The position numbers were made by a program, and so were the translations under genes. From Thermoproteota archaeon (GTDB taxonomy: Archaea > Thermoproteota > Thermoprotei > Thermofilales > B9-G17), in contig JAPDJW010000003.1 of the NCBI GenBank assembly GCA_029258885.1, positions 98,718-162,717 of the forward strand: a DNA stretch of 64,000 nucleotides, read 5' to 3'. Below, piece after piece: positions 1 through 64,000 of the stretch. The notes below the pieces were generated by a model that was not told the origin of the DNA, searched no databases, and saw only the letters and a list, made by a program, of their open reading frames with translations. How positions within the stretch are numbered: the first letter of the stretch is position 1; every line of letters begins with the position of its first letter.

Positions 1-1228
1 GTACAAGCTTCTTAACCATGCTAACGATCTTGTTCCTCCAAAAGCCTGTATAAGGACACATCACAGCCATTGGGTGATCCATGAATCTATTATAGTGCTC
101 CTCATACAGTTCACCAGCAGAATTCTTAGTAGCATATTTATATGCCTTTTCATCTGTCCAGCTTTTACACGTTGTATCCCATAGTCTAGCATTAACGTAG
201 ATTATAGTTACGAAGCCCCTTTCACGTAGTTCCTTAACAGTTTCAATAAACTTATCCTCTCCATCTCTGGGAGGAAAGTATTCGGGGACGTTAACATCGT
301 AGGGATTTGAATGCCACCAGTGCCACATTAGACCTATTCTTCCGTAAGGGGCAAGGTGTCTAAATCTTATCGCTGGATCAGCGACTTTATCACATCTGCC
401 CCTATTCCAGATCCAACAAACAACTTCCTTAAGCCTCTCAGGAAAATCGTCTCTATTTATTATCTTGCCCCGCCTACACCACCACTGCTTTAAGCCCCAT
501 CTCCTATACTTATCCGCAGCATCCATCCAGTTGCCGTCAAAGGGCAGTATATGCATGCTATATGGAATCGTTAATAAGCTACTACCAATGCCTTCATCTG
601 GAGGAAAGTATGTAAAACACACACTCTTCCCTGAGGATATTCTTAGCTCCTTAACGTAGCCCTTGCTATCGTCAAGGAACGCTACTAATCCGCTTCTCCC
701 AATACTATAGCCGAAGAACTGCATTGATAGGGGAGACGGATACCTGTATTTTAAGTAGTGTTTCTTTAAGGTCTCCTGAGGCTTAAAGACTTCTATGCCT
801 TGATGATCAGGTATTATCAATGAGGCACTTAAACTATCGCTGTTTCCAAGATGGATAAAAGGATAAGATATTTCGCGTATCTCGAGACTGGGGGCTTTAG
901 TTACCATTAGCTTAAGCTTTACTCCTCCGTATTGGCTAGGGCTAAGGGAAGCTACTACCTCCTTGATTTCTTTAAATGGAAACTCTCTCCATTTTAAATA
1001 TACTATATCTCTCTCGTGTTCGCATGTAAAATATTCGGCGGATTTCGAATCTACGTCTTTTAGAGATTTTATCAGCCACAGCTCTTTTTCTTCGTCAATT
1101 CTAGATATAGTTACTTTCTTCTCTAGATCCTCTATAGCTCTAATGCATCCCCTATTACCTAGCTCAATACCTATTTTTCCGAACCTAAAAAATATATTAT
1201 TTGAATCTCTTTGAGCTGAATTTATCAA
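1..1228 (-). CDS. DUF6259-like putative glycoside hydrolase (partial, runs off left edge)
   Basis: Not in ORF track; manual translation gives an open frame from TTG 1228 (after GGAGG) with YRYPSPLSMQFFGY, FDGNWMDAADKYRRW, WHWWHSNPYDVNVPEYFPPRDG, YVNARLWD, AVMCPYTGFW. Confidence 0.7.
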   Translation of the reverse strand, partial: MINSAQRDSNNIFFRFGKIGIELGNRGCIRAIEDLEKKVTISRIDEEKELWLIKSLKDVDSKSAEYFTCEHERDIVYLKWREFPFKEIKEVVASLSPSQYGGVKLKLMVTKAPSLEIREISYPFIHLGNSDSLSASLIIPDHQGIEVFKPQETLKKHYLKYRYPSPLSMQFFGYSIGRSGLVAFLDDSKGYVKELRISSGKSVCFTYFPPDEGIGSSLLTIPYSMHILPFDGNWMDAADKYRRWGLKQWWCRRGKIINRDDFPERLKEVVCWIWNRGRCDKVADPAIRFRHLAPYGRIGLMWHWWHSNPYDVNVPEYFPPRDGEDKFIETVKELRERGFVTIIYVNARLWDTTCKSWTDEKAYKYATKNSAGELYEEHYNRFMDHPMAVMCPYTGFWRNKIVSMVKKLV

Positions 1229-4200
1229 TATATTCCCTCCTCATTTCAGGCTTTAGCGATCTCCAAACTAGAAGCTGCTTCCTAATGGCGTCTATAAAGT
1301 TCCTGCTTGATAACACCCACGTATCATATACTCCGCTAAGCCTTCTAAGCATAATATCTAGGAAGTGTCTATCCCCTCTCCTTATCACGGTTATAGTGGC
1401 CTTAGTTATTATCTTAGCCTCATAGGGGGCAAGCGATAAAACTATGTCAACTGAAGGAACCTCGGGATCGAACTTAACTTCCCTTATAATAAACTTCTCA
1501 ACGGTTTCCCTCTTATGAAGCTCGGCATATTCGTACAGGAATAGCAGTGCGCCGCCCGCCTCTAGGATGTTCGTGAATACGAATGGAAGAGGTATTTCCC
1601 ATTCATCGCCTCTTGGCTTTGTGGGGAGCTCCCACTTTCTAGCTAGGGATGGCGTTACAAGCCTAGCGGCCTTGTAAATCGGGTATATGGAGGGGATTAG
1701 GGTTGCTGCCATGGCGAAAATCATCGAGAAGAGCACGGCCATTGAGGTATAGTTTACTATGAATGTCTCTGGAAGTACGTTGAATGCCTTAAGTATGTGA
1801 TTGAAGAGTAGGCCTAGCGTGTATCCCACTAGCGTCGATATGAAGGCGAAAACTAATAACTCGCCTAAGAATAGGAAAATGACGCCGGACGGCGGAAGAC
1901 CTAAGGCTGAATAAATACTCATTTCCCTCTCCCTCATCTTGAGGACATTCAACATGCTGTTTAATATAGTGCCTGATCCGATCAGCAGAGGTATTAGTAT
2001 GAATGCAAGCCCCCTAAACTCGTAGGCCGGAAGCCTAGAGAACAGCGAGACCTTGCCATTATAGCTATAGTATACTTCAAGATCTAGGCTCATTGCGATA
2101 GTTCTGGCGATATCCTCTCCCTCCTCCTTCAGGTATATAGATATGCTCGATACATGTCCACCAAGTCTTTTAACTAAATTATGAGGAAGTATTAGTACTT
2201 CGCTAGCTGATAGGGGTACATAGCTATCGGATCCTCCGGGAACCGATTTCTTGAGGGTTGCAACCATGAGATTTGGATTAAATGGCATAATGCTCTCCTG
2301 ATCGAGATCCAGGTAGCTGTTAATTACATCTGATGCAACTATGCCTACAACCTTAAGCTTCATACCCTGCCACCACACCCAGTCTCCAACGCTCACGTTA
2401 AGTTTCTCGGATACCTTATCCGCCAGGATACATGCATAGTAGTCGTACTCATCGAAGCCCCTGCCCTCTACGATGCTTGACCTGAACAATTCATTATATT
2501 TAAATTCACCCGGTGAGAGGCCTAGGGCAGCATATATCACAGTTTTCTTATCTTTTGCTTCCAAATATGCAAACACCTGGTCTCCAAATACGGATTGAGG
2601 ATAGTACCACAGTCTTGGAGCTACCGCGCCTCTATCGCCTACCATCGACCTAAGGTATTCTATTATTGAGTAGCTTAGAAAGTCCTTAGTAGTCTTCATC
2701 CCCTTTCTCATGTATATTCCGTTATACCTGGCTTCTACTGGGAGTTCGGTGCGCTTTAGCGTTACGAAGCTTTCAATTGAGGTTAGTGAAACCATGCTTA
2801 AAACGATGATTATTATTGTTAAGAATAATAATATGCTCAGGAACTTTCTCCTCCTAATATTTCCCATTGCAACGTGTACCGAGTGGATTATTATTGACGT
2901 TCTCTCCCTCTCAACTACGTGATGTTTAAGTATCTTCCTTCTGATCATTGATCCCATTTCTATTGCAGACTTCGTTAACACGATACCGACTATTCCGAAG
3001 AAGAGAAGGGTCGATAGGCCAAGGTAGGCGATCGGTATATTTGCTACAAGCCTAAGGCTTGGATGAAGGAAATAAAATATCACCAGGATGAGTGATGCGA
3101 TAATTAGTATTGTAAAAAGCCTTTTAAGTCCTTCAAACTGGAGGGTTATTCTCTCTATAAAGAATACGGATGGTATTAGTAGGAAGAAGAAGAATACGCT
3201 TATAATTGCGGGTTCATTAACTAGCCTCATGACCTCACTATAGTATACCATCCCAAGGCTCCACGAGGCTAGGGCATAAGCATATGCTTTACTATATTTC
3301 CTTTCCTTCAGACTGGCTAGGCATAGGCTATGATACTCTTCCATGGCCTTTATGTTCTCCTCTAAAGCTATGTTCTCGATCATATTCTTCTTTAGGTTAG
3401 AGTATCTGGTTGAGATTATTGTGGCTATGTCGTTGGAGGCATTAATTGCTGAGAGTATTATCTCAGCGCCTCTCTGAACCTTATAGCCGTAGCCGTCTGG
3501 ATGAAGCTGTGACGAATTAATAAGAACTACTGAAGTTCTCTTTTCAGGTCCTACCTTCAATATAAGTGCAAACCTTGAACCCGGAGGCGTGAATATAGTC
3601 GCTATTCCCTCGCTGGGTACATAGACGAAGCCATACCTTATGAACTCGCTTAGGGTGGAGACATCGTATATCATAATCGTTGGAACCATATTTACCCATG
3701 GAGTATTAAGGAATCTAGAATCTAAAAGCACGGGCTCGGATATTCTGGATATATCGTAAAGATCAATGATTGTTGCCGAAGCGCAGGAGAAGACTACCGT
3801 TGTAAGCTGGTATGGATGTGAATCCACTAGACTCCAGAATAGTATTGATTTCGAGCCATACTGACCTAGATCGGGGGCCTTAACTATGAGGCCTGTATTC
3901 CCATCTAGAAGGTATGCTTCGGTATAATATCCTATACCTTCCTTCTGCAGTATTTGTACTCCGCCAGCTCCCCAAAGCACGGTCCCGCCTATGGCTGAGC
4001 CTACTCCTAGACCATGCACGACAAACCCGCCGGTTTCATTACATTTAACTATGATGTGCATGAAGGGGTATGTTGAGCTTGGACTCCTTGTAACCACTGC
4101 AAGGGCATATGGAACTCTGTCGTACCAGTTCTTAGTGTAATTAAATTCTAGTACCTTACCGTAGGCTGTTATAAACCCTGCTAGCTCGCCAGCCGGGCTA

Positions 4201-5648
4201 TAGAATATTCTACTGGGCTTAACCATGCTCCAGTCAACGGAGAATTCGGGATCGTTCACAAAGCCATAAATTATTGCCGATGAAGCTAATGCTTGAATCC
4301 TAATATTCTCAAGATTGACGTATTTGATATCGCTCTTAGGAGTACCCCATCTATGTCTCAGTGAACCGCAGGTTCTAAGTGCAAGCCCCATTCCATGGGC
4401 CATGGTAACGGGCTCTATATCCAGCATAAATGGCCCAGAGATATCATCCCACCATCCCTCAACCACTAAGCCGTTCTCCACTATACTCCCTAAATCTACG
4501 CCCAGCTGAGCCGATGCATCCTTAAGGTATTTATCGAAAACGTTTGGTATAACGTATTTCTGATACTTACTTAGAACTTGAACGCTACCATAATCGTAGA
4601 AGTATCCTCTATAAGTTAATAATAGCCTATTATTATCCGACGATAGATCCAAGCCTACTACTACAAGTAGCTTCCTCTCACCACTAATTATATCTTCAGA
4701 ACCAAAGATAGCTTTCTCCATAAACTCCCTTGCGCCAGCAAGTGCCTGCCAGTGTCCCGAAACGAATACTAACCATAAGGTTCTCAGTGGTCTATTTTTA
4801 GAGAAGTATTCAGCTAAAAGGAGGAGTAGTGAGGGCGAAGTAGCTTCGTCCGCCCCAGGAGCTATAGCTGGGACAACAGACCAAGTATCGTAGTGTGCAA
4901 TAACTGCTACTATCTCATCCTTCCTCTCACCCTCTATCTCCGCAACTATAATACTTGACTTTACAATTTCATAGTCCATGTTCACGTGTATCCTAATTAC
5001 CGAGTGATTTTCAGCTAACTGCTTAAGTAAAGCTCCTGTTTCACGATCAACATATAATCTGGGGAAGTACACGGGGGCTGAGGATATCTTAGCTATAGCC
5101 TCCGGATAGCTGGTTTCATCAGGCTCTATAAATATAACCCCCCTGGCGCCAAACCTTAGCAGGTTTATCCAATTCTTTCCAGAGTTGAATTCAATCAGGG
5201 CTATGGAACCATATATATCCTTGTCGTCCAAATCCTCTAAATCCCCATCCCCAACATAGACAAGCCGTCCCTCAATTCCGGTTGGAGGAGTTTTACATGT
5301 CTGAACGTAGTTAGGCCAAAGAGCATAGGCGTTAAGCCTTAGACTTACGGGTTCAATAACTTCTATGTAAGAGCTCCTGTCAAGCGGCACCGTAACCTCG
5401 TATTCAATGATCCTATAACTCACGTTTATTTCCTTAAGTCGACTTACTATGAAGTTAGCTGCATCATTGCATCCACTGTACCCCGTAACCCTTGAGCCAA
5501 AGCTGGATAGCTTCTCAATATATTCTTTTAGCTTATTTACGTCGATACTATTGGCTAAACCTTCATAATCCATGGGTGGTGTTGCCTTAACATATGCTTG
5601 TAGGGCAAGTAAAAGTATTAGTAGCATTAGAGCTATTCTTGCCTTCAT
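1197..5648 (-). CDS. M28-peptidase-like/PA domain fused to MacB/FtsX-like permease
   Basis: Signal peptide MKARIALMLL (ATG 5648, in frame with track ORF), AHYD...PGADE, PA insert GRLVYVGDG, central TM bundle, C-terminal FtsX motif REREMSIYSALGL. Confidence 0.8.
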   Translation of the reverse strand: MKARIALMLLILLLALQAYVKATPPMDYEGLANSIDVNKLKEYIEKLSSFGSRVTGYSGCNDAANFIVSRLKEINVSYRIIEYEVTVPLDRSSYIEVIEPVSLRLNAYALWPNYVQTCKTPPTGIEGRLVYVGDGDLEDLDDKDIYGSIALIEFNSGKNWINLLRFGARGVIFIEPDETSYPEAIAKISSAPVYFPRLYVDRETGALLKQLAENHSVIRIHVNMDYEIVKSSIIVAEIEGERKDEIVAVIAHYDTWSVVPAIAPGADEATSPSLLLLLAEYFSKNRPLRTLWLVFVSGHWQALAGAREFMEKAIFGSEDIISGERKLLVVVGLDLSSDNNRLLLTYRGYFYDYGSVQVLSKYQKYVIPNVFDKYLKDASAQLGVDLGSIVENGLVVEGWWDDISGPFMLDIEPVTMAHGMGLALRTCGSLRHRWGTPKSDIKYVNLENIRIQALASSAIIYGFVNDPEFSVDWSMVKPSRIFYSPAGELAGFITAYGKVLEFNYTKNWYDRVPYALAVVTRSPSSTYPFMHIIVKCNETGGFVVHGLGVGSAIGGTVLWGAGGVQILQKEGIGYYTEAYLLDGNTGLIVKAPDLGQYGSKSILFWSLVDSHPYQLTTVVFSCASATIIDLYDISRISEPVLLDSRFLNTPWVNMVPTIMIYDVSTLSEFIRYGFVYVPSEGIATIFTPPGSRFALILKVGPEKRTSVVLINSSQLHPDGYGYKVQRGAEIILSAINASNDIATIISTRYSNLKKNMIENIALEENIKAMEEYHSLCLASLKERKYSKAYAYALASWSLGMVYYSEVMRLVNEPAIISVFFFFLLIPSVFFIERITLQFEGLKRLFTILIIASLILVIFYFLHPSLRLVANIPIAYLGLSTLLFFGIVGIVLTKSAIEMGSMIRRKILKHHVVERERTSIIIHSVHVAMGNIRRRKFLSILLFLTIIIIVLSMVSLTSIESFVTLKRTELPVEARYNGIYMRKGMKTTKDFLSYSIIEYLRSMVGDRGAVAPRLWYYPQSVFGDQVFAYLEAKDKKTVIYAALGLSPGEFKYNELFRSSIVEGRGFDEYDYYACILADKVSEKLNVSVGDWVWWQGMKLKVVGIVASDVINSYLDLDQESIMPFNPNLMVATLKKSVPGGSDSYVPLSASEVLILPHNLVKRLGGHVSSISIYLKEEGEDIARTIAMSLDLEVYYSYNGKVSLFSRLPAYEFRGLAFILIPLLIGSGTILNSMLNVLKMREREMSIYSALGLPPSGVIFLFLGELLVFAFISTLVGYTLGLLFNHILKAFNVLPETFIVNYTSMAVLFSMIFAMAATLIPSIYPIYKAARLVTPSLARKWELPTKPRGDEWEIPLPFVFTNILEAGGALLFLYEYAELHKRETVEKFIIREVKFDPEVPSVDIVLSLAPYEAKIITKATITVIRRGDRHFLDIMLRRLSGVYDTWVLSSRNFIDAIRKQLLVWRSLKPEMRREYIDKFSSKRFK

Positions 5649-5704
5649 TGATCGACACCTGATATATTTATCTGAGAACATATTAATTTGTATGTTCATA
5701 ATCG

Positions 5705-7672
5705 TCACCAGGGAAGTATCCAGGTAGCCTTAGACAACATAACGATCGACGTGGCTATGCCCACTACGACTGCTTCGCCTGTAGCTACTCCAGCTACTAT
5801 AACGCCTCTATTCTTCCTCCACCAGTTCTCCCCGTACATTCTGGCCAGAAATCTGGCGATAATAGCGCCTATAATAAGACTTATCGAGTTTGCGGGCAGT
5901 ATATATGTCCCGGCGACGAGGCCGACTATGGAGAAGGGGAAGTTAAGGATTCTACTTAAAGTATCCCCGATAAACGCTACAGCTAACACCAGTATGAAGG
6001 AGTACAATATGGTGTCAACCTTCACTCCTATCTGTCTGCTAATCCACAACGCGCTTGTAGCTACGCTTACAGGCCACTGTATGTTCGTGAATGGGTATAG
6101 CGACGAGGGTATTGGAGCTATGCTCCAGAAGAAGGATACGTATATGAAGCTAAATACCGTATAGAGTACGACGGCCGTAAAATATGCCTTAAAGAAGTCC
6201 TCGGGCCTTGTCTCTGTTAGGAAGGCTGCCTTTATGGTGTTTCCCCATTGGGGCGAAGCTGTGAAAGGTAGGCCAAGCTGGGATACTGTCGGAGTTAAAC
6301 CGCTGAACATGGGGGAGAAGAGCCATGCATCCACCTTAGGATATCCTGAGCCAATTACGGCAAGCTGCCATATATAGGGTATCGATATCGGATAGCCTGA
6401 TTCAGCTATGCTTCTTGAAGCAACCAGCGAGTAGGTGAATCCTCCCCCTATAGCGATTAAGATCGCCAGCCATAGGGGGAAGTCGGGTACTATTAGATGA
6501 AACAGCAGTATTGATCCCAGAGATCCTGCTAAATAGAGCGTAGCTAGCGTTTTCAGACTTATATATCCCTTCCTTAAGACGTCAGTCCTAAGTCTGGATA
6601 GGCTCTTAAATGCCGATACAATGCTTCTTCTACTCTTAAATATTGAGAACACGGCTACCGCTAGTGCAAAGCCTATAAATGGAGTTATCCATACCCTGAG
6701 GAAGGATCTTTGGTAAACGGTTGATATGGTCATGCCTCTTGCCCATTCAATAGCCCATTCCTTAAAGTAATTAGCTAAGTAAGTTCTAGTTAGATAATTG
6801 CCGAAAACCCATACAGCTATTGATCCTATAAACATATAGACCACGGTGTGGAATGGAATTAAGAATGCTCCAGTAAATGTTAGAGGATCTGTTGCGAGGC
6901 CTAAGATAGCGCCCGGAAGGATATTTTCGATCCCAAAGGGGCCAGTAGTCAAATCGAGCCATGGAATTGGTATTACAACAATTCGGGTATTAAATAGACC
7001 TAACGAAATCGTCGGAACCCCATAGAGTATTATCGAATATATGGCGCCTAAAATAGCACTTGTTGTGAATATTCTCATCCTATCCTCCTCTCTCTCAGCT
7101 AATGTAATGCACATCTGGGCTGGAAACTCGGCAAAGGGATAGGGTAGCTTCTCTTCCTCTATGAAGATGTAGGCCATTATGTATGCTAACGCAACTTCCT
7201 GAATAAGCCATAAAAATATCTGAACCAAATATAGTGAGACTGGTATTATCCACTTTGAATTAAGAAAGCTTCTAACGGCTGTAGCTGGTAGTCTGGGAAC
7301 CCACCATTCAGGAATTACTTCACTTAGAGGTTTTCCAGAATAAGGATCGTAGAAGGACTTCGATATGGGCGAAGTGAAGAAGTAAAATCTATAGACGAAC
7401 TCTAAAAATGGAGCTCCTAAGAGAACTGGCGCTGCGGCCTGATATATTATGAATATCTCCTGCTTAGTTAGGGGCTTATCCATAAGCCTCGAAATTTCTG
7501 TAAAAAGTATTGCGGTTATGTATGTTATAGCGCTTGCTAGGATAGCACCTGAAGTAAGCTGAATATATATCGATACCGGGAGTAGGAGTGAAGCTGCAAC
7601 AAATATCGCAAGAAAAGATCTAAATGTATATCCTTTTTTTAAAACATATTCTTCACTCACATAATCACCCAT
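5705..7672 (-). CDS. OPT-superfamily-like peptide transporter
   Basis: 655 aa, many TM helices, EEEKLPYPFA motif, C-terminal AGVATGE. Confidence 0.7.
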   Translation of the reverse strand: MGDYVSEEYVLKKGYTFRSFLAIFVAASLLLPVSIYIQLTSGAILASAITYITAILFTEISRLMDKPLTKQEIFIIYQAAAPVLLGAPFLEFVYRFYFFTSPISKSFYDPYSGKPLSEVIPEWWVPRLPATAVRSFLNSKWIIPVSLYLVQIFLWLIQEVALAYIMAYIFIEEEKLPYPFAEFPAQMCITLAEREEDRMRIFTTSAILGAIYSIILYGVPTISLGLFNTRIVVIPIPWLDLTTGPFGIENILPGAILGLATDPLTFTGAFLIPFHTVVYMFIGSIAVWVFGNYLTRTYLANYFKEWAIEWARGMTISTVYQRSFLRVWITPFIGFALAVAVFSIFKSRRSIVSAFKSLSRLRTDVLRKGYISLKTLATLYLAGSLGSILLFHLIVPDFPLWLAILIAIGGGFTYSLVASRSIAESGYPISIPYIWQLAVIGSGYPKVDAWLFSPMFSGLTPTVSQLGLPFTASPQWGNTIKAAFLTETRPEDFFKAYFTAVVLYTVFSFIYVSFFWSIAPIPSSLYPFTNIQWPVSVATSALWISRQIGVKVDTILYSFILVLAVAFIGDTLSRILNFPFSIVGLVAGTYILPANSISLIIGAIIARFLARMYGENWWRKNRGVIVAGVATGEAVVVGIATSIVMLSKATWILPW

Positions 7673-7719
7673 TTACTACATAAAAATAAAAAGAAGGAGG
7701 GTTTGATATCTTTAGCTAT

Positions 7720-9732
7720 CTACATGAGCTTAGGCAGACCTATCATGAATGTTGCTAGGAACGCTACTAGGGAGGCGTTTACTCCGTAGCCTACTAGGTA
7801 TCCGATTATAAACGGTGTAGCCTTCTCTTCAAACAGTTTTGATCCTCCAATTCTAAGTATTATATATTTGATTATTAGTGAGAATATTGGCGGTATCCAA
7901 ACCCATGTTGTAGTTGGTAATATTAGGAATGCCAATGGATCTATGAAGAACCACGCAAACTTTGTCCTAAGGAAGTAGAGTATGAAGGTAATTATTATTC
8001 CGCCTATCATTAGACCATATCTCTCAGCCGGATCGAATGCTAATATTGTTGGAGTCCCCTTAACCCATGAATATACTTCAGGCGATACCCACATATAGAA
8101 GGGTGGGCCTGGGGGTCCATTGTTAGCTAAACCTCCGATTGCGTGGTACCACCATATAACTAGCGGTGTAGTTATGATTGCAGCGGATATAATGGTTATC
8201 ACTGCGGTGAAGAATAAGTCTCTTCCAAGAGTGTTTGTTGTGGGGCCGAGCCTATATATCTTAAACTGGTGGTGCATTGTAAGGTTGCTTATTCTCTGCC
8301 CGGTGTTAGCTGCACCAGTTACTAAGGTGAATGTAACTAATGCCGTCTGGTTTTCAGCTGGTGGAACTGGAGGCCATGCACCCATTATTGCGCCAGCATC
8401 ATATCTAAACCAGTTAAAGGCATGCCCATAGGGCATGAACTCGAAAGATACTCCCATAAGCCTTGTCCATCCATATAGCATTAGTATGTGGAGTATCATG
8501 AATACAAGTACTACTAGGAATGGAACACCGCTACCTAGTAAGAATATTAGGAACAATATTGATATAGCTACTGTGCCGACTGATAGCAGCCTATATGATA
8601 AGCCGCTGTCCTCCATTTTAGCATACTCCTTATCCCATAAGGCCCTAAGTATATTCAGGAAGTGTTCCCTGTGGTTATAGACGACCCACAGACCTACGCC
8701 GAGACCTATACCCCAGATACAGAATAGGTGCCACTTAAATGGACCATATCTTAAACCATAGTACGCGGCATTTGTCTCTACGCCCGGGCTATAGGGTAGT
8801 ATTCCCGTGGTAACTCCTACTACTGGATATAGCACTGCGAATATAAACCAGCCTATAATAATTGTTATCAAGAAGTCAGTTGGCGTAAACATCCATATTA
8901 GAATGTCAGTAACTCTAACGTTTCCATAGAAGAAGGCTCCCGGAAGTATACCCTTAGTATAGGGAGTTAAGTCGATTGTGTAAACGCCCAGATAGGCGGA
9001 AGAAGGTACGGTAGGTATGAAGTATCTTAGGGTATCTAAGAAGGTCATTAGGAATCCGAGCACGAAAGCAACCCAGAATATCTTAGTAGCCGTATTCTTA
9101 AAGTTAAATAGCCAAACCTTACCGTCAACCTCCTTAGTAGCATATTCTATTAGGTAGACGCCTGGAAGTATGCCGGGGAACGGAAGCTGCTCAACCTCTA
9201 TCAGCGGTTTTCTAAGCCAGTATCCCCAGAATGTCTCGAACAACATGTAGAGTATAAGGAATAGAGTCCAGTAGATTATATGTGGCATCCATGCGCCCCA
9301 GTCCAGGTATCCGCCATTCCAGAAGTTTTCTAATGCAGTGCCGCTTGGAGAGAAGTATGGTGGTATCATATCCCATACATCCTTAAATGCCTCAGTATGC
9401 CTCATATAAACTGGAATAAGCTGAGCCCAACTGGGTATCTGGCAGGTGCTATAGGCGCCTGACATATATACTCCATATGTGAATGTGTTAGCTACCAGGA
9501 AGAAGAGGGCGAAGAGTATAGCGTACTCTTGAGGAGCTAGTTTAATCTTATTCCTCAGTAGGTAGAGTATCACTATTACGACTATGAAGGGTGGAGGGAA
9601 CCATACCCTATAAGCCCACCATAGTGTAAGCGATGAGTTAATAATTGACTGGAAGAAGTTTAGTAGTACGACAATGGGTATCAGTACAATTATCCATGGT
9701 TTAAGATAACTCCTTCTAACTTCCTCTCCCAT
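7720..9732 (-). CDS. DUF6785/DUF6784-type OPT-like membrane protein
   Basis: Multi-TM, DWGAWMP, EVEQLPFP, LRTKFAWFFIDPL, ILRIGGSKLFEEKATPFIIG; ATG 9732 chosen over TTG 9744. Confidence 0.65.
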   Translation of the reverse strand: MGEEVRRSYLKPWIIVLIPIVVLLNFFQSIINSSLTLWWAYRVWFPPPFIVVIVILYLLRNKIKLAPQEYAILFALFFLVANTFTYGVYMSGAYSTCQIPSWAQLIPVYMRHTEAFKDVWDMIPPYFSPSGTALENFWNGGYLDWGAWMPHIIYWTLFLILYMLFETFWGYWLRKPLIEVEQLPFPGILPGVYLIEYATKEVDGKVWLFNFKNTATKIFWVAFVLGFLMTFLDTLRYFIPTVPSSAYLGVYTIDLTPYTKGILPGAFFYGNVRVTDILIWMFTPTDFLITIIIGWFIFAVLYPVVGVTTGILPYSPGVETNAAYYGLRYGPFKWHLFCIWGIGLGVGLWVVYNHREHFLNILRALWDKEYAKMEDSGLSYRLLSVGTVAISILFLIFLLGSGVPFLVVLVFMILHILMLYGWTRLMGVSFEFMPYGHAFNWFRYDAGAIMGAWPPVPPAENQTALVTFTLVTGAANTGQRISNLTMHHQFKIYRLGPTTNTLGRDLFFTAVITIISAAIITTPLVIWWYHAIGGLANNGPPGPPFYMWVSPEVYSWVKGTPTILAFDPAERYGLMIGGIIITFILYFLRTKFAWFFIDPLAFLILPTTTWVWIPPIFSLIIKYIILRIGGSKLFEEKATPFIIGYLVGYGVNASLVAFLATFMIGLPKLM

Positions 9733-9902
9733 AAGAAACACCAATGTAAAATAAAATTTTAAGTATTTAAGTTTGGATATTTTTATTAATCAAAAAATTT
9801 TTTTAAAATTTAAAAATATTTATATTCAAGAAAATAATATAAAATATGGTTTTAAATTTGCTTTAGAATAAAGATTTAGCATTAACTTGGAATTCTATTA
9901 TT

Positions 9903-10013
9903 GAGAAGCACTACGGGATAGATAAGGGGAAGGATTTCAGGCTTCAGGAAGGAAGATCGCCTTGAGGACAGAGGATGACGTTGTAGTGGATACATATGCA
10001 TGGATAGAGTTTT
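9903..10013 (+). pseudogene. Remnant of a vapB-vapC junction
   Basis: EKHYGIDKGK-(frameshift)-SGFRKEDRLEDRG* overlapping MRTEDDVVVDTYAWIEF; resembles MFGVDKGRLKPFSARDRMEDRL / MILDTYAWVEYF at 55706-56304. Confidence 0.7.
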
Positions 10014-10153
10014 CAGTATGTAGTATATCGATATTGTTACTCTATAATTATGAATGCTAGGATTCGCTAACATTTGGTCCAGAGTCCTTGACTATTATAT
10101 CAATGACCTTAGAGTTATATTCAGCTTTACGTCTATAGCTATCGGTGGAGTGT

Positions 10154-10588
10154 ATGGAGTCTGATAAAACCTTTGAAGCTATTGCTCATCCATTAAGGAT
10201 AAAGATATTGAAGTTGCTGGCAGAGAGACCTATGAGTTTCTCCGAGTTAAAGAGGAGGCTTGGAATAAAGAGTAGCGGTAAGCTGGATTTCCACTTGAAG
10301 AAACTAGACAACTTAATAGTTTTAGATGAAGATGGAAAATACACGTTGACTAGAGAGGGCTATGCGGCACTACAGGCTATTATCACAATTAAAAGGTATG
10401 GATGGCAGAAGAGAGCCTTCATATTAAATACAGCAGTCTACATTGCGGTTATGATCTATACAGAGTGTGTTATAGTGTGGAGAGGATTTAGCCCGCTATA
10501 CGTTGCTGTAATGGTGCTTACATCACTCTGGTACGTATACTACTTCTATGTATCTATTGTGAAGAGGAAGGTCTTTAAAGTATGTTAG
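10154..10588 (+). CDS. ArsR-family wHTH regulator with two C-terminal TM helices
   Basis: FEAIAHPLRIKILKLL...LDFHLKKL followed by hydrophobic segments. Confidence 0.85.
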   Translation: MESDKTFEAIAHPLRIKILKLLAERPMSFSELKRRLGIKSSGKLDFHLKKLDNLIVLDEDGKYTLTREGYAALQAIITIKRYGWQKRAFILNTAVYIAVMIYTECVIVWRGFSPLYVAVMVLTSLWYVYYFYVSIVKRKVFKVC

Positions 10589-10629
10589 GGGGCGAGTTTT
10601 CGTAGGCTGATGAAGGGGGTGCTGGAGGC

Positions 10630-11556
10630 ATGGGGATGAGGGTTATTGAGGTTGAAAATTTAGCTAAAGAGTTCAATGGGAGAACAGTGCTACGTGGGAT
10701 AACTTTCCACGTTAGGAGGGGTGAGGTCTTTGGTCTACTTGGACCTAATGGTTCGGGTAAAACAACGACGATGAGGATAATTCTTGGATTGCTTAAGCCG
10801 ACTTCGGGGAAGGTACGTGTTCTCGGCGGTTCGCTGGCGGACGACGCCAAGCTTAGGAGTAGAGTCGGCGTAGTGTTGGAGGGTGATGGCTTGTTTACTA
10901 GACTTTCAGCCTATGAAAATCTCGACTTTTACGCTAGAATCTACGGGTTAAGGGACGGTGTGGAGAGAAGAGAGAGGATTAGGGAGCTACTGGAGCTCGT
11001 AGGCTTATATGATGTGAGAAATATGAAGGTGGGTTATTTTTCCAAGGGTATGAGGAGGAGGCTTGCGCTAGCTAGAGCACTAATTCACTATCCTGAAGTA
11101 TTGCTTCTCGATGAGCCGACTTCTGGTTTAGACCCTGAGGCGAAGGCTATGGTAAGGGATCTGGTGATCAAGCTCTCTAGGGGTGATGGAGTAACAGTTC
11201 TCTATACATCCCATGACCTGAATGAGGTTGAAAAAGTATGCTCTAGGATAGCAGTGCTAGTGAAAGGTAGGATAATAGTTCAAGGTGTGCTTAACGACCT
11301 ACTTGAGGAATGTAGCGGACAGGTAATGGAGGTATGTTTCACTAGTAGTGATGATGCGTCTAAAGCTTTCGAGTACTTGAGGATGTTGGACTATGTACCA
11401 GAATGCAGGATGTATGGGAAAACTGTGCATCTGGTAACACTTGGCAATACACGCAGGCTTCTAAGAGACCTTGTGGAAATGAACCTTGGAGTTGAGGAGG
11501 TAAGGAGGGTAAGGAGGACTCTCGAGGAGATATATCTAGAGCTTGTTAGGAGGTGA
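10630..11556 (+). CDS. ABC exporter ATP-binding protein (DrrA-like)
   Basis: Walker A GPNGSGKT, FSKGM signature, LLLDEPT. Confidence 0.95.
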   Translation: MGMRVIEVENLAKEFNGRTVLRGITFHVRRGEVFGLLGPNGSGKTTTMRIILGLLKPTSGKVRVLGGSLADDAKLRSRVGVVLEGDGLFTRLSAYENLDFYARIYGLRDGVERRERIRELLELVGLYDVRNMKVGYFSKGMRRRLALARALIHYPEVLLLDEPTSGLDPEAKAMVRDLVIKLSRGDGVTVLYTSHDLNEVEKVCSRIAVLVKGRIIVQGVLNDLLEECSGQVMEVCFTSSDDASKAFEYLRMLDYVPECRMYGKTVHLVTLGNTRRLLRDLVEMNLGVEEVRRVRRTLEEIYLELVRR

Positions 11557-12227
11557 ACTCAAATATGATAGGAGTTATTGTATGGAAAGAGCTTAAGGAG
11601 AGTACGAGGGACAGAAACCTACTATCCAGTATAGTGGGCGTAGCAATACTATTAATGCTTTTAAATTTATCGTCGAGATTCCCAACCGTCAGTGTGGAGT
11701 TTCTTGTACTCTATATGGCGCCGTGTATAGGCGTTTTCATAGGATTTAGTATGAGCAGTAGATTTGTAAGGGAGAAGCGGGAGGGAACTATAGAGACTAT
11801 GCTCTGTACTCCGCTGACGCTGAAAGAACTATGGCTTGGTAAAGTAATTGGACTAGCATTACCATCATATGCCGTTACCTTAACCTCAATGCTTATTCTA
11901 GCATATTTTAAAGGCTATATCATGAAGGAGGCTATAACGATATATTTAACGCTGGCAGTGCCCATCCTCATAGCATCGGTTATTGGTTTACTCGGATTCC
12001 TCTATTACGTCCTAGGTATGAGGCAAATACAAGCACTTAACTACCTAGTATTCCTTACATTATTCACATTATTCTTCGCATTAACTAGGAGCTTAACGAG
12101 AGGGGTCATCACTATAACGTGGGAGATTATAGGAGCTGTGCTGGCCTTCTCAGCAATGATTCTGTACATAGTAGCCTATCTGATAACTCGCCTAGACAAG
12201 GAGAGGATAGTAACCACACTAGACTAA
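11553..12227 (+). CDS. ABC-2 type permease
   Basis: EKREGTIETMLCTP motif, about 6 TM, GTGA overlap with ATPase. Confidence 0.9.
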   Translation: MNSNMIGVIVWKELKESTRDRNLLSSIVGVAILLMLLNLSSRFPTVSVEFLVLYMAPCIGVFIGFSMSSRFVREKREGTIETMLCTPLTLKELWLGKVIGLALPSYAVTLTSMLILAYFKGYIMKEAITIYLTLAVPILIASVIGLLGFLYYVLGMRQIQALNYLVFLTLFTLFFALTRSLTRGVITITWEIIGAVLAFSAMILYIVAYLITRLDKERIVTTLD

Positions 12228-12831
12228 AATTTATATTTAAGTTTTCAATAAACTGAATCCGAATGATGAAGTATCAAAATATTAGGTTTATTATAAATTT
12301 TTGTTCTTGACTTTAGGCTGAATAATTTTTAGGCAATTTTATTGTTCTATGCCTAAGCCTAACGTAAAGCCCAAATAACCGTCACAGCCTTAGTGAGCAA
12401 GACTCACCTAAAGTAGCTACAAGAGCGTAAATTTTAGCTTTAAATAATCAATATAGTATATCTCACTATGCGAGTGAGGACATAGTAGATATTTAAAATA
12501 AGTTTTAGCTTGAGGCTAAAAGATACGTTGATTTGACAGATTAGCATATAGCCTTATTCAGTAAGAAAGGAGGTTTTTCATAGAAAACCTAGACAAAATA
12601 CTGTTAAGCATGTTAAACTTTCTCTGGATCCAGTAAAGGCACGTTAATTCTAACAATATCCGTTTCAGTGGTTTTACCTGAGCATACTAATTAAGCTTAG
12701 GTCTATATATCTCCGTAAAACCTTAACATTTCTGATTCTGCTTTTTATGGGAGAGTTAGGGTGATATAAATTATATTGAGTGGTTATATATAATACATGT
12801 ATCTATTATTTGACACTAGTGGTGTATCTCT

Positions 12832-13989
12832 GTGGAGGCCGGAAGAAGGTATCACTTTTATATATGCGGTAGCCCAGGTGCATGGGATGAGTATAATCCC
12901 TTCTATGTAATAAGTCAAAAGAACGTTTCTAAAGTTCTTAACCTCATTATCGAAGCGCCCCTTAAATTTAATCAAATAGTTGAGAAAACAGGTCTGAGCG
13001 AAAGCAATGTCTTTGATGCTATCGAAAAACTTAGGAAAATAGATGCTGTCAAAATATTGGGTAATGTCGTAATGCCTAATTTCGTAGTTCTCTTTAAGAA
13101 AGATATTTTCATGATTAAAGAGGCTACTAAGAGCCATGCACTAAAGCTTGCAGAAAGGATCATAGAGATTTGGGATACTATTAAAGATAAGTTGCTGAAA
13201 GTTAAGTGCACTGAAATTGTTGGATTAAGAAAAGTTGCCTTCGCAGTTATAGGAGCTTATGCTTTAGATTTAACTGGGGTCCAAATTCTTCTAGAGGAAG
13301 ACTTGGCGGTGTGTGGTGAGAAAAAGCCTGGTGATAGATATTATACTCTCTATGCGAGGGAGAGCTTTAGAAATTACAAGAAACTCATAGATAGCATATT
13401 CTGGGGGTGTCATAGAGCAGTGGATAATGAATTAGGTTTTTACAGTTTTGGGGACCATTCGGGAACAAGATTTGCAATTCCTGATAGAAGCTTAAAGGAC
13501 GAGCTTAAGGTGGATGTCGAGGAGAAGATACTCAGGTTAATTGCTTACAATTTAATGCTTAAGTCGATTAAGGGTGAACTAAGCATAGACGCTGATGATG
13601 GATTCGGAGGCAGGTTAATTGAAATCCTAGTAGATATGAGCTACTTGAAGGTTGAAGGTGAAAAGTTAAGACTAAATTATCCTCTCTTTCTTGAAGAAGA
13701 TGGGGATCTCATTGAATCAGTAGTAGATACACTTAAGCCAGCTATAAGAAAAACAGCCATTGAAGGCTACAGGTTAATGGAAAAAGAGCTGGCCGATATA
13801 ACGCCGTTAAAGAGAGGATATAGTCTGAAAACGATATACAATGAGGTTTGGCACTGGATATTCGGCCGTGCGAATAAGATTCTAGCTAAAAAGGGGTACT
13901 TATACTATCCGCCTAAAAAACGACCTCAGGAGGGTAGATATATGCCATGGATTCAAAAATTTAAAGGATCGGATAGGCATAAATTGTAA
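12832..13989 (+). CDS. Hypothetical protein with N-terminal wHTH
   Basis: 385-aa ORF; PLKFNQIVEKTGLSESNVFDAIEKLRKIDAV. Confidence 0.6.
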   Translation: MEAGRRYHFYICGSPGAWDEYNPFYVISQKNVSKVLNLIIEAPLKFNQIVEKTGLSESNVFDAIEKLRKIDAVKILGNVVMPNFVVLFKKDIFMIKEATKSHALKLAERIIEIWDTIKDKLLKVKCTEIVGLRKVAFAVIGAYALDLTGVQILLEEDLAVCGEKKPGDRYYTLYARESFRNYKKLIDSIFWGCHRAVDNELGFYSFGDHSGTRFAIPDRSLKDELKVDVEEKILRLIAYNLMLKSIKGELSIDADDGFGGRLIEILVDMSYLKVEGEKLRLNYPLFLEEDGDLIESVVDTLKPAIRKTAIEGYRLMEKELADITPLKRGYSLKTIYNEVWHWIFGRANKILAKKGYLYYPPKKRPQEGRYMPWIQKFKGSDRHKL

Positions 13990-14131
13990 CAATTTTATGT
14001 GGATAACAATTTATCTTTCTATATCGATATAATAATACGGTGGTTGAACTTGGTTAGATATCCTAGGAGAGTAGGACATATTTTTATTAGAAGACGTAGA
14101 GTAGGCCACATATGGCTTCGTGGTGTACCAT

Positions 14132-14557
14132 ATGGCCGTAAGGGTGAGGCTAAAGATAAATGCAGGAGATAAGGTATTGTTAACTTCGGCACTTGTAAAC
14201 AGTGGCTTTGAGACGGAGAAGCCTCAGTTAATGGTTCCAGTTAAACTCGCTAAAGAGCTCGGACTATGGCCACCTCCACCAGATGCTACTTTAGTTGAAT
14301 TGGGTACGGCCGGTGGACCTGTCAGAAAGTACCTGGTTAGGGATATTCTTAAAGTCTATGCTGTTGAAGATGATAGAACAGTTGGACCCGTTGAGTGTGA
14401 CGCTATAATTTCTCCAATAGAGGAGGAGGTTCTTATAAATGATAAATTAGGAGGGGCATTAGGCATCGTTATACTAGATTTAGCGGAAGGATTATGGAGA
14501 TTTAAGGACGAGAAAGATATTGAAAGGAGAAGCTATCCTCCACGCTACTGGAGTTAA
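14132..14557 (+). CDS. Retropepsin-like (clan AA aspartic protease fold) protein
   Basis: ALVNSGFET (Asn in place of the Asp of DTG/DSG), LGTAGG, EEVLINDKLGGALGIVILD. Confidence 0.6.
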   Translation: MAVRVRLKINAGDKVLLTSALVNSGFETEKPQLMVPVKLAKELGLWPPPPDATLVELGTAGGPVRKYLVRDILKVYAVEDDRTVGPVECDAIISPIEEEVLINDKLGGALGIVILDLAEGLWRFKDEKDIERRSYPPRYWS

Positions 14558-14799
14558 ATTAGTTTCGAATATAAATATTATCAAATACTACTATAATGAA
14601 ATATAGTTGTTTGGTGGCTTCTTAGGTATGTGGATAAGTGTTCCTTTTATTCCTCCATAGGTCTTTTATTATCAAAGGCTTCCCAAAATATAGGGTCTAA
14701 TGCCTTGGAAACATTTCATAAATAATATGATAGCTAAAGCTGTTGTGATGGACGAATAGTACATAAGGCTTATAAAAAATGGAAGCTTACACTTAAGCG

Positions 14800-16062
14800 A
14801 TGCATAGAACTGTTTTAATAACTCTAGGAATAATAGCTATTATAGCCGGAGGAGTATTAATATACGTATTTTGGACATGGACGAGAAGCAGTCCCTTATG
14901 GCAGATAACCGAGGAACCAAACACCTATATTATTAAGATACCCTCGATAAGCGATTTTGTGCCTATAGGTGTAACGTATGAGCTTCACGACGATGGTCTA
15001 TTAACATATACTGATGATCCATGCTGGAAGCAAAGTTGTTTCATATTAGTTGCCATTGGGTGGACGGAAGATGGAAAGCACACATTAATGTATCAGGGCA
15101 GGCTCCCCTTCACGAGCGAAGGATCATTCAGACCCAGAATATGCATCGATGGAAAATACTTAACAAATGTCCCCGTTTTCGGCGGAGGAATGTACTACAG
15201 CCCAAACGGCATACTTGGATGCCCGTATCCTACGGTATACGTTAGGGGATCAGGAGGTTACATTGAAACATTATCCTATGACGTTGAGAACCAGAGGTGG
15301 ATTCACATTATTAAACATGAGGTAGATGAGAGGAAGCCTAAATTAGAGTTCGTTGGAAAAGCGCTGGGTCTGCCTTTCTGGATGGGGCCTATGGAAGGGC
15401 CATACATAGTCCACGGAGCATATTCAAAGGTTAAGGATATAGATATATGGGGAGGCTTCTGGGTCTCCGGAACATTTAAAGCCAATATAACTCTATCCGG
15501 AGGACAGCGGCTGTCATTTCAGGGATTCTTTCTGTTCGATAGGGCTATCCATAGGATATACTATGGTGCCTCTGCATCTGAGGCGGGAACTATACGGGGT
15601 CCTACGGGTGGGGTGTTAGCTTTCTCATGCATGGTAATATTCCATAATGACTTCATCATTATGATATCACATAGTGATAATCCCACACCAGCCGACTTTC
15701 CGAAGTTTCAACATCAAGGCAGGATAAACTTCATATCAGTAGGTGAGTCATACATTTTCAACAATTTCACGCTAATAGATCTAGGACCTAACCCGCTACA
15801 GCCATCAGGCTTCCACCTGCAAGGGACGTTTGAAGGAGGATACGTTGACTTAATGGGTAAGGTATATGCATACTGGCCTCCGAAGGGGTGGGGCGTGATT
15901 AAGGGTACATGGTGGGATTTAGAGGGAAGACACTGCTGGGGCAGAGCATTTGTCAAGTGGAATGGCACTATAAAGCTAGGAGATAAGGTAATTAACGTTA
16001 CTAATGCCGTAGGGATTGGAGAGTTTACAAGATATACATCAGGTTCCTCTCAGCAGGGATAA
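14800..16062 (+). CDS. Membrane-anchored beta-rich hypothetical protein
   Basis: N-terminal TM, Gly/aromatic-rich 420 aa; C-terminus WNGTIKLGDKVINVTNAVGIGEFTR loosely AttH/tocopherol-cyclase-like. Confidence 0.6.
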   Translation: MHRTVLITLGIIAIIAGGVLIYVFWTWTRSSPLWQITEEPNTYIIKIPSISDFVPIGVTYELHDDGLLTYTDDPCWKQSCFILVAIGWTEDGKHTLMYQGRLPFTSEGSFRPRICIDGKYLTNVPVFGGGMYYSPNGILGCPYPTVYVRGSGGYIETLSYDVENQRWIHIIKHEVDERKPKLEFVGKALGLPFWMGPMEGPYIVHGAYSKVKDIDIWGGFWVSGTFKANITLSGGQRLSFQGFFLFDRAIHRIYYGASASEAGTIRGPTGGVLAFSCMVIFHNDFIIMISHSDNPTPADFPKFQHQGRINFISVGESYIFNNFTLIDLGPNPLQPSGFHLQGTFEGGYVDLMGKVYAYWPPKGWGVIKGTWWDLEGRHCWGRAFVKWNGTIKLGDKVINVTNAVGIGEFTRYTSGSSQQG

Positions 16063-16160
16063 TCTTCAACAGAATTTAATTTGTTATTATTTTTTTAAAT
16101 TTTTATATTGTAATAGTTAGCTTTATATATTGCTAGCTCCTTATACCCTTTGCGATCCGT

Positions 16161-16349
16161 ATGAGGAAGGGAAAGTTTGAGGTATATAAGGATAAGAGCG
16201 GGCAGTTCCGCTTTAGACTTGTTGCACCTAATGGAGAAATAATAGCTGTAAGCGAGGCATACACGACTAAACAAAAGTGTCTACAGGGAATAGAGGCAGT
16301 TAAAAAGTACGCGCCTGAAGCAGAGATAGTAGAGCTTTTCGAGGAGTAA
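16161..16349 (+). CDS. DUF1508 (YegP/HVO_2922-like) protein
   Basis: GKFEVYKDKSGQFRFRLVAPNGEIIAVSEAY. Confidence 0.9.
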   Translation: MRKGKFEVYKDKSGQFRFRLVAPNGEIIAVSEAYTTKQKCLQGIEAVKKYAPEAEIVELFEE

Positions 16350-16702
16350 ATGTATTCCTTTCTATATTTTTATGCTCTTGTTTTTCAGGTTAAGTGGTTC
16401 ATTGCGTATTGATGTAGGACGTGATTGATTTAGAACTTGCATATTGGATTGTTTATATATTTACCTGGTGGTTGCCCCCTCCTAAATCATGCAAAAGGTT
16501 CAAGAGCGTTTTAAATAATTTCATTAGGCTGAACCATACTATTCGTCAAGATTTCCGTCGATGCTATTAAAACTTCCAGTATCTTCTGTGGTCCATTTAA
16601 AGTAATTTAAGCTTATTAAGTAATTCACGTCTTAAGTTAGGGTGAGGAGTATGCATAAACAAAGAATGTGGTTTTCCAAGCCCTACCCCTACATATGCTC
16701 TG

Positions 16703-16744
16703 TTCTTCATCGACGTTCTTAATAGCAACGTTTTTCTTACTCAT
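16703..16744 (-). pseudogene. Possible N-terminal remnant of an RHH antitoxin
   Basis: MSKKNVAIKNVDEE followed by unrelated sequence. Confidence 0.35.
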
Positions 16745-16857
16745 GGTAAATAAATTTAGCTTAAGGTAATAAGTTTACTGAAGTATAGTTATTGAAAATA
16801 AAGCATCAAGTTTCTCGACCTTTAATTTTATAATAGTAATTTTACATATTGTTATTG

Positions 16858-17826
16858 ATGGAAATTGACATATCGTTATATCCAGATAAAGACGTATACT
16901 ATCCTGGAGAAGATATAGAAGCAGTTTTCAGCGTTCGAGGATTATCTGGGGAAAATGTGGAGGCTATTGAAGTGGGTTTTATTGGAAGGGAGATTATAAA
17001 GATCGGTGAAACTATTGGAAGAAGTAGACTAACCGACGAGAGGAGGAATACCATAGCAAACTATAGATACGCTCACAGACCACAGCACATCGATGAGCTG
17101 GAGCGTAGATACAGGTTTACGATACCTGAGAACTCCCCGCCATCAATCCACCTAGCCAGCTCCGCCTTTCTAAGCTCCAGCTCCATTAAGGTAGATTATG
17201 AGCTCTACGTGGATATTAGGAGGCGTCTAAGGCCAGATTACCGTAAATCTAAGAATATAATAGTCGGTCTTAAGCCTCAATTTAAGGATTATGGAGGCCA
17301 GCCGCCATCTTTAAAGTTTAATGGCGAGAACATAGACTTCTATATGGAGCTTAGCAGAGAAACCGTATATCCGGGGGATAACGTAAGGCTATTTCTGAAA
17401 TCCAGAAGACTCCTTAAAGTTAGGAAGATTAGGGTTGGAATAAGGAGCTATGCATGGGGGCTATGCGAGAAATACGGGGTAAAAATGCCGGTTTTCTCCT
17501 ATCCCCTCCTGGAGTTGAGGCCAAGCGATATACCTCAATATGGAAGAGATCTCGATATAACGATACCCGATGGGGTCCCGCCCACCTATAAAAGTAGATA
17601 CTGGTGGACTTGGACGGAAATAGTCTTTGAGTTCCGAGGCATCGTAAGGGAAATTCTGAAGTTGAGTAGGGAGATTCCGGTGAACTATAAGTATTTGAGG
17701 CCTAGGAAAATAATGCGCTATATCACGTGCCCATGGTGTAGTAGAAGTGTTCCTGAAGATAGCCTAAGGTGTCCATTCTGTAACTATAATTTAGCGGGAA
17801 TCCGTAGGCGTAAGGTCCAGAGCTAG
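16858..17826 (+). CDS. Arrestin-fold (SpoOM/arrestin N+C-like) protein with C-terminal zinc ribbon
   Basis: Two repeats YYPGEDI..FTIPENSPPS..VDYEL and VYPGDNV..ITIPDGVPPTY; CPWC...CPFC. Confidence 0.65.
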   Translation: MEIDISLYPDKDVYYPGEDIEAVFSVRGLSGENVEAIEVGFIGREIIKIGETIGRSRLTDERRNTIANYRYAHRPQHIDELERRYRFTIPENSPPSIHLASSAFLSSSSIKVDYELYVDIRRRLRPDYRKSKNIIVGLKPQFKDYGGQPPSLKFNGENIDFYMELSRETVYPGDNVRLFLKSRRLLKVRKIRVGIRSYAWGLCEKYGVKMPVFSYPLLELRPSDIPQYGRDLDITIPDGVPPTYKSRYWWTWTEIVFEFRGIVREILKLSREIPVNYKYLRPRKIMRYITCPWCSRSVPEDSLRCPFCNYNLAGIRRRKVQS

Positions 17827-17915
17827 TTGCTTGATAGGAGGTTGTTATGGAAACCTATATTTATTGTAGCGGCGAATGTAACTTGAGGTGGAATGAGTAG
17901 GGTTAAAAAAATAGA

Positions 17916-18659
17916 TTGATACTGCAGCTAAAACTGATTTCAGGTTATATGAGTGAACTAGAGCGTAAGGAAAGCTATAGGGGAATTGAGAGGCTTGTAC
18001 AGCTTATAATACAATCTATACTTGACTTAGGTCTAATGATTCTTTCCATAGTTGGATGTGAAACGGATATAGTCTATAAGGATATAGGGAGGAAGCTTAG
18101 GGAGAGAGGTTTTATTGACAAGGAGGATGAATCCTTTCTCATCGATGCGGCCGGGATGAGAAATGTACTGGTTCATGGATACTTTAGGATAGATAGGGAC
18201 ATTATTTTAAATACCGCCAGAAGGGAGCTTCCAAAGTTCGTTCCTAGGTTCATAGAGAAGATTAAGCCTAAAATAGATAGCTTAAGTGTAGAATCTAGGG
18301 AATATGCCGTCCTCGGGAGTATCTTTAGAAGGAATGGGGTTAAGCTAGCATTCCTATTCGGCGGGAGAGCATTGGGATATAAAATTAGGGGAGGTTATGA
18401 TTTCGCAATATACTATGAAAGGAAATATAGCTTTAGGGATGTAGGTAGAATAGCCGTAGAAATATCCGATAAAATGAATGTTCCACTTGAGAAAATCGAT
18501 ATACTTGTCCTTGATAACGCGGATCCCGAGACGGCATTAAAGGCAGCCATGGGTATTCCAATATATTGGGATGACGAATACGAGCTATTCGAATACAGGT
18601 ATAGATGCCTGAGAGAGGCGCTGGATCTAAGAGTAAGCAGGAGCTTAATTAACACCTAG
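17916..18659 (+). CDS. HEPN (DUF86) - minimal nucleotidyltransferase fusion, probably degenerate
   Basis: RNVLVHGY (Rx4HxY); LFGGRALG...GYDFA (degenerate GS/DxD). Confidence 0.8.
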   Translation: MILQLKLISGYMSELERKESYRGIERLVQLIIQSILDLGLMILSIVGCETDIVYKDIGRKLRERGFIDKEDESFLIDAAGMRNVLVHGYFRIDRDIILNTARRELPKFVPRFIEKIKPKIDSLSVESREYAVLGSIFRRNGVKLAFLFGGRALGYKIRGGYDFAIYYERKYSFRDVGRIAVEISDKMNVPLEKIDILVLDNADPETALKAAMGIPIYWDDEYELFEYRYRCLREALDLRVSRSLINT

Positions 18660-18695
18660 TTTCCTTCTATACTTACTTCAACGGTTTTCGCTAAC

Positions 18696-19169
18696 CTACC
18701 GTATCGTTGACGATACTATTTCCATAACGAATTTCCTAGCTTTCTCCAAGTCTTCCTCGCTAGGTCTACCCTTACATATTCCACCCACTAGCTTGAGAGG
18801 CCCAGGATTCGAGAAGCCTCTACACCCGAACACTCCAACTATTTTAGCATTCTTTTTCCTAAGCTTTCTCTTAAGAGCTTCATCACACCCGTTTAGAATG
18901 GGGATTTTTGGTGCTCCACTGGTATAGAATATGAAGACGGGCTTACCCTTCAGCTCAATTTTATCTAGGAGACTGAATATGGACCTATGGTGTCTCCCAT
19001 AGTAGATTCCGGAGCCAAAGCCGATTATATCGTATCTTCTAATCAGATCCTGATCGACGTCAAACGGTTTAAGTATCTCTGCGTCAACAGCCTCGGTCGT
19101 GCCTTCGGCAACTTTAAGGGTATTACCGTGGTGAATGGATATACAGACTAGAAGCACCTTAGCCATGAT
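18696..19169 (-). CDS. Flavodoxin-family protein
   Basis: SIHHGNTLKVA, IGFGSGIYYG, GRPSEEDLEKA; start at internal ATG is approximate. Confidence 0.85.
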   Translation of the reverse strand: MMAKVLLVCISIHHGNTLKVAEGTTEAVDAEILKPFDVDQDLIRRYDIIGFGSGIYYGRHHRSIFSLLDKIELKGKPVFIFYTSGAPKIPILNGCDEALKRKLRKKNAKIVGVFGCRGFSNPGPLKLVGGICKGRPSEEDLEKARKFVMEIVSSTIR

Positions 19170-19201
19170 TAAGAGTTCACATACTACGGATAAAAGCATT
19201 G

Positions 19202-19429
19202 CTACTTTTCAACTACAATAGACCTCTGCTTTATGTTTATAAATGCCCCCTTCTCGAGGCCGACAATAGCACCACACTTAGGACACTTAACGTCATCGCC
19301 CGTCCTCACGGTGTAATCCTCTATTATCCTCTTCCTCCAGCAGTGCCACAGCCTCCCTTCCCCGACCTTAAGATAAACGAAAAGAAGTGTTCCACACCTA
19401 GCACACCTAATCTTCAATATTTTCGGCAT
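19202..19429 (-). CDS. Small zinc-ribbon protein
   Basis: CARC...CPKC; likely co-transcribed with flavodoxin. Confidence 0.7.
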   Translation of the reverse strand: MPKILKIRCARCGTLLFVYLKVGEGRLWHCWRKRIIEDYTVRTGDDVKCPKCGAIVGLEKGAFINIKQRSIVVEK

Positions 19430-19644
19430 CTCTTATTCTCCCTACTGAATTTTAGATTCATGCTATTTAAACCTAACAGGCAATTCGCACCTAACTACTC
19501 CATTCGATTTCTCCAAAGGAACATACAATAGAGATTTAAGCTAGTCCTCTGAAGATAAGGAGAGGTTACTAAGCTGAGTGGGTCAGCCACTTATATTAAT
19601 GGCTTAATATTAATTATTTCCTAGCGGGGGAGTAGTGGGAAAAT

Positions 19645-20478
19645 ATGGAAGAAAAAGTCGCCTACCTTATGAAGGTAAGGAAGTATTATGCTGAAGAGGG
19701 GATGAGGGAGTGGAGACGATTAGTAAAAGATCCCTATCATAGGCTAGAGTACGATACTACAATGCATTTTCTGGAAAGGTATCTTCCAAGTAAGGGACTT
19801 ATTCTAGATGCTGGCGGTGGGCCAGGCAGATATACGATAGAACTAGCGAGGAGGGGCTATAGGATAGTGCTTCTTGACTTAACTCCTGAGCTACTTAAAA
19901 TAGCTAAGAGACGTATTAGACGAGCAGGAATACAGGCGATGGTAGAGGGGATAGTAGAGGGCACCATAACCAATCTTTCAATCTTTAATGATGAATGTTT
20001 TGATGCCGTATTATGTCTTGGCGGAGTGCTATCTCACCTAGTGAGAAAGAGTGATAGGGTGAAGGCTATAGCTGAGCTATCCAGGGTCGTAAAGAGAGGC
20101 GCTCCCCTATTTATATCGGTAATAGGCAGGCTAGCGGTCCTGATGCGCGGACTAGCAGATTTCCCCGACTTAATATGTGAGGATGTGTTTATCAAAATAA
20201 GGGACAGCGGCGACTACTACGGAAAGAGAGGTTTTGCTCCCTGCCACTTCTATCTGCCGGAGGAACTCATAAAGGAGCTTAAGGATCAAGGGTTAGAATT
20301 ACTTAAAATAGTTGGTCTCGAAGGCATAGCCTCTACGCGTCGAAGGGAGATAAACAGGCTTTATAGAAAAATACCTAAAGCCTATAAAATCTGGTGGAAA
20401 ACCCACCTTAAAACATGTACTCATCCAGGGGCTATTGCAATAAGCGAACATATACTCGCTGTTTGTACTAAACCCTAA
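19645..20478 (+). CDS. Class I SAM-dependent methyltransferase
   Basis: ILDAGGGPGRY, FDAVLCLGGVLSH. Confidence 0.9.
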   Translation: MEEKVAYLMKVRKYYAEEGMREWRRLVKDPYHRLEYDTTMHFLERYLPSKGLILDAGGGPGRYTIELARRGYRIVLLDLTPELLKIAKRRIRRAGIQAMVEGIVEGTITNLSIFNDECFDAVLCLGGVLSHLVRKSDRVKAIAELSRVVKRGAPLFISVIGRLAVLMRGLADFPDLICEDVFIKIRDSGDYYGKRGFAPCHFYLPEELIKELKDQGLELLKIVGLEGIASTRRREINRLYRKIPKAYKIWWKTHLKTCTHPGAIAISEHILAVCTKP

Positions 20479-20655
20479 AGATATGTTAAATCCTAAAGCT
20501 ATAGCTGATTCTATTCGATAAAGTGAAGATATTAAGGATACATCTGTCCTAGCATTAGAATAAGTGCATGAACTTGTAGGGAGTCTATATTAAAGCTACA
20601 CATAAGTAATGTCTAGATATACAGAGGAAAATCAATGATGTGAATAATTCCAATG

Positions 20656-20699
20656 TCTAACAAAAATGTTAGATTATGGAAACATTTTTTAGTTCCATA
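20656..20699. promoter_or_regulatory. Two inverted repeats upstream of AbiE operon (candidate operators)
   Basis: TCTAACA-N4-TGTTAGA (20656-20673) and TATGGAA-N11-TTCCATA (20675-20699). Confidence 0.45.
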
Positions 20700-20714
20700 G
20701 AAGATTAATTCTCT

Positions 20715-21542
20715 ATGGAGAGGCTTATTAAGGAGGCATTAAGCTTAGGCATTGATCCTGAAACTTACCTCAGGGAGGTAATTCAAAAGCTAATCCTGTA
20801 CAGTTACGTAATTAATAATTTAGGTAGCTACTACGTCTTCCAGGGAGGAACAGCCTTAAGGCTATTCTACAATTCTCCTCGATTCTCATTAGATATGGAT
20901 TTTAGCCTCATTAATCGTAGCCTAACAAAAGCCATGGAGGATTCTACGAAAGTTCTAAATACTCTCTCCCACATCCTCGCCCCATACAAGGTAGAAGTTT
21001 CTAAATCTAGGGAAAAAGCCTTATTCGAGGAAAATTTCTATAGATTTTTCTACACGTTTAACACGCTTGGAATTATTAGGAGAAAAATAAGAATTAAGCT
21101 CGAAATCGCTGAAAGGAACTACATGAACGTTTCATTTAGTAGAAAAATTCTAACATTAGAGTTCCCTATTCATACCTCCATAGGATTAATTGTTAAAAGT
21201 CCAGCACAGCTCTTATGCGATAAAGTTACTTCCCTCGCTGGCGGCTTCCATAGGGGATACATTAGATGGAGGGATATCTTCGACATATATTGGCTTAAAA
21301 CCAAGATCAATGCTAGGATAGATTCCAACTATTTAAAGCAGGAATTCGGATCATATATTGAAACGAAGGAAGACTTAGAAAAACTAGTATCTAAGCTTAA
21401 GGCTCTTTCCGGCAAGGAATTAGGCGAGGCAAGTAGAGATCTAGGTAGAGTACTGCCCTCTTCTCTTCTCGACGAAAAACTACTAGCGGAGTATATAGGC
21501 GATGCCATTAAAGTTCTAGAGGAGGCGATTAGGGAGCTATGA
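20715..21542 (+). CDS. AbiEii/AbiGii nucleotidyltransferase toxin (type IV TA)
   Basis: VFQGGTALRLFYNSPRFSLDMDFS, CDK, RWRDIFDIY. Confidence 0.9.
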   Translation: MERLIKEALSLGIDPETYLREVIQKLILYSYVINNLGSYYVFQGGTALRLFYNSPRFSLDMDFSLINRSLTKAMEDSTKVLNTLSHILAPYKVEVSKSREKALFEENFYRFFYTFNTLGIIRRKIRIKLEIAERNYMNVSFSRKILTLEFPIHTSIGLIVKSPAQLLCDKVTSLAGGFHRGYIRWRDIFDIYWLKTKINARIDSNYLKQEFGSYIETKEDLEKLVSKLKALSGKELGEASRDLGRVLPSSLLDEKLLAEYIGDAIKVLEEAIREL

Positions 21543-22093
21543 GCATCCTAAGTTGGATAAAAATCTTCAACGATCTAAGAAGGAAGGGTATAAAAATTGT
21601 TCACGTAAGCTTCTTAAAAGCGGTAAGCGGCTTATCACCGAAAAGTCTATCAGTTGCCCTATGGAGGCTAGAGAGGAGGGGGCTAGTAGAGCGGGTTGGA
21701 AGGGGATGGTACTGCATAGATTGCTGTGAAACATGGGAAATAATTAGAGTAGTTTTCCCATCAGCCTACCTTACCCTAGAATGGGCTCTACACTACCACG
21801 ATATACTCGACCAGAGAGTTACCATTATAACTCTAGCATGGCTTGGAAAAACTAAAACCGTTAAAGTAGGCGAAAGAACCTACGAGCTACATAGGATTAG
21901 CAGGAAACTATACTTTGGATTTAACGATAAAATGATAGCAGAACCCGAGAAAGCTTTACTCGACACACTCTACTACAGGGGGAAACTCCCGCCAGAGCTA
22001 AACCTAGATCTACTGGACAAAAATAGGCTAGCCAAATACTCCGAAAAATACCCTCCGAGAGTCAGAAGAAAACTTAAAACCCTAATACCGTAA
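21539..22093 (+). CDS. AbiEi-like antitoxin
   Basis: wHTH LERRGLVERVGRGWY, AYLTLEWALHYH, IAEPEKALLDTLY; ATGA overlap with toxin. Confidence 0.85.
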   Translation: MSILSWIKIFNDLRRKGIKIVHVSFLKAVSGLSPKSLSVALWRLERRGLVERVGRGWYCIDCCETWEIIRVVFPSAYLTLEWALHYHDILDQRVTIITLAWLGKTKTVKVGERTYELHRISRKLYFGFNDKMIAEPEKALLDTLYYRGKLPPELNLDLLDKNRLAKYSEKYPPRVRRKLKTLIP

Positions 22094-22115
22094 CTCTTCT
22101 ACTCTCACCGTAAGA

Positions 22116-22433
22116 TTAGCTGCTGCTTTCATCCGATGATGCTCTCAAATCCTCCTCTAACTCCCTATAACCGTACTGAAGCTCAACCCCTCTCTTCCTC
22201 AGCTCTTCAATAATCTCCCAGAGGCTTAAACCCGCTAACTCGGCTGTCTTCCAGAGCGTAGCCCTACCTTCCCTATAGAGCTTTAATGCCGCTTCAATTC
22301 TCATCTCTCTAATCCCCTTAATCAGAATCTCCCTTACAATCTCGGCTTTATTTCTATTCTCAAGCTTAGCCAGTTCCTCAAGCTCCTTCTTAACCTCCCT
22401 TGGAATTCTAACTGAGAGAACCTCCAACCCCAT
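22116..22433 (-). CDS. UPF0175-family antitoxin (RHH N-terminus), orphan
   Basis: LSVRIP..., ALKLYREGRATLWKTAELAGLSLWE. Confidence 0.85.
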   Translation of the reverse strand: MGLEVLSVRIPREVKKELEELAKLENRNKAEIVREILIKGIREMRIEAALKLYREGRATLWKTAELAGLSLWEIIEELRKRGVELQYGYRELEEDLRASSDESSS

Positions 22434-22808
22434 TCACTTGATATATATCCGTATACAAGGATATAAACCTTTTACATAATCAGTTATTCTTACATCCAAA
22501 TCTGCCAGAAAACAAGGGAAAACATAGTTACCATAAATTTATACCTAATTTATTAATAGAGTAAGTATCAGTCTTCGACATATTTTGCATCCTTGTAAGG
22601 TCATGTTGATTTTGTTTTCTTATATTAAAGCTATCCCTCAATACGCACATATCCTTGCTGAAGGGTAAACGTTTCCCATTATCCAACAAAATGTTACTAT
22701 CCTCCATGTGAAATGAAATCAAGAAGGGGATATAGGAACTTTAAATACTTATGTAAGGTGTAGTATTAAAAATTGTAATCCTAATTTTAAGATATGAAGG
22801 GGGTAAAT

Positions 22809-23624
22809 ATGGATGTAGAGAGTCTCTCACGGGTTATGGATCGCCTCACGAGCAATAGGAGGTTCTACGTACTTCTCTACGTGCTAGGCTTCCTAATCCT
22901 ACAGCCCTACGCCTCGAAGGGCTATTCCTGGCAGGAGATGTGGAGCGTAATCAAGGAGGTGGTGGTATACAATGCAATCATATACAGGCTAGTAGACCTA
23001 GCTTGGCCCTCCGCCCTACTGCATGTGTTCGCACTAGCCCTAATAACTGCTGTCGTAATCTGGGGGGATAAGGCGGCCAAAATCTTCAACATCTACACGT
23101 TCGTAGTCTACCTCATGATAGCTGTGGGTCAGGGAGTCGGCATCTCAGAGCGCTACGGCCTAATAATACTCACGGGCAACGTAATTCTGACACTTCTAGT
23201 CGCCTTCTCATGGGGCTGGGAGTGCCTAGTCGGCAGAAACAAGTTCAGGAGAAAGTTCTTCACCCCTAAGCATCTATGGCTAGTTCCTCTAGCAGCATGG
23301 GCGTATTGGTCGCCGCCGGAACCCTTCAAGCTGGATCCATCATACCTCTTAATTGGATACTTTGGAGTCTCCTACTGCTTCACCACACCAGTGATACTGA
23401 CCCTAATGATCCTCTACTACCCGGACGTGAACAAGCCCGTAATGAGGCTAACAGCTTTCCTAGGCCTAATCTTCAGCCTATACAACGTGGTGCCACCACT
23501 CATATACCTCGCACTCGGCACATACGTCATGGAAGCCATCTGGAGAGGTACAATCCTCCACCTTCCACTTCTCACCACAAGTGCCTACGCTCTTGTTATC
23601 ACAATCAAATCATTTAAGGATTAG
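22809..23624 (+). CDS. Multi-pass membrane protein of unknown function
   Basis: About 8 hydrophobic helices. Confidence 0.75.
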   Translation: MDVESLSRVMDRLTSNRRFYVLLYVLGFLILQPYASKGYSWQEMWSVIKEVVVYNAIIYRLVDLAWPSALLHVFALALITAVVIWGDKAAKIFNIYTFVVYLMIAVGQGVGISERYGLIILTGNVILTLLVAFSWGWECLVGRNKFRRKFFTPKHLWLVPLAAWAYWSPPEPFKLDPSYLLIGYFGVSYCFTTPVILTLMILYYPDVNKPVMRLTAFLGLIFSLYNVVPPLIYLALGTYVMEAIWRGTILHLPLLTTSAYALVITIKSFKD

Positions 23625-23929
23625 AAAACATAATTGGATTTTAAGCTTTAAGTGGAGTTCTCTGCCTAAAATATTCGATTCAGCCGTATCATCGCTTTGG
23701 ACCTCAATATTTTTCACTTCATAACCCGAGATGGACGTAAATAAGCCGAACAAATTAGCTAGCATACATGCTTAGTAGGGATAGTTGCTATAATTTCAAT
23801 TGTAGCGGCTAGGAGAAGATTAAAAGGATCATATTGCGAATACAAGAAAATTTCGTATAGCTAAAATCTGAAATAGCGTCAAAATTTTAAATCCATAAAA
23901 TGATTAAAAACTAGCTTAAAAGAGGAGAG

Positions 23930-26890
23930 GTGAGTAGCGTGAATAGGAAGATCTTACTTACTGTAACAATTTTGGCAATTATAGGGGTTAGTGTTCTCAG
24001 CTGGAAATCCGTTCTCATCAATCTGCTTCCCTCCTTCACCGCAAAGAATAGGCTAAGCAGTGGAAACACTTTACGAGCTGCTCCGCCGAAGCTATCCGAG
24101 ATTAAAGTTGCTATTCTCTACGAGCCTATAACCTGCTACAAGCCCTTTAATAGGACGTTAGAAGACATAATAAAAGTCTTAAACGAAACTGGAGCAGATT
24201 TTGTATTTAGGTGCTTCTGGAGGTGGAGCCCTTGTCCGGAAACACCAGAACAACTACCCCCTGGCAAGCTCAGGGAAAGGTGCGAGTACGCAGGCTATTA
24301 TTATCAGCATTTAAAGCAGGTCATATCGGTAATAAAAGCTTCCGCACCTAATATCATTCTCTGCGGCGCCATACCAGCCCAGAAGATAGATAGTCGTATC
24401 GTCTGGAACCCTATTACGGGCGAGGTCATAAGTTATCCCGAAACCTGGGAGATGGCTCTAGATCCGGGTAAGTGGGGGATTCCTGTCGAAAAGGAGAAGT
24501 TCCAGTGCTGGTTCGCTAAGACGCATCTCTGGGTTCCTAAAGACCTTAACTGGTGCGACTACGATCCAGCCGAAGCCCCAGCATATTTCCCCGACATAAC
24601 CAATCCTAAATTTCAGGAGCTACTGTTAAGCTGGGCTTATAAACAGATAGACTGTGGCGTAGACGCGATATGGATAGATATGCTTTTCTCCCAGGCAAGG
24701 TTCCTAGCTAAGATAGCTGGAGATGTACATCACAAGGCTGTTAGAGAATCTCTTGAAGCCGCCTGCTGGATAGTCGACATGATACATAATTATGGTCTTT
24801 CAAAGGGTCGATACATATACGTGGGCAGCTGGCCCGGAGCTATTAATTTCCCGTATACACCTCCCAAGTTGGATTTCGTCACGATATCCCCTTCCTCGAG
24901 AGAAATATTTTACATGGAACTTAACGAAACGAAGTATGACGAAATGCTTACGTCAATAAGAAATACGTGGAGAGATATACCCGTATTTGCGTTTTTAGAC
25001 TGGGCGGCTACTACAAAAACTCCTCTCGGAGTATTCAGCCAGAATTTAACTAGAGAGCAGCAAAGGGCTTTTCTCAAAATAGCGGATAAGTTCTTCCAGA
25101 CTAAAGGCATAAACTTCATCTATCCGGTACACGGAGGTTCTCTGGGCGTTGATGCTACGATTAAGGCTTTCGGAAAATTCGGAGTATACGACAGCCAAGC
25201 CCCCGAATTTGACACCTACGAGATTATCGTAGAGCTGGCTCGAAGCAAGGCATCGTTAAAAAGTGGGGAGGTAGATGTAATAGATCTTAGAGGGGAAGAT
25301 CTAAAGACTAGATTGCTCGTACTCAGCTTGCAGGGAATAGTGAATAGGGAGAAGCCACAACTCTACGTATTGTGGGAGAGTAAGCGTGTAGAACCTACAG
25401 CATCTGAAAGATGGCTAGAATACTATAGAGGGAAAGGGTGGATTAAAGGATATAAAATCATCAGTATTGAAGAGGCTCTTGAAAAATATAGGGAGTATTT
25501 GAAAGGTGTGGTAGTTTACGACCCAGAGCTTCCTGCAACTATTAACCTGGCTATATCCCTAGCCGGAGTATATGATTTAGTAGTGGCTCATCCAGATTTT
25601 ATGCCAATGCTTGCTAAACATGGTCTGGAAGTTAAGTATGATTTAAGAGGCAGGTTTAAAGATAGAATAGAAGCTCACAAATGGCAGTTAGAGAATGTTT
25701 TTCCATACTGTAATAGGAGCTTGATAAATCTCTTCCCAACAATAGAGGGGGTAATGATATATAGGGTTTCTATAATCGACTACGTAATAGCGAACAGAGC
25801 TTGTTCGATAGGGTTAAATGTAAAGGAAGATGAAGCACTGATCGGCGAGTACTACGAGAAGATGAATAAATTCGCTATAGCGCTAGGATATCCTGAGGAT
25901 GGAGCACTAGAAAGGCCGTGGGTCGAGCTGACGTCGAAGTACGGTCTTCTCAATGTGCTGGCTACAGTCTTCTCTCCCAATTTTTCATTCCATTCGAAAA
26001 TGCCGGCGAAGAGAAAATATGAGCAAGACCATAGGTTCGAGGTAACGCTAGACCCAGATAAAATCTACGTAGCATTCGCGGTCTCAGATTTAGGATTAAA
26101 CAACATGCAGGATTTCTACTATGAGATGTGGCTTAGCGAAGCTAGAGGAGACGTGCCTATAAGCTGGTGGCTTGACCCAATAGTCGTCGAGTTCTGCCCG
26201 GGAATAGTACAGTACTACTATGAAACTAAAACCCCAAACGACTACTTCTACTCAGCCCACGTCGGCGGGAGAATAAGAGCTTCCGACTTCCCTTACCTGG
26301 ATGATTACTTGAGGAGAGGGCAGAAATATCTAAACATGTGTTCGCTTAAAATAGTAGCTTTCAGCAACCACCATAAGAAAGACGATAGAGTGTTTAAGCT
26401 TTACTCGGAGACTCTAGATGTAGAAGGCTTCGTTTTCGGATTTGGACCAGAGTTCAAGGAAGATTACTGGCTGGTCGACGACAAAGTGTGGATAGTGCCT
26501 AGATATATGGGAAGCCCTGAAGCCGCATTTAATGCAGTAAAAAACTACATAGATTCTAAACAGGAGAGACCTCTCTTCATAGTGATTGGAATAGGATTAT
26601 GGTACTACCCTGAAGTCGAAGATATATTAGAGATCAGGGATATGTTGAAGGAAGAATATGGTGATCAAATACTGTTCTGTAGACTCGACGAGCTTATCGC
26701 TGCTGCCAAACAATACAGCCTAACATATAAGCCGGTTGAGAGCAAACTTAAACTACTGATAATTATTCTAGCACTAGTGATCATAGTTTTAGTAGCATCT
26801 CTAATACTTCTTCATCTCAAATATAGGAAACCTACCCTCAACTCTCGGACCCAAGCTAATCCAAGATCCCACGTTAAATGCACCACCTAG
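23930..26890 (+). CDS. Extracellular fusion: GH-like TIM-barrel + GxGYxYP putative glycoside hydrolase, C-terminal TM anchor
   Basis: Signal/TM; YFPDITNPKFQ...GVDAIWID; LSLQGIVNREKPQLY, GVVVYDP, YYYETKTPNDYF; C-terminal TM. Confidence 0.7.
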   Translation: MSSVNRKILLTVTILAIIGVSVLSWKSVLINLLPSFTAKNRLSSGNTLRAAPPKLSEIKVAILYEPITCYKPFNRTLEDIIKVLNETGADFVFRCFWRWSPCPETPEQLPPGKLRERCEYAGYYYQHLKQVISVIKASAPNIILCGAIPAQKIDSRIVWNPITGEVISYPETWEMALDPGKWGIPVEKEKFQCWFAKTHLWVPKDLNWCDYDPAEAPAYFPDITNPKFQELLLSWAYKQIDCGVDAIWIDMLFSQARFLAKIAGDVHHKAVRESLEAACWIVDMIHNYGLSKGRYIYVGSWPGAINFPYTPPKLDFVTISPSSREIFYMELNETKYDEMLTSIRNTWRDIPVFAFLDWAATTKTPLGVFSQNLTREQQRAFLKIADKFFQTKGINFIYPVHGGSLGVDATIKAFGKFGVYDSQAPEFDTYEIIVELARSKASLKSGEVDVIDLRGEDLKTRLLVLSLQGIVNREKPQLYVLWESKRVEPTASERWLEYYRGKGWIKGYKIISIEEALEKYREYLKGVVVYDPELPATINLAISLAGVYDLVVAHPDFMPMLAKHGLEVKYDLRGRFKDRIEAHKWQLENVFPYCNRSLINLFPTIEGVMIYRVSIIDYVIANRACSIGLNVKEDEALIGEYYEKMNKFAIALGYPEDGALERPWVELTSKYGLLNVLATVFSPNFSFHSKMPAKRKYEQDHRFEVTLDPDKIYVAFAVSDLGLNNMQDFYYEMWLSEARGDVPISWWLDPIVVEFCPGIVQYYYETKTPNDYFYSAHVGGRIRASDFPYLDDYLRRGQKYLNMCSLKIVAFSNHHKKDDRVFKLYSETLDVEGFVFGFGPEFKEDYWLVDDKVWIVPRYMGSPEAAFNAVKNYIDSKQERPLFIVIGIGLWYYPEVEDILEIRDMLKEEYGDQILFCRLDELIAAAKQYSLTYKPVESKLKLLIIILALVIIVLVASLILLHLKYRKPTLNSRTQANPRSHVKCTT

Positions 26891-27186
26891 AAGCATTAAC
26901 GTATCTTCCAATTCCCGGAATGTATTTATTCGATGTGATAAGATATTCCACGATAATGGGCTAAATAATGCTCATGATTAAACTCTTCTGTTAATTTTTA
27001 TTATGTTAGCTGTTTTTCTAAAACATTTTGTCTCTATATATGCTAGGCTATTGATTTTCTTAAGTATTTCTAACGCTTTCTTGATGTAATGCTTCTTAAA
27101 GGGATAAGAGGACAAAAATTATCGTTACGGTAATTATAGCTAAAATAGATAGAAGGTAGTGTTTCCTCTCGCAATCCCCTGTTAGC

Positions 27187-27972
27187 TTACACTTCCTCCA
27201 CGTAGAATTCACAATAGGGATCACCTTTTGCAATGCACTTGGATTCTATAACTCTTACGTCTGCCTTTAGCAAGCCTGAAAGTAGTCCGCTTAGATGACC
27301 CCTGATGAACTGGCTTACGGGTTTATCGGAGCCCTTGAAGATCTTACACTCGATCGAGTCGTAAAGTCTTAAGACAATATTCGTAGCTTGAGGATCGTAC
27401 TCTACAAGCTCTACTCTCCCCAAGCCGCCAGCCTGGTAAGTCTTTAAAACTTCAACCAATAGCTCCCTACCCTTCAAGCCAAACTTCTCCGAGAGATATT
27501 CTGCTAGAAACCTACCGCCTGAATAGGCTAAATGATAGAGGAAAACAGCAGCTACTTCACCCAGTTTTCCGTATAGACCTTTAATCATCTCTTGGAAGTC
27601 ATGCTCAATGAGTATGAGAGAGCGAACTCCCGGGAAAACGTATAGTGGGAATGCGAATTCATCCATCATAAATCCTCTCACTGGAGGTTTCTTGACGTAT
27701 ACTTTTTCGCCTGTTGCGAGCTCAAGCTCCCTCCTAACGAGCTCGACATCAATATCTAAATCTGTGAAATCAGCGAAAATGAAGACAGGAGCCCTATCCC
27801 AACTTGGTAAGGAGTAAGCACTAACGTTTAATATGTTAACACTGTGTCTGGCAAACACCTCGAGTGCTTTCATAAGCCTACCGGGCTTATTAACCACGGT
27901 AAAATAAAACTCGACTATATCTCTATCCTCGGCGTACACCATCCAAGGAACATACCTCTCAAACACAACCAT
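27187..27972 (-). CDS. ACT + V4R domain protein
   Basis: NKPGRL...HSVNIL; YDSIEC, FIRGHLSG, ESKCIAKGDPYCEF; start revised to ATG 27972 after GGTG. Confidence 0.85.
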   Translation of the reverse strand: MVVFERYVPWMVYAEDRDIVEFYFTVVNKPGRLMKALEVFARHSVNILNVSAYSLPSWDRAPVFIFADFTDLDIDVELVRRELELATGEKVYVKKPPVRGFMMDEFAFPLYVFPGVRSLILIEHDFQEMIKGLYGKLGEVAAVFLYHLAYSGGRFLAEYLSEKFGLKGRELLVEVLKTYQAGGLGRVELVEYDPQATNIVLRLYDSIECKIFKGSDKPVSQFIRGHLSGLLSGLLKADVRVIESKCIAKGDPYCEFYVEEV

Positions 27973-27979
27973 AACACCA

Positions 27980-28014
27980 CATGCGGCATTGAGCCGCATG
28001 AAAAAAAAAAAAAA
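27980..28014. promoter_or_regulatory. Perfect 8-bp palindrome plus A14 tract in leader of ACT-V4R gene
   Basis: CATGCGGC-ATTGA-GCCGCATG followed by 14 A. Confidence 0.5.
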
Positions 28015-28094
28015 GAATTTAAATGTAACGTTTAAAGTGTTGAAAATAATTAAAAGTATGAATAAGTTTCTCGGAATTTTATTCAGAAATAGCT

Positions 28095-28173
28095 TCACGG
28101 AGGCCTGCCCTCAGTGCTGTGCGTGTTCGGGAACGCTCGGAGGACCGGAGTCGTCCAAGGCTATACGACTAGC
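28095..28173. ncRNA. Candidate structured RNA or small insertion
   Basis: GC-rich island in AT-rich spacer with stems GAGG/CCTC, GTGTTC/GAACGC, AGTCGT/ACGACT. Confidence 0.3.
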
Positions 28174-28407
28174 TTTTTAATTCTCGAGGATTATGGGCTC
28201 ACATATCATCGTCCTTCCGTCAATGGGATATATTTTGTGGTCAGCACTCAAGATCTTCTTCATTTCTCTGCAGGGCCAGAGTCATCATCTAATTTAATCT
28301 AGGAATTAGTAGTATTAATTTTTAACCTAGCATTATTCTATGATATGTTTTTCGCGGATTAGGCGATGGCCTGTAGTTTTATAATGGTTTACCACCTTAA
28401 ACTAGTG

Positions 28408-30373
28408 ATGTCTATAGCTTCGGTATGCCCTAGGGATTGCTACGATACCTGTTTTCTAAAGGTTGTTGTTAGAGGCGGTAGGGTAGTATCCGTTGTAGGC
28501 GATGATGCGAATCCTATTACGGGAGGTTTTACGTGTCCGCGAGGTGCTCGTGACAACGTTAGAGTATACGTCAATAGAGTCCTCTATCCATACGTTAGGG
28601 CTTCGCCTAAGCCAGGCAGGGGATTTAAGCGTGTTAAGTGGAGCGAGGCATTGGACTACGTGGTTGATAGGCTTAAACATGTTCTAAAAAACTATGGTCC
28701 TAAAGCCGTGCTTCACCTCGAGTATGCCGGTAACATGGGTCTATTAACGTGGTATTTTCCTCAGAGGCTTTGGAATGCATTAGGGGCCGTGGGTACCGAC
28801 TACAGCATCTGTAGCAAGTCTGGTCATGAAGCCATATCCCTACACTATGGCCTAAGCTATGGTGTTCAGCCAGATGAACTCCCTAACATGAGGCTGATAG
28901 TATATTGGGGATTTAACGCCGTAGTTAGCTCACCTCACTTATGGAGGCTATCTCTAGAGGCTAGGAAAAACGGAGCTGTTATATCTGCTGTAGACCCTAG
29001 GAGTAGTAAGACCGCTAAGCTTGCTGATATATGGGTTAATCCTAGGCCTGGAACCGACGTTGCCATAGCATATGGTATCTCCCGATATATCATAGAGCAC
29101 GGCTATATTGATGAAGATTTCATTGAGAGATGGACGTATGGATATGAACAGTTTAGGGAGGAAGCTATGAGGTGGACGCCCGATAGAGTTGAAGCCGTAA
29201 CTGGCGTTAGATGGAGGCTTATTGAGGAGCTCGCTGACGTATATTGTAGGCTGAGGCCCAGCGTGACGATGATTGGAATAGGACTACAGAAGAGCCTCTA
29301 CGGCGCTGAATCCGTTAGGGCGATATCCCTAATACCAGCTCTACTAGGCATTCATAGAGGATTCTTCTACAGCAACAGTAGGGGCTGGTATATCGATATA
29401 CCCTACATATCTGGAGAAAAGTTCCTTAAGAATAAGCCTCCTAAAGTTAGTCAGGTCGCTTTAAGCAGATATATTGAGGAGGGACGCTTTAAGTTCATAT
29501 TTATCTACAACATGAATCCCCTCGTAACCCTACCCGATCAGGGAGCATTGAGGAGGGGATTAGTGAGGAATGACGTATTTGTTGTTCTTCACGATACCCA
29601 CTGGGGCGAGACAGCGGACTACGCCGACGTAGTTCTTCCAGCCCCAACCTACCTTGAGAAGGATGATCTAGTGATATCCTACAGCCACAGGTACGTTAGG
29701 ATATCGAGGAGGGCTATAAAGCCTCTCGGAGATAGCAGGGATGAAATCTGGCTCATGAGGGAGATAGCTAGGAGGCTGAATCTAAACGTAAGCTGGATAT
29801 TTGAGGACCCATGGGGGGGCTCTTGAAAAGGCTTTAGATAATGCATTTGAAGATGGATGTTTCAGAGACCTAGTTGAGGGGAAGATACTCAAGCTTAAGT
29901 ACAGGCCGAGAAATGAGTATCAGACGCCGACGGGCAGGATAGAGTTCTATTCAATTAAGGCGGAGAGGGAGGGGCTTAATCCGCTACCCCAATACCATGA
30001 ATTCAGTATAGGTGAGGATGAATTCATTCTGTTAAATAGTTCAACTGCAAGATACACGCATACTCAGTTTAGGGAGGTATATGGTCCAATACCGCCTATT
30101 GTCCTAATAAATCCTAAGGATGCCGAGAGACTTGGAATAGAAGAGGGAGACGAAATAGAAATCTACAACGAGCTGGGCTCAATTAGAGTAGTAGCACACA
30201 CATCGTTAGATGTATCAGTCAAAGTATTATGGTCGCCGAGACAACTAATAGATCTAAGCGGTAAACCACAGAATGTAATCACTCTATCTAGGAGACAGAA
30301 AATAGGGGGAGGACCAATATTTAACTCAATAATCGTTAAGATAAGAATATCCGTCGATAAATTAGTAGGCTGA
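28408..30373 (+). pseudogene. Molybdopterin-dependent oxidoreductase (DMSO reductase family), frameshifted in G7 tract
   Basis: CPRDCYDTC, ADYADVVLPAPT; frame break at GGGGGGG 29813-29819; TPTGRIEFYS and INPKDAERLGI in next frame. Confidence 0.85.
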
Positions 30374-30449
30374 TTCGAATATGAGTATAAGCTTTATGGA
30401 TTCCTAACTTAATGGAATTTCTTAAATAACAACCATTAAAATATGTTCC

Positions 30450-30723
30450 ATGGTGATGCAGTACGTATCGATATAAAGTTAAGGTTCTCTCAGGCTATAG
30501 AGTGACTATACCTAAGGAGGTTAGGGATAAGTTGGGGCTGACCGTAGGTGATGAGATGGAGGCAGTAGTTGAAGATAATTGCCTTATTTTACGTCCTCTT
30601 AAATTACCTAAAGATCCTGTTCTAGCCATGTTAGGGATAGTGAGCAGCAATGAATTCAAATTAAAGGATTACGAGGAGGCTGTAGCTAAAGAGTTAAAGG
30701 AGAAGCTTGAGAGAAGTCAATAG
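30450..30723 (+). pseudogene. AbrB/MazE-type antitoxin, orphan; upstream ATG out of frame
   Basis: KVKVLSGYRVTIPKEVRDKLGLTVGD; ATGs 30450/30456 in a different frame; no intact toxin downstream. Confidence 0.6.
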
Positions 30724-30969
30724 CGAATATCTATGTAGTTTCTTGGCGCGCTGAGATAAAGCGTACCTTTAAGGTTGATTAAAATTTCAGCTTTACTAAT
30801 CCTACATCAATCCTATAGTGCCTAGCTCCTCTATGGAGTTCCCTTAATTAAAGGCTACTTGATAGCATCGGTTGATAAAAGCATATCTAAGTAGTTTTAC
30901 TGAAGCATCCCTATGTTCTATTTACAAGAATGTTAAGACTTATAAGGCTTGAAGGCGGTTAAATTCTCC

Positions 30970-32367
30970 ATGGAAAACCAGGAGTTCATAGATATTCTGC
31001 ATCGTCTAGTTGATAGGGGGTTAGAGCTTGGAGCGGAGTACGTTGACGTAAGGTATGAGGATACGGTAAATAATAGGATTTTCATGCGTAAGGGGGTTAT
31101 GGAGGCCGTAACCCATAATAGACGTAGAGGCCTAGCCATTAGATGCATCGTCAATGGAGCCTGGGGATTATCCTCGACTGAGGTGTTTGAATGGGATTCG
31201 CTGCTCACAGCCCTAAAGTCCGCTATACACATGGCCAAGGCATCGGCGCCAGCTAGAACTAGGAGGGTTAAGCTGGCCGACGCTGAGGTTCATAGGGATA
31301 ATGTATCCTCATTGGTGAAGATTAAGCCTACGGAGATTGATCCCGGGGAGAAAATTAAGCTTGTCCTTGAGGCTAACGATAGGATAAAGGAGTACGGCGA
31401 CGTTATAAAGGATAGCCAGATAACCTACGGCGACGTATGCTATAGGAAGATGTTTATAAGCAGTGAGGGGGCGGAGATAGGGATAGAGGGCTTCAGGACG
31501 ATATTCTATGTTTCAATAACAGCTGGCGAAGCGGTAGTACTATCCCCAGCATACGAGGTCATCGGCGGAACGATGGGCTTCGAGCTATTTAAGGGAGATA
31601 GACATCTAGAAGTTGCTAAAACGGCGTCTGAGAGGGCTATAAGGTTGCTTAAGGCTTCTCTACCCAAGGGAGGACTAGCCACAGTTGTACTCGATAACCG
31701 CCTGCTGGGCCTTATAGTCCACGAGGCCTTCGGACATACAGCTGAGGCCGACCTAGTTATATCCGGCGATGTATTAACCGGTAAAATAGGTAAAAAGATA
31801 GCCTCGGATCTAGTTACGATAGTGGACGATCCCGGACCTGAATATGCCTACGGCTGGATACCCTACGACGATGAGGGAGTTAAGGCAAGGAGGGTAGTTA
31901 TAGTTGAAAACGGTGTTCTCAAGGAGTATATGCAAAGCAGGGAGACGGCTGGCGTACTCGGTATGAACGTTACTGGAAACGCTAGGGCACAAGACTACAG
32001 GTATGCACCTATAGTCCGTATGAGAAACACGTACATGATGCCCAGCGACTGGAAGCCCGAGGAAATCATAGCCGAGACGAAGGAGGGATACTATCTCAAG
32101 GGCTCGATGGGTGGACAGGCCGATATGAACGGTGAATTCATGTTCGTCGTTCAGGAGGCGTGGAGGATAGAGAACGGCGAGCTGAAGGAGCCGTATAGGG
32201 GCGTTACCGTCTCGGGAAACGCATTGGATGTTCTGATGAGCGTGGATGCCGTTGGAAACGATCTTAAGATAGATTCGCCGGGCACGTGTGGTAAATTCCA
32301 GCTGGCACCCGTCGATGGAGGAGGACCGCACATTAGATGTAAAATAATTGTGGGTGGTAGGAGATGA
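30970..32367 (+). CDS. tldD: TldD metalloprotease
   Basis: HEAFGH, YDDEG, RMRNT, GTCGK...GGPH. Confidence 0.92.
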   Translation: MENQEFIDILHRLVDRGLELGAEYVDVRYEDTVNNRIFMRKGVMEAVTHNRRRGLAIRCIVNGAWGLSSTEVFEWDSLLTALKSAIHMAKASAPARTRRVKLADAEVHRDNVSSLVKIKPTEIDPGEKIKLVLEANDRIKEYGDVIKDSQITYGDVCYRKMFISSEGAEIGIEGFRTIFYVSITAGEAVVLSPAYEVIGGTMGFELFKGDRHLEVAKTASERAIRLLKASLPKGGLATVVLDNRLLGLIVHEAFGHTAEADLVISGDVLTGKIGKKIASDLVTIVDDPGPEYAYGWIPYDDEGVKARRVVIVENGVLKEYMQSRETAGVLGMNVTGNARAQDYRYAPIVRMRNTYMMPSDWKPEEIIAETKEGYYLKGSMGGQADMNGEFMFVVQEAWRIENGELKEPYRGVTVSGNALDVLMSVDAVGNDLKIDSPGTCGKFQLAPVDGGGPHIRCKIIVGGRR

Positions 32368-33671
32368 ATCTGGTGGAACGTGCAATAAAATATGGGTTAA
32401 AGATAGGTGCCGATGAAGTCCATGTACGCTATAGCCGTTCAAGGGAATTCAGCGTAGACCTTGAGATGAACTCTATATCAAGGGTAAACTACCGCGTAGG
32501 GTCGGGATTATCGATACTGCTCTTCGTCGATAAGAGGATAGCGGCCGCCGCAATAAGTAATCCCTCGGAGAAGAGCGTTGAGGAAGCCGTTGAAAAAGCC
32601 TATAAAATGGCTAGAGCATCAAAGCCGAACGTAAACTGGATGGGACTGCCGAATCCCAAGCCTCTTCCAAAAGTTGAGGGACTATACGACGTCAGGTTAA
32701 GTGAGCTGGAGCCTGGTGAAGTAGTTGAAATAATGAAGAAGGGGCTAAGCATAGTTAGGGAGAAGGGCAACGTCAATGTAATGCAGGGCTCGCTCTCAAT
32801 CACCGTATCTAAGGTACACATAGGAAACAGCAGGGGAATAGATTGTAGCGAAAAATATACTGGCTTAAACGCTAGCCTCGTAGCTGTAGCCCAGGAGGCG
32901 GGAAAGGTGGGTAGCTTCGCATACGAGACGTATAGTTCACGTAAATTCGATTTAAACATAGAGGAGCTGGCGGAGAGCGTTGCTGAGAAGGCGTTAAGTT
33001 CACTACACCTTAAGCCGATCGAAAGCTTTAAGGGTTCAATAGTAATGGACTACGACTTCTCAGCGCTCTTCTTCCTAATGCTGACGATGGCGTACAACGG
33101 ATTCCATGTATGGAGTGGAAGTAGTCCCTGGAGGAATAGGCTGGGCGAAAAGGTTGCTGCTGAGCGTCTAACAATTATAGACGACGGCACACTTCCAGGA
33201 GGAGTAAAATCGAGTTCATTCGACGGCGAAGGGCTACCTACGATGAGGAAAACAATAGTTAGAAATGGTATCCTGGAGAAGTACATTAACAACACCTACA
33301 CCGCTAGGCTACTCAACATGAAGACCACAGGAAATGCTGCATCCCCGCTGGACGTTTCCCCCTCAAACACTATAGTAGAGCCGGGAGACTGGAAGCCTGA
33401 GGAGATAATAGGCAGCGTTAAGAAGGGGCTTTTCATAAGCAGATACTCAGGGATGATAAACGTAGTAAACGGAGTGGTATCCGGAACCGTTAAGCAGGCA
33501 TTCTACATAGAAAACGGCGTTAAGAAGTACCCCGTTAAGGAGTGCATGATCTCCAGCAACCTCTACGAAATGCTGAGCAACATAACGGCGATAGGATGCG
33601 AAACAAAGGATAAGGGTGGAATAATAGTTCCAATAATAAAGATAGATAACGTAAACATAATTAGCCGATAA
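32364..33671 (+). CDS. pmbA: TldE/PmbA partner protein
   Basis: FDGEG, TTGNA, no HExxH; ATGA overlap with tldD. Confidence 0.9.
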   Translation: MNLVERAIKYGLKIGADEVHVRYSRSREFSVDLEMNSISRVNYRVGSGLSILLFVDKRIAAAAISNPSEKSVEEAVEKAYKMARASKPNVNWMGLPNPKPLPKVEGLYDVRLSELEPGEVVEIMKKGLSIVREKGNVNVMQGSLSITVSKVHIGNSRGIDCSEKYTGLNASLVAVAQEAGKVGSFAYETYSSRKFDLNIEELAESVAEKALSSLHLKPIESFKGSIVMDYDFSALFFLMLTMAYNGFHVWSGSSPWRNRLGEKVAAERLTIIDDGTLPGGVKSSSFDGEGLPTMRKTIVRNGILEKYINNTYTARLLNMKTTGNAASPLDVSPSNTIVEPGDWKPEEIIGSVKKGLFISRYSGMINVVNGVVSGTVKQAFYIENGVKKYPVKECMISSNLYEMLSNITAIGCETKDKGGIIVPIIKIDNVNIISR

Positions 33672-33771
33672 ATCACAAAATCTTTTAAATTATGTTTTAC
33701 GTTAATTTCATGCTTATGCGGTCGTTTAGTTTAACGTTAAACTTATATCGTACCCAAAAACTATCTAATAT

Positions 33772-34023
33772 ATGGCTGTAGAGAGGTATAAAGTTAAGGT
33801 ACATAGGAAGGGCTTAGTGGTGATTCCAGCGGATATAAGAAGGAAATTCGGTATATATGAAAATTCGTATGTATACTTCATTGTGGATGAAGACGGTATA
33901 CGTCTAGTTGTTCCAAGGGATTTAAGAAGCGCTTTTGGAGTGGACGGCGAGAAGGCTTTAGAAGTGGTCAAGTTAATCCATGAGTCGAGGAGGATGGAGG
34001 TTGAAGGAGAAATACATTCTTGA
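33772..34023 (+). CDS. AbrB/MazE-type antitoxin
   Basis: VKVHRKGLVVIPADIRRKFGI. Confidence 0.9.
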   Translation: MAVERYKVKVHRKGLVVIPADIRRKFGIYENSYVYFIVDEDGIRLVVPRDLRSAFGVDGEKALEVVKLIHESRRMEVEGEIHS

Positions 34024-34423
34024 TGCAGGAGTCCTAGCGTTGTATTTCGCTGGAGATAGAAATGCTAAGAAGTATGTGGATAAAGCCTATTCCGGTAAAG
34101 CTAGAATATTTATCTCCGAATTAAATATGGCTGAATTCATATATAACTACGCTAGAGTCTTTGGATGGAGTACGGCATTAGCCAGAAATGATTTATTGCG
34201 GAATAGTCCTATGGAAATTGTGGGAGTATATGAGGATCTAACTTTAAAAGCTTCAAAATTGAAACTAAAATATTACGACACATTATCTCTAGCGGATTGT
34301 TATCTCATAGCTACTGCTAAAACGTTTAAGGCAACTATCGTGACAACGGATAGCAGAATAAGGTATGTAAATGAAGCTCCAACGGTATTGATAAAGCTCA
34401 AACAGCCATATACCATGAATTAA
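34001..34423 (+). CDS. vapC: VapC PIN-domain toxin
   Basis: YILDAG, LSLADCY, IVTTD; TTG after GGAGG. Confidence 0.9.
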   Translation: MKEKYILDAGVLALYFAGDRNAKKYVDKAYSGKARIFISELNMAEFIYNYARVFGWSTALARNDLLRNSPMEIVGVYEDLTLKASKLKLKYYDTLSLADCYLIATAKTFKATIVTTDSRIRYVNEAPTVLIKLKQPYTMN

Positions 34424-34541
34424 AAATAGAAAAATACATCTAATGTTTATCCGTGGTGTTATAGAATTAAAATCTTAGATTAAGGCTTTAGTGCCATAAC
34501 TCCCTGGGAGGGATTGAGGAAAAATTAGGTGGAGTTAAATA

Positions 34542-35705
34542 TTAATCTAGTGCAGTAAGTAGACGTAGGTTTTCTTTAAATGCCCTCACAATTCCCTCCA
34601 CTCTTTTCTCAGCACTTTCGATATCTAGGTCAGCGCTGTCTTGGAGGTACGATGCAACTTTCCCTAGCCATAGTATATAGAGTGCTTCAGTGCTCTTCTC
34701 CATTTCTCTCCTGAACTCCACAGCTAGTTTAAAGAAAAGCTTAGCCCATAAGTCGTCGGGGAAAGCCTCGGGCAACCCCTTCTTTAATCTATCTACAACC
34801 ATATCTATTTCATCGGTATAGCCTCTGAGAAGCTCCCTCAGTAGCCTCCGCTTCTCCCTATACTCCATAATAAACCTGTTAATATTCGCCCTGATATCGA
34901 CTTCAACATGCTGAGGACAACGCCAGCTATATCTCCACTTCAATAAATCCGTAGATACTCCTCTACGGCTTTTCGCTTTACGCCAATACTTCAATATAGC
35001 CCTAATGACTGTTCTCGAGACGTCGAAAAACATCCCCCTTAAGTGTTTTCCGGGATCCTTGGGGGAATGAATCTTCGACCCGAGGTCCGCTCGAGCTATA
35101 CGCATATCCTCGGCAACGGCGGTGCTTGTAATGAAAAAGTCTATTCCAAACCTATAGACGTCGGGAGCAAACTCCTCCTTCCTCTCGAGCAGAACCTTAG
35201 CTAAGGTGCTGCTTATACCGAAATCCCCGCCTATCGGTTGCCTAACATCAGCCCCAAAAACCGATTTAATAGTGGGGTAAGCTAGGGTCTTAGTGATCGT
35301 TCCATCGTGTTTATCCCTGACATAGAGGGGGGTTACGAGGCCATAACTACCAGCTGCCTCTCCCAGGAGCCTTATCCACCACGGCTCAACACTCCTAAGG
35401 TCGCTGTCAAGCATTATTACGGCATCATAGCCTCCATTAACCGCCATCTCCAGTCCATAGAGTATAGCGCTGCCCTTCCCAGGAATTCCCTTATACCTCT
35501 CGACACGTACCTCCACATCCTTTATCTTCAGGGATCTAACGACCTCAACTGTCCCATTCGTGCTTCCGCCGTCAGATACTAGAATTAAGTTATCCTGGTC
35601 GGGAAAGTACTCCTTCAGCCCCTTAGCAGCCGTAGAGACAACGTACGCTATAGTTGGAGCAACGTTATAGGATGGTATCAAAACCATAATCCCCATAGAC
35701 CTCAC
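34542..35705 (-). CDS. Glucosylglycerate/mannosylglycerate-synthase-like glycosyltransferase
   Basis: IPSYN, GKGSA, DSDLRS, PLYVRDKHDGTIT, VRQPIGGDFG, FGID. Confidence 0.75.
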   Translation of the reverse strand: MRSMGIMVLIPSYNVAPTIAYVVSTAAKGLKEYFPDQDNLILVSDGGSTNGTVEVVRSLKIKDVEVRVERYKGIPGKGSAILYGLEMAVNGGYDAVIMLDSDLRSVEPWWIRLLGEAAGSYGLVTPLYVRDKHDGTITKTLAYPTIKSVFGADVRQPIGGDFGISSTLAKVLLERKEEFAPDVYRFGIDFFITSTAVAEDMRIARADLGSKIHSPKDPGKHLRGMFFDVSRTVIRAILKYWRKAKSRRGVSTDLLKWRYSWRCPQHVEVDIRANINRFIMEYREKRRLLRELLRGYTDEIDMVVDRLKKGLPEAFPDDLWAKLFFKLAVEFRREMEKSTEALYILWLGKVASYLQDSADLDIESAEKRVEGIVRAFKENLRLLTALD

Positions 35706-37861
35706 CTCAGGTCGATCACTAAGAACACGTATTCGTCGAGCCTAGGTATCTCCACTATAGCTCTGCCATTCTCCTCTCTAAACTCGCAGATTCTGTCTCT
35801 GAGGGGCTCATATACCCGTGCAACATCGAAGCCTCTAACGACTACCCTAACGTCTACAAGCGGTGTAATCCTCGTCGGCGGATGAACGCATTCGGGAGTT
35901 GAAGTCCACATAGTATTTGTAGCCGTATTACCCCTCACTAAAATCCTGTCAGGATACGTGTGGTTGAGCAGGTGAATTAACAGCTGTCCATTCCTTCTAT
36001 AGGCTTCAAGCTCAACGAAGCCGTGCGACTTAACCGCTACAGGCGGCTCTCCTGCAATATACTTCATCGAATTAAGCATAAGCCTACCTATATCGGGTGA
36101 TCCATTCCTCCAGTATATTCTGCCGGGCTGACCGCTGAAGTACACCCACCTTTCGCCTACAACTATAGCCGGTATATCGGTATCTACGGTGGGAGGCGGA
36201 GGACTACGACCATTCTCGTATTCATTCCCAAACTCCCGCTTAGTTAAGGTTAGGTACGCAACCTCCTCCCCTCCCTCGTGTTCAGCATAGACGTGCCAGC
36301 CCAGTTCAGGAGGTGTACGCCTGTAGGTAAACTCCCTATCAAAGTCTCCCCAAAGTATATGTCTCCTCCTAATCCCTTCCGTAATCACGTGCTGATCGCT
36401 CAGCCTAATATAGCTCCACTTGCTACTAATAATAGAATTAAAGCTTATGTCAAGTAATTGCTTAAGTCTAGTCTCCTCAAGCCTACACCCATTTTTATCC
36501 AGTAGCCCAGTCTTGTAGGTCGCAATGATACCTCCGCCGGATTTAATGTAATCTTTCAAGTTTCCTAGGCCTTCCTTTGAAAGCGACCACACGTTGGCAA
36601 GCACTATACACCTATACTCCTTAAACCTGCCCTCATCGAGGCATGTATCGGACACGTAGTTCACAGGGAGACCGTTGAGGAGGGCAACATAGTAGAAGCC
36701 TCTAAAGGAGTCAGCTATATGGGGCGACATCTTCACTCCAGACCAATCTCGGCTCCTATTGGAAAAGACAACCCCAACGTATGGCAGTGGTTCAGCATCC
36801 AGCATATACTCCTCAAGCCTCTCTACTTCCTCGAAAACCTGTCTAACGGGATCGGGATTAACGTTGTTCATGAAGGTTGAGGCGAAAACCAGGTAAACGG
36901 GCCATCCGCCGCCTGCAAAAGCCTCCCTCAATCCCTGTCTAATAGCTACATCAGTAGTATTGCTGGAGGTTAATGCCATGTGGAAGCTATTTCTAGTCGC
37001 CCAGACGGGTTTACCGGTTAACGCTCTAGTCAATTTAACCATCTCTGCAATGAACCCAGGAGGCTGATAATCAACCTCACTGCACTCCGCGAAAAATATA
37101 TCAACGAAATTCCTCGAGAGCTCGGCTATCGTATTAGCCCTACCCCTCCAAGCTAGGGGATGATTATTATATATTAAAACATGATTATCTCCTATTCTCT
37201 GTGAGACAATTTTCAGAGATTTAACGTTAACGTTAATTCTCCACAAAAAGCTCCTCCTATATAGTTCGCTCTCAAGTTCCTCCTTAGCTGGCAGATCCTT
37301 GCCGCTTTCATTTCTAAACTTATTTCTACACCACTCGCAGAAGCAGGCTCTATCGACGTCGGGCATATACCTGAAGCTATCTAGGAATATTCCATCAACA
37401 CCATACTTCAGAACCTCATCCGCCTCCATTAAAACATGGTTTAGGAATGGAGAGTTTAAGCACATGAGAGGCCAAGTAGCTTTTTCCCTAGATACGAAAG
37501 AGGGATCTGTATCCATAGTAATCACTCTACCATTCATATCCCTCTGAGCCCAGTCAGGATGCTTAGAGTAGAGCTCAGGGTTTGTAGTATGTCCTATCAT
37601 TGGTATGACAGCTATACCATGTTTTGAGGCCTCCTCTACGACTTCTCTAAGGAAATCCCTATCTCCAAGCTTAGCTATCTTTCTGGCAATGTTACTGTTA
37701 TAGAAGGCTCTACCCCAAGCATCTCTAGCGAAGAACGTAATAGTATTTGCGCCTATCTTCAGCGCAAACTTAACTATATCACTGCCTCTAATCCTATCTA
37801 CTGCGTAGCCCTGTTCATCCTCAAAGTTGAATTGGAGAACCCTAGTATATTTGAACTTCAC
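35702..37861 (-). CDS. GHL6-like glycoside hydrolase with beta-galactosidase trimerisation-like domain
   Basis: DFLREVVEEASKHGI, HPDWAQRD, CLNSP, GVDGIFLD, CFCEWC, YIKSGGGIIAT. Confidence 0.75.
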   Translation of the reverse strand: MKFKYTRVLQFNFEDEQGYAVDRIRGSDIVKFALKIGANTITFFARDAWGRAFYNSNIARKIAKLGDRDFLREVVEEASKHGIAVIPMIGHTTNPELYSKHPDWAQRDMNGRVITMDTDPSFVSREKATWPLMCLNSPFLNHVLMEADEVLKYGVDGIFLDSFRYMPDVDRACFCEWCRNKFRNESGKDLPAKEELESELYRRSFLWRINVNVKSLKIVSQRIGDNHVLIYNNHPLAWRGRANTIAELSRNFVDIFFAECSEVDYQPPGFIAEMVKLTRALTGKPVWATRNSFHMALTSSNTTDVAIRQGLREAFAGGGWPVYLVFASTFMNNVNPDPVRQVFEEVERLEEYMLDAEPLPYVGVVFSNRSRDWSGVKMSPHIADSFRGFYYVALLNGLPVNYVSDTCLDEGRFKEYRCIVLANVWSLSKEGLGNLKDYIKSGGGIIATYKTGLLDKNGCRLEETRLKQLLDISFNSIISSKWSYIRLSDQHVITEGIRRRHILWGDFDREFTYRRTPPELGWHVYAEHEGGEEVAYLTLTKREFGNEYENGRSPPPPTVDTDIPAIVVGERWVYFSGQPGRIYWRNGSPDIGRLMLNSMKYIAGEPPVAVKSHGFVELEAYRRNGQLLIHLLNHTYPDRILVRGNTATNTMWTSTPECVHPPTRITPLVDVRVVVRGFDVARVYEPLRDRICEFREENGRAIVEIPRLDEYVFLVIDLR

Positions 37862-37863
37862 AT

Positions 37864-38889
37864 CTACACCTCTTTAATCAACATTTCACTTGTAGCGAAA
37901 TCCTCAACTATCGCATCAGGCCCGCCAGCCGTATAAATATTGCCATCATCGGACCTAACATGTATCTGTGCAATACCCGTCTCAGGGTCGAAGAACGCCT
38001 TAATTATCTCGCCCTCAAGGTTACCGTCCTCGCCCGGTTTCCTAAGCCATCTACCCCTAAATATTCCCCACAACCTACATCCCCTCTCAATAAGCTTACG
38101 CACCTCAATTAATCCCAGCTTAAACATCGTATATTTAACCGGAAGCTTTATATCCTCGTCAATAATAGTCCTACTCCTAAGCCACCTGTAGAAGAAGTCC
38201 TGAAGAAGATAGTCTATCAACATAGGTTCCTCAACGGCGATACCGTAGCTGGGCAGAGTTTCGATCTCATTCCTCCTCTGAGCAAGAATGCCTATCTGAG
38301 AATCCGCCACAACCAGAAGATCACCGGATACCGCACGCTTAACCTTATGGAAGCCTTCAAGAACTTTCTCCCTAAACTTAACGCCAGGAATATCGTAGAC
38401 TATAACATATACCGTAACCCCGCGTCTCTGAGCAGCGATGACATATTTCCTCAGCTTAGAGATAAAAACTATGTCGCCGCTTATAGCTAGATCCACTTTA
38501 GCTCTACTAACAGCCTTAACGTATCTTCCGATAAGTCCTCTCCTACTCTTAAATATCCATACACCATACTCCTCTCCCTCTTTCTTACGTGGAATAGTAT
38601 TAATGAAGCTCTTAGATTTATCCAGCATATCATCAAACTCCTCACTAATAATCTCGAACAGTGTCTCGGGCTCAACGGCCCTATACATTGCTGGCTTACC
38701 CTCATGGACCTCAACAAGACCTCTAAGGATCAGCCTCCTAAGCGATGCGTGAACCTGAGGGCGATGTACTCCAAGTATTTCAGCAAGTCTACTGGGCGAT
38801 AAAGGTCCGTGGCTAAGCAGAGCTACATACACCTTAGCTTCAAATGCCGTTAGGTCAAGCGTCCTAAAGAGTTTCTGTAGGTTCTCCAA
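37864..38889 (-). CDS. trmB: TrmB-family sugar-sensing regulator
   Basis: LTAFEAKVYVALL wHTH; C-terminal GGPDAIVEDFA. Confidence 0.85.
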   Translation of the reverse strand: MENLQKLFRTLDLTAFEAKVYVALLSHGPLSPSRLAEILGVHRPQVHASLRRLILRGLVEVHEGKPAMYRAVEPETLFEIISEEFDDMLDKSKSFINTIPRKKEGEEYGVWIFKSRRGLIGRYVKAVSRAKVDLAISGDIVFISKLRKYVIAAQRRGVTVYVIVYDIPGVKFREKVLEGFHKVKRAVSGDLLVVADSQIGILAQRRNEIETLPSYGIAVEEPMLIDYLLQDFFYRWLRSRTIIDEDIKLPVKYTMFKLGLIEVRKLIERGCRLWGIFRGRWLRKPGEDGNLEGEIIKAFFDPETGIAQIHVRSDDGNIYTAGGPDAIVEDFATSEMLIKEV

Positions 38890-38907
38890 GCTCCCCCTCC
38901 TATTGAA

Positions 38908-38957
38908 AAATGTAGTAACATTTATTAATACTTTTTTCCTAATATTACATGTGATAT
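38908..38957. promoter_or_regulatory. Palindromes in divergent trmB/ABC promoter (candidate operators)
   Basis: AAATGT-AGTA-ACATTT (38908-38923) and near-palindrome ATATTACATGTGATAT (38942-38957). Confidence 0.45.
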
Positions 38958-38958
38958 C

Positions 38959-40272
38959 ATGAACCGGAGGGGTATTGGCCGAAAAATAATAATTATTGCT
39001 ATTGCCCTAATAATTATCGTTGCCGCCGGCTATTTCCTCTATAATTACTTCTTTGCCGGTCCCAAGGAGATAGTATGGGCTTCAACCCAGCTTTGTCCAA
39101 GCGCAGAGAGGGCATTTGTCGAAAATACTTTGATAAAAGAGTTTAAGGATGAGACGGGAATTAACGTGGAGTTTGTTCCAATAAGCTACGCAGACTTAGC
39201 CTCAAGGCTTGAGGCTGAAATTAAGGCAGGTAAAGTAACTATAAGTGTGGTAGGTGAGCTACATGGAGGACTGGACATGTTCGCAAGCGAGGGATGGCTC
39301 GAAGACCTAAGTAAGTTCGGAACCTTATCTGGAAGAACATTTCCAGCCGCATTGGAACAGTACAGTAATATACATGGCATAAAGGCGTACATACCGTGGA
39401 TGACCGCTACGTACGTATTTGTAGTAAACAAGAAGGCCTTCGACTACCTACCTGAGGGATTAACTGAGGACGACGTAAAGATGGGCACCAGCAAGTGGAC
39501 ATACGATGCACTACTACAGTGGGCAAAGAAGATCTATGAGGAAACAGGTGAAAAGAAGCTAGGCTTCCCGGTAAGCCCCAAGGGTCTATGGCACAGATTC
39601 CTACATGGATACCTGTATCCAAGCTTCACTGGAGCTCAGGTGAAGTACTTTAATAGTTCCGATGCAGTAGCAATGTGGGAATACCTCAAGGAGCTATGGC
39701 AATACGTCAATCCAGCAAGCACAACATACGATGCACTAGCTGAGCCTCTACTAAAGGAGGAGGTATGGCTTGCATGGGATCACACAGCCAGAATAAAGGA
39801 CGCCATAGTACAGAACCCAGACCAGTTCGTCGTAGTACCGGTCCCGGCCGGACCTAAGGGCAGAGGATTCATACTAGTAGTAGCAGGACTAGCCATACCA
39901 AAGAATGCTCCAAACCAGGAGGAGGCGTGGAAGCTAATCGAGTACCTAACTAGACCAGAGACGCAGGTTAAGATTCTAGAGAACGTAGGATTCTTCCCAA
40001 GCGTAAACGAGGCTGTAGGTCAGATACCATCAGGCCCACTAAAGATCATGGCTGAGGGAGTAAACAGGCAGGTAGGCGCTTCCGATGCATTGCTTGCAAT
40101 GATTCCAAGCCTAGGAGCTAGGGGAGGAGAGTTCACTGGAGCATATAGGGAGGCCTTCGAGAGAATAGTACTTCAGGGCGAGGATATACAGACAGTTCTA
40201 AACGAGCTGGCTCAACAGCTATTCAAACTATTCGAAGAAACTGGCGCCCCGCTGCCGCCACCTGACGCTTAA
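38959..40272 (+). CDS. Sugar ABC transporter substrate-binding protein
   Basis: N-terminal TM anchor, PVPAGPKG, GLAIPKNAPNQEEAWKLIEYLT. Confidence 0.9.
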   Translation: MNRRGIGRKIIIIAIALIIIVAAGYFLYNYFFAGPKEIVWASTQLCPSAERAFVENTLIKEFKDETGINVEFVPISYADLASRLEAEIKAGKVTISVVGELHGGLDMFASEGWLEDLSKFGTLSGRTFPAALEQYSNIHGIKAYIPWMTATYVFVVNKKAFDYLPEGLTEDDVKMGTSKWTYDALLQWAKKIYEETGEKKLGFPVSPKGLWHRFLHGYLYPSFTGAQVKYFNSSDAVAMWEYLKELWQYVNPASTTYDALAEPLLKEEVWLAWDHTARIKDAIVQNPDQFVVVPVPAGPKGRGFILVVAGLAIPKNAPNQEEAWKLIEYLTRPETQVKILENVGFFPSVNEAVGQIPSGPLKIMAEGVNRQVGASDALLAMIPSLGARGGEFTGAYREAFERIVLQGEDIQTVLNELAQQLFKLFEETGAPLPPPDA

Positions 40273-40308
40273 ATATGTTAACGTCTTAAATTAATACGGT
40301 GTCGGCCC

Positions 40309-41178
40309 TTGAGGGGGAAAAATAAAATTTTTTATCACAATTTTTTACCTTATCTCCTTCTCCTCCCAACCGGAATCTATATGGGAGTTTTCATCGGCTA
40401 TCCAATCTTAGAAACAATTAGGCTTGCGTTCACCCACCCGTATACTGGTGAAATAAGCCTCTATAACTTCCAGAGGTTATCCAGGGATTTCCACTTCTGG
40501 AACGCGCTTAAATACACTTTTCTCCTAGCTGGAATAGTAATACCTATTCAAGTTACGCTAGCCTTAGGCGTAAGCCTCCTCCTTCTCAGAAGATTTAAAG
40601 GAAGCAACATGGTGCTATATATATTTCTTATACCATTAACAATAAGCGATGTCGCTGCAGCACTTATCTGGTACAATATACTTACGGGAAACGGATACCT
40701 CAACAGGATATTGATTAATCTAGGTCTCCTAAAGAGCCCGCTCCACTTCTTCGGCTACCAATATAGGAGTATGGAGATTCTAGCCATAGTTATAACTGAG
40801 GTATGGCGTGCAACCGCAATAGTTTTCGTAATAATATTTGCAGGGTTGCAGATGATAGGTAAGGAATATCTTGAAGCAGCCGATGTATTCGGAGCATCAA
40901 CCTACCAGAAATTCAGGTATATAATACTACCGATGATAAAGCCGAGCCTACAAACAGCCCTAATAATAAGAACTTTATTTGCAATGCAGATCTTCGGTGT
41001 CGTATGGATCTTAGCTGGAAGAGATATACCAATATTGGCTGGTGAAACCTACTACTGGCAGATTGAGCTTAAGAATCCAAACGTAGCAGCGGCATACTCC
41101 CTGATAATAGCGTGTATATCCATATTTCTAGGATTCCTATACATTAAGCTTCTTAAGCCTGAGTATCTCGAGAGGTGA
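40309..41178 (+). CDS. Sugar ABC permease (MalF-like)
   Basis: EAA loop YLEAADVFGAS. Confidence 0.92.
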   Translation: MRGKNKIFYHNFLPYLLLLPTGIYMGVFIGYPILETIRLAFTHPYTGEISLYNFQRLSRDFHFWNALKYTFLLAGIVIPIQVTLALGVSLLLLRRFKGSNMVLYIFLIPLTISDVAAALIWYNILTGNGYLNRILINLGLLKSPLHFFGYQYRSMEILAIVITEVWRATAIVFVIIFAGLQMIGKEYLEAADVFGASTYQKFRYIILPMIKPSLQTALIIRTLFAMQIFGVVWILAGRDIPILAGETYYWQIELKNPNVAAAYSLIIACISIFLGFLYIKLLKPEYLER

Positions 41179-42002
41179 TGTATGTGAAGATGTATAAGGG
41201 GGAAGCCCTTAAAATGATTCTAACCTATGCACTTGCGTCGATCATCGTAGCTTGGATACTCGTGCCATTAGGATTAATTTTCATATCAGCCTTCGCTGTT
41301 CCGAAGGAGTACTATAATATACGTAAGCTGATACCTCTCGCCTTTACTACCGAGAACGTCTACACCCTCCTCTTCGTACTTAAGGCGTGGAAATCAACTC
41401 TAAATAGCTTAATAGTGGCTGGATTAACCATAGCTATAAGCTTCGCCCTTGGACTGCCAACTGGATACAGCCTAGCAAGGTTCATGTTCAAGGGGAAGGA
41501 TACGTTTAAGCTCCTAATTATAGGGCTCAGAATGTTCCCCGTAATAGTATTAGCCATACCTTTCACAGTAATATACCTAAAGATAGGTCTAGCCGATACA
41601 CTTATAGGGGTAGCACTAGCGCACACCGCCATGTCACTGCCATTCGTAGTACTGATAACTTCAAGCCTATTCTCGGGAATACCCGTGGACTATGAGGAGG
41701 CTGGAATGGTCTTTGGTCTCTCAAGATTCGAGGCATTTTTCAGAATCACTCTACCCCTAGCATTGCCCGGTCTAGCAGCGGCAGCAATATTCGTGTTCAT
41801 AATGAGCTGGAACGAGGTTTTCATAGCCAGCGTGTTGGTGCTCGTTAACAGAACATTACCAGCTGATATCCTAGTATCGGCATTAAATGCTCCAGACCCG
41901 CTCAAGTTTGCAGCTGGATTTATAATGGTTCTACCTGCTATGATTTTCGTGTTTTTCGCACGTAAATACCTGATTCAGGTATGGGGTATAACCATAAGGT
42001 GA
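41175..42002 (+). CDS. Sugar ABC permease (MalG-like)
   Basis: YEEAGMVFGLS, MSWNE. Confidence 0.92.
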   Translation: MMYVKMYKGEALKMILTYALASIIVAWILVPLGLIFISAFAVPKEYYNIRKLIPLAFTTENVYTLLFVLKAWKSTLNSLIVAGLTIAISFALGLPTGYSLARFMFKGKDTFKLLIIGLRMFPVIVLAIPFTVIYLKIGLADTLIGVALAHTAMSLPFVVLITSSLFSGIPVDYEEAGMVFGLSRFEAFFRITLPLALPGLAAAAIFVFIMSWNEVFIASVLVLVNRTLPADILVSALNAPDPLKFAAGFIMVLPAMIFVFFARKYLIQVWGITIR

Positions 42003-42008
42003 GAGGAT

Positions 42009-43094
42009 ATGGTTAGCGTAAGACTTGAAAATCTAGTTAAAAGGTTTGGGAAGGTAACTGCAGTCGACCATATAAGCCTCGCGATAAAAAATGGCGAGTT
42101 TGTGGTGCTTTTAGGTCCGAGTGGATGCGGTAAAACTACAACACTCAGGCTTATATCTGGCCTGGAGCTACCGGATGAGGGTAGAATATATTTCGATGAT
42201 AGTGATGTAACATACCTACCACCCAAGGAGAGGAATATAAGCATGGTGTTCCAGAGCTACGCCGTCTGGCCCCACATGACGGTATATGATAACATAGCCT
42301 TTCCCATGAGGATCAAGAAGGTTCCCGAGGATGAAATTAAGAGGAAGGTTAAGTGGGCGGCTGAACTGCTTAGGATAGGCGAGCTCCTAGACAGGTATCC
42401 TCATCAGCTTAGCGGAGGACAGAAGCAGAGGGTAGCCGTGGCGAGGGCCATAGTAGTGGAGCCGGCTGTCCTACTAATGGACGAACCGCTAAGCAACCTA
42501 GATGCGCTATTAAGGATGTTAATGAGAAGCGAGATAAAGAAGCTTCAGAGGAGATTAAAGGTGACAACAATATACGTTACACACGACCAGGTGGAGGCGA
42601 TGGTAATGGCTGACCGCGTAGCAGTGATGAATAAGGGAAGGATAATGCAGATAGGCACAACCGAGGAAATATATAATAAGCCCGCAAACCTCTTTGTAGC
42701 GGGTTTCATAGGCAGCCCTAGAATGAACTTCTTCGAAGCCAGCGTCTCAGACACGATCCTTGATACCGGATACTTTAAGATGAAGCTGCCAGAGGAGATG
42801 AAGCAGGTACTCGAGGGATACGAGACTGTAATCGTTGGAATAAGGCCCGAAGACATACACCCTGTGGAGAGAGGAATACCTCCAGGAGTTAAGCCGATAG
42901 AGCTTGAGGGAAGAGTAGATTTCATAGAGCCTCTGGGAAGCGATACGATAATACACCTTAAGATAGGCGAGATACTCCTGCTAGTTAAGGTTCCCGGAAG
43001 CTATATAGTTGAAATGGGTAGGAAGCTAAAGGTCGCACTCGACTTCAATAAGCTACATATATTCGATAAAAAGACTGAAAAAGCAATACTCTAA
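42009..43094 (+). CDS. Sugar ABC ATPase (MalK-like)
   Basis: GPSGCGKT, LSGGQ, DEPLSNLD, FVAGFIGSP, TOBE domain. Confidence 0.95.
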   Translation: MVSVRLENLVKRFGKVTAVDHISLAIKNGEFVVLLGPSGCGKTTTLRLISGLELPDEGRIYFDDSDVTYLPPKERNISMVFQSYAVWPHMTVYDNIAFPMRIKKVPEDEIKRKVKWAAELLRIGELLDRYPHQLSGGQKQRVAVARAIVVEPAVLLMDEPLSNLDALLRMLMRSEIKKLQRRLKVTTIYVTHDQVEAMVMADRVAVMNKGRIMQIGTTEEIYNKPANLFVAGFIGSPRMNFFEASVSDTILDTGYFKMKLPEEMKQVLEGYETVIVGIRPEDIHPVERGIPPGVKPIELEGRVDFIEPLGSDTIIHLKIGEILLLVKVPGSYIVEMGRKLKVALDFNKLHIFDKKTEKAIL

Positions 43095-43101
43095 TTCCTC
43101 T

Positions 43102-44271
43102 TCAGCTTTTTCTAATTACACTTAAATAGAGCAGCGTAGCGCCCAGAGCAGATAGTATCGTACTGTAGGTGAAGGCTATAGTTCTTCCCACGTAATCCCA
43201 GAGCATGCCCACTATAGACATACCGAGCAGGAAGGATACGCCGATCACCAGATAGTATGCGCCATAGGCCGATCCCCTAAGCTCTTCCGGAACATAGCGA
43301 GGTACAACGGCTCTAGACACAGTGTCATACATTCCTTGAAACACTCCGAATATAAGCGCTAATAATATTCCGTAGATCCATGCCCCACTCAAATAAGCTA
43401 ACATAAGGGACGTAAATGCAAACATGAGCATCGCCAGTACCAGTGTCTTCTCCCTACCAATCCTATCTGCAAGTATTCCTGAAGGAATTCCAACAGCTGT
43501 ATGTGTTAGATTCATTAACATATAGACAATAGGTGCAGCAAGAACGGCAACTCCTAATTCGCTGGCCCTTACTAGTATAAAGGAGAAATTATATGCGCCC
43601 AGGTTAAAGATGGATAGTGATAGGAGAAGCCATAAGAACTTACCGCTTAACACCCTGGATACCTCTGGGAGAAGCCTACTACTCTTAGGTGGAGTCGCCA
43701 CTTCGGCAACGGCAATAAGAAGGATGATTAAAGCTATCAACGCGGGAATAAACGACGCCAGAAAGACTGTCCTCACGCCGACCATAGGTATCAATATAAA
43801 GGCTAGCAAGGGGCCTAAGACTGCTCCGAGTTGATCGAGGGTTCTGTGGATACCGAAGGCCTTACCTGCATCCCTCTCCCTTATAGACTGACTTATCAAA
43901 GCATCCCTAGGGGCCGTTCTAACGCCCTTGCCCATTCTATCCACAATTCTCACGATTAATGCATCAAGCCACGTGGTAGCATAGGCGAAGAGGGGCTTAG
44001 CGATACCCGACAGAAAGTAGCCGGCGAAGACGAAAGGCTTTCTCCTTCCAACTCTATCCGAAATAAAGCCTGAAACCATCCTGAATATATAGTTGGTGAG
44101 CTCAGCTAATCCCTCTATTAGACCTAAAATTACCTTAGTGGCTCCAAGCTCCTCAACGAGGTAGACGGGGAGGATGCCTAATATCATTTCAGTGGACATA
44201 TCCGTGAAGAAGCTCACGAAGCCCAAGGCGACAACATTCCTATATCCAGGTCTCTTCTCATCAGAACTCAA
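43102..44271 (-). CDS. MFS transporter
   Basis: SDRVGRRK, DRMGKGVRTAPRDALI. Confidence 0.93.
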   Translation of the reverse strand: MSSDEKRPGYRNVVALGFVSFFTDMSTEMILGILPVYLVEELGATKVILGLIEGLAELTNYIFRMVSGFISDRVGRRKPFVFAGYFLSGIAKPLFAYATTWLDALIVRIVDRMGKGVRTAPRDALISQSIRERDAGKAFGIHRTLDQLGAVLGPLLAFILIPMVGVRTVFLASFIPALIALIILLIAVAEVATPPKSSRLLPEVSRVLSGKFLWLLLSLSIFNLGAYNFSFILVRASELGVAVLAAPIVYMLMNLTHTAVGIPSGILADRIGREKTLVLAMLMFAFTSLMLAYLSGAWIYGILLALIFGVFQGMYDTVSRAVVPRYVPEELRGSAYGAYYLVIGVSFLLGMSIVGMLWDYVGRTIAFTYSTILSALGATLLYLSVIRKS

Positions 44272-44482
44272 TTAACCACCCATAAGATATGATGGCAGCT
44301 AATAGTTAAAGATTATGAACAAAATATCCATAATTTCCTAAAAATCTTTTTGATAGATGCTAGTCCTCCTATACAAAGATTGCATGGAAGCTATGTAAGC
44401 TTACTGGCTACGGCATGTGTCCATGATAAGCTTACGAAGGATCTGTAAATTACTTAGCTAAAGGATAAATAGTTGAAGGATC

Positions 44483-46600
44483 ATGTATGGGGCGATGTAT
44501 AAAATGGTTGTGAACACGCTATTAATCCTACTCCTTCTTCTTTCCTCAGTTCCATACACGTTTAATTCCAAGCCTAATGGAGGGCTAGAAATCAACGAGG
44601 AGGCTATCTTCATATTCCAATACATTATAGTTGGCGGCAACGTAACGGTTAGAAGCGGGGGTAGACTTATCCTAATAAATTCAACACTTCAGTTCAACTG
44701 CCAGGATAAATGCTACCTAATAGTTGACCCCGGTGGAGCATTAATACTAAATAATTCTAAGATTACGGGGCCTGAGGATAAGTATACGATATTCATCAAT
44801 GATGGCGCAGAGCTCATAATGGTAAACTCCGTGATAGAGAATGCCGGATGGAAGGATCATGAGAACGACGGCAAATACATATGGATAGGCCCAGCCTACA
44901 CCAACGACTGGAGCACGTACGGCCACGGCCTAGAAATAAATACGACAGTTAAGGTCTTTAGGGGAAACGTCTTCCGAAATATAGCGAGCATAAGGTTCTA
45001 CTCATCCAACAACATCATCGAGGATAATATTGTAGTTAATATGAGGCACGAGGGGATGGCATTCATAGGTTCAAATAACAATATAATTAGAAACAATATC
45101 TTCATAAACGGGACGCTAAACCGTGAAACCTACGGGTTAAGATTCTATCCAGGCACTAGAGACCAGCTGATATACAACAACACCTTCGAAAACCTCTGCA
45201 TAGGTATGCTCATTAGTCTAATTCCTCCATGGACGCCGTGCATAAACTTCACGATACACGACAACAGGATGCATCGGGTAGTACAGGGGTTAATGTGTAG
45301 ACTCTACGATAGCCAGATATACAATGAAAGCTACGAATATCTGTGGAGCCTAGGCATAATGTTAGCGGCATCAAAAAACGTGGTAGTAGAGAAATGTAGA
45401 ATAGGAAACCTAACCTTCATAGATGAGTCAATAGCAAGCGAGGAATACTTTCAGGAATGCAGGGAATACATACATCCGCAGTACCCGAGGGCATACTATA
45501 ACTTCCTAATACTATTGAGGGGAGGAATACTCTTAAGCTGGTCCGGAAACAATATAATTATTAAATATAATGATATATACCACATTCCACCATACGGCTA
45601 CGGAATAGGATTCGACGTAAAGTACATAGCATACAACGTAAAGATAATCAACAATACCTTCAGGCATATATGCGACTTTCAGCCTCCCTGGAACGTTTCA
45701 GGCCCAGGGCTTGGAAGCGTACGTCTCGATAAAATTTATTTTCAGCCGCCAGGAGGAGCGATAGAAATTGAAAGCACTGAAAACCTGCTAATCGAAAACA
45801 ATACCTTTATATCGTGTCTAAATGGGATACTAACGTCGTTTCCTGATGCCATAGGCAACTACGGCAACCTAACGATAAGAAACAACTTAATCGTAGGAAC
45901 ATACTATACGTCATGGATCGAGAAAGATAAAACCAAGTACTGGTATGGTATTGGAATAGGCGTTGGAACCAGGGCCTATAGACCAAACGAAAACGGCGAA
46001 AGGTGGAGAGTGTACAACTCGAAATCAACAATAGTAATCGCTGGAAACGAGGTTGTAAACTATACCTATGCATTAATTGTAGACTTATATAACGAGACGT
46101 TAAAGAAGGCAATAGTTGAAAACAATACCTTCAACGGATACTATGAGATAATAACATCCCAGACAGTAGATTTAAGCAGAAATATTCTGAAACCAAACCT
46201 GCCGGATCTAAAAATCGCAAACCTAACAGTAGAAACTATAGACAATACAATGATGCTTAAGGTAAAGGTAGCAATTGAAACGGCAATCCCTTTCTTTAAA
46301 ATCATATACATTGAGATTAAGGTGGACGACGAGGTCGTTAAAAAGTGGATAAAGCTAAACGCCTCGAGAGAATACATTATTAAGCACAAGGTAAACGTGT
46401 CGAAAGGTAGACACAGCGTAGAAGTATTTATCGACACAACAAACGTTATTAAAGAAGTCGATGAAGACAACAATTACATCCGTAAAATAGTTGAAGTACC
46501 GAAGGAGAATTATATGGATCTAATCATGAAAATCGCACCACTTTTGCTGATTGCATTGACAGTAATTATATTGTACTTAGTACTGCAAAAAGATAGATAA
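44483..46600 (+). CDS. Secreted right-handed beta-helix (NosD/CASH-like) protein with CARDB domain and TM anchor
   Basis: Repeated NN-I/NNTF motifs, LPDLKI...IKEVDEDNN, C-terminal TM. Confidence 0.8.
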   Translation: MYGAMYKMVVNTLLILLLLLSSVPYTFNSKPNGGLEINEEAIFIFQYIIVGGNVTVRSGGRLILINSTLQFNCQDKCYLIVDPGGALILNNSKITGPEDKYTIFINDGAELIMVNSVIENAGWKDHENDGKYIWIGPAYTNDWSTYGHGLEINTTVKVFRGNVFRNIASIRFYSSNNIIEDNIVVNMRHEGMAFIGSNNNIIRNNIFINGTLNRETYGLRFYPGTRDQLIYNNTFENLCIGMLISLIPPWTPCINFTIHDNRMHRVVQGLMCRLYDSQIYNESYEYLWSLGIMLAASKNVVVEKCRIGNLTFIDESIASEEYFQECREYIHPQYPRAYYNFLILLRGGILLSWSGNNIIIKYNDIYHIPPYGYGIGFDVKYIAYNVKIINNTFRHICDFQPPWNVSGPGLGSVRLDKIYFQPPGGAIEIESTENLLIENNTFISCLNGILTSFPDAIGNYGNLTIRNNLIVGTYYTSWIEKDKTKYWYGIGIGVGTRAYRPNENGERWRVYNSKSTIVIAGNEVVNYTYALIVDLYNETLKKAIVENNTFNGYYEIITSQTVDLSRNILKPNLPDLKIANLTVETIDNTMMLKVKVAIETAIPFFKIIYIEIKVDDEVVKKWIKLNASREYIIKHKVNVSKGRHSVEVFIDTTNVIKEVDEDNNYIRKIVEVPKENYMDLIMKIAPLLLIALTVIILYLVLQKDR

Positions 46601-46626
46601 GGATGTTTACCCCCTAAGTGTAGAGT

Positions 46627-47463
46627 ATGGAAGTACTGCCGATAGCATTAGCTCTATCATCCTCAGCGACCAGCGGGATATCCTCCATCCTCCTAAAGTA
46701 CTCTACCAGAAACGTAAAGCCTTTACTTGTAAATAGTCTAAAGGCTCTCTCAGGAACAATAGGTTTAGCCCTAATAATACTTCTCTCTAACAGGCAGTTT
46801 ACAGTAAATACGTCTTCGCTTAAGCTAATACTCTTCATATCGGTCACGGGGCCTGTGTTAAGCTGGCTCTTCTACATAATGGCGCTGGAGAAGGGCGGTG
46901 TTTCAATAGTACATCCCATAGTAAACTCCTATCCACTCACAGCCATGATTGCCGGACTACTTCTGGGGTATCCCATATCAATACTAGATCTGACAGGCGC
47001 AATCACAGCAATAGTAGGCTTTAAGCTGCTATTCTCCGATAATGGGAAAATCTCAGCTAAACCAGTTATCCTTGCAGCTACAACCTCAATACTATGGGGA
47101 ATAAACACCTCACTTTTCAAGCTACTTTTAGAAACAGAGGATCCAGTAACGGTAGCATTTTGGAGAGCACTTCTCGCATCAATAATACTCCTACCAGTAG
47201 CTGCAATGAAGACGAGATTCCCTAGAAAGCCCAGATACTTAATACATCCCCTCCTTGCTGGACAGCTATCAGATGTACTGACAGTAGTTCTATGGCTTTC
47301 AGCACTACAAACAAGTGAACTTGCATCAACAGCAATACTGGGTTCTCTGGGACCCCTTTTCTCGAGCATATTATCTAAGACCATGCTTAAGGAACATGTT
47401 CCATTGAAGCGTTGTATAGGCATAATAGTTGTAATTATAGGTGTTTCCCTACCACTAGCCTAG
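46627..47463 (+). CDS. EamA/DMT-family transporter
   Basis: Two 5-TM repeats, LKEHVPLKRCIGIIVVIIG. Confidence 0.88.
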   Translation: MEVLPIALALSSSATSGISSILLKYSTRNVKPLLVNSLKALSGTIGLALIILLSNRQFTVNTSSLKLILFISVTGPVLSWLFYIMALEKGGVSIVHPIVNSYPLTAMIAGLLLGYPISILDLTGAITAIVGFKLLFSDNGKISAKPVILAATTSILWGINTSLFKLLLETEDPVTVAFWRALLASIILLPVAAMKTRFPRKPRYLIHPLLAGQLSDVLTVVLWLSALQTSELASTAILGSLGPLFSSILSKTMLKEHVPLKRCIGIIVVIIGVSLPLA

Positions 47464-47662
47464 CTATTGAGCATCGTAGCCTATTTATATAGGGTTAATG
47501 TAGACTAGTGTTATAAAAGCAATGTATATTTCATAGAGTCATGTTTTCCTCTATTTTGAATGTTTAATATTTTCTGTAACCATAAGACTTGAATTATCTA
47601 CTGTGAAAAATATATGGAAATATTTATATATTCATACCTTATTAAAGCACTCGGTTATTTAA

Positions 47663-49663
47663 ATGAGGCTCGGAAGCATTTTTCTGGCTAGTATTACGGT
47701 ATTGCTACTGACCTTACCTTTAACAAGTGAGGCTTTTCCCAATGTTGAGTGGCAGGAAACGTATGCCTCGCCTATTGGTTTTGTTTCGGAACTATATTCA
47801 ATTGCTGTTACGAGCAAGCATATATATGCTACCGGATACATGTATCATGTAGATTCAAGGCAACGGGATTTACTCCTTCTAGTTGCTAATTTCGATGGTA
47901 GCTTAGTTGAAAAGAGGAGAGTAGGGGTGGTAAATACTAGAGGGCGTAGTATTAAAGTAGAGGAGGTAAACGGAGATGAATATGCCTATGTGATTGGATA
48001 TAGGATTACTTCACCCCATGTATATTCTTTCTTTCTAGTTGCTTTTAAGAATGCAGAGAAGATTTGGGTGAAAGAGTGGAAGAAGATAGGAAAATATGAG
48101 TATGGATCCGATTTAGCTATTTATGGGGATAGAATATATGTTGTTGGATCAAGGTATTACTCTAGTGAAAAAATTCATAAAGCTGTATTGGCCTGCCTTA
48201 GAAAGAGCGATGGAGAGCTTTTATGGGAGAGGGAGTGGGCGGATTATGACGTATTTTTCTATAACGCTAAAATAATGATATATAAGGATGCTATATATTT
48301 GGTTGGAGGTATATTTAAGAATGATGAACTAGATATAATAGTCTTAAAATATAGCCTTGATGGAATCCTTTTATCATCATATGAGTATAGTGCTGGTAAC
48401 AACATTTATCTAATCCCGCATGGAGCCGCCATACATGGCAGTTACGTATATGTATCAGGGGAGATATGGGAGAGTAAGATAGGTCGTAGTCGTGCTATGT
48501 TATACTGTTTTGAACTTGGCTCAAGCCTAAAAAAGATATGGGAGAAAACTTATGGTGAAGATGTGTATTACTCATATAACTGGTTCGGCGACCTGAAGAT
48601 CTATAGAGATCATATATATGTCGTGGGAGGGATCTCTAAATTATTACAATATGCAAAGGGGATAATTGCAAAATATGATCTAAGTGGAAACAGAAAGTGG
48701 CTTAAAACGTATAATGAAAGCGTGCTAAGAACATCTGGACTACAGATACACGATGATAAAATCTATATATGCGGGAGTAAGGGTACATCATACTATAATC
48801 CTCCAGACTATGATGCAATGCTCATGCAGGTAGTTGAGTACTTCAGCCTCAAAGTAACGACGCCTGGAGCGGATTATTGGGTTGACGTGGAAGGAGACAA
48901 GAAGTCTGGTCCATCAGCAGAATACCTCCTACCCATGGGTATGCATGAAGTACAGGTAGAAGATGAGGTAGAGGATAATGGCGTTAAACACTACTTTAAG
49001 CAGTGGAGTGATGGTGTAACCGATAACCCGAGAACTGTGGAACTATATGAAGATACAGAACTGGAAGCTCAATACGGTATACAGTACTACGTAACCGTAG
49101 ATACAGCATATTCTACTGCTAGCGGTGAGGGATGGTATGATGAGGGCGAAACTGCAACCATAAGTATAGCCGAAACTCAGATAGATCAGGGAAATGATAC
49201 AAGGAGAATCTTTGGGGGATGGAACCTGGGTGGAACTGTTGTTTCGACTGATCAATCTTATAGCTTTACTGTTAATGAGCCTCAGGCGTATACTGCTGAA
49301 TGGAAGACGCAGTACTACGTTAGAGTCTATACGGACTACTCTACTGCTAGTGGCGAGGGCTGGTACGATAAGGGCAGTGTAGCTACTGTATCTGTTGCTG
49401 AGACGCTTATTCAGGGCATACCTTTCAATAAGGTGTTTAAGGGATGGCGTGACCAGACTGGAGCTATCGTAGCATCCCAGCAGACCTACAGCTTCACAGT
49501 CGATACAGCTAAAACCCTAACAGCTGTATGGGAGGATGAGCTAAATCTCATAGCAGTAGCTGGAATAGGAGCCGCCGTAGCAGTAGTTGTTGCAATACTG
49601 CTTATGAAGAGGAGGAAGCCAGCTGCACCAGCCTATCCGCCACCGCCACCACCTCCGCCTTAA
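47663..49663 (+). CDS. Surface protein: beta-propeller-like + InlB-B-like repeats + TM + polyproline tail
   Basis: IYVVG/KYDLSGN..W repeats; two QYYV..SGEGWYD repeats; KRRKPAAPAYPPPPPPP. Confidence 0.75.
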   Translation: MRLGSIFLASITVLLLTLPLTSEAFPNVEWQETYASPIGFVSELYSIAVTSKHIYATGYMYHVDSRQRDLLLLVANFDGSLVEKRRVGVVNTRGRSIKVEEVNGDEYAYVIGYRITSPHVYSFFLVAFKNAEKIWVKEWKKIGKYEYGSDLAIYGDRIYVVGSRYYSSEKIHKAVLACLRKSDGELLWEREWADYDVFFYNAKIMIYKDAIYLVGGIFKNDELDIIVLKYSLDGILLSSYEYSAGNNIYLIPHGAAIHGSYVYVSGEIWESKIGRSRAMLYCFELGSSLKKIWEKTYGEDVYYSYNWFGDLKIYRDHIYVVGGISKLLQYAKGIIAKYDLSGNRKWLKTYNESVLRTSGLQIHDDKIYICGSKGTSYYNPPDYDAMLMQVVEYFSLKVTTPGADYWVDVEGDKKSGPSAEYLLPMGMHEVQVEDEVEDNGVKHYFKQWSDGVTDNPRTVELYEDTELEAQYGIQYYVTVDTAYSTASGEGWYDEGETATISIAETQIDQGNDTRRIFGGWNLGGTVVSTDQSYSFTVNEPQAYTAEWKTQYYVRVYTDYSTASGEGWYDKGSVATVSVAETLIQGIPFNKVFKGWRDQTGAIVASQQTYSFTVDTAKTLTAVWEDELNLIAVAGIGAAVAVVVAILLMKRRKPAAPAYPPPPPPPP

Positions 49664-49866
49664 CGTCAAAATTATCTTACATTTTTATAATTATAAACGT
49701 AGTTGATAATTCAGGAAAAATCTATACTTCTTTATAGTTCTGAAGTAAGGCATGAATACTATTTAATACTTTGGAAAATAAGGGGGTGGACTTGAACTAT
49801 AAGTTAGTCTATCTTTTTCTTCTAATATTTTCTGTGGAGCTTATCAGCGTCTCCTCCCAGCTTAGG

Positions 49867-49907
49867 CATGCTGTTTTAAACATGCTTTAAAACATGCCGT
49901 TTTAAAG
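49867..49907. repeat. Three imperfect tandem CATGC..TTTAAA units upstream of surface-protein gene
   Basis: catgctgttttaaa catgctttaaaa catgccgttttaaa. Confidence 0.4.
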
Positions 49908-50097
49908 TAAATACAGGCCTAAATTACTTACAGATTAAAGTATTAATTCACTGAATTCATAGTTTTATCTATATTGTTTTATGAAAAGTTTTTACTATAT
50001 CTAATGGAAAAAATGTTGAAATATAATGATATTAAGAAAATTTATTTAGGAAGCAAAATAGATATATATAGCTCTAGAAGTATTTTAGGCCGGGAAT

Positions 50098-52230
50098 ATG
50101 GGTGGAGTTAGATTAAAGTTTATGGTAGCGCTATACGCATGCATCATCCTAGCATCCGTGCTGTTTATTAACCATCCACCGAAGGTGAGGGCTGTATACG
50201 AAGTAACCATCTATGCATCAAAGGATACGTTCATATCTGAGCAGCTTCCCACCAGTAACTTTGGAAGTAAACAATATCTCTTGCTGGGAACGTATACTAG
50301 TAAAAGAAGGCATGTCCTCATACACTTCTCTCTAAATTCTATACCTAATGATGCGGTAATAATATCCGCAAAGCTTGTGCTTAAGAAGTATAGTCAAGCA
50401 GCCTTCTCAGCAAGCTTTAAATCCTTCTACGTGAAGATGGTATCTAAGTATTGGAGCGAATATCGCGCTACGTGGAAGAAGAGAACCAGCTTATATTCGT
50501 GGTCAAATGAAGGGGGCGACTACTACACATCACCCTACTCATACTTTACAGTCTATAAGAATGACCCCACGGAAAAGACGTATGAGATAGATGTAACTAG
50601 TATTGTGGAGGAGTGGCACTCCGGCTCCAAAACTAACTATGGCTTCATAATATATCCATATGGTACAGCTGATGGATACGTATACTTCTACTCAAGGGAG
50701 TATACGGGTGATACTAAGGATAGACCTAAGCTTATAGTCAGATATGAAATGCCTAGTATCGACGTTTCAGCGTCACCATCCATAAGAACGGTTACTCAGG
50801 GAGAAACTACAACCTTCCAGGTATCTGTGACTGGACAGTACTATAGTGGAACAGTACAGCTAAGCTTAACTGGATTGCCGAGTGGAACAACCTACTCCTT
50901 TAATCCGACGCAGGATACTCCGCCATTCAACTCGATATTAACCATCGTGACCTCCTCTTCAACGCCTGTAGGAACACATACTTTAACGATAAAGGGAGTT
51001 GGAAGCGGAGTATCAGATCAGACGACAATTAAGCTTAAAGTTATACAGGAGGCATCATTCACTCTCTCACTATCCGACCCTTCACTAACGATAGAGCAGG
51101 GAGACAGCGGAACAACCACTATAACCGTAAACCCGATATCAGGCTACAATAAGAAGGTAACCCTAAGCCTAGTAAGCGCACCTACCGGAGTAACAGCCTC
51201 ATTCGCAAGCAATCCCATTACAGCAGGCTCATCGACGACCGTAACAATACAGGTATCCGAATCAACTACACCCGGAGCCCACACACTAGTATTTAAAGGC
51301 GTGGGAGAAGACGGAAAGGAGGCTACAACCTCCCTATCACTGACAGTTCAGGAAAAACCGTTCGACTTCACAATATCGGTGAGCCCCAAGAGCATAGAGG
51401 TAAATCAGGGCGAAACAGCACAGGTTGTAGTAACGGTAAGCTTAACCTCAGGATCAGGGAAGGAGGTAACCTTAACCGCAATTGGAGTACCATCTGGGGC
51501 AACCTACTCATTCAACCCAAGCAAGGTTACGCCGCCAGGCTCATCAGTACTAACGATAAACACTGGCTCAGCAAAGGGAACATACACAATAATAGTTAAA
51601 GGAACAGGTGATGGAAAGGAGAGAACGGATACCTTTACCATAAAGATTAAGGAGAAAATGTGTTTCATAGCGACGGCAACCTACGGCTCGGAGGTAAGTA
51701 ATGAAGTAAACATTTTGAGGAGCTTTAGGGATAACATAGTACTATCAACCTACGCTGGCCAGAGGTTTTACGTGGCGTTCGACGCATTCTACTATTCGTG
51801 GAGCCCAGGAGTAGCGCAGACAATACTGGAGCATCAGGAGCTAATAATCCCATTAAGGATAATACTCTACCCGCTTATAGGGACACTACTGTTGGCAACA
51901 TCGATAGCTACGCCAGTAGTCTACATGAACAGTGAATTGGCAGTATATATTGCGATGACCATAGCATCATCGCTACTGGGAATAATATACCTAACACCGA
52001 TAAGCCTGATAATAGCTAGAATAATTAAGAGGAGGATATTCACGAAGAGAGTTGCTAGAATAATGATATACCTAACACTTGGACTACTTGCAACCTCAGT
52101 AATAGCCCAGACGCTAACGCTAGACATGATGTTAACCATAGCAATATCGCTCTACGCACTAGCACTAACATTAACATCCGCATATACAACCACAACATAC
52201 ATACTATATAAAAGGAGGATAAACCCCTAG
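50098..52230 (+). CDS. DNRLRE-domain surface protein with 3 Ig-like repeats and CFI-box-CTERM
   Basis: KDTFISEQLPTSNFG, IDVTSIVEEW, RPKLIVRY; MCFIATATYGS..LRSFRD..FYYSWSP + TM helices. Confidence 0.85.
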   Translation: MGGVRLKFMVALYACIILASVLFINHPPKVRAVYEVTIYASKDTFISEQLPTSNFGSKQYLLLGTYTSKRRHVLIHFSLNSIPNDAVIISAKLVLKKYSQAAFSASFKSFYVKMVSKYWSEYRATWKKRTSLYSWSNEGGDYYTSPYSYFTVYKNDPTEKTYEIDVTSIVEEWHSGSKTNYGFIIYPYGTADGYVYFYSREYTGDTKDRPKLIVRYEMPSIDVSASPSIRTVTQGETTTFQVSVTGQYYSGTVQLSLTGLPSGTTYSFNPTQDTPPFNSILTIVTSSSTPVGTHTLTIKGVGSGVSDQTTIKLKVIQEASFTLSLSDPSLTIEQGDSGTTTITVNPISGYNKKVTLSLVSAPTGVTASFASNPITAGSSTTVTIQVSESTTPGAHTLVFKGVGEDGKEATTSLSLTVQEKPFDFTISVSPKSIEVNQGETAQVVVTVSLTSGSGKEVTLTAIGVPSGATYSFNPSKVTPPGSSVLTINTGSAKGTYTIIVKGTGDGKERTDTFTIKIKEKMCFIATATYGSEVSNEVNILRSFRDNIVLSTYAGQRFYVAFDAFYYSWSPGVAQTILEHQELIIPLRIILYPLIGTLLLATSIATPVVYMNSELAVYIAMTIASSLLGIIYLTPISLIIARIIKRRIFTKRVARIMIYLTLGLLATSVIAQTLTLDMMLTIAISLYALALTLTSAYTTTTYILYKRRINP

Positions 52231-52307
52231 CAAATAATCTATTAAATCCCCTTTCTTCTTTACTAATAACATAATTCTTCAAATCACTTCCTTAACGAAG
52301 TACTTCT

Positions 52308-52706
52308 CTAATGGCAGAAGCTGGAGCTCCTTACAACCTTAACATACCTCCTCGAAACTTCCTCAAGCTTCTCATCATCCGTTACAAGAATATATCCTCC
52401 CCGCATAGCCTCTAAAAGGTAAGCTGCATCATAAACCGTAATTTCCTCCTCCACTGCAAGCTTATAAACCTCACCTCCGAGGCTACCAAAGGAAACTACA
52501 TGTAAAACCTTAAAGGTATCAGTAATAAGGCCAACGTATTCAAGCGCAGTATCCGCATCCAGCTTACCCAGAAGGACGTGTTCCCTCCATATAGCATTCA
52601 AACACTCATAGAAAGTCAAATCTAAAGTTACGCCATTAAGGAAAGGCTTTATACAGGCACGCTTAATTAAATTCAGAATAGAGCAGGCATCGAAAACGTA
52701 CATCAT
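52308..52706 (-). CDS. vapC: VapC PIN-domain toxin
   Basis: YVFDACS, ITVYDAAY, LVTDD. Confidence 0.88.
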   Translation of the reverse strand: MMYVFDACSILNLIKRACIKPFLNGVTLDLTFYECLNAIWREHVLLGKLDADTALEYVGLITDTFKVLHVVSFGSLGGEVYKLAVEEEITVYDAAYLLEAMRGGYILVTDDEKLEEVSRRYVKVVRSSSFCH

Positions 52707-52792
52707 CTAGCCTCCCTATCCCTCCTAATAAGCTCCACAATCTCCTCATCAGAAATACTCGCAAGCCTTCCACTAAGCCTACGAGCCCATAC
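52703..52792 (-). pseudogene. C-terminal remnant of antitoxin (5' part missing)
   Basis: VWARRLSGRLASISDEEIVELIRRDREAR* with ATGA overlap onto vapC; no in-frame start upstream. Confidence 0.7.
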
Positions 52793-54772
52793 TCCTACTT
52801 CAAAGTCTACAACACAGATCCAAGTTTAAAGTCGTATATAATAGATGTAACGAACATTGTTAAGCAGTGGCACAGCGGAACAAGGAAAAACTATGGCATC
52901 ATAATACGGCCATCAGGCACGGCAAATGGAATCGTATGGTTCTACACCAGCGATCACTCATACACCCAGAATCATCCAAAACTCATAATCGAATACTATC
53001 TACCAAGCATAGACGTTTCAGCCTCACCCTCAATCAGAACAGTTGCACAGGGAGATACAACGACATTCCAAGTAGCAGTTTCAGCCCTATACTACAGTGG
53101 AACAGTACAGCTAAGCGTAACGGGGCTACCCAGCGGAGTAACCTATTCATTCAACCCAACACAGGACACACCGCCCTTCAACTCCGTCCTGACGATAACA
53201 ACATCATCAACAACACCTACGGGAACCTACACCCTAACGATAAAGGGAATAGGCACAGGAGTATCAGATCAAACAACAGTTAAACTAAAGGTAGTACAGC
53301 CAGCAGCATTCACACTATCACTGGCGGATCTATCACTAACGATAGAACAGGGAGACAGTAGGACAACGACAATAACCGTTAATCCGGTGGCAGGATACAG
53401 TAAAAAGGTAACCTTAAGCTTAGCAAGCGCACCCTCAGGAGTAACAGCAACATTCGCAACAAACCCCGTAACACCAGGAGGATCAACAACAGTAACAGTC
53501 AAGGTATCAGCGTCAGCAATGCCAGGAACATATACAATAGTATTTAAGGGAGTAGGCGAAGACGGTAAAGAAGCAACAACCTCACTATCGCTAACGGTAG
53601 AGGAGAAGCTCTTCGACTTCGCAGTAACAGTATCACCCAACACGCTCGTAGTCAATGAGGGACAGGACGCAGTAATAACAGTAGACGTAAACCTAGTATC
53701 AGGAAGCGGAAAACCAGTAACACTATCGTTAACAGGACTACCATCCGGCACAACATACAGCTTCAGCACAACAACAGTAACGCCAACAGGATCATCAACA
53801 TTAACGATAAAGACGTCAGACCTAACCGGAACCTACACCGTAACAGTAAAAGGAACATACGGAGCAGCCGAAAAAACCGACAGCTTCACGCTTGAGGTTA
53901 AGGAGTTCGACTTCACAGTATCAATAAGCCCAAATAACGTAGAGATAAACCAAGGCGAAACGGCATCAATAATAGTAACAGTAAGCCTAGCATCGGGGGC
54001 AGCAAAAGAGGTAACGCTAACAGCAGTAGGAATACCAGCTGGGGCAACCTACTCATTCAATCCAAGCAAGGTTACGCCGCCAGGCTCATCAGTACTAACG
54101 ATAAACACTGGCTCAGCAAAAGGCTCATATACAATAGTAATTAAGGGAACAGGAGATGGAAAAGAGAGGACAGACACACTATTGATAAACATCAAGGAGA
54201 AGGCATGCTTCGTAGCAACAGCAACCTACGGCTCCGAAGTAAGTAACGAAGTAAACATACTCAGAGAATTCAGAGACGACATAGTATTATCAACCTACGC
54301 AGGACAGAGATTCTACGTAGCATTCGACGCATTCTACTACTCTTGGAGTCCACAGATAGCACAAGCAATACTAGCACACCAGGGTCTAATAGCACCACTA
54401 AGAATAACACTTTATCCGCTAATAGGAACACTACTGTTGGCAACATCGATAGCCACGCCAATAGCCCAAGTAAGCGGCGAACTAGCGGTATACCTAGCAA
54501 TGACGATAATATCGTCACTACTAGGAATAATATACCTGACACCATCAAACCTAATATTAAGCAAAATAACCAAAAAGAAAATATTCGCAAAGAAAACAGC
54601 TAAGAAACTAATCTACCTAACACTAGGACTACTAACAACATCAATAGCAGCACAAGCATTAACACTAGACATAATACTAACAGCAACAACATTCATCTAC
54701 GCCTTCACACTAGCAATAACATCAGCATACCTAACCACAACCTACATACTAGACATACGTAAAAGAAAGTAA
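52787..54772 (+). pseudogene. 5'-truncated paralog of the DNRLRE/Ig/CFI-box-CTERM gene (4 Ig-like repeats)
   Basis: Frame open 600 nt upstream of track ORF: PYSYFKVY..IDVTNIVKQWHSG..PSIDVSASPSIRTV matching paralog; no signal peptide or native start. Confidence 0.85.
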
Positions 54773-54958
54773 AACCTTCAAGCTGTTTCTAAAACAGAAA
54801 ACGGCACAAATCAAAACCTTTTTTATCCTAAAACCCCTACCTTCTAAAACTCAAATCTCCAGCAAAGCAGGCAGAAGATACTGTACGTCTTCAATAAATA
54901 GTCTTTAATACAAGGTTTTTGCGTAATACTTTTATTACTGTAATATGATAATTATCGC

Positions 54959-55204
54959 ATGGCAATTATAAGTGTTAGGGTAAGTGATGAAATCAAGAAA
55001 CGCATGGATAGGCTTAAACACATCAACTGGAGCGAAGTCATTAGAAGAGCAATAATTAAGACACTAGAGGAAGAGGAGGGGAGAAACCTAGCAAGAGCGG
55101 TACTACTAAACGAGAAAATCAGGAAAAAAGCACCTGAGGGATGGGATAGCACAGAGATAATTAGGTACTGGAGGCAACGTAGATATGGAGCGAATAGTAA
55201 GTGA
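54959..55204 (+). CDS. RHH (VapB-type) antitoxin
   Basis: IISVRVSDEIKKRM..INWSEVIRRAI..DSTEIIRYWR. Confidence 0.88.
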   Translation: MAIISVRVSDEIKKRMDRLKHINWSEVIRRAIIKTLEEEEGRNLARAVLLNEKIRKKAPEGWDSTEIIRYWRQRRYGANSK

Positions 55205-55607
55205 CGCAAGCGTAGTAGTCAAATGGTTCATACAAGAAAAACACTCAGATAAAGCTCTAAAACTAAGAGACATGCATGTAAACGGAGAAATCCTCATAGC
55301 CGCCCCAGAACTACTACCATTCGAAGTCTTAAATGCCCTAAAATACAGCCAGCTCTTCACCCTAGAAGAATTAAAAATGGCAGCTATATCCCTCTCAAGC
55401 TACGGCATAGAACTATATCCACTAAAAGGAAAACTCGCCGAAAAAACAGTAGAAATATCAGCTAAAAAAGACATAACAATCTACGACGCATCATACATAG
55501 CCCTAGCACAAGAACTAAAAACAATCCTATACACAGCCGACGATAAACTCATAAGAAAAATAGGAAAAGAATATGCCAAAAACATACTGCATGTATCCAA
55601 GATCTAA
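55185..55607 (+). CDS. vapC: VapC PIN-domain toxin
   Basis: VSDASVVVKWF, ITIYDASYIALA, YTAD. Confidence 0.92.
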   Translation: MERIVSDASVVVKWFIQEKHSDKALKLRDMHVNGEILIAAPELLPFEVLNALKYSQLFTLEELKMAAISLSSYGIELYPLKGKLAEKTVEISAKKDITIYDASYIALAQELKTILYTADDKLIRKIGKEYAKNILHVSKI

Positions 55608-55705
55608 ACCGTAACGTTAAAGACATTCATAATCAGTACTCCAGCAACCTTATCTAAATGTATCACAAGCTCTCTATCAGAGGCCATTTACAACCCGTAG
55701 AACCT

Positions 55706-56104
55706 TTAATCTCCAATATACACGACATCCCTTAAACCCTTAAACAGCCTATCCCCAGTAACTAGTTTAGTTCCCAAGATTCTCGCTATAGCCAATACGA
55801 CAGCATCCACCAGACTAGGCGTCCTAAGCTTCTCCCAACGCGCTCTCTCTAACAACTCAAAATAGACTTCAGCCGCCTTAAGAGCAACACTAGAATCCAC
55901 ACTAACGACTATGCTCTTAAACTCCATAAACCTAAGCCTCTTAACAACCTCCTCCCGACTAAACCCCTCCCTTAAATACTTCCTAGCAATTTCAGCTAAC
56001 ACTACATCAGGAGTATAAGCCCCTTTCTCCAGTAAGTCCTTAACCACCCTACCCTTAGGAGATCCCAGAAAATACTCCACCCATGCATAGGTATCAAGAA
56101 TCAT
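55706..56104 (-). CDS. vapC: VapC PIN-domain toxin
   Basis: MILDTYAWVEY, SLVDA, LVTGD. Confidence 0.92.
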   Translation of the reverse strand: MILDTYAWVEYFLGSPKGRVVKDLLEKGAYTPDVVLAEIARKYLREGFSREEVVKRLRFMEFKSIVVSVDSSVALKAAEVYFELLERARWEKLRTPSLVDAVVLAIARILGTKLVTGDRLFKGLRDVVYIGD

Positions 56105-56304
56105 AACCTATCCTCCATCCGATCCCTTGCAGAAAACGGCTTTAACCTACCCTTATCAACGCCAAACATATCCATAGGCAACCCTGCCTTTTCAAAAACC
56201 AGCCTCTCAATAACCTCATCAAAACTCTTAACTCCATACTCCCTCTTAAGAAGCTCAAGAAGCATACGAGTCCTTCTACTAACCTGAATAGTAGTAGACA
56301 CCAT
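56101..56304 (-). CDS. VapB-type antitoxin
   Basis: TTIQVSRRTR..KSFDEVIERL; ATGA overlap with toxin. Confidence 0.85.
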   Translation of the reverse strand: MVSTTIQVSRRTRMLLELLKREYGVKSFDEVIERLVFEKAGLPMDMFGVDKGRLKPFSARDRMEDRL

Positions 56305-56400
56305 ATATTATAAACTATAAACTACAATTTATAAACTTATCTAAAAGCCGAAAGCTTTTCATCTAAACCCTCGATTTTAAATCAAACAAAGCAGACTAAA

Positions 56401-59400
56401 TTACCTTTTAACACACACAGTATAGACGCCAGATCCCGAGCTATTCTCCAGATCATATGCAAGCCTCTTCAACGTATAATTTGAAGCTAAAATGAAAACC
56501 TGGGGCATACGTGAAAGATCCAAAACAATATCCTTAAGCCTATAGATGTCACTCCTCTTAACTATAACAGTCTCAGGCTCAATAAGAGGCATACCCAACA
56601 TACCGTAGAGCTCCCTAAAGCTTTCAACAAAAGAACTCCTATAACCATAAGGCAAAACAACAGCTATGCTATTCGGGGGATACTCCTTCTCAAGAAAATG
56701 AATAAGAGTTAAATAAGCCATAAACTCAGCTAACATCTTCTTATCCCTATAACGAACCCATAAATTTAGCCTTCCTTTCTTAATCAGGGTATTATACATC
56801 CTAAATACTTCAGTATCGACATAAGCTAGCTTCATCTTCTTTTCACTAATAAATTCCCTATATAAATCCTTGATAGATCTTGAAAGATACTCCTTAATCA
56901 ACATCCTAGCAACCTTATCCCTCTCATCAGCAGGCTTGCTCACAACAGTTTCAGCATAATTATTCATGTAGAATAATGCAACCATCTCGTAGAATTGCTC
57001 TCTCCTAACCAGATCATAGGCATCTCTCCTATTTATCTGAGGAACAAGGTAGTTTATGAGCACTGCCTCTTTGGCTCCAGTTATCCTCAAACCCAATTCT
57101 TCCCCGTTACCTCCGGCTGGTTTAATTAATAATCGTAGATTTCCTGGAAGCCCTTCAGGAATAAATTTAACAAGGGCATCGTATCCACCATACAGCCCAA
57201 CCACATAAGCATCGTAAAGACTACCATCATGCTTCACATCTTTCAGCGTAGCTAAATAGAGATCTTTATTACCGATTTTGGCTATGCGAACTCCAGCGGA
57301 AACCTCATCATCAGTAACCACAAATCTATCATAAATTATATCATAGTCCAATATACCTAAGCGAGCCATAAGATTAAGGGATTTCCTAACACATGTATCC
57401 ACGCGTTCAGGCAACGTCCTCCCATATGCAACGTATTTCCACGTATTGCCATACATGAAGTTATGCACCAGAAGACAGAGAATAACCAACGGTATACGAG
57501 CATCCGTTCCAGCATATCTAGCGAGGAATTCGTGTATCACAAAGACAACCCTAGGATCTATAAAACCTCTCTTAAGCAGGGTATAACGCCTCCTAAAATC
57601 ATAGCCTGGCGAGAAAAGCATTACAGCCCTACAGAGTTCACCATCCCTGCCTCCTCTACCAATCTCCTGATAATAGTCCTCCACCGTCTCGGGCATAATA
57701 TAGTGGACAATCCACCTAATATTTGGTATATCCACGCCCATACCGAAAGCCTTAGTAGCCACAATAATCCTAGGATATCTAATTACACCTCTACTAACCA
57801 TATAAAGAGAATCCAATATACGCTTCTTCTCCCTCCTATCAAGCTGTCCATGGAAATACCCTACCTTCTCGTTCAACACCTGAGATAGATACTCAGCTAT
57901 AGTCTCAACGTTCTCATACTCTCTAGTCGATCTAACAAAGCCCGTATAAACTATACCTATCCAAGGCCTACCGCCCGAAACCTCCTCGCTCCAATCAATC
58001 AGATCCCTCACAACCTTAGCCAAATACCTAAGCTTACTCTCTCCAGCCGGAGCAGCCATAACGTTTATCGTAATATTATCCCTGAGAACAGGCCCCTTAA
58101 TCACCTTCACCTGAAACCTCATCTCGGCAACACTACGATCATAATCCGTGCTAAAATCTATCTCATCAATATCAAAACCCTCCGCACCAGACAGAAATTT
58201 TAATACCGCCTCAAGCTCGCTTGAAGGAAGAGTTGCCGTAAACCCAGCTATAGGGATCCAGAAACCCTCGCTTCTCCTCTTCCTGAGGTATTCGGCAAGA
58301 TACATGTAGCTAGGCCTAAAGCTCCTCCCCCATTTACTTAAAGTATGTATCTCGTCAAGAATAACGTAGTTTATATCAGCCTTCTCAAAGCTTCTCCTAA
58401 CAATCTCCTTCTGAAACTGCTCCGGCGTAATATACACAAGATCGTACTCGCCCCTAGCCAAACCCCTAATCAACCTACTCCTCGTAGAAGAATCAACTAA
58501 ACCAGTTATCCTACATACACGTATACCCCTCCTCCTAAGGCTATACACCTGATCCTCAATCAACGCCAGAAGCGGAGAAACAACAACAGTAGTACCTCCA
58601 ATCCTCCTCCTAAGCACCCTAGCAACAGACTGAAAAATCAGCGACTTACCAGATCCAGTAGGCAACAGAACTATCGTCAAAGGCATATTAACCCTAGACC
58701 CCTCCCTACAATAGGGCAAAAGAAGCCGAGCAACGCACCTTCTCTGATAAGGCCTAAGCCTAAAGCCCCACTTCTCAGCCACAACCTCCTCAACACGCCT
58801 CAAAGCATCATCTAAAGAATCAAAAACCACATAAGAAAGCTCCACGTCAACGTCATCCCTCGGCATAACAGTAATGTGATCAACATAGTCGTGTAGTCCA
58901 ACACTAGAGAGAATACCGTACTTGGCATTTAGAACGGTAAGTCCTATACCGCCATAATATGATGCTTCGATAAGCATTTTTAAGAACTCCTCCAGCCTCC
59001 TAGTACTAGCCAACCTAGCCCTAAGAGTCCTCAACGAGTAGAGAACAACCGAATACCTCCATCCAGCAAACCTACGCATATACCTGAGAACCTTAAGAGC
59101 CTTCGAACCGCCGACATTTAAAACAATAGCCTTACCCTTAACCTTAAAAGCCGCATCCCTAGCAATAAACTCCTCCGCCCTATTAGCGACAACAACCAGA
59201 GAACAACCTTCAGATACAATAGACGCTAGAATCCTGCCAAGATATCTAAAATGCCTAGAACTCTTATCCAACCCCTCCTCAACAACACGCAACACCCTCG
59301 GAGGCTTCTCAGGTGCCTCAATCAATACGTCGTAGAGATCGAAGTCCTGTGGAAACACCGTATGGAACACGACTTCATTGAAATTATCTTTAGCCCAGCT

Positions 59401-60666
59401 GAGAACCTCCCCCAGCCTACCTCCACAATACACCTTCAACAGATAAGCGCCAACAAACCTAATCCTACCAGCCTTTCCGCCACCAATCCTCCAGCGGGAA
59501 ATAAGATCATAAAGATGCCTATACTCAACCGAAAAGCCGCTCCGCAGATCAGGGAGAGGATTCTCAACACAAACCCTATCCAAGATATCCCTGAGAGAAT
59601 CCGCAATACTTCTATAGGGGATATAGAGCTCCCTCAACTCATCTACACTTCTACCGCCACCCCTCAGATAGGACTCAACAATAATCAAAGCCAACCTATC
59701 CGACATAGAATAGAGGGATGAACCTAAAGCCGCCAGCTTCTCACGGCTAACAACCAGCGGATACCAAGCATCAACACAATCATAAGCATCAAAAACCACA
59801 GCAACCTCAAAACTACTGCTACATTTAAACCTACTACGCCTAAAAACAAACTCCCTGGAAGGAACGTTAATAACCTTTAACCCGACCAAAGGATAGTAAT
59901 CAACACTCACGATGGCGTCCAGCAAGCCCTTACTCTTAGCAATCCCCACCAGATACGGCAGAATCATAGCAGAGGCATAAGCATCCTCATCAGCCACGTG
60001 AGGAGTATAATCAACACCAAAAACATCGCTTAAATATTCCAGCGAGTGAAAACGAGCCTCGGGAACCACAAGCAGAGACAACAGATAAGTATCAATCAAG
60101 GGAACACATAAATCCACACCCCAACCACGCAAAACCTCCAAGTCATGAAGAAAAACATTATGCCCAACAACAACCCTAAACCTACCCAAAAACTTCCTAA
60201 GAAAATTACGGGGCTCAACACCATATTTATCAACGAGAGCCTTAAAATCAGAAACCCTAAGCCTAAAAGCAACACTCCAATCACGGCTCCTAATAGCCAC
60301 AAAACCAATCTCCCTAGGCCTCCTCTCAAACACAACCTCAGTCTCAACATCCAAAGCAACAACATCAACGTCCAAATCCAAAATCCTAGCCCTAGGATCA
60401 TCAACACCAACAACACGAGTTAACTCAACAAACTTCTCAAACTCACCCCTAAAAAACAGAAAATTAAAAACCTCACCCAAAACAGCGGCCCCAACCCTAC
60501 GAGCCAAACCAGGCCTACCACGAACCAAACCATAAACTAAATCAACATCCCTTCTAACAAGAGCCTCCAGCAACAACCTCCTAAACCTAACCAAAGACCA
60601 ATACCTATAAACAAAATACAATAAAAGAAGAACAACCGCCAACAGCGGGATAACTTCAATCATCAT
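56401..60666 (-). CDS. N-terminal TM + DEDDh 3'-5' exonuclease + RecQ-family helicase fusion
   Basis: ALDVET, GHNVFLHD, IDT, PHVADEDA; PTGSGKS, SPLLALIEDQ, DEIH, WGRSFRPSY, TAT, ATKAFGMGVD, YYQEIGRGGRDG. Confidence 0.88.
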   Translation of the reverse strand: MMIEVIPLLAVVLLLLYFVYRYWSLVRFRRLLLEALVRRDVDLVYGLVRGRPGLARRVGAAVLGEVFNFLFFRGEFEKFVELTRVVGVDDPRARILDLDVDVVALDVETEVVFERRPREIGFVAIRSRDWSVAFRLRVSDFKALVDKYGVEPRNFLRKFLGRFRVVVGHNVFLHDLEVLRGWGVDLCVPLIDTYLLSLLVVPEARFHSLEYLSDVFGVDYTPHVADEDAYASAMILPYLVGIAKSKGLLDAIVSVDYYPLVGLKVINVPSREFVFRRSRFKCSSSFEVAVVFDAYDCVDAWYPLVVSREKLAALGSSLYSMSDRLALIIVESYLRGGGRSVDELRELYIPYRSIADSLRDILDRVCVENPLPDLRSGFSVEYRHLYDLISRWRIGGGKAGRIRFVGAYLLKVYCGGRLGEVLSWAKDNFNEVVFHTVFPQDFDLYDVLIEAPEKPPRVLRVVEEGLDKSSRHFRYLGRILASIVSEGCSLVVVANRAEEFIARDAAFKVKGKAIVLNVGGSKALKVLRYMRRFAGWRYSVVLYSLRTLRARLASTRRLEEFLKMLIEASYYGGIGLTVLNAKYGILSSVGLHDYVDHITVMPRDDVDVELSYVVFDSLDDALRRVEEVVAEKWGFRLRPYQRRCVARLLLPYCREGSRVNMPLTIVLLPTGSGKSLIFQSVARVLRRRIGGTTVVVSPLLALIEDQVYSLRRRGIRVCRITGLVDSSTRSRLIRGLARGEYDLVYITPEQFQKEIVRRSFEKADINYVILDEIHTLSKWGRSFRPSYMYLAEYLRKRRSEGFWIPIAGFTATLPSSELEAVLKFLSGAEGFDIDEIDFSTDYDRSVAEMRFQVKVIKGPVLRDNITINVMAAPAGESKLRYLAKVVRDLIDWSEEVSGGRPWIGIVYTGFVRSTREYENVETIAEYLSQVLNEKVGYFHGQLDRREKKRILDSLYMVSRGVIRYPRIIVATKAFGMGVDIPNIRWIVHYIMPETVEDYYQEIGRGGRDGELCRAVMLFSPGYDFRRRYTLLKRGFIDPRVVFVIHEFLARYAGTDARIPLVILCLLVHNFMYGNTWKYVAYGRTLPERVDTCVRKSLNLMARLGILDYDIIYDRFVVTDDEVSAGVRIAKIGNKDLYLATLKDVKHDGSLYDAYVVGLYGGYDALVKFIPEGLPGNLRLLIKPAGGNGEELGLRITGAKEAVLINYLVPQINRRDAYDLVRREQFYEMVALFYMNNYAETVVSKPADERDKVARMLIKEYLSRSIKDLYREFISEKKMKLAYVDTEVFRMYNTLIKKGRLNLWVRYRDKKMLAEFMAYLTLIHFLEKEYPPNSIAVVLPYGYRSSFVESFRELYGMLGMPLIEPETVIVKRSDIYRLKDIVLDLSRMPQVFILASNYTLKRLAYDLENSSGSGVYTVCVKR

Positions 60667-60673
60667 TTAATAT

Positions 60674-61654
60674 TATAACGCTCTTGTTTTTAGGTTAAAT
60701 GATTTATTGTTGTAATGCATTTATAGCATATGGATCAGGTTAAGCTTAAGCTAACCCTCACAGACGAGCAGGTAGTAGAGATGCTCCGAAAACACCGCTG
60801 GCCAAACGGCATAAAATGCCCATACTGCAAATCAAGCAAAATAGTCAAAAACGGCAAAGCACCAAACAAGCCATACCTCCAACGCTACCTATGCAGAGCC
60901 TGCGGCAGACAGTTCAGCGATACAACAGGCACACCCTTCGCCTGGACGGAGCTACCGCCAAGCGAAGTACTCACGATAGCATACCTATACTTCAAGCTGG
61001 GGATGAGCCAGCTAGCCATAGCTAGGGAGACCGGTAGGAGCAGAACAGCGGTCCGCCGAGTCGTCAAGCTATTCGGTAAAGCTATAGAGGCTTGGTTTCG
61101 AAAAATTGAGGCTGAGCGGGGAGGTTGAGGTCGATGAGGCCTACGTGCCTCTAGGCTGTAAGGGTAGGAGGCGGGCTACGCCTAGGCGTCGTGGCGGCGG
61201 TAGGCGTAGGGGTCGAGCAACCAACCGTAAGAAGCCCTTCTTTACTCTTGTTGAGCGCGGCTCCCGTAGGGCTCTCTTTCTAGCTGAGAAAGGCGTGTCG
61301 AGTAAGGTTGTTGCAGGCGTTTTGCTTAGGCATGTTGAGCGTGGTAGTGTGGTTTATACTGATGAGTTCCGCGGCTATGGGCGTGTGTCTGCTCTCGGCT
61401 ATGAGCATTTCTCGGTGAGGCATTCCAGCGGCGTTTACGCTGTTGGGCCTATGCATGTGAATGGTGCTGAGAGTGTGAATTGGCATTTAAGGGCTTTCCT
61501 CTTCTTTAAGCGTGGTGTATCGCTTTGGCAGGTGAATTTCTACGCTTATGCTACCTCCGCTTTCGTTAGGCTCTACGCAGATACGACGTTACATGCATGC
61601 CACTGGCTACTGGAGGTGATAGGTCAGAGCGTATTATTGTTTAAAAGCGTTATA
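60674..61654 (+). mobile_element. IS1595-family insertion sequence, transposase frameshifted
   Basis: RWPNGIKCPYC..CRAC Zn ribbon + HTH (60730-61128); VEVDEAY, YTDEF, HVNGAES (61106-61699); imperfect TIR TATAACGCTCTT / AAAAGCGTTATA (11/12); no TSD recognised. Confidence 0.85.
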
Positions 61655-61695
61655 GATGCTAGGGATTATGCATATATGTGTTTCGGATGCCTTAT
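61653..61695 (+). repeat. Inverted copy of 62818-62862
   Basis: 43 nt identical to the reverse complement of the 45-nt source except for one missing GT. Confidence 0.95.
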
Positions 61696-61714
61696 TTAAG
61701 AAGAAGTTTGTCCG

Positions 61715-62119
61715 TTAAATAGTGATCTTTTCAACTATTCCCCTTTAAATCATAAGCTCTTCTTTTTAAATCCTTTACAGCCGCCCTCACAGCTCATCAT
61801 TGTTCATAAGCTTTTCTCTTAATATATTTAACAAACCAACGATATGGAATTTCCTCAAATGAAGGTATAATCAAATCTATTATTTCACTCCAATCATCCG
61901 GTATATCATCAAATTCCTCAGCAATAATCTCAAGAGCAGGAATAAGCAAAGCCGCTATTTTATCCTCCCTCCGTAACCGATCAAAAGAATTTCCTTATCA
62001 AAATCTTCAGGATAGCCATGCTACTCAAAGAACTTATAAATAAGATACCAGTCTCTAGGATTCAGCGAATTCTTCTCCATAATATCCAAACTTGAAAAAT
62101 CAGCAAGAATATTTGACAC
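61715..62119 (-). pseudogene. Decayed ORF of unknown function
   Basis: Protein-like frames NPRDWYLIYKFFE*HGYPEDFDKE / DRLRREDKIAALLIPALEIIAEEFDDIPDDWSEII broken by stops and a frameshift. Confidence 0.5.
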
Positions 62120-62179
62120 ATAAGTTAAATTAAAGTACTATACTTGAATTGCTTATGCTTCGATTACCGTTTATTAATC

Positions 62180-64000
62180 TTAGAGTACCGTTATGCTGAT
62201 ACTTTTTGAAAATATCCTATTCTTGCATTTAACTGTTATGTTTCCGCCTGCCATACCTCTTGATCTTGCTTTACACTTAATTTTTATTTCTCTGATTTTG
62301 CCTTCGCTTAAATTCAATATTTCTATCTTATTCTTTTCAAGCTCCAAGTTTCTTGAGAGATTAGTTAAATCTATTATGACCTTACTTAACATAGTATTAG
62401 CTTGCAGATATAACTTTAGGTTAAAGTTTTCATTGATGCTAACATTGTCTGGAACCTCTATTGTTAAAACGCCGAAATTACAGGCCGATAATTCTATCTC
62501 AGCTAAATACTTTACCAGCCTCGAAATTACATACTCCATATCTCTAGCCTTAAGATCATTGATGCATCCTATTATGACTTCGATTGAATCATAGCATGCT
62601 CTATTCATACATAGAGCTATCTCTGATTTTACATGACTTTTAATTTTTAGCTCAGGGATATTATTAGCGACAAATAGAGCCCTGTTAAAAATTTCATATG
62701 CATCCACACAGTCTTTCTCCATATAATATCCTATATTAGCTAATGTAGAAGCTAGGTATATAGGATTTCTGATACTATATGATAGATTAAGAGATAAATT
62801 ATACATTTTTATACTCGATAAGGCATCCGAAACACACATATATGCATAATCCCTAGCATCTAAATTGCCGATTTCTCCAGCTAGTGTAATGCCGTTTGAT
62901 GCCATATTCTTTAGGCATAGAGAAAAAGCCATAAGTATTCTATATGGGTCACCCCTATTAACATGCCTTGAATACTTTATATAATCTATTAAGTCTATAA
63001 TTTCATCCCTAAATTTTGTGTTAATTAACCTATTAGCTATATATCCTAGCGGCAATAACGTATATGCTATTCTTTCAGAGTTCTTCGCTAATGATACCGC
63101 TTCACGAACGTAACCTATATCGAAAAGAGGAATAGAGAATAAAGGCCTATCAGTGTAATTCTTGAATAAGTGCTTGATATAAAAACTTAAGAATAAAGTT
63201 TCACTAACAGTTTTTAGCAAAGTAATGTTTGAAATCCTTGAAACTACATTTGCTGACGAATACTTGTCTAATCTGCTTATTATATTAAGTAGATTAGAGG
63301 ATAAATTAGAAATAGTTTGCTCATCATCGCAATTCCTTATAATGCAAATAAGCGCAAGAGCCCGTATTTCATCACTACTGATGTTATTTAAAATCACCAT
63401 ACTATCCTCTATAAGATTAGCATGTAACATGTTTATTAGCACACATAAGAAGAAGAGATCTCTACAATATTGATTAGATATATTTCTACATAAACTAATA
63501 GCTTCTCTAAATAATGAAACTTTTAAATCATCCGGCAACATTAGAGCTGCATCCGATAATGCTAAAGCTTTCAAACGTTGTGGGCTTAAGTCCTTAATAA
63601 CCATGTAAATATTATTGATATCATTAATACTAGCAAAATATTTCGCTAAACCCAAAAGTACTATATTCCTCCATCTCCCATCTTTGATATTTTCCGCTAA
63701 ACTTAATATCTGATCCACATTAATATCTCTAGATCCTGTGGATAAAATATCATAAATTGCCAAAGAAAGATCTTCTTCATCTTTTATCATCGATAAATAG
63801 AATAATGCATCTTCAGGATTTCTTTCTAATAAGGCTAAAACAATAGTTCTTAAAGCTCTACTATACCATATACTTCCTTTAAGCTCTTCACTTATTTTTA
63901 ACGCCTCGTTAATTAATCCCTTTCCAGCTAATATACGGGCTATGTTTTTAAGCGAAATCATCCTAGCTTTTACATCCTTTAACCCCTTAGCTACAATAAT
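62180..64000 (-). CDS. HEAT/TPR-like helical-repeat protein with C-terminal Ig-like domain (partial, runs off right edge)
   Basis: Repeats like EALKISEELKGSIWYSRALRTI; frame stays open beyond ATG 63961 to the edge; very AT-rich. Confidence 0.7.
   Translation of the reverse strand: MIVAKGLKDVKARMISLKNIARILAGKGLINEALKISEELKGSIWYSRALRTIVLALLERNPEDALFYLSMIKDEEDLSLAIYDILSTGSRDINVDQILSLAENIKDGRWRNIVLLGLAKYFASINDINNIYMVIKDLSPQRLKALALSDAALMLPDDLKVSLFREAISLCRNISNQYCRDLFFLCVLINMLHANLIEDSMVILNNISSDEIRALALICIIRNCDDEQTISNLSSNLLNIISRLDKYSSANVVSRISNITLLKTVSETLFLSFYIKHLFKNYTDRPLFSIPLFDIGYVREAVSLAKNSERIAYTLLPLGYIANRLINTKFRDEIIDLIDYIKYSRHVNRGDPYRILMAFSLCLKNMASNGITLAGEIGNLDARDYAYMCVSDALSSIKMYNLSLNLSYSIRNPIYLASTLANIGYYMEKDCVDAYEIFNRALFVANNIPELKIKSHVKSEIALCMNRACYDSIEVIIGCINDLKARDMEYVISRLVKYLAEIELSACNFGVLTIEVPDNVSINENFNLKLYLQANTMLSKVIIDLTNLSRNLELEKNKIEILNLSEGKIREIKIKCKARSRGMAGGNITVKCKNRIFSKSISITVL

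Follow-up and report, generated by a model that had tools for sequence, protein, structure and literature searches.

A recurrent membrane module of a MacB-fold giant protein and two OPT-superfamily carriers as a candidate uptake system of Thermoproteota archaea

All characterised ABC systems of type VII (MacB-type) export or extract their substrates, signal, or transmit force outward, and no type VII system is known to import or to partner a secondary carrier. Transferrin receptor and nicalin are non-catalytic M28 proteins. OPT carriers (TC 2.A.67; symporters of oligopeptides and metal chelates) are polytopic, with roughly 12–17 TM segments, and are classically known for oligopeptides and for proton-coupled uptake. 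In PMC3061005, prokaryotic OPT proteins are mostly predicted to be peptide porters, and uptake of xylo-oligosaccharides is predicted, from genome context, for an OPT subcluster of Bacteroides.

Here, we describe a gene cluster from the 2.1-Mb Thermofilales MAG of a heat-loving archaeon, located at the left end of a 64,000-nucleotide stretch of DNA (hereafter, the window), where proteins resembling these systems are encoded side by side.

The gene cluster and its four proteins

The preliminary description had placed four tightly coupled minus-strand genes at positions 1–9744, which is confirmed by the ORFs, their junctions, and Pfam matches exceeding the curated cut-offs for all four proteins. 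The genes encode carrier B of the OPT superfamily, with DUF6785 and DUF6784 (7720–9744, minus strand; 674 aa as an ORF, although translation probably begins at codon 5, an ATG at position 9732); carrier A of the OPT family, PF03169 (5705–7672, minus strand; 655 aa); a giant protein combining M28/PA, MacB_PCD, and FtsX parts (1197–5708, minus strand; an ORF of 1503 aa); and a glycoside hydrolase (GH)-like DUF6259 protein (1–1228, minus strand), the gene of which runs off the window edge, so that only the N-terminal 409 aa lie in the window, and continues leftward to window position −844 (−844 to 1228), with the full length of 690 aa. The gap between the DUF6785 and OPT genes is 47 nt. The OPT stop overlaps the GTG start of the giant by 4 nt; with Met21 (position 5648), the likely start and the point at which the Atlas record begins, the two genes would be approximately 56 nt apart. 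In turn, the 3′ end of the giant gene overlaps the TTG start of the DUF6259 gene by 32 nt, and GGAGG is found upstream of this TTG.

The AT-rich divergent intergenic region at 9745–10144, as read from the sequence, carries a putative archaeal promoter upstream of the operon. It is followed on the plus strand by a divergent ArsR/DUF7347 winged-helix regulator (10145–10588), whose membership in the system is uncertain; possibly, it is part of the ABC-2 system that follows. The latter comprises a divergent ABC ATPase (10630–11556) and a 224-aa ORF with about six TM segments, matching ABC2_membrane_2 below the threshold (E 4.2e-4, 20.1 bits vs. the cut-off of 27.2). The ATPase at 10630 was considered as a partner of the cluster and rejected, as the next ORF resembles its own ABC-2-type permease; it had been described as having such a permease, and, given the sub-threshold match, the pair indeed looks like a separate ABC-2-type system. 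No ATPase was found within the four-gene cluster, in agreement with the preliminary description.

The giant starts with a signal/anchor segment (residues 25–43) and an ectodomain (residues 44–832) that contains an M28-like region (4494–4949, minus strand; residues 254–405) preceded by a PA-like insert. Then come three extra TM helices (residues 833–911), the MacB-type TM1 (residues 957–975), the extracytoplasmic PCD (residues 976–1230; MacB periplasmic-core-like domain at 2262–2825, minus strand, residues 962–1149), and TM2–4 (residues 1231–1341), the FtsX domain (1662–2006, minus strand; residues 1235–1349) carrying a conserved E-R-x-R-E coupling-helix motif. The last 154 aa form a family-specific cytoplasmic C-terminal domain (1200–1661, minus strand; residues 1350–1503). 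The Pfam matches are to M28 (E 1.6e-09, 38.2 bits vs. the cut-off of 21.3), MacB_PCD (E 5e-07, 30.6 bits), and FtsX (E 2e-12, 47.7 bits), and the AF2 model of residues 824–1503 (pLDDT 84.9) is matched in Foldseek by MacB, LolCDE, HrtBA, and YbbAP, including 5gko, 5lil, 5nik, and LolCDE structures (best E 1.1e-11, MacB). Like MacB, LolCDE, and FtsEX, the giant has a four-helix FtsX TM domain in which TM1 and TM2 are separated by a large extracytoplasmic domain, and it retains the E-R-x-R-E-I coupling-helix motif. Unlike them, it lacks a fused or adjacent ATPase, has an additional N-terminal ectodomain of 790 aa, three extra TM helices, and the family-specific C-terminal domain, and is paired with two OPT-type carriers in a context that points to import.

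In a PDB sequence search, the head best matched a PA-containing aminopeptidase, 2ek8 (E 9.5e-24), with transferrin receptor and nicalin matching as well; the M28 profile match ends at about residue 405. The canonical M28 residues are those of the AAP/SGAP literature and were read off the alignment with 2ek8. Glu is present at the Glu–Glu catalytic pair in none of the 41 giants, which instead have His or Tyr followed by Trp, Tyr, or His (His–Trp in the window's giant), and the first Zn-ligand His is retained in 25 giants out of 41 and missing in 16. An active aminopeptidase head was rejected, since the catalytic pair is lost. The M28 fold with a PA insert is a likeness to transferrin receptor, nicalin, and glutamate carboxypeptidase II, and with the first two the giant also shares the loss of catalytic residues, so that the head would be a binding scaffold; in contrast to these proteins, it is archaeal and fused to a MacB-type membrane domain. 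As judged from profiles and the structural model, the giant is a MacB-fold permease with a non-catalytic M28 head; its earlier designation as a pseudo-M28 and MacB/FtsX protein is borne out by Pfam, Foldseek, and the absent Glu–Glu pair.

The C-terminal domain had no standout structural relative in the VIA or Foldseek comparisons: the best VIA Z-scores were 8.6 (BamC-N) and 8.3 (KA1), with Bet v 1/START/Aha1/TBP-like folds at about 7–8, all within the tool's stated background, and the best Foldseek E was 9.5e-4. For this reason only a general name is given to the modelled fold, which appears to be of the alpha+beta helix-grip/KA1/BamC-N-like kind and not a nucleotide-binding/P-loop one. This signature domain of the giants is carried by 1,337 clusters at 50% identity, which makes the family a large one; a contig search with the giant sequence alone found no relative.

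Carrier A matches the Pfam OPT profile (E 8.1e-12, 45 bits vs. the cut-off of 25.8) over positions 120–615 out of 623, and its paralogues in the source genome cover up to 16–621 of 623; carrier B matches DUF6785 (E 5.7e-15, 55.3 bits) and DUF6784 (E 4.9e-10, 39.9 bits). An hhalign comparison aligns the OPT-like family with the DUF6785-like one over 605 columns (probability 100, E 7.6e-42), a homology that upholds the assignment of both proteins of about 650 aa to the OPT superfamily. A crude hydropathy scan finds approximately 13 hydrophobic segments in each carrier, and a PDB sequence search with the OPT-like profile detected no meaningful solved structure. The likeness to OPT carriers, which are also about 650 aa long, lies in the PF03169 match for carrier A and in profile-level homology for carrier B; the differences are that the archaeal proteins, two diverged paralogues, occur as an obligatory pair beside a MacB-like partner, and that the substrates of the triad are probably glycans.

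The DUF6259 protein matches its Pfam family with E 1.8e-55 for the window part and E 8.4e-98 (327.6 bits, positions 2–300 of 300) at full length, at which it also shows a weak GHL6 similarity below the cut-off (E 8.8e-4). A PDB sequence search gave no meaningful relative, and no TM segment or signal peptide was found, hence the protein is predicted to be cytoplasmic.

Conservation of the module and its catabolic neighbours

The source genome encodes eight giants, each adjoining an OPT-like and a DUF6785-like gene and thus forming eight triads (in one of these cassettes the DUF6785-like gene was recognised by BLAST only), whereas the DUF6259 gene is unique in this genome. In relatives from seven families, OPT stands beside the giant in 19 out of 20 loci and DUF6785 as well in 17 out of 20, with gene order and strand shuffled; in other families of the phylum, the full triad occurs in nine out of 14 loci, again in shuffled order. 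The giant family reaches 8–16 copies per 2-Mb genome. With dozens of loci carrying this gene set, the cluster lies far beyond chance. The conserved unit comprises three genes, the giant and two carriers, not four. Hence, of the four-part system proposed earlier, the three membrane genes stand as a strongly syntenic unit, and the DUF6259 protein, with its putative GH-like role, appears from its sequence to be a locus-specific cytoplasmic accessory outside it. The triad proteins have also diverged together (Mantel r 0.86, 0.92, and 0.89 over 32 cassettes, reached by none of 2000 permutations), including the eight paralogues of the source genome alone (r 0.80, 0.64, and 0.63, reached by 14, 9, and 26 of 2000 permutations, respectively).

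NCBIfam gave no match for carrier A, carrier B, and the DUF6259 protein, and only sub-threshold matches (ADOP and MacB) for the giant. No description of the triad was found in the literature, judged mostly on titles and the beginnings of abstracts; the same search found no paper on DUF6785, DUF6784, or DUF6259, and none relevant on FtsX with M28 in archaea. Consistent with the initial view of the cluster as uncharacterised, it matches no characterised transporter found in NCBIfam or the literature, and the three-protein membrane module seems to be undescribed so far.

Glycan enzymes are found beside six out of eight cassettes in the source genome. The neighbours are GH130 with TrmB; GH57 with a maltose-forming-amylase-like protein; the Leloir genes GalK/GalT/GalE with PfkB; DUF6259 in the window; and, for two cassettes, a MurNAc/peptidoglycan island in which they lie (Amidase_2, AnmK, MurQ-like SIS, NamZ, GH3, and BadF kinase). 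In the relatives, glycan genes (GH5, GH9, GH4, GH57, GH36-like, apiosidase-like, AXE1, BNR, sugar isomerases, and kinases) occur in nine out of 20 loci and peptidases only in two out of 20, and in a distant, complete genome the cassette adjoins GH57. The neighbours of some cassettes are peptidases only, or include nothing catabolic. Several of the neighbouring enzymes are of cytoplasmic types and therefore need an importer, although the triads are not required to explain sugar uptake as such, because the source genome also has four to five conventional binding-protein-dependent sugar ABC importers. Overall, the genomic company is overwhelmingly that of glycan or muropeptide catabolism, in line with the link to glycans suggested at the outset.

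The loci look like an archaeal counterpart of the polysaccharide utilisation loci (PULs) of Bacteroidota (SusC/SusD). By analogy, a membrane uptake unit would be multiplied within a genome, with each copy beside the enzymes and regulators for one glycan; the archaeal triad differs in belonging to other protein families and in having no outer membrane or SusC/SusD homology, and no Pfam families of SusC-like TonB-dependent transporters or SusD-like lipoproteins were seen among roughly 190 neighbours scanned.

Peptide scavenging, in which the M28 head would either trim extracellular peptides as an active aminopeptidase or capture them by binding, and the OPT carriers would import them, agrees with the carriers' known oligopeptide substrates, with the peptidase-associated nature of the M28 and PA folds, with the glycopeptide nature of muropeptides, and with the M1, S58/TldD, S49, and C25-like or C39-like peptidases adjoining some cassettes. 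Prokaryotic OPTs are also mostly predicted to be peptide porters in PMC3061005. Given that none of the 41 giants has the Glu–Glu pair and 16 of them lack the first Zn-ligand His, and that the most informative neighbours are glycan enzymes (six out of eight in the source genome, nine vs. two loci in the relatives), we regard this explanation as unlikely.

Regulators of the TrmB, AsnC, or ArsR type are found near several cassettes and differ from locus to locus. They could fit a sensor role, with a BceAB-like or transferrin-receptor-like giant reporting substrate or flux and regulating the adjacent catabolic genes with no translocation: BceAB-type FtsX permeases, among the fold matches of the giant, are flux sensors, and the conserved helix-grip/KA1-like cytoplasmic domain might provide the output through signalling or lipid binding. 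This role seems quite unlikely, as the module contains no kinase or conserved regulator, and eight sensors of 1,500 aa would be costly for a 2.1-Mb genome.

The orphan ATPase and the mini-FtsX protein

As an integral part of the cluster, an ABC ATPase is absent from all eight cassettes of the source genome and from the 20 and 14 cassettes of other genomes. The source genome, in turn, has one orphan ATPase of 246 aa, single-copy, with intact catalytic motifs and no TM neighbour, whose best NCBIfam matches are LolD, MacB NBD, DevA, YbbA, and FtsE. Its orthologues (at least 78% identity) are present in 22 out of 25 giant-bearing relatives vs. none of 15 giant-free ones. Across the phylum sample, 41 out of 41 giant-bearing vs. 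six out of 109 giant-free genomes have the ATPase, and 39 out of 41 vs. five out of 109 have a mini-FtsX protein of 220 aa, though these genomes are related, so that the counts overstate independence. The presence of the giant and the ATPase agrees, in the same genomes, within single families as well (one out of five in f13, four out of five in f26, three out of four in f36). In a distant genome, G086, the mini-FtsX gene and two ATPase genes directly adjoin a triad.

The orphan ATPase gene is accompanied by THUMP, CGI-121, and ABCE1-like genes in 16 out of 16 loci, and it is missing from the THUMP/ABCE1-like slot in five out of five giant-free genomes checked; this constant company could reflect an alternative, translation-related role. 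The predicted complex of the giant (residues 905–1503) with the ATPase scored 0.50, a weak support, vs. 0.00 for the best control; the mark for this score was passed by 58 out of 80 solved complexes and two out of 110 mismatched pairs, with seven of the 80 solved complexes and both passing mismatches at 0.60 or under. The runs agreed in at least 48% of contacts, with the partner pLDDT of at least 77, and the score may merely reflect likeness, as MacB and LolCDE complexes have been solved. The earlier statement on the ATPase holds in that the cluster encodes none, but a cognate one probably exists, encoded elsewhere and shared by the giants.

Should the triad form no complex, it would consist of three independent membrane proteins kept by operon inheritance, and the correlation with the ATPase and mini-FtsX would stem from shared ancestry. 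The relatedness of the compared genomes fits this explanation, as do two loci of one family (L131 and L139) where the giant occurs with neither OPT nor DUF6785 genes; still, we find it very unlikely, as adjacency is kept despite reshuffled gene order and strand, co-divergence is seen among paralogues of one genome and so cannot stem from species history, and the giant and ATPase agree in presence inside single families (f13, f26, and f36).

An envelope-remodelling or export machine is rather unlikely as well. The giants would then act like FtsEX, LolCDE, or MacB, extracting, exporting, or activating at the surface, e.g., tethering or activating extracellular hydrolases or contributing to S-layer/glycan turnover, and the OPT-like proteins would be importers or flippases linked to them by co-regulation only. 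In favour of this, each type VII ABC system characterised so far serves in export, extraction, or outward force transmission, the fold of the giant matches MacB, LolCDE, and HrtBA, a LolD/FtsE-like ATPase co-occurs with the giants, and coiled-coil proteins recalling MacA-type adaptors adjoin three out of eight source-genome cassettes and that of G086. At the same time, the neighbours are catabolic (hydrolases, phosphorylases, kinases, MurQ, and AnmK) and not glycosyltransferases or secretion substrates, and the giant–carrier co-divergence is hard to explain by co-regulation alone.

A proposed uptake mechanism and its implications

On balance, we lean towards interpreting the triad as a substrate-specific uptake module for oligomers, with a giant receptor, an OPT pair, and a shared engine; we infer a physical complex, the direction of transport, the substrates, and the coupling to ATP. 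The giant would be a membrane-anchored receptor whose 790-residue ectodomain binds the substrate outside the cell on the dead M28/PA scaffold, and whose MacB-type (type VII ABC) TM stalk transmits the conformational change. The two paralogous OPT-superfamily proteins, probably a heterodimer, would form the translocation pathway, driven by the proton-motive force as in OPT carriers. Imported oligomers would come from the breakdown of polymers and may be oligosaccharides, muropeptides, or glycopeptides, or else peptides for a smaller number of copies, with each diverged copy of the triad adjoining cytoplasmic enzymes that would finish one kind of oligomer, the window's enzyme being DUF6259. A single-copy engine, most likely the 220-aa mini-FtsX with one or two LolD/MacB-type ATPases, would serve all giants in trans. 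Conceptually, this resembles TRAP/TTT transporters, whose secondary carriers, driven by protons or ions, depend on a binding component outside the cytoplasm. There is no homology, and the triad has as its receptor a polytopic membrane protein of 1,500 aa with the ABC type VII fold, which ATP may drive.

We more tentatively suggest, as a possibility, a hybrid primary/secondary uptake machine unique to Thermoproteota archaea, in which a shared ATP engine (mini-FtsX and two LolD-like ATPases) would power many MacB-like giants, interchangeable and each specific for its substrate, whose pseudo-peptidase claws would capture oligosaccharides or muropeptides and pass them on to an OPT-type heterodimer of their own. 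If true, this machine would be the PUL equivalent of archaea, would give type VII ABC mechanotransmission its first role in import, and would be the first case of an ABC-type machine obligatorily partnered with secondary carriers.

How polymer fragments are taken up by the uncultured heterotrophic archaea that live in sediments and hot springs, such as Thermofilales, Bathyarchaeia-type lineages, and Korarchaeia-like genomes, is little understood, and their giant “hypothetical” membrane proteins mostly go unnoticed. Two cassettes flank the peptidoglycan-recycling island, which suggests that archaea feed on bacterial cell walls. If the triad is an uptake system, it would widen the repertoires of MacB/FtsX and the OPT superfamily, offer specific proteins for work on structure and transport, and make it possible to deduce from the genomes of these archaea which substrates they prefer, in the way PULs do for Bacteroidota.

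The gene cluster and its proteins

The preliminary description saw four minus-strand genes filling positions 1-9744, and this is borne out by open reading frames (ORFs) with Pfam matches above the cut-offs, all on the minus strand: DUF6785 and DUF6784 (7720-9744), OPT (5705-7672), M28, MacB_PCD and FtsX in a single 1503-aa protein (1197-5708; hereafter, the giant), and DUF6259 (2-1228 in the window, extending 844 bases past its left edge). The successive junctions are a 47-nt spacer, a 4-nt overlap, and a 32-nt overlap, and the complete DUF6259 gene encodes 690 aa with a full-length domain match (E 8.4e-98). A 987-aa FtsX protein is encoded immediately outside the left edge of the window (window -3804..-841; L002:10914-13877), convergently to DUF6259. 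Right of the cluster and divergent from it are genes for an ArsR/DUF7347 regulator and an ABC ATPase, the latter with a 224-aa ORF downstream that has about six TM helices and matches ABC2_membrane_2 under the Pfam cut-off (E 4.2e-4). The genome (G000; 2.10 Mb, 26 contigs) is 99.9% complete, and the nearest matches of its EF-1alpha (68-79% identity) are from MAGs assigned to Thermofilaceae, Thermofilales, Thermoproteales, or Thermoprotei. The presence of reverse gyrase in relatives marks these organisms as thermophiles, and near-identical DNA is present in hydrothermal-vent and sediment metagenome runs.

Elsewhere in the window, a HepT-like RNase domain and a Polbeta nucleotidyltransferase (MNT) domain share a single 247-aa ORF (17916-18659, plus strand), so that HepT and MNT form one fused toxin-antitoxin-like gene. 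A 325-aa protein (16849-17826, plus strand) joins arrestin N/C-like domains to a UPF0547 zinc-ribbon at its C-terminus, which is unusual in an archaeon. Other large ORFs encode 1421 aa (56401-60666, minus strand) and 986 aa (23930-26890, plus strand).

The identification of two OPT-like carriers in the cluster was correct, since homology between the OPT-like and the DUF6785-like protein extends along their entire length (hhalign: 605 columns, probability 100, E 7.6e-42). The layout of the giant was derived from a hydropathy scan and from AF2 modelling of residues 824-1503 (pLDDT 84.9): the protein begins with a signal/anchor and a 790-aa ectodomain, continues with three extra TM helices and a MacB-type unit (TM1, an extracytoplasmic core domain, and TM2-4), and ends in a cytoplasmic C-terminal domain of 154 aa. 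This model resembles MacB, LolCDE, HrtBA, YbbAP, and BceAB, with a lowest Foldseek E of 1.1e-11 and with low TM-scores due to differing domain orientations. The C-terminal domain was modelled confidently (pLDDT 93.4) as an alpha+beta helix-grip/KA1/BamC-N-like fold; this is not a nucleotide-binding fold, and no relative stood out in a structure search.

The head of the giant aligns best with the PA-containing aminopeptidase 2ek8 (E 9.5e-24), and also with transferrin receptor and nicalin, both of them non-catalytic M28 proteins. The canonical residues are those of the M28 literature, and their positions were taken off the 2ek8 alignment. None of 41 giants retains either the catalytic Glu or the neighbouring zinc-ligand Glu, these being replaced by H/Y and then W/Y/H, and only 25 of the 41 keep the first histidine ligand, supporting the earlier notion of a pseudo-M28 head.

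The DUF6259 protein is predicted to be cytoplasmic, since a sequence scan revealed neither a hydrophobic segment nor a signal peptide. None of its 114 relatives (E <=1e-10) has a functional name, and those named by organism are mostly from Bacteroidota (30-34% identity), with few archaeal ones; thus, bacteria may be the source of this accessory gene.

The triad as a repeated unit

The cluster had initially been regarded as a four-gene unit, possibly an envelope complex. DUF6259 occurs once in the genome, and the conserved unit is the triad, or cassette, of the giant, the OPT-like, and the DUF6785-like genes, which is indeed syntenic in relatives. All eight full-length giants of this genome (1472-1524 aa) adjoin both carrier genes. 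Of 41 genomes from the order, this one included, 33 have giant matches, mostly many per genome. Among 20 loci from 18 relatives of seven families, an OPT-like gene adjoins the giant in 19 (the sole exception, L026, is an 8-kb contig) and a DUF6785-like gene belongs to the cluster in 17, with gene order and strand varying between loci.

Beyond the order, 150 other genomes from across the phylum were sampled; a profile of the C-terminal domain identified giants in 41 of them (about ten further families) and in none of 16 same-class genomes of two families (f9 and f10). Fourteen loci from those other families comprise nine full triads, two partial ones, two with the giant alone (both from one family), and one distant 1,794-aa type. 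Among 1.84 billion representatives, the same profile matched 1,337 clusters (E <=1e-10), and the matched domain was always C-terminal in proteins of ~1,430-1,570 aa, fragments excepted; DUF6785 clusters of the ESM Atlas are 75-92% archaeal, mostly from Bathyarchaeota or Thermoproteota.

Distances between giants, OPT-like, and DUF6785-like proteins of the same cassettes are strongly correlated (r 0.86, 0.92, and 0.89 for 32 complete cassettes; reached in none of 2000 permutations). For the eight paralogous cassettes of this genome the correlations are 0.80, 0.64, and 0.63 (14, 9, and 26 of 2000 permutations, respectively, gave values as high) and do not stem from species history, as all of them come from one genome. 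Thus, the three genes are duplicated and diverge together, in the manner expected of the subunits of a specific complex. This is indirect evidence for a complex and speaks against the rival view that there is none at all.

Several further proteins were observed near triads. Mutually related proteins of 370-610 aa, which end in a coiled coil and may be adaptor-like components, adjoin three of the eight triads of this genome (L015:5448-8571; L016:2063-3274; L021:4156-6591) and the triad of G086, a complete 1.58-Mb genome from another class (L127, 608 aa). Two cassettes also have ~640-aa membrane proteins with no Pfam match (L015:1569-3488, L016:3299-5242). A distant giant type of ~1,800 aa (FtsX and M28, some with LysM; L140 in G181:C36 and Atlas clusters of 1823-1863 aa) has a weakly related C-terminal domain and, in the single locus seen (L140), no OPT or DUF6785 neighbours.

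A candidate ATPase encoded apart from the cassettes

No ABC ATPase is encoded within the cassettes of this genome, its relatives, or other families. The genome encodes about 45 ABC ATPase domains and 19 FtsX proteins above the family cut-off. Five of the latter are small (220-397 aa), each with an adjoining ATPase, one of these being broken by stop codons; the 14 large ones, the eight giants and six others of 957-1355 aa, have none. These six, the one just left of the window and those at G000:C2:100259, C2:160361, C3:31831, C1:267266, and C14:11239, lack an M28 head; some have CarboxypepD_reg-like N-termini, and one adjoins an M1 peptidase.

A candidate partner is an orphan 246-aa ATPase with no membrane-protein neighbour (G000:C2:342686-343423, L042), whose best matches are LolD, MacB NBD, DarD, DevA, YbbA, and FtsE, every one under the equivalog cut-off. 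Its Walker A, Walker B, and signature motifs and its H-loop are all preserved, without variation across 15 orthologues. Within the order, orthologues (78-90% identity) are present in 22 of 25 giant-bearing relatives and none of 15 giant-free ones, the three misses being G010 (84% complete), G019 (83% complete), and G037 (giant fragments only). Across the phylum sample, LolD-like ATPases of this type (E <=1e-85, 64-74% identity, usually two per genome) occur in 41 of 41 giant-bearing and six of 109 giant-free genomes. All co-occurrence counts in this section overstate independence, as the compared genomes are related. The orphan ATPase is more conserved across the order than EF-1alpha (77-89% vs. 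68-79% identity), as expected of a subunit obliged to fit many partners.

The ATPase is surrounded by CGI-121, THUMP, eIF-1A, and NMD3 genes; given this housekeeping context, it may instead have a translation-related role. All 16 loci show an ABCE1-like gene, then the ATPase, THUMP, and mostly CGI-121, and never a TM neighbour; five of five giant-free genomes (three genera) retain the THUMP slot and lack the ATPase gene.

A second ATPase paralogue adjoins the gene of a 220-aa single-copy protein, mini-FtsX, which consists of an FtsX domain alone and lacks the extracytoplasmic domain (G000:C2:376302-377675, L162). Mini-FtsX is found in 39 of 41 giant-bearing and five of 109 giant-free genomes (E <=1e-25). 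In G086, a 35% identical mini-FtsX and both ATPases are encoded directly beside a divergently transcribed cluster of GH57, OPT, DUF6785, giant, and coiled-coil genes.

Complex prediction for residues 905-1503 of the giant with the orphan ATPase weakly supports an interaction (score 0.50 vs. 0.00 for the best control; contact agreement between runs at least 48%, partner pLDDT at least 77), and this score may reflect likeness only, as MacB and LolCDE complexes are already solved. Of 80 solved complexes 58 attained the mark, as did two of 110 mismatched pairs; those attaining it with a score of at most 0.60 were only seven of the 80 and both passing mismatches. That a shared engine of mini-FtsX and the LolD-like ATPase drives the giants is a possibility we hold tentatively, at somewhat less than even chances.

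Neighbouring genes and a possible role in uptake

Besides DUF6259, the neighbours of cassettes in this genome include GH130 with a TrmB regulator; an AsnC-type regulator with an amylase-C-like piece; GalK, GalT, GalE, PfkB, and SIS; GH57 with a maltose-forming-amylase-like protein; and a C25-like peptidase. In the relatives (90 of 101 unassigned neighbouring ORFs of at least 170 aa scanned), carbohydrate genes adjoin nine of 20 cassettes, represented by GH5, GH9, GH4, GH57, GH36-like, apiosidase-like, AXE1, BNR, sugar isomerases, and kinases; peptidases alone adjoin two, and the remainder are uninformative. Neighbours in other families include GH57, BNR, TrmB, and sugar oxidoreductases.

Many of these enzymes are cytoplasmic, and their substrates, oligomers and sugar derivatives, need prior import, which is the main argument for uptake. 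We thus lean slightly towards the triad being a substrate-specific importer, one route among several, since the genome also encodes ordinary binding-protein-dependent sugar ABC importers. Rival explanations are peptide scavenging, on which the two peptidase-only cassettes and the C25-like neighbour bear, an export or envelope-remodelling machine, and a sensor.

As an importer, the triad would bind an oligomer outside the cell by the pseudo-M28/PA ectodomain of the giant, whose MacB-type stalk would couple binding to the membrane; the two OPT-type paralogues would form a pmf-driven pathway, and the common mini-FtsX and LolD-like ATPase engine may power the giants, which might heterodimerise with mini-FtsX, by analogy with LolC and LolE.

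All parts of the triad come from known superfamilies (OPT, type VII ABC permease, M28/PA). However, the giant lacks the fused or adjacent ATPase of the MacB family, and its head lacks the catalytic residues of M28; triad loci have no SusC/SusD, so that the likeness to PULs, as that to TRAP transporters, is by analogy only. Gomolplitinant and Saier (2011, PMC3061005) describe prokaryotic OPT homologues as uncharacterised as of that date and predict from genome context that one bacterial OPT subcluster takes up xylo-oligosaccharides. Judged by titles and abstract starts, the literature searched contains no mention of DUF6785, DUF6784, or DUF6259 and no description of an FtsX-M28 archaeal protein or of the triad. 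The system matches no described one, and its proposed function is predicted from comparative genomics.

Two triads flank a peptidoglycan/MurNAc catabolic island (G000:C1:188000-223000; L017, L018) with Amidase_2, AnmK, MurQ-like SIS, NamZ exo-muramidase, GH3, and BadF-type kinase genes, as well as GHL10, a C39-like peptidase, and an Orn/DAP decarboxylase. A second set, near a triad of another family (L031 in G013; counted among the nine carbohydrate-linked cassettes), comprises a beta-lactamase-fold protein, a kinase, a MurQ-like protein, and Amidase_2. These sets suggest archaea feeding on bacterial cell walls.

What the first reader, a model, noticed from the sequence alone, without database searches (positions are those of the whole stretch)
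56401..60666. Predicted membrane-anchored DEDDh exonuclease-RecQ helicase (Werner-like layout) in an archaeon
Seen: N-terminal hydrophobic helix followed by basic residues, a complete DEDDh motif set, about 400 aa of unassigned linker, all RecQ motifs including the aromatic loop, and a long unassigned C-terminus. Known: exonuclease+RecQ fusion typifies WRN (DEDDy type), and RecQ is patchy in archaea. Inference: located among TA modules and an IS, it may be an undescribed defence or DNA-uptake enzyme processing DNA at the membrane.
Basis: partly seen in the sequence, partly recalled or inferred. Interest (0 to 1): 0.75.

Follow-up and report, generated by a model that had tools for sequence, protein, structure and literature searches.

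The report
Membrane-anchored archaeal exonuclease-RecQ helicase
This archaeal gene encodes a large enzyme tethered to the cell membrane that joins a DNA-trimming nuclease to a RecQ-type DNA-unwinding motor, belongs to a rare uncharacterised family, and most likely destroys foreign or aberrant DNA near the membrane.

Summary
Window 56401-60666 (-) is one intact 1421-codon ORF. It has an N-terminal hydrophobic helix followed by basic residues, a complete DEDDh exonuclease motif set, and a RecQ-type helicase core including the aromatic loop.

The two "unassigned" parts now have folds. Residues ~285-609 model confidently as two RecA-like lobes (DinG/XPD-like) with no ATPase motifs, so they look like a dead helicase. 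The C-terminus is a winged-helix region, a variable insert, a helical bundle and a RecA-like alpha/beta domain without a P-loop.

The family is rare. The linker profile found 15 hits among 1.84 billion representatives, all in this family. It is patchy: 1 of 40 same-order relatives has it. No neighbour is conserved, and nothing matched in virus or plasmid collections.

In this genome the gene lies between toxin-antitoxin pairs and an IS1595 element that abuts its start codon. Just beyond the window is a low-GC island with restriction-modification genes and a prokaryotic Argonaute. Defence genes flank 5 of 13 distinct loci.

Best reading (about 0.45): a stand-alone, horizontally mobile nuclease-helicase that degrades invading or aberrant DNA at the membrane. 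Repair and DNA-uptake roles remain open. It is Werner-like in layout only, not a WRN family member.

The parts
56401..60666 (-). Whole gene: 1421-aa membrane-anchored DEDDh exonuclease / pseudo-helicase / RecQ-type helicase
   Evidence: Single ORF. There are 22 full-length relatives at 31-45% identity.
60595..60654 (-). Residues ~5-24: single N-terminal transmembrane helix. Basic residues follow it, so N-out/C-in topology is inferred from the positive-inside rule.
   Evidence: Mean KD 2.66, and it is the only such segment in the protein. It is conserved in 22/23 and 12/12 relatives.
60382..60594 (-). Residues ~25-95: juxtamembrane region of unknown fold with conserved D40, F71, F76, F79 and D90
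   Evidence: Invariant or near-invariant columns in A1 and A4. It was not folded here.
59932..60381 (-). Residues ~96-245: DEDDh 3'-5' exonuclease domain (D106, E108, D175, H223, D228)
   Evidence: Motifs are invariant in 23/23. Pfam RNase_T matches 13/13 members. The PolC exonuclease 2p1j is hit at E 1e-4.
58840..59814 (-). Residues ~285-609: two RecA-like lobes, DinG/XPD-like in fold, without Walker A/B motifs (pseudo-helicase)
   Evidence: AF2 model: pLDDT 88.9, pTM 0.83. VIA matches: DbpA RecA2 Z 9.8, DinG 6fwr Z 9.2 (299 aligned), XPD Z 9.1. The alignment has no conserved P-loop. The module is confined to this family.
57577..58791 (-). Residues ~626-1030: RecQ-type SF2 helicase core. Motif 0 is LRPYQ, motif I is PTGSGKS with K674, motif II is DEIH 771-774, followed by the aromatic loop, and motif VI is QEIGRGGRDG.
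57337..57558 (-). Residues ~1037-1110: helical hairpin plus a winged-helix-like region. It sits where RecQ has its Zn/WH module, but there is no Cys cluster.
   Evidence: The model matches wHTH domains weakly, Z 7.4-7.8 over 63-72 residues. Only C1012, C1064 and C1092 lie here.
57091..57282 (-). Residues ~1129-1192: variable, low-confidence insert that is prone to indels
   Evidence: pLDDT is below 50. There is a 5-codon indel relative to the 97%-identical allele, and a 15-nt in-frame insertion at 57182 in two metagenome runs.
56404..57030 (-). Residues ~1213-1421: helical bundle followed by a terminal RecA-like alpha/beta domain without a P-loop (conserved VPYGY)
   Evidence: The model scores pLDDT ~85-95 here. 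VIA matches: PcrA 2pjr Z 10.2, Rep Z 9.9. P1339 and G1341 are near-invariant.
60668..61699 (+). IS1595-family element. Its transposase is split into two overlapping ORFs (60730-61128 and 61106-61699). Its left end lies within about 3 bp of the helicase start codon.
   Evidence: Pfam Zn_ribbon_IS1595 and DDE_Tnp_IS1595. Other copies in the genome begin matching at window ~60664-60678. Loose ends fall at 60668-60688, and depth is 75-107 against 6-10 over the gene. Inverted repeats lie at 60666-60684 and 61626-61644.
55706..56304 (-). VapB-like antitoxin (56101-56304) and PIN toxin (55706-56104), directly downstream on the same strand

Best explanation
The gene encodes a single-pass membrane-tethered enzyme whose catalytic domains are inferred to face the cytoplasm.

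Shown from sequence and models: a catalytically complete DEDDh exonuclease; an ATPase-dead two-lobe helicase-like module; a catalytically complete RecQ-type helicase core; and a C-terminal winged-helix, helical and RecA-like tail.

From established family knowledge: RecQ motors move 3'-to-5' on single-stranded DNA, and DEDDh nucleases trim 3' ends.

Inferred mechanism: the helicase loads on a 3' tail, end or fork and unwinds it, and the nuclease in the same polypeptide degrades the released 3' strand. The dead helicase module and the C-terminal domains would serve as DNA-binding or regulatory scaffolds.

Inferred role: the protein is confined to the membrane, and the gene is a rare, patchily distributed stand-alone accessory gene often found in variable regions. 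I therefore infer that it attacks DNA appearing at the cell periphery, such as entering viral or plasmid DNA with free ends. That would make it a one-gene anti-mobile-element nuclease-helicase rather than a housekeeping repair enzyme.
For: Architecture:
- Intact ORF.
- Membrane helix conserved in 22/23 and 12/12 relatives.
- DEDDh residues invariant in 23/23; RNase_T matched in 13/13.
- RecQ motifs and aromatic loop present.
- Linker model pLDDT 88.9, with two-lobe helicase matches at Z 9.1-9.8.
- C-terminal model and matches.

Accessory, mobile character:
- 2 of 41 genomes in the order-level sample match, counting G000.
- In the phylum sample, 14 of 401 genomes match. Twelve of these match the helicase core only, which leaves G000 and one partial hit with this architecture.
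- Members occur in Korarchaeia (Methanodesulfokora, two copies 74% identical), assorted Thermoproteota, Pyrodictium and Desulfurococcales MAGs. Divergent exonuclease-plus-helicase versions occur in Archaeoglobales.
- The linker profile finds only 15 proteins among 1.84 billion representatives.
- No neighbour is shared among the family loci compared, apart from an MBL-fold protein shared by L028 and L118, one small gene shared by L024 and L028, and the near-identical pair L077/L086.

Defence context:
- In this genome, directly beyond the IS, lies a 29-37% GC island with two Type II methylases, a DpnII-like endonuclease, PDC-S11, an MBL-fold protein and a pAgo (PADLOC E 1e-100).
- An OLD/AriA/GajA-like ATPase is adjacent in L028. 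A Type IIG R-M enzyme is adjacent in L077. A GmrSD-like protein is in L078. An SMC/LmuB/PbeC-like ATPase is in L091.
- That makes 5 of 13 distinct loci.
- TA modules flank the gene here and in L024.

Still under selection: against a 97%-identical allele, 810 codons show 26 synonymous-only and 21 amino-acid-changing differences.
Against: - There are no functional, localisation or expression data.
- Defence association is only 5 of 13 loci and was not tested against a background rate.
- Several orthologues sit among ordinary genes: L026 (CbiM/ABC and Hyp genes), L084 (aconitase and others), L025 (glycosyltransferases) and L033.
- PADLOC hits to DpdF, PsyrT and 'alt. Cas3' cover only the generic RecQ-like core.
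- A helicase-core cousin of similar size is universal (12/12) and syntenic in an Acidilobaceae-like family. This looks like a core cellular role for related enzymes.
- The IS end abuts the start codon, so this particular copy may be silenced or driven by an IS-borne promoter.
- Topology is inferred from the positive-inside rule only.
Confidence: 0.45

Rival explanations
1. It is a DNA-repair or replication-fork-processing enzyme, a functional analogue of WRN or of exonuclease-bearing DinG. It resolves and trims aberrant structures of the host chromosome, and the membrane anchor reflects where the nucleoid or forks are handled.
For: - The domain logic matches WRN (exonuclease plus RecQ) and exonuclease-DinG, both described as repair or replication-stress factors. 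I saw only the abstract starts of PMC12345164 and PMC12525004 in the listings.
- Bacterial proteins with the order RNase_T, DinG-like, RecQ-like exist.
- A related large RecQ-like helicase is present in 12/12 genomes of one family, with synteny.
- Some orthologues lie among housekeeping genes.
Against: - Distribution is extremely patchy.
- No neighbour is conserved.
- Some assemblies hold duplicate divergent copies.
- The gene lies next to a defence island here.
- Repair RecQ and WRN enzymes are, from recall, soluble rather than membrane-tethered.
Confidence: 0.25
2. It processes DNA during natural DNA import or export across the membrane (competence-, Ced- or conjugation-like). It would unwind duplex DNA and degrade one strand at a transport pore.
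For: The membrane anchor places a helicase-nuclease where transported DNA appears.
Against: No pilus, channel, HerA/FtsK-like pump or other transport gene recurs next to the gene in the loci annotated. The genome was not searched for Ced or competence genes, so this is a weak negative.
Confidence: 0.12
3. It is cargo of a mobile element that serves the element's own replication or maintenance. Alternatively, this copy is a silenced relic after IS insertion at its start.
For: - IS1595 abuts the start codon.
- Transposases, TnpB or a resolvase lie near several loci.
- The taxonomic spread suggests horizontal transfer.
Against: - No family member was found in viral contigs, where only ~28%-identical RecQ cores appear.
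- There is no tblastn match of residues 1-640 in phage or plasmid records.
- No integrase or replication gene recurs beside it.
- The ORF is intact, has all catalytic residues, and shows more synonymous than expected change against a near-identical allele.
Confidence: 0.1

Closest known systems
WRN (Werner syndrome exonuclease-helicase, eukaryotes)
   Same: An N-terminal 3'-5' exonuclease lies upstream of a RecQ-type helicase core in one polypeptide. WRN helicase cores are among the PDB hits at E ~1e-29.
   Different: The WRN found (P0083) carries PF01612 plus the RecQ Zn-binding, RQC and HRDC domains. Here the nuclease is DEDDh (RNase_T type). The Zn-binding and HRDC modules are not detected. 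A ~325-residue dead helicase module lies between nuclease and helicase. A membrane helix is also present.
Exonuclease-bearing DinG (Staphylococcus aureus and Bacillus subtilis DinG)
   Same: An N-terminal DEDDh exonuclease is followed by a two-lobe XPD/DinG-like fold. SaDinG 9ii8 aligns over 319 residues at Z 8.3, and E. coli DinG 6fwr over 299 residues at Z 9.2.
   Different: Here the DinG-like module has no ATPase motifs and no Pfam DEAD_2 or Helicase_C_2 match. The active motor is a separate RecQ-type core. A profile comparison to a bacterial DinG-containing fusion found no similarity.
Uncharacterised bacterial RNase_T / DinG-like / RecQ-like triple fusions (e.g. P0041, P0072, P0084; 1773-1985 aa)
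   Same: The order of folds is the same: DEDDh exonuclease, DinG-type module, RecQ-type core. Their RecQ cores are ~28-36% identical to this protein.
   Different: Their DinG module still matches Pfam helicase families. hhalign finds no similarity to the archaeal linker or C-terminus. The exonuclease domain of P0072 starts at residue 5, which leaves no room for an N-terminal membrane helix.
Bacterial RecQ (E. coli 1oyw, D. radiodurans 4q47)
   Same: The helicase core, motifs 0-VI and the aromatic loop are shared.
   Different: This protein scores below the NCBIfam recQ_fam cut-off (166.8 against 219.8 bits). It has no Zn-binding Cys cluster and no HRDC. It is about 1000 residues longer.
Large RecQ-like helicases of an Acidilobaceae-like family (Acidilobus, Aeropyrum, Caldisphaera and Thermodiscus records; 1270-1400 aa)
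   Same: Size is similar, the helicase core is in the same position and ~35-43% identical, and 6 of 20 have an N-terminal hydrophobic segment.
   Different: The sub-profiles for the N-terminus, exonuclease, linker and C-terminus do not detect them, apart from one weak CtA hit at E 3e-4 in L038, and neither does hhalign. They are universal (12/12) and syntenic within genera.
Single-protein nuclease-helicase defence proteins (Nhi, Hna) and RecQ-like defence components (DpdF, PsyrT/RqlH)
   Same: It works like them in concept, as a nuclease and helicase in one system. The helicase core matches PADLOC DpdF (E 1e-62) and PsyrT (E 8e-55).
   Different: The matches cover only the RecQ-like core. The NCBIfam DpdF score is 161 against a cut-off of 550. 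PADLOC on 55 window ORFs found no Dpd or PsyrA partner. Nhi and Hna are cited from recall and were not compared here.

Membership tests
RecQ helicase family | SF2 motifs 0, I, Ia, II (DExH), III, V and VI | tested here: met
   These residues are invariant in 23/23: Q641, G671/G673/K674/S675, D771/E772/H774, A811/T812, T971-G977, and Q1000-G1009 except position 1005. All 38 PDB hits at E<=1e-10 are RecQ-family proteins.
RecQ helicase family | Aromatic-rich loop between motifs II and III | tested here: met
   HTLSKWGRSFRPSY aligns to RecQ HCVSQWGHDFRPEY. W779, F783, R784, P785 and Y787 are invariant.
RecQ helicase family | Curated family score (NCBIfam TIGR00614 recQ_fam, cut-off 219.8 bits) | tested here: not met
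   The score is 166.8 bits. TIGR01389 recQ scores 186.2 against a cut-off of 640.2.
RecQ helicase family | Zn-binding subdomain (four Cys; Pfam PF16124) | tested here: not met
   Pfam gives no hit at E<=1. Only C1012, C1064 and C1092 lie in this region, and none is conserved in A1.
RecQ helicase family | Winged-helix (RQC) domain after the core | tested here: inconclusive
   The model region at residues 1037-1209 matches wHTH domains only weakly, at Z 7.4-7.8 over 63-72 residues.
RecQ helicase family | HRDC domain | tested here: not met
   Pfam HRDC gives no hit at E<=1. HRDC is also absent from some accepted RecQ members, so this alone does not exclude membership (recalled).
WRN-type exonuclease-RecQ | 3'-5' exonuclease fused N-terminal to the RecQ core | tested here: met
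   The exonuclease spans residues 96-245 and the helicase spans 626-1030.
WRN-type exonuclease-RecQ | Exonuclease of the PF01612 (DEDDy) type | tested here: not met
   ExoIII is H223-x4-D228. Pfam RNase_T (PF00929) matches 13/13 members, and PF01612 is not among the four families reported. The WRN hit P0083 carries PF01612.
DEDDh (DnaQ/RNase T-like) exonucleases | ExoI D-x-E, ExoII D, ExoIII H-x4-D | tested here: met
   D106, E108, D175, H223 and D228 are invariant in 23/23 and 13/13.
DEDDh (DnaQ/RNase T-like) exonucleases | Pfam RNase_T gathering score (24 bits) | tested here: inconclusive
   The window protein scores 14.9 bits whole and 19.2 bits for residues 1-250, both below the cut-off. 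All 13 members match at E<=0.01, the best at 1.6e-7. Five relatives carry a precomputed PF00929 hit.
Exonuclease-DinG | Active XPD/DinG helicase (Walker A/B; Pfam DEAD_2/Helicase_C_2) | tested here: not met
   There is no such Pfam hit, and no P-loop appears among the conserved columns of A2. Only the fold is similar, at Z 8.3-9.2.
DpdF (Dpd DNA-modification defence system) | NCBIfam DpdF cut-off (550 bits) and neighbouring dpd genes | tested here: not met
   The score is 161.3 bits. No Dpd component was found among 55 window ORFs scanned with PADLOC.
Integral membrane (single-pass) proteins | One hydrophobic helix of about 20 residues, conserved in relatives, with flanking charge bias | tested here: met
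   Mean KD is 2.66 here and 2.42-3.37 in 12/12 orthologues, followed by K/R. The helix is present in 22/23 of A1. No dedicated TM predictor was available, and actual membrane insertion cannot be tested with these tools.

The most novel reading that the evidence does not exclude
This is the founding member of a previously undescribed archaeal immune effector. It would be a one-gene, membrane-tethered RecQ-type helicase-exonuclease that recognises free DNA ends or 3' tails of viral or plasmid DNA as they enter the cell, and unwinds and degrades them on the spot. Its dead DinG-like module and degenerate C-terminal NTPase-like domain would act as DNA or invader sensors. Membrane confinement would serve as the self/non-self safeguard that keeps it away from host replication forks.
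Probability: 0.3. Interest if true: 0.8.

Novelty: new variant of a known kind. Interest (0 to 1): 0.58.

Why it matters
RecQ-type helicases are patchy in archaea. A RecQ core joined to a proofreading-type nuclease, a fossil second helicase and a membrane anchor has not, as far as four full-text searches showed, been described.

If it is a defence enzyme, it would add a one-gene, membrane-localised, end-dependent DNA-degrading system to the short list of archaeal immune mechanisms. It would also give a thermostable helicase-nuclease for biochemistry.

If it is a repair enzyme, it would be an independent invention of the Werner-type nuclease-helicase pairing. It would also raise the question of why DNA processing is tethered to the membrane in hyperthermophiles.

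Tried and rejected
- **PDB profile searches:** searches with the linker (A2) and C-terminus (A3) found nothing below E 0.1.
- **Foldseek:** neither model gave a match at E<=1e-3. Only the VIA-align results at Z ~8-10 were informative.
- **hhalign:** linker and C-terminus profiles against the bacterial Exo-DinG-RecQ protein P0072, and the N-terminal profile against an Acidilobaceae-type protein, showed no similarity (probabilities below 1%). Homology of these modules is therefore not shown; only the order of folds is the same.
- **Protein atlas:** the search with the C-terminus gave a best score of 0.86 and no named family, so it was uninformative.
- **Viral contigs, phage records and plasmid records:** no family member was found.
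- **Expression:** no RNA holder was listed among public runs, so expression and the transcription start could not be examined.
- **Contigs laid from four DNA runs:** these did not give an IS-free allele of the upstream region. One X2 contig diverges at 60624 inside the gene, but it is a single contig and was not interpreted.
- **TATA-like stretch:** the stretch upstream of the ATG lies inside the IS terminus, so it is not evidence for the native promoter.
- **Earlier findings of this scan:** nothing was found by place or by sequence.
- **Literature:** four searches and a term look-up in PMC4158269 found no description of this family. Supplementary files were not consulted.
- **DpdF, PsyrT and 'alt. 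Cas3' labels from PADLOC:** rejected as generic RecQ-core similarity.

Full report
**1. The observation**

Window 56401-60666 (-) is a single open frame of 1421 codons. Pfam places DEAD at residues 639-819 and Helicase_C at 911-1009. RNase_T matches only weakly, at E 0.04 over residues 157-235. NCBIfam ranks RecQ models first, but below their curated cut-offs: recQ_fam scores 166.8 against 219.8 bits.

A word-indexed search of 5.8 billion proteins returned 89 hits. Among them is a set of ~1300-1450-residue proteins from Thermoproteota, Korarchaeota and 'Thermoprotei' metagenome bins, 31-45% identical over most of the length. There is also a 97%-identical fragment, P0002.

I aligned the query with 22 of the 89 hits. 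These were the near-full-length ones at E<=1e-171. I left out the fragments P0002 and P0015, and the low-coverage P0020. The alignment shows:
- The DEDDh set is invariant in 23 of 23: D106 and E108; H169, N170 and D175; H223-x4-D228.
- So are the RecQ motifs: Q641; G671, G673, K674 and S675; D771, E772 and H774; W779, F783, R784, P785 and Y787; Q1000-G1009 apart from position 1005.
- A hydrophobic N-terminal segment followed by basic residues is present in 22 of 23. P0013 starts later.

**2. The membrane helix is real**

In the window protein, the only 19-residue stretch with high mean hydropathy begins at residue 1 (2.66). It is followed by RYWSLVRFRR. Twelve of 12 orthologues translated from fetched loci have an equivalent stretch (2.42-3.37) followed by K/R. 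The orthologues begin only a few residues before the helix, so the window ORF is not truncated.

By the positive-inside rule (established knowledge), the bulk of the protein is cytoplasmic. An ATP-dependent motor requires this.

**3. The nuclease and helicase**

A profile of residues 1-250 plus 12 orthologues (A4) hits the PolC-type proofreading exonuclease 2p1j at E 1e-4, with ExoII and ExoIII aligned. Pfam RNase_T matches 13 of 13 members, the best at 1.6e-7.

The helicase core (residues 620-1040) finds 38 PDB sequences at E<=1e-10. All are RecQ-family proteins: bacterial RecQ, RECQ1, Q4, Q5, WRN and BLM. The best is D. radiodurans RecQ at 1.8e-36, with the aromatic loop aligned.

Pfam detects no RecQ Zn-binding domain and no HRDC domain, and there is no Cys cluster.

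**4. The 'unassigned' regions**

I built sub-alignments from DNA references to orthologous loci. The loci came from genome and metagenome scans.

*Linker.* The model of residues 236-640 is confident, with pLDDT 88.9 and pTM 0.83.
- Foldseek gave only weak rows: XPD, DEAD-box, RAD51 and KaiC.
- The exhaustive VIA-align search gave RecA-like domains at Z 9.8 (DbpA RecA2, 131 aligned).
- It also gave two-lobe alignments to DinG 6fwr (Z 9.2, 299 aligned), XPD (Z 9.1) and S. aureus DinG (Z 8.3, 319 aligned).
- No Walker motif is conserved.
- I read this region as an ATPase-dead DinG/XPD-like module. These Z values lie just above the tool's stated background of 7-8, so the fold class is likely but not certain.

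*C-terminus.* The model of residues 1010-1421 has pLDDT 78.3.
- It shows a winged-helix-like part (Z 7.4-7.8, weak).
- It has a disordered variable insert at ~1129-1192.
- It has a helical bundle.
- It ends in a terminal alpha/beta domain resembling helicase 1A/RecA domains (PcrA Z 10.2, Rep Z 9.9).

*Other evidence.*
- Sequence profiles of both regions find nothing in the PDB.
- The linker profile finds only 15 proteins at E<=1e-3 among 1.84 billion representatives, all in this family or fragments of it.
- Bacterial proteins of 1773-1985 residues carry RNase_T, a DinG-type helicase and a RecQ-type core in the same order. hhalign shows no sequence-profile similarity to the archaeal linker or tail. 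The resemblance is therefore one of layout, not demonstrated homology.

**5. Distribution**

- Among 40 relatives of the same order, one has a match, a partial one at a contig end.
- In an even sample of 401 genomes of the phylum, 14 match. Twelve are all 12 genomes of one family. Record titles identify that family as Acidilobus, Aeropyrum and relatives.
- Of 30 ORFs of at least 1200 aa examined with sub-profiles (N-terminus, exonuclease, two linker halves, helicase, two C-terminal parts), 20 share the helicase core only. One of these, L038, also gave a weak CtA hit at E 3e-4. Eight have the full architecture, and two Archaeoglobales proteins have the exonuclease plus helicase.
- The Acidilobaceae-type loci are syntenic within genera, and one neighbour is shared by 5 of 8. 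The family loci compared share no neighbour, apart from an MBL-fold protein in two, one small gene in two, and one near-identical pair.
- Methanodesulfokora washburnensis contigs hold two copies 74% identical. A Desulfurococcales bin holds two copies 84% identical. Strain mixing within bins cannot be excluded.
- No member was found in viral contigs, phage records or plasmid records.

**6. Context**

In the window, the gene is followed by VapB/PIN and a DUF6290/PIN pair. It is preceded by an IS1595-family element whose transposase is split into two ORFs.

The IS abuts the start codon:
- Other copies in the genome begin to match at window ~60664-60678.
- Metagenome contigs break at 60668-60688.
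- The IS shows 75-107 depth against 6-10 for the gene.

The IS end therefore lies within about 3 bp of the ATG at 60666. The A/T-rich TATA-like stretch upstream belongs to the IS. Whether this copy is expressed is unknown.

The rest of the window is mostly sugar transport and metabolism, with scattered TA modules. PADLOC found AbiE there but no defence system adjacent to the helicase gene.

Beyond the window, a 29-37% GC island follows directly. It holds:
- two Type II methylases and a DpnII-like endonuclease;
- a PDC-S11 protein;
- an MBL-fold protein;
- a 465-residue pAgo (PADLOC E 1e-100);
- unknown ORFs.

At the other family loci:
- L028 has an adjacent OLD/AriA/GajA-like ATPase.
- L077 has a Type IIG R-M enzyme.
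- L078 has a GmrSD-like protein.
- L091 has an SMC/LmuB/PbeC-like ATPase.
- L026, L084, L025 and L033 have ordinary neighbours.
- L031, L079 and L083 have only unknowns or surface proteins.

That is 5 of 13 distinct loci with a recognised defence gene in the flank examined. The flank was up to ~17 kb here and about 6 kb or less elsewhere. This is suggestive, but it was not compared with a background rate.

**7. Selection**

Against the 97%-identical allele L070, 810 aligned codons show 26 synonymous-only and 21 amino-acid-changing differences, plus a 5-codon indel at residue ~1159. Two other metagenome runs carry a 15-nt in-frame insertion at the same spot. Non-synonymous sites are roughly three times more numerous than synonymous sites. 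The ratio therefore indicates purifying selection, with a tolerated variable loop. This is a rough estimate, not a formal test.

**8. Interpretation**

*Shown:* an intact gene for a protein with a conserved N-terminal hydrophobic helix, a complete DEDDh active site, a complete RecQ-type motor, and three further RecA-like domains lacking NTPase motifs.

*From established knowledge:* RecQ helicases translocate 3'-5', and DEDDh nucleases remove nucleotides from 3' ends. The two activities can therefore act on the same strand, as in WRN.

*Inferred:* coupled unwinding and degradation of DNA near the membrane. The gene is rare, patchy, context-free and often near defence or mobile genes. I therefore favour an anti-mobile-element role (about 0.45) over repair (0.25), DNA transport (0.12), or element cargo or a relic (0.10).

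The universal Acidilobaceae cousin, and the orthologues in housekeeping contexts, are the main arguments against the defence reading.

**9. Comparison and novelty**

The protein works like WRN or exonuclease-DinG in layout but is a member of neither. The nuclease type differs from WRN. The RQC Zn module and HRDC are not detected. The DinG-like module is inactive. It also falls below the curated RecQ threshold, although its core is unmistakably RecQ-like.

Four literature searches (listings and abstract starts seen) and a term look-up in PMC4158269 (passages seen) found no description of this family.

I rate it a new variant of a known kind, namely nuclease-helicase fusions. Three features are unusual: the membrane anchor, the fossil second helicase, and the degenerate C-terminal NTPase-like domain.

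Noticed in passing
beyond the window: L118 2828-15921 (about window 64810-77903 if the window were extended): A low-GC (29-37%) defence island lies directly after the IS. It holds two Type II DNA methylases, a DpnII-like endonuclease, a PDC-S11 protein (E 1e-96), a 451-aa MBL-fold protein, a 465-aa pAgo (PADLOC E 1e-100; Pfam Piwi 2.5e-10), and two unknown ORFs (356 and 472 aa) that may be its partners.
   Followed up: partly
window 60668-61699 (+): The IS1595-family element has its transposase split into two overlapping ORFs (132 aa Zn-ribbon/HTH and 197 aa DDE), probably by a frameshift. Short partial copies resembling MITE-like derivatives (left ~230 bp plus right ~30 bp) occur elsewhere in the genome: 11 matches including the element itself. 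The element is at roughly ten-fold higher depth than its flanks in four metagenome runs.
   Followed up: partly
window 62180-63961 (-), extending to ~64057 in the genome: A 593-625-aa ORF with 32% GC has no Pfam or PADLOC match. It sits between the IS and the R-M genes.
   Followed up: no
L016-L023 and L035-L051 (Acidilobus, Aeropyrum, Caldisphaera and Thermodiscus records): A ~1270-1400-aa RecQ-like helicase is present in 12 of 12 sampled genomes of one family. It is syntenic within genera, and one neighbour is shared by 5 of 8 loci. Its ~600-residue N-terminus and ~350-residue C-terminus match nothing tested. Six of 20 have an N-terminal hydrophobic segment. It appears to be an uncharacterised core helicase.
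   Followed up: partly
P0041, P0072, P0084 and about 30 similar hits: Bacterial proteins of ~1700-1990 aa combine RNase_T, a DinG-type helicase and a RecQ-type helicase in one chain. Source names include Acidimicrobiaceae, Streptomyces and Ca. Poriferisodalis. The searches made here found no paper on them.
   Followed up: partly
window 17916-18659 (+); 20715-22093 (+); 33772-34423 (+); 54959-55607 (+); 55706-56304 (-): There are five toxin-antitoxin-type modules in one 64-kb window: a single ORF combining HepT-like and Polbeta nucleotidyltransferase domains, AbiEii/AbiEi, MazE/PIN, DUF6290/PIN, and VapB/PIN.
   Followed up: no
window 28366-29826 and 29801-30373 (+): A molybdopterin oxidoreductase appears split into two overlapping ORFs. 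The catalytic part and the Molydop_binding domain lie in different frames. This could be a frameshift, a sequencing error or a genuine split.
   Followed up: no
window 1197-5708 (-): A 1503-aa membrane protein combines an M28 peptidase domain with MacB/FtsX permease domains. Its strong PADLOC hit ('CARF_LolE_TM', E 1.7e-58) covers the permease part only.
   Followed up: no
L040 5887-10128 (+) (Archaeoglobales MAG): This divergent exonuclease-plus-RecQ-like relative has no membrane helix. Its C-terminal domain still gives weak P-loop matches (AAA_22 and SRP54 at residues 1176-1264). This hints that the window protein's terminal alpha/beta domain is a decayed NTPase.
   Followed up: no
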